Below, piece by piece: positions 1 to 29,412 of a stretch of DNA of 29,412 bases. The translations under genes and the position numbers were made by a program. The stretch is taken from IMG/VR virus record IMGVR_UViG_2609459833_000001; one strand, written 5' to 3'. Within the stretch, counting starts at the first letter, position 1, and each line of letters starts with the position of its first letter. The notes under the pieces were generated by a model. That model saw only the letters and a program-made list of their open reading frames with translations. It searched no databases and was not told the DNA's origin. This DNA comes from a virus (taxonomy: Duplodnaviria; Heunggongvirae; Uroviricota; Caudoviricetes).

Positions 1-705
1 ATGGGCGCTGCTTCGCAGACAGGCAGAACTTGATGGTATGCCTGCGATCAATGCCAAACGTGTTTACCGGATCATGCGCCAGAATGCGCTGTTGCTTGAG
101 CGAAAACCTGCTGTACCGCCATCGAAACGGGCACATACAGGCAGAGTGGCTGTGAAAGAAAGTAATCAGCGATGGTGCTCTGACGGGTTCGAGTTCCGCT
201 GTGATAACGGAGAAAAACTGCGAGTCACGTTCGCGCTGGACTGCTGTGACCGTGAGGCACTGCACTGGGCGGTCACTACGGGCGGCTTCAACAGTGAAAC
301 AGTACAGGACGTCATGCTGGGAGCGGTGGAACGCCGCTTCGGCAACGAGCTTCCGGCGTCTCCAGTAGAGTGGCTGACGGATAATGGTTCATGCTACCGG
401 GCTAATGAAACACGGCAGTTTGCCCGGATGTTGGGGCTTGAACCGAAGAGCACGGCGGTGCGGAGTCCGGAGAGTAACGGCATAGCAGAGAGCTTCGTGA
501 AAACGATAAAGCGTGACTACATCAGTGTCATGCCCAAACCAGACGGGTTAACGGCAGCAAAGAACCTTGCAGAGGCGTTCGAGCATTATAACGAATGGCA
601 TCCGCATAGTGCACTGGGTTATCGCTCGCCACGGGAATATCTACGGCAGCAAGCCAGTAATGGGTTAAGTGATAACAGGTGTCTGGAAATATAGGGGCAA
701 ATCCA
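1..705 (+). mobile_element. IS2 (IS3 family) partial copy: right-hand 705 bp including the terminal inverted repeat (...GGGGCAAATCCA ends at 705); element continues beyond window start
   Basis: Encoded protein matches IS2 OrfB/InsD as I recall it; terminus sequence TGGATTTGCCCCTATATTTCCAGACA (read inward) matches the IS2 right inverted repeat; sequence identity with the other window end stops exactly at 705. Confidence 0.9.
2..694 (+). CDS. insD: IS2 transposase OrfB/InsD, C-terminal portion (5' end lies outside the window)
   Basis: Frame from position 2 reads [31 protein letters not shown]...SDNRCLEI, the C-terminal part of IS2 InsD including the DDE integrase core; ORF track 38..694 is its internal-Met version. 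Confidence 0.9.
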
Positions 706-1031
706 AAGACATCATGCTCGGTAAAACGTATACCAAAGCAGAATGCAAAGCCCTCCTGAATAAAGACCTTACCACGGTCGCCAGACAAATTAACCCGTAC
801 ATCAAAGTCGATATACCGGAAACAATGCGCGGCGCTCTTTACTCATTCGTTTACAACGTGGGTGCTGGCAATTTCAGAACATCGACGCTTCTTCGCAAAA
901 TAAACCAGGGCGATATCAAAGGCGCATGTGATCAGCTACGTCGCTGGACATATGCTGGCGGTAAGCAATGGAAAGGTCTCATGACTCGTCGTGAGATTGA
1001 GCGTGAAATCTGTTTGTGGGGTCAGCAATGA
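706..1031 (+). pseudogene. Phage endolysin, T4-type lysozyme (GH24; DLP12 RrrD-like), 5'-truncated by the IS2 insertion
   Basis: Translation from the IS2 junction ([22 protein letters not shown]...[13 protein letters not shown]) matches the C-terminal ~108 aa of the ~165-aa RrrD-type lysozyme; the N-terminal ~57 aa with the catalytic residues are absent here. The first 12 codons of ORF 669..1031 are IS2-derived. Confidence 0.8.
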
Positions 1032-1485
1032 ACAGAGTAACCGCGATTATCTCCGCTCTGGTTATCTGCATCATCGTCTGCCTGTCATGGGCTGTTAATC
1101 ATTACCGTGATAACGCCATTACCTACAAAGCCCAGCGCGACAAAAATGCCAGAGAACTGAAGCTGGCGAACGCGGCAATTACTGACATGCAGATGCGTCA
1201 GCGTGATGTTGCTGCGCTCGATGCAAAATACACGAAGGAGTTAGCTGATGCGAAAGCTGAAAATGATGCTCTGCGTGATGATGTTGCCGCTGGTCGTCGT
1301 CGGTTGCACATCAAAGCAGTCAGTCAGTGCGTGAAGCCACCACCGCCTCCGGCGTGGATAATGCAGCCTCCCCCCGACTGGCAGACACCGCTGAACGGGA
1401 TTATTTCACCCTCAGAGAGAGGCTGATCACTATGCAAAAACAACTGGAAGGAACCCAGAAGTATATTAATGAGCAGTGCAGATAG
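1028..1485 (+). pseudogene. Rz: i-spanin Rz, frameshifted (4-bp deletion relative to lambda Rz near 1320)
   Basis: N-terminal 100 aa ([44 protein letters not shown]...RRRLHIKAV) match lambda Rz; the Rz C-terminal peptide [30 protein letters not shown] is present in another frame ending at TAG 1483-1485. Span 1028..1485 is 458 nt; lambda Rz (153 aa + stop) needs 462 nt. ATGA overlap with the endolysin stop. Confidence 0.8.
1248..1426 (+). pseudogene. Rz1: o-spanin Rz1 (embedded lipoprotein), disrupted by the same 4-bp deletion
   Basis: AAGGAG RBS at 1235-1240, ATG at 1248. Lipoprotein N-terminus [27 protein letters not shown] then a stop at 1332-1334; the proline-rich Rz1 C-terminus ([32 protein letters not shown]) is in the frame of ORF 1016..1426, fused to the Rz N-terminus. 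Confidence 0.7.
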
Positions 1486-1516
1486 AGCTGCCCATATCGA
1501 TGGGCAACTCATGCAA

Positions 1517-1810
1517 TTATTGTGAGCAATACACACGCGCTTCCAGCGGAGTATAAATGCCTAAAGTAATAAAACCGAGCAATCCATTTACGAATGTTTG
1601 CTGGGTTTCTGTTTTAACAACATTTTCTGCGCCGCCACAAATTTTGGCTGCATCAACAGTTTTCTCCTGTCCAATTCCCGAAACGAAGAAGTGATGGGTG
1701 ATGGTTTCCTTTGGTGTTACTGCTGTCGGTTTGTTTCCAACAGTAAACGTCTGTTGAGCACATCCTGTAATAAGCATTGCCAGAGCGGCAGAAAACAACA
1801 TTTTTTTCAT
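1517..1810 (-). CDS. bor: Bor lipoprotein (serum-resistance outer-membrane lipoprotein)
   Basis: 97-aa product MKKMLFSAALAMLITGCAQQTFTV...LEARVYCSQ with lipobox LITGC; close match to lambda Bor. Start chosen at MKKML (1808-1810 on minus) rather than the ORF-track start at 1858. Confidence 0.9.
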   Translation of the reverse strand: MKKMLFSAALAMLITGCAQQTFTVGNKPTAVTPKETITHHFFVSGIGQEKTVDAAKICGGAENVVKTETQQTFVNGLLGFITLGIYTPLEARVYCSQ

Positions 1811-2168
1811 CTTATTATCCTGCATTGTTAAAAACGGCAGAATCCTATGTGACAACAATTAAACGATAGTTAAATGGATTGATGAAAATTAAAACTATAT
1901 AGGTGGATGCTCAGCCTATTGGAGGAGGGGGCACTCAGAATCCTGTGGAATGAAATAAACCGCTCTTTCTGTCCATTACCCTTTTAGCTGCGCTGTATCG
2001 TCGCCGTATTCCCGCATTAACCATGACCGTAGCCCGACGGGGAATTCCTTCTGCGTGAGTGTGCGGGAATAATCAAAAACGATGCACACCGGGTTTTACT
2101 GTGCTGACAGACGCAGGGTTACCCTCATAGTCGCTTTTCCGGTGCGATGGTGGAAGAAACCGGGATGT

Positions 2169-2363
2169 TTATTCATCATCACTTTGGATTGATGTATATG
2201 CTCTCTTTTCTGACGTTAGTCTCCGACGGCAGGCTTCAATGACCCAGGCTGAGAAATTCCCAGACCCTTTTTGCTCAAGAGCGATGTTAATTTGTTCAAT
2301 CATTTGGTTAGGAAAGCGGATGTTGCGGGTTGTTGTTCTGCGGGTTCTGTTCTTCGTTGACAT
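2169..2363 (-). CDS. Small hypothetical protein, possible ribbon-helix-helix DNA-binding fold
   Basis: 64-aa ORF; a short basic strand (RNIRFP) followed by two predicted helices (NQMIEQINIALEQ / NFSAWVIEACRRRL) resembles Arc/CopG-type RHH proteins. Only a weak RBS; function inferred. Confidence 0.4.
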   Translation of the reverse strand: MSTKNRTRRTTTRNIRFPNQMIEQINIALEQKGSGNFSAWVIEACRRRLTSEKRAYTSIQSDDE

Positions 2364-2519
2364 GAGGTTGCCCCGTATTCAGTGTCGCTGATTTGTATTG
2401 TCTGAAGTTGTTTTTACGTTAAGTTGATGCAGATCAATTAATACGATACCTGCGTCATAATTGATTATTTGACGTGGTTTGATGGCGTAGATGCACGTTG
2501 TGATATGTAGATGATAATT

Positions 2520-2740
2520 ATTATCATTTTTCGGGTCCTTTCCGGCGATCCGACAGGTTACGGGGCGGCGACCTCGCGGGTTTTCGCTATTTATGAAAAT
2601 TTTCCGGTTTAAGGCATTTCCGTTCTTCTTCGTCGTAACTTAATGTTTTTATTTAAAATACCCCCTGAAAAGAAAGGAAACGACAGGTGCTGAAAACGAG
2701 CTTTTGGGCCTCTGTCGTTTCCTTTCTCTGTTTTTGGCCG
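2520..2740. other. cos: cos DNA-packaging site (cosQ-cosN-cosB); cosN 12-nt cohesive end GGGCGGCGACCT at 2563-2574
   Basis: Sequence GGGCGGCGACCTCGCGGGTTTTCGCTATTTATGAAAATTTTCCGG matches the lambda left end. Downstream inverted copies of GGAAACGACAG (2683-2696 and 2713-2725) match terminase-binding R elements of cosB, immediately upstream of Nu1. Confidence 0.85.
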
Positions 2741-2751
2741 TGGAATGAACA

Positions 2752-3271
2752 ATGGAAGTCAACAAAAAGCAGCTGGCTGACATTTTCGGTGCGAGTATCC
2801 GTACCATTCAGAACTGGCAGGAACAGGGAATGCCCGTTCTGCGAGGCGGTGGCAAGGGTAATGAGGTGCTTTATGACTCTGCCGCCGTTATAAGATGGTA
2901 TGCCGAAAGGGATGCTGAAATTGAGAACGAAAAGCTGCGCCGGGAAGTTGAAGAACTGCGGCAGGCCAGCGAGACAGATCTCCAGCCAGGGACTATTGAG
3001 TACGAACGCCATCGACTTACGCGTGCGCAGGCCGACGCACAGGAGCTGAAAAATGCCAGAGACTCCGCTGAAGTGGTGGAAACCGCATTCTGTACTTTCG
3101 TGCTGTCGCGGATCGCAGGTGAAATTGCCAGTATTCTCGACGGGATCCCCCTGTCGGTGCAGCGGCGTTTTCCGGAACTGGAAAACCGACATGTTGATTT
3201 CCTGAAACGGGATATCATCAAAGCCATGAACAAAGCAGCCGCGCTGGATGAACTGATACCGGGGTTGCTGA

Positions 3272-3297
<26 letters not shown>
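2752..3297 (+). CDS. Nu1: Terminase small subunit
   Basis: 181 aa, MEVNKKQLADIFGASIRTIQNWQEQGMPVL..., matches lambda Nu1; N-terminal winged-HTH; position directly after cosB. Confidence 0.95.
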
Positions 3298-6978
<3,681 letters not shown>

Positions 6979-6998
<20 letters not shown>

Positions 6999-8298
6999 TC
7001 TCCCGCATATTGCCAGCATGGCTTTTAATGAGCCGCTGATGCTTGAACCCGCCTATGCGCGGGTTTTCTTTTGTGCGCTTGCAGGCCAGCTTGGGATCAG
7101 CCGCCTGACGGATGCGGTGTCCGGCGACAGCCTGACTGCCCAGGAGGCACTCGCGACGCTGGCATTATCCGGTGATGATGACGGACCACGACAGGCCCGC
7201 AGTTATCAGGTCATGAACGGCATCGCCGTGCTGCCGGTGTCCGGCACGCTGGTCAGCCGGACGCGGGCGCTGCAGCCGTACTCGGGGATGACCGGTTACA
7301 ACGGCATTATCGCCCGTCTGCAACAGGCTGCCAGCGATCCGATGGTGGACGGCATTCTGCTCGATATGGACACGCCCGGCGGGATGGTGGCGGGGGCATT
7401 TGACTGCGCTGACATCATCGCCCGTGTGCGTGACATAAAACCGGTATGGGCGCTGGCCAACGACATGAACTGCAGTGCAGGTCAGCTGCTTGCCAGTGCC
7501 GCCTCCCGGCGTCTGGTCACGCAGACCGCCCGGACAGGCTCCATCGGCGTCATGATGGCTCACAGTAATTACGGTGCTGCGCTGGAGAAACAGGGTGTGG
7601 AAATCACTCTGATTTACAGCGGCAGCCATAAGGTGGATGGCAACCCCTACAGCCATCTTCCGGATGACGTCCGGGAGACACTGCAGTCCCGGATGGACGC
7701 AACCCGCCAGATGTTTGCGCAGAAGGTGTCGGCATATACCGGCCTGTCCGTGCAGGCTGTGCTGGATACCGAGGCTGCAGTGTACAGCGGTCAGGAGGCC
7801 ATTGATGCCGGACTGGCTGATGAACTTGTTAACAGCACCGATGCGATCACCGTCATGCGTGATGCACTGGATGCACGTAAATCCCGTCTCTCAGGAGGGC
7901 GAATGACCAAAGAGACTCAATCAACAACTGTTTCAGCCACTGCTTCGCAGGCTGACGTTACTGACGTGGTGCCAGCGACGGAGGGCGAAAACGCCAGCGC
8001 GGCGCAGCCGGACGTGAACGCGCAGATCACCGCAGCGGTTGCGGCAGAAAACAGCCGCATTATGGGGATCCTCAACTGTGAGGAGGCTCACGGACGCGAA
8101 GAACAGGCACGCGTGCTGGCAGAAACCCCCGGTATGACCGTGGAAACGGCCCGCCGCATTCTGGCCGCAGCACCACAGAGTGCACAGGCGCGCAGTGACA
8201 CTGCGCTGGATCGTCTGATGCAGGGGGCACCGGCACCGCTGGCTGCAGGTAACCCGGCATCTGATGCCGTTAACGATTTGCTGAACACACCAGTGTAA
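6979..8298 (+). CDS. C: Head maturation protease / scaffold-fusion protein C (GTG start)
   Basis: 439 aa from GTG 6979 (VTAELRNLPHIASMAFNEPLML...), matches lambda gpC; ORF track 6844..8298 is the longer upstream-extended frame. Confidence 0.9.
7693..8298 (+). CDS. Nu3: Scaffolding protein Nu3 (in-frame internal start within C)
   Basis: ATG at 7693 is in frame with C (MDATRQMFAQKV...); corresponds to lambda Nu3 by position and sequence. Confidence 0.7.
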   Translation: MDATRQMFAQKVSAYTGLSVQAVLDTEAAVYSGQEAIDAGLADELVNSTDAITVMRDALDARKSRLSGGRMTKETQSTTVSATASQADVTDVVPATEGENASAAQPDVNAQITAAVAAENSRIMGILNCEEAHGREEQARVLAETPGMTVETARRILAAAPQSAQARSDTALDRLMQGAPAPLAAGNPASDAVNDLLNTPV

Positions 8299-8307
8299 GG
8301 GATGTTT

Positions 8308-8640
8308 ATGACGAGCAAAGAAACCTTTACCCATTACCAGCCGCTGGGCAACAGTGACCCGGCTCATACCGCAACCGCGCCCGGCGGATTGAGTGCGAAA
8401 GCGCCTGCAATGACCCCGCTGATGCTGGACACCTCCAGCCGTAAGCTGGTTGCGTGGGATGGCACCACCGACGGTGCTGCCGTTGGCATTCTTGCGGTTG
8501 CTGCTGACCAGACCAGCACCACGCTGACGTTCTACAAGTCCGGCACGTTCCGTTATGAGGATGTGCTCTGGCCGGAGGCTGCCAGCGACGAGACGAAAAA
8601 ACGGACCGCGTTTGCCGGAACGGCAATCAGCATCGTTTAA
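8308..8640 (+). CDS. D: Head decoration protein D
   Basis: 110 aa [27 protein letters not shown]..., matches lambda gpD. Confidence 0.93.
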
Positions 8641-8660
8641 CTTTACCCTTCATCACTAAA

Positions 8661-8686
8661 GGCCGCCTGTGCGGCTTTTTTTACGG
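8661..8686 (+). terminator. Weak stem-loop plus T-tract between D and E (possible attenuator)
   Basis: GCCGC-CTGT-GCGGC stem followed by TTTTTTT; short stem, so probably partial termination at most. Confidence 0.35.
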
Positions 8687-8695
8687 GATTTTTTT

Positions 8696-9721
8696 ATGTC
8701 GATGTACACAACCGCCCAACTGCTGGCGGCAAATGAGCAGAAATTTAAGTTTGATCCGCTGTTTCTGCGTCTCTTTTTCCGTGAGAGCTATCCCTTCACC
8801 ACGGAGAAAGTCTATCTCTCACAAATTCCGGGACTGGTAAACATGGCGCTGTACGTTTCGCCGATTGTTTCCGGTGAGGTTATCCGTTCCCGTGGCGGCT
8901 CCACCTCTGAATTTACGCCGGGATATGTCAAGCCGAAGCATGAAGTGAATCCGCAGATGACCCTGCGTCGCCTGCCGGATGAAGATCCGCAGAATCTGGC
9001 GGACCCGGCTTACCGCCGCCGTCGCATCATCATGCAGAACATGCGTGACGAAGAGCTGGCCATTGCTCAGGTCGAAGAGATGCAGGCAGTTTCTGCCGTG
9101 CTTAAGGGCAAATACACCATGACCGGTGAAGCCTTCGATCCGGTTGAGGTGGATATGGGCCGCAGTGAGGAGAATAACATCACGCAGTCCGGCGGCACGG
9201 AGTGGAGCAAGCGTGACAAGTCCACGTATGACCCGACCGACGATATCGAAGCCTACGCGCTGAACGCCAGCGGTGTGGTGAATATCATCGTGTTCGATCC
9301 GAAAGGCTGGGCGCTGTTCCGTTCCTTCAAAGCCGTCAGGGAGAAGCTGGATACCCGTCGTGGCTCTAATTCCGAGCTGGAGACAGCGGTGAAAGACCTG
9401 GGCAAAGCGGTGTCCTATAAGGGGATGTATGGCGATGTGGCCATCGTCGTGTATTCCGGACAGTACGTGGAAAACGGCGTCAAAAAGAACTTCCTGCCGG
9501 ACAACACGATGGTGCTGGGGAACACTCAGGCACGCGGTCTGCGCACCTATGGCTGCATTCAGGATGCGGACGCACAGCGCGAAGGCATTAACGCCTCTGC
9601 CCGTTACCCGAAAAACTGGGTGACCACCGGCGATCCGGCGCGTGAGTTCACCATGATTCAGTCAGCACCGCTGATGCTGCTGGCTGACCCTGATGAGTTC
9701 GTGTCCGTACAACTGGCGTAA
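8696..9721 (+). CDS. E: Major capsid protein E
   Basis: 341 aa MSMYTTAQLLAANEQKFKFDPLFL..., matches lambda gpE. Confidence 0.95.
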   Translation: MSMYTTAQLLAANEQKFKFDPLFLRLFFRESYPFTTEKVYLSQIPGLVNMALYVSPIVSGEVIRSRGGSTSEFTPGYVKPKHEVNPQMTLRRLPDEDPQNLADPAYRRRRIIMQNMRDEELAIAQVEEMQAVSAVLKGKYTMTGEAFDPVEVDMGRSEENNITQSGGTEWSKRDKSTYDPTDDIEAYALNASGVVNIIVFDPKGWALFRSFKAVREKLDTRRGSNSELETAVKDLGKAVSYKGMYGDVAIVVYSGQYVENGVKKNFLPDNTMVLGNTQARGLRTYGCIQDADAQREGINASARYPKNWVTTGDPAREFTMIQSAPLMLLADPDEFVSVQLA

Positions 9722-9762
9722 TCATGGCCCTTCGGGGCCATTGTTTCTCTGTGGAGGAGTCC

Positions 9763-10161
9763 ATGACGAAAGATGAACTGATTGCCCGTCTCCGCTCGCT
9801 GGGTGAACAACTGAACCGTGATGTCAGCCTGACGGGGACGAAAGAAGAACTGGCGCTCCGTGTGGCAGAGCTGGAAGAGGAGCTTGATGACACGGATGAA
9901 ACTGCCGGTCAGGACATCCCTCTCAGCCGGGAAAATGTGCTGACCGGACATGAAAATGAGGTGGGATCAGCGCAGCCGGATACCGTGATTCTGGATACGT
10001 CTGAACTGGTCACGGTCGTGGCACTGGTGAAGCTGCATACTGATGCACTTCACGCCACGCGGGATGAACCTGTGGCATTTGTGCTGCCGGGAACGGCGTT
10101 TCGTGTCTCTGCCGGTGTGGCAGCCGAAATGACAGAGCGCGGCCTGGCCAGAATGCAATAA
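9763..10161 (+). CDS. FI: DNA-packaging protein FI
   Basis: 132 aa MTKDELIARLRSLGEQLNRDVSL..., matches lambda gpFI; GGAGGA RBS upstream. Confidence 0.93.
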   Translation: MTKDELIARLRSLGEQLNRDVSLTGTKEELALRVAELEEELDDTDETAGQDIPLSRENVLTGHENEVGSAQPDTVILDTSELVTVVALVKLHTDALHATRDEPVAFVLPGTAFRVSAGVAAEMTERGLARMQ

Positions 10162-10172
10162 CGGGAGGCGCT

Positions 10173-10526
10173 GTGGCTGATTTCGATAACCTGTTCGATG
10201 CTGCCATTGCCCGCGCCGATGAAACGATACGCGGGTACATGGGAACGTCAGCCACCATGACATCCGGTGAGCAGTCAGGTGCGGTGATACGTGGTGTTTT
10301 TGATGACCCTGAAAATATCAGCTATGCCGGACAGGGCGTGCGCGTTGAAGGCTCCAGCCCGTCCCTGTTTGTCCGGACTGATGAGGTGCGGCAGCTGCGG
10401 CGTGGAGACACGCTGACCATCGGTGAGGAAAATTTCTGGGTAGATCGGGTTTCGCCGGATGATGGCGGAAGTTGTCATCTCTGGCTTGGACGGGGCGTAC
10501 CGCCTGCCGTTAACCGTCGCCGCTGA
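10173..10526 (+). CDS. FII: Head-tail connector protein FII
   Basis: 117 aa MADFDNLFDAAIARADETIRGYMG..., matches lambda gpFII. Confidence 0.93.
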   Translation: MADFDNLFDAAIARADETIRGYMGTSATMTSGEQSGAVIRGVFDDPENISYAGQGVRVEGSSPSLFVRTDEVRQLRRGDTLTIGEENFWVDRVSPDDGGSCHLWLGRGVPPAVNRRR

Positions 10527-10537
10527 AAGGGGGATGT

Positions 10538-11116
10538 ATGGCCATAAAAGGTCTTGAGCAGGCCGTTGAAAACCTCAGCCGTATCAGCAAAACGGCGGTG
10601 CCTGGTGCCGCCGCAATGGCCATTAACCGCGTTGCTTCATCCGCGATATCGCAGTCGGCGTCACAAGTTGCCCGTGAGACAAAGGTACGCCGGAAACTGG
10701 TAAAGGAAAGGGCCAGGCTGAAAAGGGCCACGGTCAAAAATCCGCAGGCCAGAATCAAAGTTAACCGGGGGGATTTGCCCGTAATCAAGCTGGGTAATGC
10801 GCGGGTTGTCCTTTCGCGCCGCAGGCGTCGTAAAAAGGGGCAGCGTTCATCCCTGAAAGGTGGCGGCAGCGTGCTTGTGGTGGGTAACCGTCGTATTCCC
10901 GGCGCGTTTATTCAGCAACTGAAAAATGGCCGGTGGCATGTCATGCAGCGTGTGGCCGGGAAAAACCGTTACCCCATTGATGTGGTGAAAATCCCGATGG
11001 CGGTGCCGCTGACCACGGCGTTTAAACAAAATATTGAGCGGATACGGCGTGAACGTCTTCCGAAAGAGCTGGGCTATGCGCTGCAGCATCAACTGAGGAT
11101 GGTAATAAAGCGATGA
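10538..11116 (+). CDS. Z: Tail completion protein Z
   Basis: 192 aa MAIKGLEQAVENLSRISKTAVPG..., matches lambda gpZ. Confidence 0.93.
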   Translation: MAIKGLEQAVENLSRISKTAVPGAAAMAINRVASSAISQSASQVARETKVRRKLVKERARLKRATVKNPQARIKVNRGDLPVIKLGNARVVLSRRRRRKKGQRSSLKGGGSVLVVGNRRIPGAFIQQLKNGRWHVMQRVAGKNRYPIDVVKIPMAVPLTTAFKQNIERIRRERLPKELGYALQHQLRMVIKR

Positions 11117-11508
11117 AACATACTGAACTCCGTGCAGCCGTACTGGATGCACTGGAGAAGCATGACACCGGGGCGACGTTTTTTGATGGTCGCCCCGCTG
11201 TTTTTGATGAGGCGGATTTTCCGGCAGTTGCCGTTTATCTCACCGGCGCTGAATACACGGGCGAAGAGCTGGACAGCGATACCTGGCAGGCGGAGCTGCA
11301 TATCGAAGTTTTCCTGCCTGCTCAGGTGCCGGATTCAGAGCTGGATGCGTGGATGGAGTCCCGGATTTATCCGGTGATGAGCGATATCCCGGCACTGTCA
11401 GATTTGATCACCAGTATGGTGGCCAGCGGCTATGACTACCGGCGCGACGATGATGCGGGCCTGTGGAGTTCAGCCGATCTGACTTATGTCATTACCTATG
11501 AAATGTGA
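11113..11508 (+). CDS. U: Tail terminator protein U
   Basis: 131 aa [24 protein letters not shown]..., matches lambda gpU; ATGA overlap with Z. Confidence 0.93.
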
Positions 11509-11515
11509 GGACGCT

Positions 11516-12256
11516 ATGCCTGTACCAAATCCTACAATGCCGGTGAAAGGTGCCGGGACCACCCTGTGGGTTTATAAGGGGAGCGGTGACCCTTATGCGA
11601 ATCCGCTTTCAGACGTTGACTGGTCGCGTCTGGCAAAAGTTAAAGACCTGACGCCCGGCGAACTGACCGCTGAGTCCTATGACGACAGCTATCTCGATGA
11701 TGAAGATGCAGACTGGACTGCGACCGGGCAGGGGCAGAAATCTGCCGGAGATACCAGCTTCACGCTGGCGTGGATGCCCGGAGAGCAGGGGCAGCAGGCG
11801 CTGCTGGCGTGGTTTAATGAAGGCGATACCCGTGCCTATAAAATCCGCTTCCCGAACGGCACGGTCGATGTGTTCCGTGGCTGGGTCAGCAGTATCGGTA
11901 AGGCGGTGACGGCGAAGGAAGTGATCACCCGCACGGTGAAAGTCACCAATGTGGGACGTCCGTCGATGGCAGAAGATCGCAGCACGGTAACAGCGGCAAC
12001 CGGCATGACCGTGACGCCTGCCAGCACCTCGGTGGTGAAAGGGCAGAGCACCACGCTGACCGTGGCCTTCCAGCCGGAGGGCGTAACCGACAAGAGCTTT
12101 CGTGCGGTGTCTGCGGATAAAACAAAAGCCACCGTGTCGGTCAGTGGTATGACCATCACCGTGAACGGCGTTGCTGCAGGCAAGGTCAACATTCCGGTTG
12201 TATCCGGTAATGGTGAGTTTGCTGCGGTTGCAGAAATTACCGTCACCGCCAGTTAA
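11516..12256 (+). CDS. V: Major tail tube protein V
   Basis: 246 aa from ATG 11516 ([22 protein letters not shown]...), GAGGA RBS; C-terminal Ig-like domain; matches lambda gpV. Confidence 0.93.
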
Positions 12257-12271
12257 TCCGGAGAGTCAGCG

Positions 12272-12694
12272 ATGTTCCTGAAAACCGAATCATTTGAACA
12301 TAACGGTGTGACCGTCACGCTTTCTGAACTGTCAGCCCTGCAGCGCATTGAGCATCTCGCCCTGATGAAACGGCAGGCAGAACAGGCGGAGTCAGACAGC
12401 AACCGGAAGTTTACTGTGGAAGACGCCATCAGAACCGGCGCGTTTCTGGTGGCGATGTCCCTGTGGCATAACCATCCGCAGAAGACGCAGATGCCGTCCA
12501 TGAATGAAGCCGTTAAACAGATTGAGCAGGAAGTGCTTACCACCTGGCCCACGGAGGCAATTTCTCATGCTGAAAACGTGGTGTACCGGCTGTCTGGTAT
12601 GTATGAGTTTGTGGTGAATGATGCCCCTGAACAGGCAGAGGACGCCGGGCCTGCAGAGCCTGTTTCTGCGGGAAAGTGTTCGACGGTGAGCTGA
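12272..12694 (+). CDS. G: Tail assembly chaperone G
   Basis: 140 aa MFLKTESFEHNGVTVTLSELSALQR..., matches lambda gpG. Confidence 0.93.
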   Translation: MFLKTESFEHNGVTVTLSELSALQRIEHLALMKRQAEQAESDSNRKFTVEDAIRTGAFLVAMSLWHNHPQKTQMPSMNEAVKQIEQEVLTTWPTEAISHAENVVYRLSGMYEFVVNDAPEQAEDAGPAEPVSAGKCSTVS

Positions 12695-13110
12695 GTTTTG
12701 CCCTGAAACTGGCGCGCGAGATGGGGCGACCCGACTGGCGTGCCATGCTTGCCGGGATGTCATCCACGGAGTATGCCGACTGGCACCGCTTTTACAGTAC
12801 CCATTATTTTCATGATGTTCTGCTGGATATGCACTTTTCCGGGCTGACGTACACCGTGCTCAGCCTGTTTTTCAGCGATCCGGATATGCATCCGCTGGAT
12901 TTCAGTCTGCTGAACCGGCGCGAGGCTGACGAAGAGCCTGAAGATGATGTGCTGATGCAGAAAGCGGCAGGGCTTGCCGGAGGCGTTCGTTTTGGCCCGG
13001 ACGGGAATGAAGTTATCCCCGCTTCCCCGGATGTGGCGGACATGACGGAGGATGACGTAATGCTGATGACAGTATCAGAAGGGATCGCAGGAGGAGTCCG
13101 GTATGGCTGA
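12272..13110 (+). CDS. T: Tail assembly chaperone G-T fusion made by programmed -1 ribosomal frameshift (slippery heptamer G GGA AAG at 12670-12676)
   Basis: The T frame (12676..13110, MFDGELSFALKLAREMGRPDW...) has no RBS of its own and overlaps the G 3' end in the -1 frame; slippery site GGGAAAG sits in the G zero frame, as in lambda. Confidence 0.85.
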
Positions 13111-15664
13111 ACCGGTAGGCGATCTGGTCGTTGATTTAAGTCTGGATGCGGCCAGATTTGACGAGCAGATGGCCAGAGTCAGGCGTCATTTTTCCGGTAC
13201 GGAAACTGATGCGAAAAAAACAGCGGCAGTCGTTGAACAGTCGCTGAGCCGACAGGCGCTGGCTGCACAGAAAGCGGGGATTTCCGTCGGGCAGTATAAA
13301 GCCGCCATGCGTATGCTGCCTGCACAGTTCACCGACGTGGCCACGCAGCTTGCAGGCGGGCAAAGTCCGTGGCTGATCCTGCTGCAACAGGGTGGTCAGG
13401 TTAAGGACTCCTTCGGCGGGATGATCCCCATGTTCAGGGGGCTTGCCGGTGCGATCACCCTGCCGATGGTGGGGGCCACCTCGCTGGCGGTGGCGACCGG
13501 TGCGCTGGCGTATGCCTGGTATCAGGGCAACTCAACCCTGTCCGATTTCAACAAAACGCTGGTCCTTTCCGGCAATCAGGCGGGACTGACGGCAGATCGT
13601 ATTCTGGCCCTGTCCAGAGCCGGGCAGGCGGCAGGGCTGACGTTTAACCAGACCAGCGAGTCACTCAGCGCACTGGTTAAGGCGGGGGTAAGCGGTGAGG
13701 CTCAGATTGCGTCCATCAGCCAGAGTGTGGCGCGTTTCTCCTCTGCATCCGGCGTGGAGGTGGACAAGGTCGCTGAAGCCTTCGGGAAGCTGACCACAGA
13801 CCCGACGTCGGGGCTGACGGCGATGGCACGCCAGTTCCATAACGTGACGGCGGAGCAGATTGCGTATGTTGCTCAGTTGCAGCGTTCCGGCGATGAAGCC
13901 GGGGCATTGCAGGCGGCGAACGAGGCCGCAACGAAAGGGTTTGATGACCAGACCCGCCGCCTGAAAGAGAACATGGGCACGCTGGAGACCTGGGCAGACA
14001 GGACAGCACGGGCATTCAAATCCATGTGGGATGCGGTGCTGGATATTGGTCGTCCTGATACCGCGCAGGAGATGCTGATTAAGGCAGAGGCTGCGTTTAA
14101 GAAAGCAGACGACATCTGGAATCTGCGCAAGGATGATTATTTTGTTAACGATGAAGCGCGGGCGCGTTACTGGGATGATCGTGAAAAGGCCCGTCTTGCG
14201 CTTGAAGCCGCCCGAAAGAAGGCTGAGCAGCAGACTCAACAGGACAAAAATGCGCAGCAGCAGAGCGATACCGAAGCGTCACGGCTGAAATATACCGAAG
14301 AGGCGCAGAAGGCTTACGAACGGCTGCAGACGCCGCTGGAGAAATATACCGCCCGTCAGGAAGAACTGAACAAGGCACTGAAAGACGGGAAAATCCTGCA
14401 GGCGGATTACAACACGCTGATGGCGGCGGCGAAAAAGGATTATGAAGCGACGCTGAAAAAGCCGAAACAGTCCGGCGTGAAGGTGTCTGCGGGCGATCGT
14501 CAGGAAGACAGTGCTCATGCTGCCCTGCTGACGCTTCAGGCAGAACTCCGGACGCTGGAGAAGCATGCCGGAGCAAATGAGAAAATCAGCCAGCAGCGCC
14601 GGGATTTGTGGAAGGCGGAGAGTCAGTTCGCGGTACTGGAGGAGGCGGCGCAACGTCGCCAGCTGTCTGCACAGGAGAAATCCCTGCTGGCGCATAAAGA
14701 TGAGACGCTGGAGTACAAACGCCAGCTGGCTGCACTTGGCGACAAGGTTACGTATCAGGAGCGCCTGAACGCGCTGGCGCAGCAGGCGGATAAATTCGCA
14801 CAGCAGCAACGGGCAAAACGGGCCGCCATTGATGCGAAAAGCCGGGGGCTGACTGACCGGCAGGCAGAACGGGAAGCCACGGAACAGCGCCTGAAGGAAC
14901 AGTATGGCGATAATCCGCTGGCGCTGAATAACGTCATGTCAGAGCAGAAAAAGACCTGGGCGGCTGAAGACCAGCTTCGCGGGAGCTGGATGGCAGGCCT
15001 CAGGTCAGGCTGGAGTGAGTGGGAAGAGAGCGCCACGGACAGTATGTCGCAGGTAAAAAGTGCAGCCACGCAGACCTTTGATGGTATTGCACAGAATATG
15101 GCGGCGATGCTGACCGGCAGTGAGCAGAACTGGCGCAGCTTCACCCGTTCCGTGCTGTCCATGATGACAGAAATTCTGCTTAAGCAGGCAATGGTGGGGA
15201 TTGTCGGGAGTATCGGCAGCGCCATTGGCGGGGCTGTTGGTGGCGGCGCATCCGCGTCAGGCGGTACAGCCATTCAGGCCGCTGCGGCGAAATTCCATTT
15301 TGCAACCGGAGGATTTACGGGAACCGGCGGCAAATATGAGCCAGCGGGGATTGTTCACCGTGGTGAGTTTGTCTTCACGAAGGAGGCAACCAGCCGGATT
15401 GGCGTGGGGAATCTTTACCGGCTGATGCGCGGCTATGCCACCGGCGGTTATGTCGGTACACCGGGCAGCATGGCAGACAGCCGGTCGCAGGCGTCCGGGA
15501 CGTTTGAGCAGAATAACCATGTGGTGATTAACAACGACGGCACGAACGGGCAGATAGGTCCGGCTGCTCTGAAGGCGGTGTATGACATGGCCCGCAAGGG
15601 TGCCCGTGATGAAATTCAGACACAGATGCGTGATGGTGGCCTGTTCTCCGGAGGTGGACGATGA
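13103..15664 (+). CDS. H: Tail tape-measure protein H
   Basis: 853 aa, long coiled-coil central region, matches lambda gpH. Confidence 0.95.
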   Translation: MAEPVGDLVVDLSLDAARFDEQMARVRRHFSGTETDAKKTAAVVEQSLSRQALAAQKAGISVGQYKAAMRMLPAQFTDVATQLAGGQSPWLILLQQGGQVKDSFGGMIPMFRGLAGAITLPMVGATSLAVATGALAYAWYQGNSTLSDFNKTLVLSGNQAGLTADRILALSRAGQAAGLTFNQTSESLSALVKAGVSGEAQIASISQSVARFSSASGVEVDKVAEAFGKLTTDPTSGLTAMARQFHNVTAEQIAYVAQLQRSGDEAGALQAANEAATKGFDDQTRRLKENMGTLETWADRTARAFKSMWDAVLDIGRPDTAQEMLIKAEAAFKKADDIWNLRKDDYFVNDEARARYWDDREKARLALEAARKKAEQQTQQDKNAQQQSDTEASRLKYTEEAQKAYERLQTPLEKYTARQEELNKALKDGKILQADYNTLMAAAKKDYEATLKKPKQSGVKVSAGDRQEDSAHAALLTLQAELRTLEKHAGANEKISQQRRDLWKAESQFAVLEEAAQRRQLSAQEKSLLAHKDETLEYKRQLAALGDKVTYQERLNALAQQADKFAQQQRAKRAAIDAKSRGLTDRQAEREATEQRLKEQYGDNPLALNNVMSEQKKTWAAEDQLRGSWMAGLRSGWSEWEESATDSMSQVKSAATQTFDGIAQNMAAMLTGSEQNWRSFTRSVLSMMTEILLKQAMVGIVGSIGSAIGGAVGGGASASGGTAIQAAAAKFHFATGGFTGTGGKYEPAGIVHRGEFVFTKEATSRIGVGNLYRLMRGYATGGYVGTPGSMADSRSQASGTFEQNNHVVINNDGTNGQIGPAALKAVYDMARKGARDEIQTQMRDGGLFSGGGR

Positions 15665-15990
15665 AGACCTTCCGCTGGAAAGTGAAACCCGGTATGGATG
15701 TGGCTTCGGCCCCTTCTGTAAGAAAGGTGCGCTTTGGTGATGGCTATTCTCAGCGAGCGCCTGCCGGGCTGAATGCCAACCTGAAAACGTACAGCGTGAC
15801 GCTTTCTGTCCCCCGTGAGGAGGCCACGGTACTGGAGTCGTTTCTGGAAGAGCACGGGGGCTGGAAAGCCTTTCTGTGGACGCCGCCTTATGAGTGGCGG
15901 CAGATAAAGGTGACCTGCGCAAAATGGTCGTCGCGGGTCAGTATGCTGCGTGTTGAGTTCAGCGCAGAGTTTGAACAGGTGGTGAACTGA
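15661..15990 (+). CDS. M: Tail tip assembly protein M
   Basis: 109 aa MKTFRWKVKPGMDVASAPSVRKV..., matches lambda gpM. Confidence 0.93.
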   Translation: MKTFRWKVKPGMDVASAPSVRKVRFGDGYSQRAPAGLNANLKTYSVTLSVPREEATVLESFLEEHGGWKAFLWTPPYEWRQIKVTCAKWSSRVSMLRVEFSAEFEQVVN

Positions 15991-16688
15991 TGCAGGATAT
16001 CCGGCAGGAAACACTGAATGAATGCACCCGTGCGGAGCAGTCGGCCAGCGTGGTGCTCTGGGAAATCGACCTGACAGAGGTCGGTGGAGAACGTTATTTT
16101 TTCTGTAATGAGCAGAACGAAAAAGGTGAGCCGGTCACCTGGCAGGGGCGACAGTATCAGCCGTATCCCATTCAGGGGAGTGGTTTTGAACTGAATGGCA
16201 AAGGCACCAGTACGCGCCCCACACTGACGGTTTCTAACCTGTACGGTATGGTCATCGGGATGGCGGAAGATCTGCAGAGTCTGGTCGGTGGAACGGTGGT
16301 CCGGCGTAAGGTTTACGCCCGTTTTCTGGATGCGGTGAACTTCGTCAACGGAAACAGTGGCGCCGATCCGGAGCAGGAGGTGATCAGCCGCTGGCGCATT
16401 GAGCAGTGCAGCGAACTGAGCGCGGTGAGTGCCTCTTTTGTACTGTCCACGCCGACGGAAACGGACGGTGCTGTTTTTCCGGGACGTATCATGCTGGCCA
16501 ACACCTGCACCTGGACCTATCGCGGTGATGAGTGCGGTTATCACGGTCCGGCAGTCGCGGATGAATATGACCAGCCAACGTCCGATATCACGAAGGATAA
16601 ATGCAGCAAATGCCTGAGCGGTTGTAAGTTCCGCAATAACGTCGGCAACTTTGGCGGCTTCCTTTCCATTAACAAACTTTCGCAGTAA
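15990..16688 (+). CDS. L: Tail tip protein L
   Basis: 232 aa MQDIRQETLNECTRAEQSASVVLWEIDL..., matches lambda gpL; C-terminal Cys cluster present. Confidence 0.93.
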   Translation: MQDIRQETLNECTRAEQSASVVLWEIDLTEVGGERYFFCNEQNEKGEPVTWQGRQYQPYPIQGSGFELNGKGTSTRPTLTVSNLYGMVIGMAEDLQSLVGGTVVRRKVYARFLDAVNFVNGNSGADPEQEVISRWRIEQCSELSAVSASFVLSTPTETDGAVFPGRIMLANTCTWTYRGDECGYHGPAVADEYDQPTSDITKDKCSKCLSGCKFRNNVGNFGGFLSINKLSQ

Positions 16689-16693
16689 ATCCC

Positions 16694-17437
16694 ATGACAC
16701 AGACAGAATCAGCGATTCTGGCGCACGCCCGGCGATGTGCGCCAGCGGAGTCGTGCGGCTTCGTGGTAAGCACGCCGGAGGGGGAAAGATATTTTCCCGG
16801 CGTGAATATTTCCGGTGAGCCGGAGGATTATTTCCGGATGGCTCCGGAGGACTGGCTGCAGGCAGAAATGCAGGGTGAGATTGTGGCGCTGGTCCACAGC
16901 CACCCCGGTGGTCTGCCCTGGCTGAGTGAGGCTGACCGGCGGCTGCAGGTGCAGAGTGATTTGCCGTGGTGGCTGGTCTGCCGGGGGGCGATTCATAAGT
17001 TCCGCTGTGTGCCGCATCTCACCGGGCGGCGCTTTGAGCACGGGGTGACGGACTGTTACACGCTGTTCCGGGATGCTTATCATCTGGCGGGGATTGAGAT
17101 GCCGGATTTTCATCGCGGGGATGACTGGTGGCGTCACGGTCAGAATCTCTATCTGGATAATCTGGAGGCCACAGGGCTGTATCAGGTGCCGTTGTCAGCG
17201 GCGCAGCCGGGCGATGTGCTGCTGTGCTGTTTTGGTTCATCGGTGCCGAATCATGCCGCCATTTACTGTGGTGACGGTGAGCTGCTGCACCATATTCCTG
17301 AACAACTGAGCAAACGAGAGAGGTACACCGACAAATGGCAGCGACGCACACACTCCCTCTGGCGTCACCGGGCATGGCGCGCATCTGCCTTTACGGGGAT
17401 TTACAACGATTTGGTCGCCGCATCGACCTTCGTGTGA
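16694..17437 (+). CDS. K: Tail tip assembly protein K (MPN/JAMM-like motif HSHPGG...SEAD plus NlpC/P60-like C-terminal region)
   Basis: 247-aa continuous ORF starting 6 nt after the L stop. The part from MAPEDWLQAEMQGEIVALVHSHPGG onward matches lambda gpK; the N-terminal 48 aa are an in-frame extension relative to the 199-aa K I remember for lambda. Confidence 0.85.
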   Translation: MTQTESAILAHARRCAPAESCGFVVSTPEGERYFPGVNISGEPEDYFRMAPEDWLQAEMQGEIVALVHSHPGGLPWLSEADRRLQVQSDLPWWLVCRGAIHKFRCVPHLTGRRFEHGVTDCYTLFRDAYHLAGIEMPDFHRGDDWWRHGQNLYLDNLEATGLYQVPLSAAQPGDVLLCCFGSSVPNHAAIYCGDGELLHHIPEQLSKRERYTDKWQRRTHSLWRHRAWRASAFTGIYNDLVAASTFV

Positions 17438-18006
17438 AAACGGGGGCTGAAGCCATCCGGGCACTGGCCACACAGCTCCCGGCGTTTCGTCAGAAACTGA
17501 GCGACGGCTGGTATCAGGTACGGATTGCCGGGCGGGACGTCAGCACGTCCGGGTTAACGGCGCAGTTACATGAGACTCTGCCTGATGGCGCTGTGATTCA
17601 TATTGTTCCCAGAGTCGCCGGGGCCAAGTCAGGTGGCGTATTCCAGATTGTCCTGGGGGCTGCCGCCATTGCCGGATCATTCTTTACCGCCGGAGCCACC
17701 CTTGCAGCATGGGGGGCAGCCATTGGGGCCGGTGGTATGACCGGCATCCTGTTTTCTCTCGGTGCCAGTATGGTGCTCGGTGGTGTGGCGCAGATGCTGG
17801 CACCGAAAGCCAGAACTCCCCGTACACAGACAACGGATAACGGTAAGCAGAACACCTATTTCTCCTCACTGGATAACATGGTTGCCCAGGGCAATGTTCT
17901 GCCTGTTCTGTACGGGGAAATGCGCGTGGGGTCACGCGTGGTTTCTCAGGAGATCAGCACGGCAGACGAAGGGGACGGTGGTCAGGTTGTGGTGATTGGT
18001 CGCTGA
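17335..18006 (+). CDS. I: Tail tip assembly protein I
   Basis: 223 aa MAATHTLPLASPGMARICLYGDLQRF..., matches lambda gpI; overlaps the K 3' end. Confidence 0.93.
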   Translation: MAATHTLPLASPGMARICLYGDLQRFGRRIDLRVKTGAEAIRALATQLPAFRQKLSDGWYQVRIAGRDVSTSGLTAQLHETLPDGAVIHIVPRVAGAKSGGVFQIVLGAAAIAGSFFTAGATLAAWGAAIGAGGMTGILFSLGASMVLGGVAQMLAPKARTPRTQTTDNGKQNTYFSSLDNMVAQGNVLPVLYGEMRVGSRVVSQEISTADEGDGGQVVVIGR

Positions 18007-18066
18007 TGCAAAATGTTTTATGTGAAACCGCCTGCGGGCGGTTTTGTCATTTATGGAGCGTGAGGA

Positions 18067-21000
18067 ATGAGTAAAGGAAGCAGTAAGGGGCATACCCCGC
18101 GCGAAGCGAAGGACAACCTGAAGTCCACGCAGCTGCTGAGTGTGATCGATGCCATCAGCGAAGGGCCGGTTGAAGGTCCGGTGGATGGATTAAAAAGCGT
18201 GCTGCTGAACAGTACGCCGGTGCTGGACACTGAGGGGAATACCAACATCTCCGGTGTCACGGTGGTGTTCCGTGCCGGTGAGCAGGAGCAGACACCGCCG
18301 GAGGGGTTTGAATCCTCCGGCTCCGAGACGGTGTTGGGTACGGAAGTGAAATACGACACGCCGATCACCCGCGCCATCACGTCGGCAAACATCGACCGAC
18401 TGCGCTTTACCTTCGGTGTGCAGGCACTGGTGGAAACCACCTCAAAGGGGGACCGGAATCCGTCGGAAGTTCGCCTGCTGGTTCAGATACAGCGTAATGG
18501 TGGCTGGGTGACGGAAAAAGATATCACCATTAAGGGCAAAACCACCTCGCAGTATCTGGCCTCGGTGGTGGTGGATAACCTGCCGCCGCGCCCGTTTAAT
18601 ATCCGGATGCGCAGAATGACGCCGGACAGCACCACAGACCAGCTGCAGAACAAAACGCTCTGGTCGTCATACACCGAAATCATCGATGTGAAACAGTGCT
18701 ACCCGAACACGGCACTGGTCGGCGTGCAGGTGGATTCGGAGCAGTTCGGCAGCCAGCAGGTGAGCCGTAATTATCATCTTCGCGGGCGCATTCTGCAGGT
18801 GCCGTCGAATTATAACCCGCAGACGCGGCAATACAGCGGTATCTGGGACGGAACGTTAAAACCGGCATACAGCAACAACATGGCCTGGTGTCTGTGGGAT
18901 ATGCTGACCCACCCGCGCTACGGCATGGGGAAACGTCTTGGTGCGGCAGATGTGGATAAATGGGCGCTGTATGTCATCGGCCAGAATTGCGACCAGTCGG
19001 TGCCGGACGGCTTTGGCGGTACGGAGCCGCGCATCACCTGTAACGCTTACCTGACCACACAACGTAAGGCGTGGGATGTGCTCAGTGATTTCTGCTCGGC
19101 GATGCGCTGTATGCCGGTATGGAACGGGCAGACGCTGACGTTCGTGCAGGACCGACCGTCGGATAAGGTGTGGACCTATAACCGCAGTAATGTGGTGATG
19201 CCGGATGATGGCGCGCCGTTCCGCTACAGCTTCAGCGCCCTGAAAGACCGCCATAATGCCGTTGAGGTGAACTGGATTGACCCGGATAACGGCTGGGAGA
19301 CGGCAACAGAGCTTGTGGAGGACTCGCAGGCCATTGCCCGTTACGGTCGTAACGTCACGAAGATGGATGCCTTTGGCTGTACCAGCCGGGGGCAGGCACA
19401 CCGCGCCGGGCTGTGGCTGATTAAAACGGAGCTGCTGGAAACGCAGACGGTGGACTTCAGCGTGGGTGCCGAAGGGCTTCGCCATGTGCCGGGCGATGTC
19501 ATTGAAATCTGTGATGATGACTATGCCGGTATCAGCACCGGCGGGCGCGTGCTGGCGGTAAACAGTCAGACCCGGACGCTGACGCTCGACCGTGAAATCA
19601 CGCTGCCATCCTCCGGTACCACGCTGATAAGCCTGGTTGACGGAAGTGGCAATCCGGTCAGCGTGGAGGTTCAGTCCGTCACCGACGGCGTGAAGGTGAA
19701 AGTGAGCCGGGTTCCTGACGGCGTTGCTGAATACAGCGTGTGGGGGCTGAAGCTGCCGACGCTGCGCCAGCGCCTGTTCCGCTGCGTGAGTATCCGTGAG
19801 AACGACGACGGCACGTATGCCATCACCGCCGTGCAGCATGTACCGGAAAAAGAAGCCATCGTGGATAACGGGGCGCACTTTGACGGCGACCAGAGCGGCA
19901 CGGTGAATGGTGTCACGCCGCCAGCGGTGCAGCACCTGACTGCCGAAGTCACCGCAGACAGTGGGGAATACCAGGTGCTGGCCCGCTGGGACACGCCGAA
20001 GGTGGTGAAGGGCGTGAGTTTCATGCTTCGCCTGACCGTGGCAGCGGATGACGGCAGTGAGCGGCTGGTCAGCACGGCCCGGACGGCGGAAACCACATAC
20101 CGCTTCACGCAACTGGCGCCAGGGAACTACAGGCTGACAGTCCGGGCGGTAAATGCGTGGGGGCAGCAGGGCGATCCGGCGTCGGTATCGTTCCGGATTG
20201 CCGCATCGGCAGCACCGTCGAGGATTGAGCTGACGCCGGGCTATTTTCAGATAACCGCCACGCCGCATCTTGCCGTTTATGACCCGACGGTACAGTTTGA
20301 GTTCTGGTTCTCGGAAAAGCGGATTACCGATATCAGGCAGGTTGAAACCACAGCCCGCTATCTTGGTACGGCGCTGTACTGGATAGCCGCCAGTATCAAT
20401 ATCAAACCGGGCCATGATTATTACTTTTATATCCGCAGTGTGAACACCGTTGGCAAATCGGCATTCGTGGAGGCCGTCGGTCGGGCGAGCGATGATGCGG
20501 AAGGTTACCTGGATTTTTTCAAAGGCAAGATAACCGAATCCCATCTCGGTAAAGAGCTGCTGGAAAAAGTTGATCTGACGGAGGATAACGCCAGCAGACT
20601 GGATGAGTTTTCGAAAGAGTGGAAGGACGCTAACGATAAATGGAATGCCATGTGGGGCGTCAAAATTGAGCAGACCAAAGACGGCAAACATTATGTCGCG
20701 GGTATTGGCCTCAGCATGGAGGACACGGAGGAAGGCAAGCTGAGCCAGTTTCTGGTTGCCGCTAACCGTATCGCGTTTATTGACCCGGCAAACGGGAATG
20801 AAACGCCGATGTTTGTGGCGCAGGGCAACCAGATATTCATGAACGACGTGTTCCTGAAGCGCCTGACAGCCCCCACCATTACCAGCGGTGGCAGTCCTCC
20901 GGTATTTTCCCTGACATCAGACGGAAAGCTGACCGCTAAAAATGCGGATATCAGTGGTAGTGTGAATGCGAACTCAGGAACGCTCAACAATGTCACGATT

Positions 21001-21480
21001 AACCAGAACTGTACGATTAAGGGCATGCTGGAGGCGACTCAGGTCAGAGGTGACTTCGTTAAAGCTGTATCCAAATCATTTCCGAAACAGGCTGGTACGT
21101 GGGGTAACACGGAAACACCAAACGGGACGGTTACAGTCACCATCAGCGATGATCATAACTTTGACCGTCAAATCATTATTCCGCCCATTATCTTTAACGG
21201 AATAGCGTATAGCGATCCGGGAAGTGGTAATAACCCGGGAGGTACAAGATACACGGGTTATGGTTTTGAAGTTCGCAAAAACGGTGTATTAATCGCATCC
21301 AGAGAAACTAAAGGGGCCATTCCCGGTAGCTACAGTGCGGTTATTGATATGCCGAGTGGCAGGGGAAGCGTCACTCTGGAGTTTAAGGTTTTCCATAAAG
21401 GCAATCAGCGGGCAGGTAATATCACCGACTGTACGGTGATTGTGACCAAAAAAGCGGCTTCAGGCATCAGTATTCGTTGA
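18067..21480 (+). CDS. J: Central tail fibre / host-specificity protein J, with divergent C-terminal receptor-binding module
   Basis: 1137 aa; N-terminal ~980 aa match lambda gpJ ([31 protein letters not shown]...); the last ~150 aa differ from lambda J as I recall it and the DNA is visibly AT-richer from about 21000. Confidence 0.9.
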
Positions 21481-21502
21481 AATATTTATAACCCCAATAA
21501 AT

Positions 21503-21526
21503 GGCGTCAGGAATGACGCCTTTTTT
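21503..21526 (+). terminator. Rho-independent terminator downstream of J
   Basis: GGCGTCA-GGAA-TGACGCC hairpin followed by TTTTTT. Confidence 0.7.
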
Positions 21527-21550
21527 ATTGCAGAAAAGCGAGAGGTAATT

Positions 21551-22150
21551 ATGCGTAAAGTTTGTGCAGCCATTTTGTCCGCAGCCATTTGTCTGGCCGT
21601 ATCCGGTGCGCCTGCATGGGCGTCTGAACATCAGTCCACGCTGAGCGCGGGGTATCTTCATGCCCGGACCAACGTTCCCGGCAGTGATGATCTGAACGGG
21701 ATTAACGTGAAATACCGTTATGAGTTTACGGATACGCTGGGGCTGGTGACGTCATTCAGCTATGCAGGAGACAAGAATCGCCAGCTGACCCATTACAGCG
21801 ATACCCGCTGGCATGAAGATTCCGTTCGTAACCGCTGGTTCAGCGTAATGGCGGGGCCGTCTGTGCGCGTGAATGAATGGTTCAGCGCGTATGCGATGGC
21901 GGGTGTGGCTTACAGCCGTGTGTCGACTTTCTCCGGGGATTATCTCCGCGTAACTGACAACAAGGGGAAAACGCACGACGTGCTGACCGGAAGTGATGAC
22001 GGTCGCCACAGCAACACGTCTCTGGCGTGGGGAGCTGGCGTGCAGTTTAACCCGACCGAATCCGTGGCCATTGATATTGCTTATGAAGGCTCCGGCAGCG
22101 GTGACTGGCGTACCAACAGTTTCATCGTGGGTGTCGGTTATAAATTCTGA
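21551..22150 (+). CDS. lom: Lom-family outer-membrane beta-barrel protein (Ail/PagC/OmpX family)
   Basis: 199 aa with signal peptide MRKVCAAILSAAICLAVSGAPAWA; C-terminal half (...SVMAGP...AYAMAGVA...DIAYEGSGSGDWRTNSFIVGVGYKF) matches lambda Lom, N-terminal half is divergent. Confidence 0.88.
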   Translation: MRKVCAAILSAAICLAVSGAPAWASEHQSTLSAGYLHARTNVPGSDDLNGINVKYRYEFTDTLGLVTSFSYAGDKNRQLTHYSDTRWHEDSVRNRWFSVMAGPSVRVNEWFSAYAMAGVAYSRVSTFSGDYLRVTDNKGKTHDVLTGSDDGRHSNTSLAWGAGVQFNPTESVAIDIAYEGSGSGDWRTNSFIVGVGYKF

Positions 22151-22176
22151 TTAGCCAGGTAACACAGTGTTATGAC

Positions 22177-22203
22177 AGCCCGCCGGTTCAGGCGGGCTTT
22201 TTT
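22177..22203 (+). terminator. Rho-independent terminator downstream of lom
   Basis: AGCCCGCC-GGTTCA-GGCGGGCT hairpin followed by TTTTT. Confidence 0.75.
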
Positions 22204-22214
22204 GTGGGGTGAAT

Positions 22215-29412: not shown

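Follow-up and report, generated by a model that had tools for sequence, protein, structure and literature searches.

IS2 insertion in the endolysin gene and a 4-bp deletion in the spanin genes of a lambdoid prophage of Escherichia coli

In the lysis cassette of phage 21 and of the prophage DLP12 (essD-rrrD-rzpD/rzoD), a holin gene is followed by a lysozyme gene, by Rz with the nested Rz1, and by bor. The insertion sequence IS2 is known for its polar insertions into the gal operon and for its non-random insertions into phage P1. In this study, we analyzed a prophage of Escherichia coli that has the same order of lysis genes as phage 21 and DLP12, and that differs from them in that IS2 interrupts the endolysin gene and the reading frames of both spanins have shifted. 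We interpret this element as a lambda-like prophage with a phage-21-type cassette (S21/EssD pinholin, R21/RrrD endolysin, and Rz/Rz1 spanins) that would have acquired two independent lesions. It is very probable that this lambdoid prophage, otherwise complete, has lost the function of its endolysin and of both spanins through a recent IS2 insertion and a slippage-type deletion.

The stretch of DNA that was analyzed, hereafter the window, is 29,412 nucleotides long and corresponds as a whole to the draft contig JNRV01000053.1 (29,412 bp, assembly GCA_000704865.1) of E. coli 3-073-06_S1_C2, under which name the proteins of the window are deposited. The left edge of the window is a contig end inside the IS2 repeat and has no meaning as a biological boundary. 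The upstream part of the lysis cassette was found on a second contig of GCA_000704865.1, JNRV01000104.1 (locus L005), on which the gene order is repressor, O, P, ninE, rusA, Q, a porin gene, a 71-aa holin, the endolysin stub, and the left end of IS2; here, the genes for O, P, and the Q antiterminator are called full length. Two other assemblies contain matching loci. Locus L004 (GCA_966564195.1) is 28,256 bp long (127 + 28,002 + 127), starts at window position 579, and has the IS2 junction and the Rz lesion as in the window; with 4 differences from the window in 10,848 positions, it represents an independent isolate. Locus L012 (GCA_002917695.1) has the left junction as in L005, from which it differs at 3 of 7,033 positions. 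The features of the window are summarized in Table 1.

Table 1. Coordinates of the lysis-cassette, IS2, and phage features in the window.
Feature	Position	Strand	Evidence
IS2, right-hand 705 nt (IS2 positions 627–1331)	1..705	+	0 mismatches to the last 705 nt of the complete 1331-bp IS2 of strain S1-CAM-02-A
AAGAC, right-hand copy of the target-site duplication (rrrD nt 173–177)	706..710	+	Both junction sequences
3' fragment of a phage-21-R/RrrD-type SAR endolysin gene, codons 59–165 and stop	708..1031	+	Pfam, alignment with intact rrrD, reconstruction
Frameshifted i-spanin gene: Rz residues 1–98 followed by the 34 C-terminal residues of the Rz1 frame (132 aa)	1028..1426	+	Pfam, comparison with intact cassettes
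Truncated o-spanin gene Rz1, 28 aa instead of 60	1248..1334	+	Translation compared with intact Rz1 of L002
Site of the 4-bp deletion	1318..1321	+	Comparison with intact cassettes; also in L004
Orphaned 3' part of Rz, residues 102–153, out of frame with the start codon	1327..1485	+	PF03245 profile 76–126
bor/iss lipoprotein gene, intact, 97 aa	1517..1810	-	Annotated
12-nt lambda cohesive-end sequence (cos) GGGCGGCGACCT, exact match	2563..2574	+	Just upstream of Nu1
Complete lambda-type packaging, head, tail, and tail-fibre block	2752..25873	+	End-to-end protein alignments
Second IS2 copy, right-hand 705 nt, inverted, to the contig end	28708..29412	-	Exact reverse complement of window 1–705

IS2 insertion in the endolysin gene

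The left end of the window contains the last 230 codons of the transposase gene orfB/InsD (frame 2–694, stop codon at 692–694), within which the Pfam rve and rve_3 integrase-core domains were detected. The initial annotation had placed an IS2 terminus at position 705, and the mismatch-free alignment with a complete copy, together with the right terminal repeat that ends in ...GGGGCAAATCCA at 694–705, agrees with this. In complete genomes, the same sequence carries the RefSeq label “IS3-like element IS2 family transposase.” From position 706 onward, the window is collinear with intact rrrD starting at nt 173. The 5' half of the lysozyme gene and a 5-bp target duplication, which the initial annotation proposed looking for beyond the window, were both found on JNRV01000104.1 of the same assembly: the left end of the element (TAGACTGGCCCC...) begins at L005 position 10178, and the left-hand copy of AAGAC stands just before it (10173–10177). 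The left junction thus reads ...GGAAAAGAC followed by TAGACTGGCCCC, and the right junction reads GGGGCAAATCCA followed by AAGACATCATG. The terminal sequences fit IS2 at both ends, and the assembled parts of this copy (positions 1–364 in L005 and 627–1331 in the window) are 100% identical to the complete 1331-bp copy. Because the two junctions are reciprocal and carry a matching 5-bp duplication, the IS2 in rrrD is a simple transposition. The element entered the endolysin gene after codon 59 and before codon 60, has the orientation of the gene itself, and duplicated AAGAC.

The IS2/lysozyme junction could in principle be a chimeric join at a repeat, with no true insertion. The window edge is indeed a contig end inside IS2, and the two ends of the contig carry exactly equal 705-nt segments of IS2, which indicates that the assembler met a repeat there. 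However, the reciprocal junction with its matching duplication is present on a different contig of this assembly, the identical junction occurs in the assemblies of other isolates (L004 and L012), and a 59-aa stub and a 105-aa fragment are both deposited as proteins for E. coli 3-073-06_S1_C2. An assembly artefact is essentially refuted by these observations, and we regard its probability as negligible; the IS2 insertion reported in the initial annotation is a true one. Public “59-aa lysozyme” fragments were also considered as possible cases of the same insertion, and most were rejected: 8 of the 10 retrieved loci are contigs that end inside an intact rrrD (which continues ...GACAT), and IS2 is present in L005 and L012 only. 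These eight contigs probably stop because the assembly forked at a polymorphism a few bases further on.

When IS2 and one copy of AAGAC were taken out, the reconstructed gene encoded a 165-aa protein that was identical at 164 of 165 residues to PDB 3HDE, an entry whose molecule name is given simply as “Lysozyme” and which we take to be the phage 21 R endolysin. The restored RrrD also matched PDB 4ZPU (RrrD) with E = 1.7e-110, and the alignment of the reconstructed 1176-bp essD-rrrD-Rz region with the intact cassette of L002 contained only three substitutions and the 4-bp deletion described below. The initial annotation had described the interrupted gene as a T4-type lysozyme gene broken in its middle, of which the C-terminal ~108 aa remained. 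The family assignment holds (GH24, PF00959), the gene being more precisely of the phage-21-R/RrrD SAR endolysin type; “middle” is a loose term for a break after codon 59 of 165; and the remainder, in agreement with the figure given, is 107 aa (D59–Q165, encoded by bases 708–1028, with the stop codon at 1029–1031). This fragment matches PF00959 (Phage_lysozyme) with E = 8e-34 over profile positions 29–125 of 125. The upstream piece was predicted to be a 59-residue stub that ends in GKD and is closed by the opening TAG of IS2, and this exact sequence is deposited under the same strain name.

The catalytic triad of these lysozymes has the motif E-X8-D-X5-T (PMC9239132). In the reconstructed protein, the triad consists of E35, D44, and T50, all of which lie upstream of the IS2 break and are absent from the window fragment, in accordance with the statement in the initial annotation that the catalytic N-terminal part is missing from the junction. 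The ancestral rrrD therefore had the full triad, and the present gene no longer encodes the triad and the remaining fold as one polypeptide. Similarly, the Gly/Ala-rich, weakly hydrophobic N-terminal SAR domain is located on the 59-aa stub, where it is identical to the 3HDE chain, and is detached from the rest of the enzyme. The stub retains the SAR anchor and E35/D44/T50 and lacks two thirds of the lysozyme fold, and the downstream fragment has neither a start signal nor an export signal nor catalytic residues. Since the triad and the SAR anchor sit on the stub, apart from the remaining fold, neither endolysin fragment should be a working enzyme.

Deletion in the spanin genes and the state of the phage genome

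Two intact cassettes read GCAGTCTGTCAGTCAG at the position where the window reads GCAGTCAGTCAG, i.e., one unit of an imperfect GTCT-GTCA-GTCA tract is gone. The Rz/Rz1 frameshift in the initial annotation thus corresponds to a 4-bp deletion relative to both intact cassettes, and the deletion is shared by the independently sequenced isolate L004. Because Rz1 is nested in Rz, the two frames shift together; the loss of one 4-bp unit, such as replication slippage would cause, altered both spanins at once. The resulting Rz/Rz1 fusion matches PF03245 over profile positions 1–73 of 126, and then PF06085 over positions 7–40 of 41. PF03245 is split over two frames (1–73 and 76–126) with the break at codon 99, so that no single frame encodes the i-spanin coiled-coil domain. 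The start codon, the signal peptide, the lipobox LVVVGC (Cys20), and eight mature residues of Rz1 are kept, and the frame stops after 28 aa; the proline-rich part of Rz1 is now read as the tail of Rz, and the o-spanin feature set is broken. As a result, the i-spanin has lost its C-terminal half, and only eight residues of the mature o-spanin remain. The possibility that the fusion of the Rz N-terminus with the Rz1 C-terminus acts as a single-chain spanin was rejected, because the fusion lacks a lipoprotein anchor, and hence any attachment to the outer membrane, and also lacks the C-terminal Rz coiled-coil. Outside the window, the pinholin gene immediately precedes the endolysin gene (L005 9786–10001). 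It encodes 71 aa (PF04971, annotated as EssD) and is 100% identical to EssD of the intact cassette.

Downstream of the lysis cassette, all genes of the late block are full length: Nu1, A, W, B, C, D, E, FI, FII, Z, U, V, G, T, H, M, L, K, I, J, lom, stf, and tfa. Over their full length, the 23 proteins (Nu1 to Tfa) can be aligned with their counterparts in phage PhiR26_1 (92–100% amino acid identity), and these alignments are free of gaps except in Stf, which has nine gap positions. At the DNA level, the late region is 97.6% identical to PhiR26_1 over 98% of its length and 96.9% identical to mEp332 over 95%; the latter is a lambdoid phage of K-12 that has been used in a quantitative PCR study (PMC3442831). 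The cos match is statistically weak, in that 23 of 100 shuffled sequences gave a match with ≤ 1 mismatch, and its position just upstream of Nu1 is the expected one. The intact-looking virion genes and cos of the initial annotation were thus confirmed by full-length alignments and an exact dodecamer. Further defects may lie beyond the two contigs, at the integrase/att end of the prophage.

The initial annotation had missed a second copy of IS2, whose right end (28708–28719) faces inward at the other end of the window. This copy stands after ATGAC (28703–28707), 81 bp upstream of the start of an alpha/beta-hydrolase gene (28626, minus strand), and its site is the spacer between the hydrolase and omptin genes. 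Because both of these genes are inside the genome of PhiR26_1, the two IS2 copies lie within the prophage. This arrangement raises the possibility that recombination between the inverted copies flipped the 28-kb block containing the 3' part of the lysis cassette and the virion genes. In that case, the 3' part of rrrD, Rz, and all the virion genes would be parted from the late promoter, and the prophage would be non-productive rather than merely non-lytic. The inward-facing, identical right ends (1–705 and 28708–29412), the location of both copies inside the phage genome as defined by PhiR26_1, and the breakage of draft contigs within IS2 are all consistent with such an event. However, nothing points positively to an inversion, and the matching AAGAC duplication indicates that the original event was a simple insertion. 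We consider the inversion unlikely; it would be compatible with the loss of endolysin and spanin function and would add to it.

Recurrence of IS2 in rrrD-type genes

The exact IS2::rrrD junction of the window was absent from 5,426 complete genomes, in which the nearest cases had IS2 at a distance of 4 to 536 bp. A few dozen complete genomes have an rrrD-type gene disrupted by IS2: with four junction queries, 18, 10, 9, and 15 records with ≥ 80% query cover were obtained, including some overlap between queries and a few records that were spurious or upstream of essD. Among these insertions, 16 other IS2 copies at 13 distinct rrrD-type sites, and one in Rz, were verified to have perfect 5-bp duplications, and the site in the window is the 14th in rrrD. 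The 498-bp rrrD-type gene therefore contains at least 13 sequence-verified IS2 positions in complete E. coli genomes. At three targets (GTTAA at nt 69–73, GTAAC at 89–93, and GTTGG at 136–140), IS2 occurs in either orientation, the insertions being in different genomes and different prophage backgrounds. The site in the window (nt 173–177) belongs to a tight cluster with 161–165, 167–171, and 169–173. The closest complete relative of the prophage, in S1-CAM-02-A (99.9% identity over the region from tfa to the hydrolase gene), also has IS2 in rrrD, from an independent insertion that lies 37 bp upstream of the site in the window. In the adjacent holin gene, no IS2 insertion was seen among the insertions surveyed in complete genomes.

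These results suggest a target preference of IS2 in rrrD. The R21/RrrD-type SAR endolysin gene may be a genuine hot target, such that IS2 systematically produces non-lysing, virion-competent lambdoid prophages, but we put this forward as a tentative proposal to which we would assign less than an even chance. If it is true, the prophage in the window is one instance of a rule and not an accident. The cause of such a hot target could be the target choice of the transposase, perhaps reinforced by selection against a leaky, Sec-exported endolysin. A likeness of the gene to the ends of IS2 was considered as a cause and found no statistical support: the best matches were the 8-mers ACTGGCCC at nt 76–83 and TTCCAGAC on the minus strand at 98–105, and 175 of 300 shuffled sequences reached such a length. 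Two IS2-end-like 8-mer matches coincide with insertion sites. A literature search for IS2 together with rrrD, endolysin, or prophage lysis returned nothing relevant. The repeated strikes of IS2 at equal pentanucleotides, of which we found no description in the searchable literature, are the sole point of wider interest in these data.

Expected phenotype and comparison with known systems

As a sound inference in the initial annotation, the IS2-split endolysin and the spanin frameshift together give a disabled lysis module. On induction, the prophage would still replicate, express its late genes, and assemble particles. Late gene expression presupposes that Q-modified polymerase reads through IS2, which we assume by analogy: the relief of IS polarity by N is the precedent. 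Once triggered, the phage 21 pinholin is sufficient to kill the cell (PMC9239132, PMC9636201). Because the pinholin of the prophage is intact, induced cells are expected to die without bursting rather than to survive: the cell would be killed by depolarization through the pinholin, the wall would not be degraded, the membranes would not be fused, and the particles would remain trapped. The conclusion of the initial annotation that the prophage can no longer kill the host is therefore not supported; a pinholin identical to the allele of intact cassettes, and O, P, and Q of full length, would predict the opposite. The prophage of this strain is predicted to release no particles on its own and yet to kill the induced cell, and this prediction bears on induction and transduction experiments with these isolates.

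The defect might be masked if another prophage in the genome supplied endolysin and spanins in trans, in which case particles would still be released. E. coli genomes commonly contain several lambdoid prophages, and a 3.4-kb query that spans the window from tfa to the hydrolase gene had a median of three matches per genome. On the other hand, both contigs assemble without a break through the cassette, which, judging from the behavior of assemblers, speaks against a second near-identical copy, and a helper would also need to be co-induced. We consider release with such help rather unlikely, and trapping of the particles remains the outcome that we expect.

The initial annotation also proposed a domesticated prophage, i.e., one whose virion and packaging genes are retained in the host by selection, lysis being disabled so that the element cannot kill. 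In favor of this proposal, all the virion genes and cos are intact and two lysis functions are broken, and the repeated IS2 hits on this endolysin gene family elsewhere could reflect selection against lysis. However, the pinholin, which is lethal, is intact and does not differ from functional alleles, and the use of equal pentanucleotide targets in both orientations points to the target preference of the transposase rather than to selection. Furthermore, the IS2::rrrD allele and the Rz deletion are confined to a few near-identical draft isolates (3–4 SNPs per 7–11 kb), and were found in none of the 5,426 complete genomes; there has therefore been too little time for “retention” to mean anything. 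Domestication is thus very unlikely. The late genes retain 92–100% protein identity to a deposited phage genome, and the disabled state is not conserved across diverged lineages. At the sequence level, this looks like recent decay, which may have been neutral or mildly favored, with no indication of selective retention. The prophage is a clean example of early decay, in which two small lesions, each in lysis genes, stand in a genome that is otherwise of phage grade.

The prophage of a close relative adjoins ompT-envY-ybcH-nfrA, which is the neighborhood of DLP12 in K-12. DLP12 has lost its virion genes and kept its lysis genes intact, so that the pattern of gene loss in the prophage described here is the opposite one. 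The insertion itself resembles the simple insertions described for IS2 as a member of the IS3 family in its terminal sequences, its 5-bp duplication, the rve domain of its transposase, and its clustered preferred targets; it differs from the insertions in gal and P1 in that the target is a lambdoid endolysin gene. Since IS2 recurs in this endolysin gene family, the finding in the window is an ordinary one, and in comparable complete genomes RefSeq marks the split lysozyme genes as incomplete pseudogenes. Other IS-inactivated lambdoid prophages of E. coli and Shigella likewise have an IS insertion or a small frameshift in a phage-like genome, and nothing essential differs here: the prophage with the IS2-split endolysin is one more instance of general prophage decay.

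Recurrent IS2 insertion in rrrD-type genes

Among complete E. coli genomes, the rrrD-type endolysin gene family has been struck repeatedly by IS2. In addition to the window's own insertion, we verified 13 distinct IS2 sites in the 498-bp rrrD (loci L001, L016–L020, and L022–L031, from complete genomes), each with a perfect 5-bp duplication. At GTTAA (nt 69–73), GTAAC (nt 89–93), and GTTGG (nt 136–140), both IS2 orientations occurred, in different genomes. In the complete genomes surveyed, Rz contained one IS2 site and several insertions were located upstream of the holin gene, whose own sequence showed none. The genomes affected by IS2 numbered a few dozen of 5,426. No published account of repeated IS2 insertion into rrrD-type genes was found in a literature search.

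The longest matches in rrrD to the IS2 terminal repeats, listed in the table, coincided with or adjoined the insertion sites at nt 69–73/89–93, 98–102, and 248–252. Shuffled controls gave equally long matches in 175 of 300 cases, so chance alone would be expected to produce them. The overlap with the insertion sites may carry no meaning.

Partial lysozymes at draft contig ends

Many unrelated draft assemblies (L006–L011, L013, and L014) had contigs stopping at codon 59–60 of an intact rrrD, and the widely deposited "59-aa lysozyme" partial protein arises from such contig ends. This protein was present in 60 index blocks, and 24 contigs were read. The ends probably represent an assembly fork at a point where prophages sharing a genome carry differing rrrD alleles (ATCATGCTC or ATCATTCCC). 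These fragments resemble the IS2-truncated stub and should be excluded from insertion counts.

The second IS2 and relationship to known prophages

The two contig ends, positions 1–705 and 28708–29412 of the window, carry the same 705-nt stretch of IS2 as inverted copies with 100% complementarity, and the second copy bounds the 28,002-bp unique segment. Inversion of the late block between the two copies could have occurred, and the draft data are compatible with either orientation. The prophage carries several non-virion cargo genes, envelope-related or otherwise; they include an omptin gene that in relatives lies immediately past the second IS2.

Features of the window, the companion contig L005, and rrrD (L002, intact-cassette locus)
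Feature	Location	Strand	Remark
bor/iss	window 1517–1810	−	cargo
YlcI/YnfO-family gene, 64 aa	window 2169–2363	−	sole gene left in bor-to-cos interval relative to PhiR26_1
Inverted repeat, 26 nt	window 2671–2696/2702–2727		between cos and Nu1
lom	window 21551–22150		cargo
Direct repeat, 87%	window 25697–25828/26746–26877		
Class I SAM-dependent methyltransferase gene (YbcY-like)	window 25928–26596	−	between tfa and truncated second copy
Second tail-fibre-assembly gene, truncated	window 26653–26958		downstream of tfa; marked by direct repeat
Alpha/beta hydrolase gene	window 27142–28626	−	cargo
Second IS2	window 28708–29412		81 bp upstream of hydrolase gene, in spacer preceding omptin gene
Porin gene	L005 8115–9197	−	cargo; between Q and holin gene
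ACTGGCCC	rrrD nt 76–83 (L002 2905–2912)		IS2 terminal-repeat match
TTCCAGAC	rrrD nt 98–105 (L002 2927–2934)	−	IS2 terminal-repeat match
CCAGACA	rrrD nt 248–254 (L002 3077–3083)		IS2 terminal-repeat match

Unlike the deposited phage genome PhiR26_1, the window lacks ybcV and ybcW in its bor-to-cos interval (window 1860–2750); neither gene gave a tblastn hit. In PhiR26_1, the hydrolase–omptin spacer, where the window has its second IS2, falls within the phage genome. The tfa/methyltransferase/truncated-tfa layout is the same in the window, PhiR26_1, and S1-CAM-02-A, the closest complete relative of the prophage. In S1-CAM-02-A, the prophage adjoins ompT-envY-ybcH-nfrA, the neighbourhood of DLP12 in K-12, and our prophage therefore looks like a full-length counterpart of that cryptic element.

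Follow-up and report, generated by a model that had tools for sequence, protein, structure and literature searches.

Loss of four nucleotides from a tetranucleotide tract in the embedded Rz/Rz1 spanin genes of an Escherichia coli lambdoid prophage

The window analysed here, a stretch of 29,412 nt that makes up the entire contig JNRV01000053.1 of E. coli 3-073-06_S1_C2 (assembly GCA_000704865.1), carries the right part of a lambdoid prophage. Its lysis cassette contains an embedded Rz/Rz1 pair of the lambda type, which has very probably (we would put the probability at about 0.9) been inactivated by a frameshift caused by the loss of 4 bases from a tetranucleotide tract. We regard the locus as a case of ordinary prophage decay, that is, as a pseudogenised spanin pair. 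The analysis nevertheless adds 2 small findings, namely, recurrent +4 and −4 length variation at a dual-coding tetranucleotide tract and a risk of misannotation of the resulting chimeric open reading frame (ORF).

A 4-nt deletion at the Rz/Rz1 overlap

By descent, the locus is a lambda-type two-component spanin locus: it is homologous to lambda Rz over the full length of the gene and occupies the position between the endolysin gene and bor, the same organisation as in lambda, phage 21 and the rzpD/rzoD pair of DLP12. It also shares with the lambda-type pair the ATGA overlap between the Rz start and the endolysin stop codon, the Rz1 start and the lipobox. From the ATG at position 1028 to the TAG ending at 1485, the window contains 458 nt, as had been stated in a preliminary description of this DNA, versus the 462 nt of Rz in lambda, phage 21 and DLP12-type prophages. 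The alignment to lambda Rz/Rz1, which had been proposed as a check, covers 462 columns, in which the 2 sequences differ by one 4-nt gap and 3 substitutions. When aligned to the prophage of E. coli AS19, the window displays the 4-nt gap and 0 mismatches in 489 columns, so that DLP12-type rzpD is matched with 0 substitutions outside the gap. The 4-bp deletion proposed earlier is thus borne out by the comparisons with both lambda Rz and E. coli AS19.

The alignments place the single gap after window position 1318, within a tract which in the wild type reads AAAG-CAGT-CTGT-CAGT-CAGT-GCG and in the window AAAG-CAGT-CAGT-CAGT-GCG; according to the alignments and the tract census, the remaining (CAGT)3 occupies positions 1317 to 1328. 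The earlier notion of a CAGT repeat therefore pointed to the right place for the deletion but needs to be amended with respect to the repeat itself, because the wild-type repeat is imperfect, being interrupted by CTGT. The missing unit is the interrupted one, which bears the TGT codon of Rz Cys99. Given that GTCT, TCTG, CTGT and TGTC are equivalent ways of writing the lost bases, the deletion occurred on a 3-nt microhomology (GTC), between 2 GTC triplets. The conversion of CAGT-CTGT-CAGT-CAGT into CAGT-CAGT-CAGT would most likely have proceeded through slipped-strand mispairing at replication. The frame arrangement of the window is not one that intact homologues natively possess: the 462-nt form overwhelmingly prevails, with the exact wild-type Rz protein being found on at least 1000 contigs, within a cluster of 6,844 members.

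The tract lies where Rz and Rz1 share DNA in different frames, so that a single event destroys both genes, and because 4 nt are missing from the shared segment, neither full-length spanin product can be made. Where a lambda-type pair produces full-length Rz and Rz1, the window contains 3 ORFs, all on the plus strand and each in a different frame (start mod 3 of 2, 0 and 1, respectively). The first (1028 to 1426; ORF list, Pfam and GenBank product KDZ59192.1) encodes a chimera of 132 aa that joins Rz residues 1–98, that is, the transmembrane domain and the first coiled coil of the inner membrane subunit (i-spanin), to residues 27–60 of Rz1, the outer membrane subunit (o-spanin); in Pfam, it matches positions 1–73 of 126 of Phage_lysis and 7–40 of 41 of Rz1. 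The second (1248 to 1334; ORF list) is a truncated Rz1 of 28 codons, compared with 183 nt for intact Rz1, and its product consists of residues 1–27 plus one alanine, thus comprising the signal peptide, the lipobox Cys20 and 8 more residues but neither Cys29 nor the penta-proline region. The third (1327 to 1485; 52 aa, Pfam Phage_lysis 76–126 of 126) is the out-of-frame C-terminal half of Rz, including the linker, the second coiled coil and Cys152; it encodes the last 51 residues of Rz, which are identical to the C-terminus of lambda Rz. This arrangement agrees exactly with the frames described previously, and the Pfam matches bear it out.

The exact 52-aa C-terminal fragment of Rz (P0015) has been called as a gene of its own on 163 contigs of up to 3.97 Mb, indicating that disruptions of Rz before approximately residue 102 are not rare in E. 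coli prophages.

Occurrence of the deletion allele and length variation at the tract

The exact chimeric protein was found on 5 contigs. The 12-nt tract is present in L006, from assembly GCA_966564195.1, which starts in the same IS2 copy at the same junction and shows 4 SNPs relative to the window over 10,848 nt; it is also present in a MEGAHIT metagenome contig (L009) with 3 differences from the window in 4,448 nt. That separate assemblies differing by SNPs share the allele indicates that it has been passed down in a lineage, as opposed to having arisen as an error of a single assembly. The only match in JGI metagenomes (L010) contains 10 gap openings in 766 nt and, being so rich in indels, is uninformative. 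The window allele was found in 0 of 5,426 complete E. coli genomes (RefSeq) and 0 of 50,697 phage records, and is absent from IMG/VR and from the GTDB species representatives searched; the wild-type tract is abundant in IMG/VR, among the matches listed.

Independent confirmation of the deletion was needed because the same apparent −4 change also seems to arise as an error. Metagenome contigs of approximately 3.4 to 3.6 kb in ENA carry the right end of lambda with its own Rz, many indels and, repeatedly, an apparent −4 (L013, ENA ERZ22171710 tig00195693; proteins P0004–P0011 and P0031–P0044), and L013 alone displays 14 gap openings in 1.9 kb when compared to lambda. We infer that these contigs stem from lambda DNA, perhaps a sequencing control, assembled from noisy long reads; the tract appears to be systematically miscalled in them. 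The gap in the window might thus be a sequencing or assembly artefact hiding an intact Rz/Rz1 pair, given that the window is a draft contig, that the site can be miscalled by some technologies and that the sole JGI metagenome match is also indel-rich. We nevertheless consider this very unlikely: the second genome assembly shares both the IS2 junction and the deletion yet differs by its 4 SNPs, the contig from a short-read metagenome has the allele 3 SNPs apart, and the window starts and ends within IS2 repeats, a feature that we read as the mark of a short-read assembly. Furthermore, 4-base deletions are, to our knowledge, atypical of short-read errors. In general, however, apparent Rz/Rz1 frameshifts at this tract call for confirmation at the read level.

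Public data contain 3 frameshifting length alleles of the tract, namely, CAGT×3, CAGT-CTGT-CAGT and CAGT×5, all of which are rare. CAGT×3 is also present on an infant-gut metagenome scaffold (L008) from a different phage in which holin and endolysin are intact and the 3′ end of Rz and the downstream genes differ from those of the window. Complete genomes hold counterparts of this haplotype that are 4 nt longer, the best at 99.0% identity, which favours an independent −4 event, with recombination as a less likely alternative.

The second −4 allele, CAGT-CTGT-CAGT, occurs on at least 6 Rz backgrounds (L137–L141, with the tract at L137:3283; proteins P0030–P0041), and was found in 0 of the 5,426 complete genomes and 0 of the 50,697 phage records. 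The assembly collection lists one of the corresponding chimeras, P0032, in 81 blocks, beside intact holin and endolysin genes, suggesting that spanin loss is tolerated for a while or, conceivably, is useful. The +4 allele, (CAGT)5, is present in 2 of the 5,426 complete genomes, both Korean, and in 3 further places (2 genome assemblies and 1 metagenome), with tracts at L003:2510, L014:3282, L015:3282 and L016:1386; in E. coli Z1323HEC0422, which carries this allele, the PGAP annotation labels rzoD ‘frameshifted’ and Rz ‘incomplete’. These other alleles (P0030 and P0032, −4; (CAGT)5, +4) resemble that of the window in affecting the same 16-nt tract, in changing by a 4-nt unit and in the loss of both genes, and the −4 alleles P0030 and P0032 leave the same truncated Rz1 peptide. 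They differ in the unit that was lost or gained and in the state of the cassette: holin and endolysin are intact there, whereas the endolysin gene of the window is cut by IS2.

Recurrence of +4 and −4 variants at one tract supports slippage, as had been suspected from the sequence of the window. Simple slippage should, however, act preferentially on the perfect CAGT-CAGT pair; the window instead lost the interrupted unit, on a 3-nt microhomology. Because (CAGT)5 lacks the CTGT interruption, a single insertion of 4 nt into the wild type would not produce it. A two-step route through a perfect (CAGT)4, corresponding to Rz C99S, would explain the uninterrupted alleles of 3 and 5 units, but it is unsupported, as this intermediate was found neither as DNA in complete E. 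coli genomes, phage records, IMG/VR and GTDB species representatives nor as the exact protein on 3 backgrounds. Tracts with at least 3 perfect units are present in 0 of the 50,697 phage records, and a full-text literature search yielded no description of the Rz/Rz1 tract. Collectively, the tract is a modest site of recurrent indels, the variants of which are rare and absent from phage records, as deleterious slippage products would be.

Predicted loss of spanin function and possible roles of the chimera

Lambda Rz consists of a transmembrane domain (residues 1–24), a first coiled coil (27–87), a linker, a second coiled coil (121–150) and a short C-terminal domain (Cahill et al., PMC5295617). 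Lysis is defective with nonsense mutations across its periplasmic domain, even at codons 151 and 152, and with nonsense mutations in Rz1 up to W46; the penta-proline (P5) stretch of Rz1, residues 32–36, is essential, and while the disulfide of Rz Cys99 is dispensable, function needs linkage through Rz Cys152 or Rz1 Cys29 (PMC5295617). In the window, the transmembrane domain, the 2 coiled coils and Cys152 of the i-spanin are split between frames instead of being encoded in one ORF of 153 aa. Similarly, of the elements of a functional o-spanin of 60 aa, which is encoded by an embedded +1-frame ORF (lipoprotein signal, Cys20, Cys29 and penta-proline), the signal and the lipobox are kept, with the stop following codon 28. 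Because the products of the window are devoid of the late elements that lambda genetics requires, both spanin subunits are predicted to be dead, in line with what had been anticipated from the frames and with the phenotypes of the lambda mutants (PMC5295617). In the proposed scenario, Rz would retain its membrane anchor and first coiled coil, with the second coiled coil and the C-terminus replaced by Rz1 sequence, and Rz1 would retain the lipoprotein signal but lose Cys29 and the proline-rich region. A periplasm-spanning complex would consequently not form, and disruption of the outer membrane, the last step of lysis, would presumably be lost.

Could the altered locus have acquired a role of its own? 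In the most elaborate version of this idea, the tract would have been selected in resident prophages to turn off both spanins in one step, and the chimera would be expressed and disturb the spanins of lambdoid phages that share the host or superinfect it, a scenario we consider very improbable. The Rz(1–98)–Rz1(27–60) chimera might be functional, either as a one-chain spanin or as a membrane-anchored decoy that blocks the spanin of other lambdoid phages. Such ORFs exist on several haplotypes, P0032 being widespread in assemblies and adjoining intact holin and endolysin genes, and the chimera keeps the C-terminal part of Rz1. In the wild-type spanin complex, this part of Rz1 contacts Rz. The chimera has, however, no second coiled coil, no Cys152 and no outer-membrane anchor, the latter because the lipobox belongs to the ORF of the other frame, which ends at codon 28. 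Even truncations of Rz at codon 151 are lysis-defective (PMC5295617). Moreover, neither of the −4 alleles was found in any of the 50,697 phage records, both being rare in comparison to the wild type, and expression of the chimera in the window is doubtful, because the ORF is separated from the late promoter region by IS2. A function for the chimera thus appears highly unlikely.

As a further possibility, phase variation would make the tract a reversible spanin switch, or else the frameshift might be rescued by programmed −1 ribosomal frameshifting. Consistent with these possibilities, the tract has lengths of 3, 4 or 5 units in nature, and the frame of the Rz C-terminus is −1 relative to that of the N-terminus and open from position 1261. 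By contrast, a phase-variable contingency locus is characterised by a long perfect tract, with both ON and OFF lengths being common in close relatives; here, the tract is very short, with 3 units in the window, the functional allele of 4 units is interrupted, (CAGT)5 is confined to 2 and the −4 alleles to 0 of the 5,426 complete genomes, and the perfect in-frame (CAGT)4 was not found in the collections searched. A switch at this tract is, accordingly, scarcely credible. Programmed −1 frameshifting can be dismissed, since inspection of positions 1261 to 1330 revealed no slippery heptamer of the form X XXY YYZ. The inactivated lambda-type pair described above therefore remains our preferred reading of the locus.

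Unimolecular spanins, exemplified by gp11 of phage T1, reach both membranes, since they carry a lipoprotein signal at the N-terminus and a transmembrane domain at the C-terminus (see also PMC6139136). The chimera resembles these proteins in that one chain joins elements which are separate in the two-component system. Unlike the unimolecular spanins, it has only an N-terminal anchor in the inner membrane: it begins with the Rz transmembrane domain, ends in the soluble C-terminus of Rz1 and contains no N-terminal lipobox. Because Pfam assigns it domains of both Rz and Rz1, the chimera might be mistaken for a new, fused spanin. The chimeric ORF has been deposited unflagged, as ‘bacteriophage lysis family protein’ (KDZ59192.1) and as ‘Spanin, inner membrane subunit’ (CAM3132773.1), the latter being the name that one depositor gave to P0032.

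Prophage context and the second lesion in the lysis cassette

The window begins with the 3′ part of an IS2 element of the IS3 family (1 to 705, plus strand), including an InsD-type transposase ORF (38–694; Pfam rve and rve_3) that matches the IS3-family/IS2 transposase of E. coli E9. It is followed by the 3′ fragment of an endolysin gene, rrrD, of the phage-21/DLP12 type (706 to 1031, plus strand; Pfam Phage_lysozyme 32–125 of 125), and then by Rz/Rz1. The lysis cassette ends at an intact bor/iss lipoprotein gene (1517 to 1810, minus strand; Pfam Lambda_Bor), which is placed as in lambda, phage 21 and DLP12-type prophages. The short stretch after bor includes a DUF3950 (ylcI-type) gene (2169–2363, minus strand). 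Further downstream are the lambda-type genes for packaging, heads, tails and tail fibres, present as a full set that extends from Nu1 (2752) to tfa (25873). From Nu1 through K (17437), the lengths of the genes equal those in E. coli strains 88-3493 and E9, and the ORFs beyond K (I, J, lom, stf and tfa) are long and uninterrupted.

At the right end of the prophage are a gene for a class I SAM-dependent methyltransferase (25928–26596, minus strand), a fragment of a tail-fibre-assembly gene (26653–26958) and an intact alpha/beta hydrolase gene (27142–28626, minus strand). Copies of this segment (25928–28626) that are approximately 99.9% identical are found in other E. coli genomes, beside ompT and envY. 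Because ompT is the next gene in the relatives, the prophage can be assigned to the DLP12 site.

The endolysin gene is cut by IS2 at a distance of 320 nt upstream of Rz/Rz1; the match to intact rrrD (498 nt) begins at window position 705, and the N-terminal third is gone. With IS2 in the endolysin gene and the deletion in Rz/Rz1, the lysis cassette has been broken twice, independently, and these are the only 2 lesions visible in the window. The insertion would by itself disable the cassette, with head and tail genes staying full length. Taken alone, the Rz/Rz1 deletion is therefore of little weight, being another decayed lysis gene where the endolysin is already interrupted. When we searched for the IS2–rrrD junction of the window in combination with an intact Rz, 0 complete genomes were found to carry the junction.

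The terminal segments 1–705 and 28708–29412 both belong to IS2 and are identical and inverted, with 0 mismatches over 705 nt, which in our reading reflects a short-read assembly broken at the repeat. The second copy is located approximately 80 nt upstream of the alpha/beta hydrolase gene, where ompT is next in the relatives. The inverted IS2 pair could flip the 28-kb prophage segment between the copies. A second case of IS2 in rrrD is provided by E. coli E9 (L007:5282–7115), in which an independent insertion lies elsewhere in the gene and Rz is intact.

What the first reader, a model, noticed from the sequence alone, without database searches (positions are those of the whole stretch)
16689..16840. 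K reads as a 247-aa ORF starting right after L, longer than the 199-aa lambda K I recall
From Nu1 through L, every gene start and stop sits at a constant offset (2561) from the lambda coordinates I remember. K, I and J need an offset one larger, implying one extra nucleotide here between the L stop and the reference K start. With it, the K frame is open from ATG 16694 and adds 48 N-terminal residues upstream of MAPEDW..., just ahead of the HSHPGG...SEAD MPN/JAMM-like motif. Either this prophage carries a fuller K than the reference annotation, or the reference start is an artefact of a frame difference.
Basis: partly seen in the sequence, partly recalled or inferred. Interest (0 to 1): 0.35.

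Follow-up and report, generated by a model that had tools for sequence, protein, structure and literature searches.

The report
Full-length lambda K; reference lacks one base
The 247-residue K gene in this prophage is the normal, complete form of the lambda tail-assembly protein K; the famous 1982 lambda reference sequence lacks one G here, so its 199-residue K is cut short and loses half of a protease domain.

Summary
Nu1 to L sit 2561 bases from their NC_001416 coordinates; K stop, I and J sit 2562. The extra base aligns to a gap after reference position 14266 (GGAGGC^TATTTCC). The window is not the odd one out. Every independently sequenced lambda I checked has a G there, and with it the same 247-codon ORF starting 5 nt after the L stop. 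These include lambda imm434, which keeps the PaPa stf frameshift, stf-intact Lambda_AGU, K-12 NBRC 3301 and BL21(DE3). In NBRC 3301 this G is the only difference from the reference in 2.3 kb.

The 48 added residues form the first half of a JAB/MPN+ metalloprotease domain and include the invariant catalytic Glu19. Prok-JAB scores 50.1 bits with them and 22.9 bits, below threshold, without. They are conserved down to 32% identity and show third-codon-position variation. The reference's start Met49 is Ile or Val in most homologues.

So K is a 28 kDa JAB + NlpC/P60 protein. The 199-residue annotation is most likely a gel-compression sequencing error. RefSeq prophage annotation and a 2025 lambda record already residues, and the architecture was published in 2006. 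This is a curation matter, not a discovery, although truncated K is still used experimentally.

The parts
15990..16688 (+). Gene L (232 aa), tail tip protein. Its TAA stop (16686-16688) lies 5 nt before the K start.
   Evidence: Same length and offset (2561) as NC_001416 L 13429..14127.
16694..17437 (+). Full-length gene K: 247 aa, about 28.2 kDa, JAB/MPN+ domain followed by an NlpC/P60 domain.
   Evidence: ORF list. Pfam PF14464 residues 3-98 (50.1 bits) and PF00877 residues 111-224 (47.7 bits). RefSeq annotates the same 744-nt CDS in E. coli W and in lambda lysogen NBRC 3301.
16694..16837 (+). The 48 N-terminal codons missing from the reference annotation. They form helix 3-14 and strands 21-27 and 30-36 of the JAB fold.
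   Evidence: AF2 pLDDT 88-94 over residues 1-50. Invariant I8, L9, P17, E19, S20, C21, G22, Y33, N38, S40, F47 in 30 homologues. Codon-position bias 6/1/15. PDB JAB protein 2kks_A aligns from residue 7.
16748..16750 (+). Codon 19, GAG: the JAMM catalytic glutamate (APAESCG).
   Evidence: Invariant in homologues down to 32% identity. Role assigned from the EXnHS/THX7SXXD motif in PMC300881 (abstract).
16809..16826 (+). Short G+C hairpin (CCGG-TGAG-CCGG core; 6 bp CTCCGG/CCGGAG in lambda) ending immediately 5' of the base missing from the reference.
   Evidence: lambda version -6.7 kcal/mol as ssDNA, z = -3.2. Its link to a gel-compression error is inference.
16827..16828 (+). Site of the one-base difference. 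Window 'AT' aligns with resequenced lambda 'CG' and with reference 'C-' (G missing after NC_001416 14266).
16838..16840 (+). Codon 49, ATG: the start used by the reference annotation. GGAGG (16822-16826) lies 11 nt upstream.
   Evidence: The Met is replaced by Ile or Val in most homologues.
16895..16936 (+). JAMM zinc-site motif H68-S-H70-x7-S78-x-x-D81 (HSHPGGLPWLSEAD).
   Evidence: translation. H68, S69, H70 and D81 invariant, S78 nearly invariant.
17024..17365 (+). NlpC/P60 (C40) papain-like peptidase domain, with Cys121 (17054-17056), His187 and His199.
   Evidence: Pfam. Invariant D120, C121, H187, H199, H200. Foldseek hits to MepS, LytE and CwlO.
17335..18006 (+). Gene I (223 aa as in the reference), overlapping the K 3' end in another frame. 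It has a ubiquitin-like N-terminal domain and is the predicted K substrate.
   Evidence: Prediction from PMC1779556.

Best explanation
The ORF 16694-17437 is the genuine, complete K gene of a lambda-type tail cluster.

Translation most likely starts at ATG 16694. It sits 5 nt after the L stop codon and has no Shine-Dalgarno sequence of its own, so initiation probably depends on coupling to L termination (inferred).

The product is a 247-residue, roughly 28 kDa protein that is not found in virions. It has two peptidase domains:
- An N-terminal JAB/MPN+ zinc metalloprotease with a complete JAMM site (Glu19, His68, His70, Ser78, Asp81).
- A C-terminal NlpC/P60 cysteine peptidase (Cys121, His187, His199).

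Phage lambda itself encodes the same 247-residue protein. The 199-residue K of J02459/NC_001416 arises because the 1982 sequence lacks one G after position 14266. That shifts the first 48 codons out of frame and made the annotators choose the next in-frame ATG, which has a GGAGG upstream. The missing base is most probably a gel-compression reading error just 3' of a G+C hairpin (inferred).

Functionally, K most likely acts as a protease during tail-tip assembly. The published prediction is that its JAB domain removes the ubiquitin-like N-terminal domain of gpI. This step is inferred, not shown.
For: One-base gap in the reference only. The sole difference between NC_001416 13300-15600 and the K-12 NBRC 3301 lambda prophage is +G after 14266.

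All top 40 lambda lysogen chromosomes span 2302 nt for the 2301-nt reference query, with identical scores.

Lambda imm434, which retains the PaPa stf frameshift, and stf-intact Lambda_AGU both carry the G. Only 4 of 122 phage records lack it, all of them copies of the 1982 sequence or records that share its coordinates here.

With the G, lambda has the same 247-aa ORF.

Prok-JAB scores 50.1 bits (cut-off 25) over profile positions 3-103 for the 247-aa form, and 22.9 bits over positions 63-103 for the 199-aa form.

Homologues at 68-98% identity are 242-249 aa with both domains. Distant homologues (32-58% identity) start at the equivalent position and keep E19, C21 and G22 invariant. Met49 is not conserved.

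Third-position variation in the first 144 nt is 6/1/15, P = 9e-4.

The AF2 model has pLDDT 88-94 for residues 1-50 as part of the first domain. Foldseek matches JAMM1 and Rpn11, and NlpC/P60 enzymes. PDB JAB protein 2kks_A aligns from residue 7.

RefSeq and the 2025 record PV340536 already annotate 744-nt K genes.

The hairpin lies immediately before the missing base.

gpK is absent from virions by mass spectrometry (PMC10721106). Only gpI residues 134-222 are seen in virions. The TAPK-processes-TAPI prediction is in PMC1779556.
Against: There is no direct protein-level evidence here for the N-terminus or size of gpK.

ATG 16694 has no recognisable Shine-Dalgarno sequence. The internal ATG has GGAGG 11 nt upstream, so some internal initiation cannot be excluded.

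I could not examine raw reads of the exact strain Sanger sequenced (cI857 S7), so a private mutation in that stock is not formally excluded.

No held paper states the K correction explicitly. Feiss et al. 2022 mention only '9 differences' without listing them, and they kept the 199-aa annotation for lambda hybrids.

Protease activity and substrates are untested.
Confidence: 0.93

Rival explanations
1. The base missing from the reference is real: the lambda cI857 S7 stock sequenced in 1982 carried a private one-base deletion, and that phage made a truncated K from the internal ATG. The JAB domain would then be dispensable in the laboratory.
For: The internal ATG has a GGAGG upstream, so a 199-aa product is conceivable. 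I could not inspect reads from that exact strain. Iyer et al. note some prophage K versions with only the NlpC/P60 domain.
Against: Every other lambda lineage examined carries the G: PaPa-type imm434, imm21, DE3, stf-intact Lambda_AGU and the K-12 lysogens. The N-terminal half is under purifying selection and universally conserved. K is an essential tail gene (PMC10695390). The site directly follows a G+C hairpin, a classic compression context. The same 1982 sequence has another single-base discrepancy at 139.
Confidence: 0.04
2. Both starts are used. The gene yields a 247-aa JAB + NlpC/P60 protein and, by internal initiation at codon 49, a 199-aa protein that is effectively NlpC/P60 only.
For: GGAGG at 16822-16826, 11 nt before ATG 16838. 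All 69 close relatives keep ATG at codon 49. Gene callers often pick this start: 199-aa clusters with thousands of members (P0054, P0059, P0061, P0062).
Against: The GGAGG is fixed by the conserved coding sequence (G)EPE (E42 and P43 nearly invariant). An 11-nt spacing is long for a Shine-Dalgarno sequence. Codon 49 is Ile or Val in most homologues at or below 85% identity, so no conserved internal start exists. The 199-aa product would carry an unfoldable half JAB domain.
Confidence: 0.1
3. The window's prophage gained a base, so its long K is a derived fusion of a small upstream ORF with the true K.
For: Only the raw comparison with NC_001416.
Against: The long frame is the family norm from E. 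coli to Edwardsiella and in distant representatives. The upstream part is the first half of one protein domain. Lambda itself has the base.
Confidence: 0.01

Closest known systems
Phage lambda tail tip assembly protein K (gpK; NP_040598.1 in NC_001416), as re-read from resequenced lambda (RefSeq WP_000194780.1; XSB40720.1 in PV340536)
   Same: Same gene order L-K-I-J. 241 of 247 residues are identical to corrected lambda K; the differences are G36C, D45A, A50S, A99T, G142E and H148N. Same start 5 nt after L and same overlap with I.
   Different: It differs only from the 1982 annotation, which is 199 aa because of the missing G. The six substitutions include none of the catalytic residues.
[quoted passage not shown]
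   Same: Two-peptidase architecture, placed next to the ubiquitin-like TAPI and to TAPJ.
   Different: None found. This is a typical member.
JAMM/MPN+ isopeptidases (AfJAMM, Pyrococcus JAMM1 / desampylase, Rpn11, Csn5)
   Same: Complete E...HxH-x7-S-x-x-D motif and MPN fold. Weak NCBIfam desampylase match over residues 3-114.
   Different: Fused to a papain-like NlpC/P60 domain. Substrate unknown. Sequence similarity is low (about 20% identity; NCBIfam score 28 against a cut-off of 130).
NlpC/P60 (C40) D,L-endopeptidases such as MepS/Spr, LytE and CwlO
   Same: Fold and Cys-His-His catalytic residues.
   Different: gpK is cytoplasmic during assembly and absent from virions, so a peptidoglycan substrate is doubtful. 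The phage_NlpC_fam model TIGR02219 scores far below its cut-off.

Membership tests
JAB/MPN+ (JAMM) metalloprotease, Pfam PF14464 Prok-JAB | Profile match above the curated gathering score | tested here: met
   50.1 bits against a cut-off of 25, residues 3-98, for the 247-aa protein. The 199-aa form scores 22.9 bits, below the cut-off.
JAB/MPN+ (JAMM) metalloprotease, Pfam PF14464 Prok-JAB | Catalytic motif E-x(n)-H-S/T-H-x7-S-x-x-D | tested here: met
   E19, H68-S69-H70, then seven residues, then S78-E-A-D81. E19, H68, S69, H70 and D81 are invariant, and S78 is present in at least 90% of 18 homologues at 32-58% identity. Motif definition from PMC300881 (abstract).
JAB/MPN+ (JAMM) metalloprotease, Pfam PF14464 Prok-JAB | MPN fold | tested here: met
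   AF2 model pLDDT 78 overall and 88-94 for residues 1-50. Foldseek hits to P. furiosus JAMM1 5lda/5ld9 (E 1.4e-3 to 6e-3) and Rpn11 4ocm_E. phmmer hit to JAB protein 2kks_A.
JAB/MPN+ (JAMM) metalloprotease, Pfam PF14464 Prok-JAB | Zinc-dependent (iso)peptidase activity | not testable with these tools
   Needs biochemistry.
NlpC/P60 (MEROPS C40), Pfam PF00877 | Profile match above the gathering score, and the papain-like Cys/His/polar triad | tested here: met
   47.7 bits against a cut-off of 23, residues 111-224 covering profile 1-105/105. C121, H187 and H199 invariant. Foldseek top hits are MepS, LytE and Acd33800.
Lambda-type tail assembly protein K (TAPK) | Position between L and I/J in a lambda-like tail cluster | tested here: met
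   M 15661, L 15990, K 16694, I 17335, J 18067. Lambda_tail_I Pfam match on the downstream ORF.
Lambda-type tail assembly protein K (TAPK) | Family-typical length and N-terminus (about 240-250 aa, both domains) | tested here: met
   Homologues of 242-249 aa. Distant representatives align from their own residues 1-15.
Lambda-type tail assembly protein K (TAPK) | Required for tail-tip assembly and absent from mature virions | not tested
   Known for lambda from the literature. Not testable for this prophage.

The most novel reading that the evidence does not exclude
With its JAMM site restored, gpK becomes a credible candidate for the unidentified protease(s) of lambda tail maturation. It could remove the ubiquitin-like N-terminal domain of gpI, of which only residues 134-222 are seen in virions. 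It could also cleave the tape measure gpH to gpH*, whose catalyst is stated to be unknown. Experiments that used the 199-residue reference ORF, such as ORFeome and trigger-library clones, would have tested a protein lacking the catalytic glutamate and could not have seen this activity.
Probability: 0.3. Interest if true: 0.55.

Novelty: already known. Interest (0 to 1): 0.2.

Why it matters
For the window itself nothing is unusual: K is a standard family member.

The practical point concerns the lambda reference. NC_001416/J02459 and NP_040598.1 are still the default source for primers, clone libraries and read mapping.
- The lambda two-hybrid ORFeome was designed from NC_001416 (PMC3224144).
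- A 2025 phage-trigger library lists gpK as NP_040598.1 (PMC12236752).
- A CRISPRi study and a mutation-rate study also used NC_001416 as reference.

A 199-residue K lacks 48 residues, including the catalytic Glu and three secondary-structure elements of its JAB domain. Negative results with such constructs are therefore uninformative.

gpK's role is still described as unknown in 2023-2026 structural papers. Using the correct 247-residue protein is a precondition for testing the predicted gpK-gpI protease-substrate relationship.

Tried and rejected
Literature. I looked for a paper that states the K correction explicitly (searches; readings).
- None of the held papers does.
- Searching '14266' returned only unrelated papers.
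- Casjens and Hendrix 2015 and the Liu et al. 2013 ribosome-profiling paper are not held.
- From memory only, not a tool result: the breseq lambda example lists '139 delta 1 bp' and '14,266 +G' as differences from NC_001416. This agrees.

Programmed frameshift. I considered one joining the 76-aa upstream ORF of the reference to K. I rejected it because all real lambda sequences have a single continuous frame.

Insertion in the window. Rejected.

Fold search. Foldseek against the PDB was dominated by NlpC/P60 hits. JAMM hits appear only from rank 27, so the fold evidence for the N-domain is supportive rather than strong on its own.

Other scans. NCBIfam gave only sub-threshold hits. The promoter and terminator scan found nothing relevant beyond the hairpin.

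Full report
**1. What is in the window.**
- Gene L occupies 15990-16688 (232 aa) and ends in TAA at 16686-16688.
- Five bases later, ATG 16694 opens a 247-codon frame that runs to TGA at 17437.
- Gene I (17335-18006) overlaps its 3' end in another frame, and J starts at 18067.
- No other start codon precedes ATG 16694 in that frame, because the ORF list begins each ORF at the first start after a stop.
- The 20 nt upstream of ATG 16694 (…AACTTTCGCAGTAAATCCC) contain no GGAG-like element.

**2. Check of the offset claim.** NC_001416 annotates nu1 at 191, A at 711, B at 2836, H at 10542, M at 13100, L at 13429..14127, K at 14276..14875, I at 14773 and J at 15505.
- The window has these ORFs at 2752, 3272, 5397, 13103, 15661 and 15990..16688. 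That is offset 2561.
- From there on it has ATG 16838 and stop 17437, then 17335 and 18067. That is offset 2562.
- Alignment shows a single gap in the reference, within GGAGGC-TATTTCC. The window reads GGAGGATTATTTCC.

**3. Which sequence is the odd one out.** I aligned the site from several independent lambda records: lambda imm21 (OM418625), lambda KT232076, DE3 (EU078592), and phage 21. All read GGAGGCGTATTTCC, so they have a G where the reference has nothing.

An 81-nt probe across the site found 122 phage records, and only four lack the base:
- J02459 and NC_001416, which are the same 1982 sequence.
- OR474059, an UNVERIFIED, unannotated engineered strain.
- OR974322, a chicken-swab 'isolate' whose L and K gene coordinates are identical to the reference and which is probably reference-guided.

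In complete E. coli genomes, the 40 best matches to reference 13300-15600 all cover 2302 bases for the 2301-base query, with one identical score. They include J53, NCM3722, NBRC 3301, AG100, BL21(DE3) and C41/C43(DE3).

For NBRC 3301 the comparison is exact. There are 967 identical bases, then one extra G after 14266, then 1334 identical bases.

Both lambda lineages carry the G:
- Lambda imm434 still has the PaPa stf frameshift (stf split at 19650..20855 and 21029..21973). In 24 kb it differs from the reference at only four sites: a G absent at 139, +G after 14266, and two substitutions.
- Lambda_AGU (48,503 bp), which also carries an extra C before reference position 20836, at the end of orf-401 (stf) where the reference frame breaks, has the same 139 and 14266 differences.

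So the G is present in both PaPa-type and stf-intact lambdas, and the 1982 record alone lacks it.

A 6-bp G+C hairpin (CTCCGG-TGAG-CCGGAG; -6.7 kcal/mol as single-stranded DNA, z = -3.2) ends two bases before the missing G. That is the classic setting for band compression on dideoxy gels. This cause is my inference. A private mutation in the sequenced stock cannot be formally excluded.

**4. Consequence for lambda.** With the G restored, lambda has the same ORF: 247 aa, 28.3 kDa instead of 23.0 kDa. It starts MTQTESAILAHARRCAPAESCGF… and differs from the window protein at six residues.

Annotation practice is inconsistent:
- RefSeq annotates this 744-nt CDS in lambda lysogens (WP_000194780.1) and in the near-identical prophage of E. 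coli W (WP_001349921.1; 99.8% nucleotide identity to the window).
- A 2025 lambda record does too (PV340536).
- Feiss et al. annotated phage 21 K at 744 nt, but kept 199 aa for the lambda hybrids although their sequences contain the G.

**5. Is the N-terminal extension really protein?**
- Domain completeness: the 247-aa protein matches Prok-JAB (PF14464) over profile positions 3-103 of 114 at 50.1 bits (cut-off 25). The 199-aa form matches only positions 63-103 at 22.9 bits, below the cut-off. The 48-aa piece alone matches positions 3-39.
- Solved structure: the JAB protein 2kks_A aligns from residue 7 (AILAHARRCAPAESCG against EMLAHARQALPNEACG).
- Close homologues: those at 68-98% identity from Escherichia, Shigella, Citrobacter, Salmonella and Edwardsiella are 242-249 aa with both Pfam domains. 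In 30 of them I8, L9, A12, P17, E19, S20, C21, G22, Y33, N38, S40 and F47 are invariant.
- Distant homologues: an exhaustive search found 2633 relatives. The full-length distant ones (32-58% identity, about 230-270 aa) align from their own first 1-15 residues. In 18 of them E19, C21, G22, N38, F47, H68, S69, H70, D81, D120, C121, H187, H199 and H200 are invariant.
- The reference start is not conserved: Met49 is Ile or Val in most of these sequences.
- Frame integrity: among 80 IMG/VR relatives no indel separates the two parts, and all 69 distinct full-length sequences keep 247 codons open.
- Selection: variable sites in the first 144 nt fall 6/1/15 on codon positions 1/2/3 (P = 9e-4), like the rest of the gene at 20/19/62.
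- Structure prediction: an AlphaFold2 model (pLDDT 78) places residues 1-50 at pLDDT 88-94 as helix 3-14 and strands 21-27 and 30-36 of the first domain.
- Fold search: Foldseek matches NlpC/P60 enzymes (MepS, LytE, CwlO) and, for the N-domain, P. furiosus JAMM1, Rpn11 and BRCC36-complex chains.

**6. What the extension adds.** The JAMM motif is E-x(n)-H-S/T-H-x7-S-x-x-D. The His and Asp residues bind zinc, and the Glu hydrogen-bonds the catalytic water (PMC300881).

K has H68-S-H70, then seven residues, then S78-E-A-D81. The only invariant upstream glutamate is E19, in APAESCG, inside the 48 residues absent from the reference protein. The reference K therefore lacks a catalytic residue and about half of the MPN fold.

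**7. Mechanism.**
- Shown: K is a JAB + NlpC/P60 two-peptidase protein encoded between L and I, with all catalytic residues conserved.
- From the literature: K is essential for tail formation (PMC10695390). It is not detected in virions by mass spectrometry (PMC10721106). Its location and function are described as unknown in 2025-2026.
- Published prediction: Iyer, Burroughs and Aravind (PMC1779556) described the TAPK architecture. They predicted that its JAB domain cleaves the ubiquitin-like domain from TAPI at a conserved C-terminal glycine.
- Consistent with that prediction: Lambda_tail_I matches residues 14-97 of gpI. Only gpI residues 134/135-222/223 are seen in virion structures, and one deposited chain is just those 90 residues.
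- Open question: the enzyme that cuts gpH to gpH* is stated to be unknown.
- Inferred: initiation at ATG 16694 by coupling to L termination, and K acting as the gpI (and possibly gpH) processing protease.

**8. The internal start.** GGAGG (16822-16826) lies 11 nt before ATG 16838 (10 nt in the erroneous reference), which explains the 1982-83 choice of start. The same bases encode the conserved E42-P43-E. The spacing is long, and the Met is not conserved beyond close relatives. Low-level internal initiation cannot be excluded, but there is no comparative support for a functional 199-aa isoform.

**9. Verdict.** The window's K is ordinary for its family. The anomaly lies in the lambda reference record.

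The corrected gene model already exists in RefSeq prophage annotation and in at least one lambda GenBank record, and the domain architecture was published in 2006. I therefore rate this as already known and of low interest as a discovery.

It has real practical value. NP_040598.1 is still used as 'gpK' in current work (PMC12236752; PMC3224144).

Noticed in passing
window 17335-18006 (gene I); alternative GTG start at 17434: The start of I is annotated inconsistently. The lambda reference and PDB entries use 223 aa (start 17335, inside K). RefSeq prophage annotation uses 190 aa from the GTG overlapping the K stop (GTGTGA). Pfam Lambda_tail_I covers residues 14-97 of the long form at profile positions 2-83. 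The short form keeps only profile positions 26-83. The RefSeq start therefore truncates the ubiquitin-like domain; Met1 or Met14 (MARICLYG) is more likely.
   Followed up: partly
gpI, residues 134-222 (window about 17734-18000): Virion cryo-EM structures resolve only the C-terminal roughly 90 residues of gpI (PDB 9e7m chains are 90 aa; 8iyk was deposited as 223 aa). The ubiquitin-like N-domain is unseen. This fits, but does not prove, proteolytic removal by K as predicted in 2006.
   Followed up: partly
NC_001416 position 139 (upstream of nu1; not in the finding's interval): The reference has a second single-base discrepancy. A G at 139 is absent from both lambda imm434 and Lambda_AGU, so the +1 and -1 cancel in total genome length for some strains.
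   Followed up: partly
window 16686-16696 and L011-L090: The L-K junction is polymorphic among close relatives. TAAATCCCATG (5-nt spacer) occurs in 41 distinct sequences and TAATCCCATG (4-nt spacer, as in phage 21) in 25. One has a TGA stop and two have a different L 3' end. All keep the tight stop-start arrangement expected for translational coupling.
   Followed up: partly
protein clusters P0054, P0059, P0061, P0062: Large 199-aa clusters (about 1,700-4,900 member sequences each, mostly from ENA and Logan assemblies) carry only the NlpC/P60 Pfam call. They probably reflect gene callers preferring the internal ATG with its GGAGG, or lambda control DNA annotated by transfer from the reference, rather than truly short genes.
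   Followed up: no
window 18067-21480 and 22209-25289: J is 1137 aa here against 1132 aa in lambda. A single 1026-aa ORF occupies the position where the lambda PaPa reference has the frameshift-split stf (orf-401 / orf-314), so this prophage probably has intact side tail fibres. Identity of the ORF was not checked.
   Followed up: no
Foldseek hit 8v3w_H: A diffocin baseplate 'triplex region' chain (581 aa) aligned over 246 columns with the K model (E 1.6e-4), but at rmsd 16 A. It may contain an NlpC/P60-like module; not examined.
   Followed up: no

Follow-up and report, generated by a model that had tools for sequence, protein, structure and literature searches.

A phage 434-class receptor-binding cassette at the tip of a lambda-like J protein

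Introduction

In phage lambda, the Ig-like domains at the C-terminus of trimeric gpJ expose four loops at their bottom, which enter the LamB trimer among its extracellular loops EL4, EL6, and EL9; on binding to LamB, the domain splays at its bottom, and the tail tip begins to open (PMC11101478). According to passages in PMC3509688 and PMC11101478, the receptor of phage 434 is OmpC, and lambda equipped with the fibre gene of 434 switches from LamB to OmpC. The A8 and 1A2 tips are likewise natural OmpC-binding gpJ tips, which differ in the OmpC variants that they accept, and the A8 tip has been used in engineered lambda particles (PMC11338833). OmpC binding is found in at least two cassette classes, 434 and A8. 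With respect to the evolution of the locus, residues 960-1132 of J form a "specificity region" that recombines as a unit, is known to be under diversifying selection, and has indel hot spots at 1010-1013 and 1107-1109 (Maddamsetti et al., bioRxiv 10.1101/242495).

Here, we compare with these systems the J locus of a 29,412-nucleotide stretch of viral DNA (IMG/VR record IMGVR_UViG_2609459833_000001; hereafter the window), for which an earlier note, made from the sequence alone, had proposed that the C-terminal receptor-binding part of J is a swapped module.

Results

Architecture and backbone of the J protein

Only one long open reading frame, that of J, covered positions 20990-21480 of the window (Table 1). 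A profile search of its translation returned, in this order, PF24801, PF13550, PF24421, PF24489, PF09327, and PF12421, all above their cut-offs, giving a domain plan of FNIII-A, hub (Phage-tail_3), two Ig/FNIII domains, tail-tip fibre, and C-terminal receptor-binding domain. By its full domain architecture, J is thus a lambda-type central tail fibre protein, gpJ. In a global alignment with gpJ of the lambda reference (NC_001416; locus L001), 944 of the first 973 residues were identical (97.0%), while amino acid identity over the whole protein was 88%. Isolated lambda-like phages, for example, PhiR26_1, have morphogenesis regions that match the first 25 kb of the window at 96-98% identity.

Table 1. 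Features in and around the J tip, with the DNA identity of other phages to the window for the segments scored in the five-way alignment.
Feature	Position in window	Strand	Basis or DNA identity to the window
J, central tail fibre/tip attachment protein, 1137 aa, intact	18067..21480	+	ORF and translation
J backbone, residues 1-973: hub domains, FNIII/Ig domains, helical shaft, beta-prism fibre	18067..20986	+	Identity to lambda
J, aligned segment	20700-20870		Turner 97.7%, ev099 72.5%, lambda 97.1%
J, aligned segment	20871-20996		Turner 91.3%, ev099 92.1%, lambda 90.5%
Receptor-binding-domain cassette, 434 class, residues ~974-1137	20987..21480	+	Breakpoint fit and identities
Cassette, aligned segment	20997-21480		Turner 50.7%, ev099 98.6%, lambda 47.4%
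J-lom spacer, aligned segment	21481-21550		Turner 84.3%, ev099 84.3%, lambda 43.7%
Terminator-like hairpin (GGCGTCAGGAATGACGCC) and run of T, J-lom spacer	21503..21528	+	Hairpin scan
lom, Ail/Lom outer-membrane beta-barrel, 199 aa, 434-type allele	21551..22150	+	Pfam and identities
lom, aligned segment	21551-22070		Turner 97.3%, ev099 96.0%, lambda 50.4%
Aligned segment	22071-22200		Turner 96.2%, ev099 97.7%, lambda 90.8%
Terminator-like hairpin after lom, sequence shared with lambda	22177..22198	+	Hairpin scan
stf, side tail fibre, intact, ~1024 aa; neighbour of the swapped block, outside it	22215..25289	+	Pfam and alignment
tfa	25289-25873	+	
SAM-dependent methyltransferase	25931-26596	-	
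Second tfa, C-terminal fragment	26653-26958	+	
Alpha/beta hydrolase, 530 aa	27145-28734	-	
IS3-type integrase-core ORF	28722-29375	-	

Divergence of the J tip from lambda

Over J residues 974-1137, global alignment with lambda gpJ gave 65 identical positions of 170 (38%), and tblastn gave 37.6% amino acid identity for the last ~160 residues (E 3e-20). Five indels accompanied this divergence: relative to lambda, the J tail has two additional residues after lambda 1011, six after 1043, one after 1078, and two after 1099, and it lacks six residues (lambda 1109-1114). A lambda-class, LamB-binding cassette was ruled out by the 37.6% identity to lambda J 974-1132 together with these indels. On the DNA level, a three-segment maximum-likelihood fit placed one breakpoint between the window and lambda in J, at 20987 (codon 974), and the other in lom, at 22071 (codon ~174), with identities of 94.9%, 50.7%, and 90.6% in the successive segments and a log-likelihood gain of 257 over a single segment. 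The identities between the window and lambda in a three-way alignment that included phage 434 took a similar course, being 94.5% at 20300-20996, 50.2% at 20997-21480, 50.7% in the J-lom spacer, 51.6% in lom up to 22080, and 90.2% beyond. The cassette alone had no match in lambda DNA at blastn sensitivity, and its GC content (0.471 at 20997-21480) was lower than that of the rest of J (0.578) and of the equivalent segment of lambda (0.546).

Despite the low identity, the tip retained the domain found at this place in lambda. PF12421 (Ig_GpJ_C) was recognized at residues 1001-1136, spanning profile positions 1-134 of 135, its score of 90.4 bits (E 1.3e-25) exceeding the cut-off of 26.2, and the tip matched the solved gpJ tips 9wca (E 7.5e-53), lambda 8xcj (E 6.5e-45), and 8iyk (E 5.7e-44) by sequence. 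A single-sequence AlphaFold2 model of residues 942-1137 was all-beta and of low confidence (mean pLDDT 49.8), too poor for a fold search or for mapping of the loops. Judged from these alignments, the J tail is a divergent allele of lambda's receptor-binding domain, homologous to it rather than unrelated sequence.

Much of the earlier note's description of J agrees with these results. It had J tracking lambda for about 980 residues, as the first 973 do, then departing at 20990, within a few bases of the fitted breakpoint, into a tail that was AT-richer, as the GC contents confirm. The tail had also been described as not matching lambda's, which holds insofar as identity is low (38%) but not beyond that, given that the two still align as the same domain. 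We looked for high identity of the C-terminus to lambda gpJ and found only 37-38%. The proposed module swap itself is upheld by how abruptly identity falls at codon ~974 and by the mosaic pattern in other phages presented below.

Affiliation with the phage 434 class

The J protein of phage 434 (UMO75286.1 in OL657226.1) was equal in length to that of the window and aligned with it without gaps, at 98% amino acid identity over 1137 residues. Within the last 160 residues, 154 were identical (96.3%, 0 gaps), and DNA identity to 434 was 92.6% in the cassette and 97.7% in upstream J. Phage 434 J differed from the window tip at six residues, specifically S1004A, Q1008K, A1009V, N1019D, S1049D, and R1099G (window residue first).

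When 50,697 phage records were searched by tblastn for the last 160 J residues, 243 records matched, and these divided cleanly: 74 were at least 93% identical to the query, and the other 169 were all below 60%, with Fels-1 (45%) the best of these among the matches listed. The group of 74 included 434, lambda h434, ev099, Ayreon, cdtI, mEp460, and many Stx1a- and Stx2c-converting phages. Other classes of tip in the search were the Turner/2H10 type, the phage 21 type, and that of lambda (37.6%). By DNA, the closest cassettes came from IdasGreatGrand (99.4%) and ev099 (98.6%; 99.4% in amino acids). On this sequence evidence, the J tip belongs to the 434 class (h434) of gpJ receptor-binding cassettes.

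The record of lambda h434 imm21 contains a J of 434 length, a 434-type stf, and cargo labelled as 434 region. This hybrid does not narrow down the host-range determinant, its 434-type annotation spanning from J far into the b region.

Receptor and variation within the class

Because the tip shares 96% gap-free identity with that of 434, it most likely binds the OmpC trimer and not LamB. The earlier note had expected a receptor specificity unlike lambda's and had pointed to homologues with known receptors as the way to find it; the expectation is supported by homology to the OmpC-using phage 434, and the search supplied the h434 identity that the note had left unnamed. For the phages whose cassettes come nearest to that of the window (IdasGreatGrand, the PhiR series, and mEp332/mEp460), the literature yielded no receptor data, and no peptide sequences of the 1A2 or A8 tips were found in the supplements of PMC11338833.

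We compared nine 434-class tips over 160 positions. No indels were found among them, and the 16 positions that varied were clustered at J 1000-1009, 1046-1049, and 1099-1115, leaving an invariant core of 49 residues (1050-1098). All six residues at which the window departs from 434 (1004, 1008, 1009, 1019, 1049, and 1099) were in or next to the variable clusters, near the hot spots of lambda's specificity region. The clustering of variation in the class (window 21066-21411, residues 1000-1115) suggests selection on contact loops, and the range of OmpC alleles recognized by the window tip could be shifted relative to that of 434, while a change of the receptor itself through these substitutions is unlikely. 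It is doubtful that the sub-allele of the window (S1004, Q1008, A1009, N1019, S1049, and R1099) recognizes other OmpC variants, or an additional porin, in comparison with 434. If it did, small clustered differences in the 434 class would represent functional host-range switches and not neutral drift.

Recorded hosts bear on a related explanation, in which the loop substitutions direct this 434-class tip to other OmpC alleles, to OmpF, or to a strain-specific porin, and not to OmpC of K-12. K-12 hosts are recorded for Ayreon (K12) and phi458 (MC1061), both of which have 98% DNA identity to the window in the domain, and MG1655 is recorded as the host of PhiR34_1, which has 95.6% protein identity there. 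Given also the absence of indels within the class and the overall identity of 96% to 434, we regard this explanation as quite improbable, even though the six substitutions sit in segments that vary within the class, with 16 of 160 positions variable in clusters and 1050-1098 invariant, four point mutations in lambda's equivalent region suffice to add the use of OmpF (bioRxiv 10.1101/242495), and A8 and 1A2 show that tips can accept different OmpC variants (PMC11338833).

The J-lom spacer and lom

The hairpin in the J-lom spacer (21503-21520), which is followed by six T, had a folding energy of -16.3 kcal/mol (z -4.1). The annotations of phage 434 and mEp460 put a terminator at this same point between J and lom, and the lambda spacer has a different, weaker hairpin, also followed by a run of T. 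Because lambda has this weaker hairpin in the same spacer, the terminator of the window is an allelic version and not a new element. Downstream of it, lom was a full-length match to PF06316 (positions 1-199 of 199, 407.9 bits, E 8.7e-123), and its product was 95% identical to Lom of 434 versus 44% to Lom of lambda, while its DNA was 97% identical to lom of Turner. Codons 1-173 diverged from lambda (44% in protein, 52% in DNA), and DNA identity was about 90% beyond ~22070. The hairpin that follows lom has a homologous counterpart in lambda (L001 5613-5634) and marks the return to lambda-like DNA.

Several statements of the earlier note concerned this region. Non-lambda sequence is indeed present downstream of J, comprising the spacer and most of lom. 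The new terminator that the note placed after J is a real hairpin at a position that is not new, given the weaker one of lambda, and the divergence that it assigned to the N-terminus of lom extends through codons 1-173. Similarly, the note's breakpoint near the 3' end of J does not exist relative to lambda, from which divergence runs ~590 bp past the J stop, to lom codon ~174; only relative to Turner-type phages does a right edge fall at the J stop.

In phage 21 (L004 1968-2027), J is followed by a terminator and then directly by stf, without lom. As this arrangement illustrates, lom is an optional unit at the J-stf position.

Downstream genes and prevalence

The product of stf carried PF08400, PF03406, and PF07484, with Phage_fiber_2 repeats and a Collar domain. 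Its ATG at 22215 aligned with the stf start of lambda and 434 and with the RefSeq annotation of E. coli AL.H8, and its first ~86 bases aligned closely with both phages. In laboratory lambda stf is frameshifted, unlike the intact gene of the window. The remainder of the window (25289-29412) looks like prophage cargo adjoining an IS element.

Of 5426 complete E. coli genomes, 1975, about a third, had the block formed by the J tip and lom (20990-22090, 1.1 kb) at a coverage of at least 80%, and three had it at 100% identity. The chromosome of AL.H8 contains a prophage stretch identical to the J tip and lom, which adjoins pinQ, ydfK, ynfT, and a truncated ydfJ.

These surroundings raise the idea that the prophage is defective and its J tip a relic without a current role in adsorption, insofar as cargo and an IS3-type ORF occupy the end of the window and the exact J tip-lom match of AL.H8 lies beside the truncated ydfJ and Qin-type pinQ, ydfK, and ynfT. 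This is very improbable in light of the intact J, which has the length of 434 J and no gaps, the intact lom, stf, and tfa, and the fact that the isolates to which the first 25 kb are 96-98% identical, for example, PhiR26_1, are plaque-forming.

Independent assortment of the cassette

DNA identity was scored by segment in a five-way alignment of the window, Turner, PhiR49_2, ev099, and lambda (Table 1). Turner had both flanks in common with the window, that is, the J backbone and lom (91-98%), but a different cassette (~51%), whereas ev099 had the cassette in common and a different upstream J segment (72.5%). Lambda differed from the window in two adjacent units, the cassette and lom. From the mosaic formed by Turner, ev099, and lambda, it follows that the cassette (~490 bp, from codon ~974 to the J stop) has been exchanged independently of both of its neighbours. 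Its left junction lay at the end of a conserved beta-prism segment (...GTLNNVTI...) that is common to all classes. The relationships among these sequences, the breakpoints, the independence of the cassette, and its frequency are direct observations.

In an alternative origin of the J tail, a lambda-type domain would have diverged in place through accelerated point mutation under diversifying selection, without any exchange of cassettes. This origin would fit the homology of the domain to lambda's (37.6% identity, E 3e-20) and the selection known to act on the region (bioRxiv 10.1101/242495), but we rejected it as scarcely credible in view of the step-like breakpoints, at which DNA identity falls from 95% to 50% within a few bases, the drop in GC of about 10 points inside the cassette only, the mosaic occurrence of the same cassette (92-99%) on different J backbones and of different cassettes on the same backbone, and the split of the 243 phage records into separate identity classes, the interval from 60% to 90% being empty and graded intermediates absent.

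The shaft/prism allele of ev099 J, with its 72.5% identity at window 20700-20870, indicates a second recombination junction near 20870.

Discussion

The J tip of the window is, very probably, a 434-class allele that entered a lambda-like J by homologous recombination with a crossover at about codon 974, and its most likely receptor is OmpC. The crossover would have been placed in the conserved beta-prism segment just upstream of the tip. In the virion, three copies of the Ig-like domain would form the tip of the central fibre, with their distal loops predicted to penetrate the extracellular loops of a porin trimer, which for this allele would most likely be OmpC, as for phage 434, rather than LamB. 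Porin binding would then trigger the opening of the tail tip and ejection of the DNA, as solved for lambda with LamB. Both the use of OmpC and these binding mechanics we infer for the window allele from homology.

The tip is a classical h434-type host-range allele accompanied by a 434-type lom, a combination that is already known and very common; recombination in the specificity region, the 434 allele, and the 434 receptor are likewise all in the literature. The value of the finding is therefore limited to annotation, and it matters little beyond. The appropriate annotation for J in this prophage is a protein with a 434-type tip that probably binds OmpC and not a lambda-type LamB binder, a reading which affects the strains predicted to be infectable and the receptor mutations predicted to give resistance. 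The locus also provides a textbook case of a J specificity cassette that assorts independently of the J backbone and of lom.

Relative to known systems, the window tip has in common with the lambda gpJ tip (8xcj, 8iyk) the PF12421 domain, its C-terminal position on the fibre, and the framework motifs FDRQI, NG, IDMP.G.G, and KK...GIS, while the receptor reported for lambda is LamB versus OmpC for 434. Among solved structures, the nearest in sequence is that of A8 gpJ (9wca/9wcb), whose tip occurs in Turner and 2H10. In Turner, this tip is found on the same J backbone and beside the same lom allele as in the window, but the A8 class has only ~44% amino acid identity to the window tip (Turner 43.8%), 50.7% DNA identity, and different loop lengths; an A8-class cassette was ruled out as the identity of the window tip by these amino acid and DNA values. 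The tips of Turner (L005 1351-1965) and 2H10 (L006) had exactly the sequence of the A8 gpJ chain in 9wca, and these two are, then, natural phages with the tip that serves as the OmpC-binding part of the engineered lambda particles. Finally, the swapped segment (974-1137) falls in the specificity region of Maddamsetti et al., of which the window represents one instance, and two of the indels that separate it from lambda, after lambda 1011 and at lambda 1109-1114, are at or beside the hot spots that those authors described.
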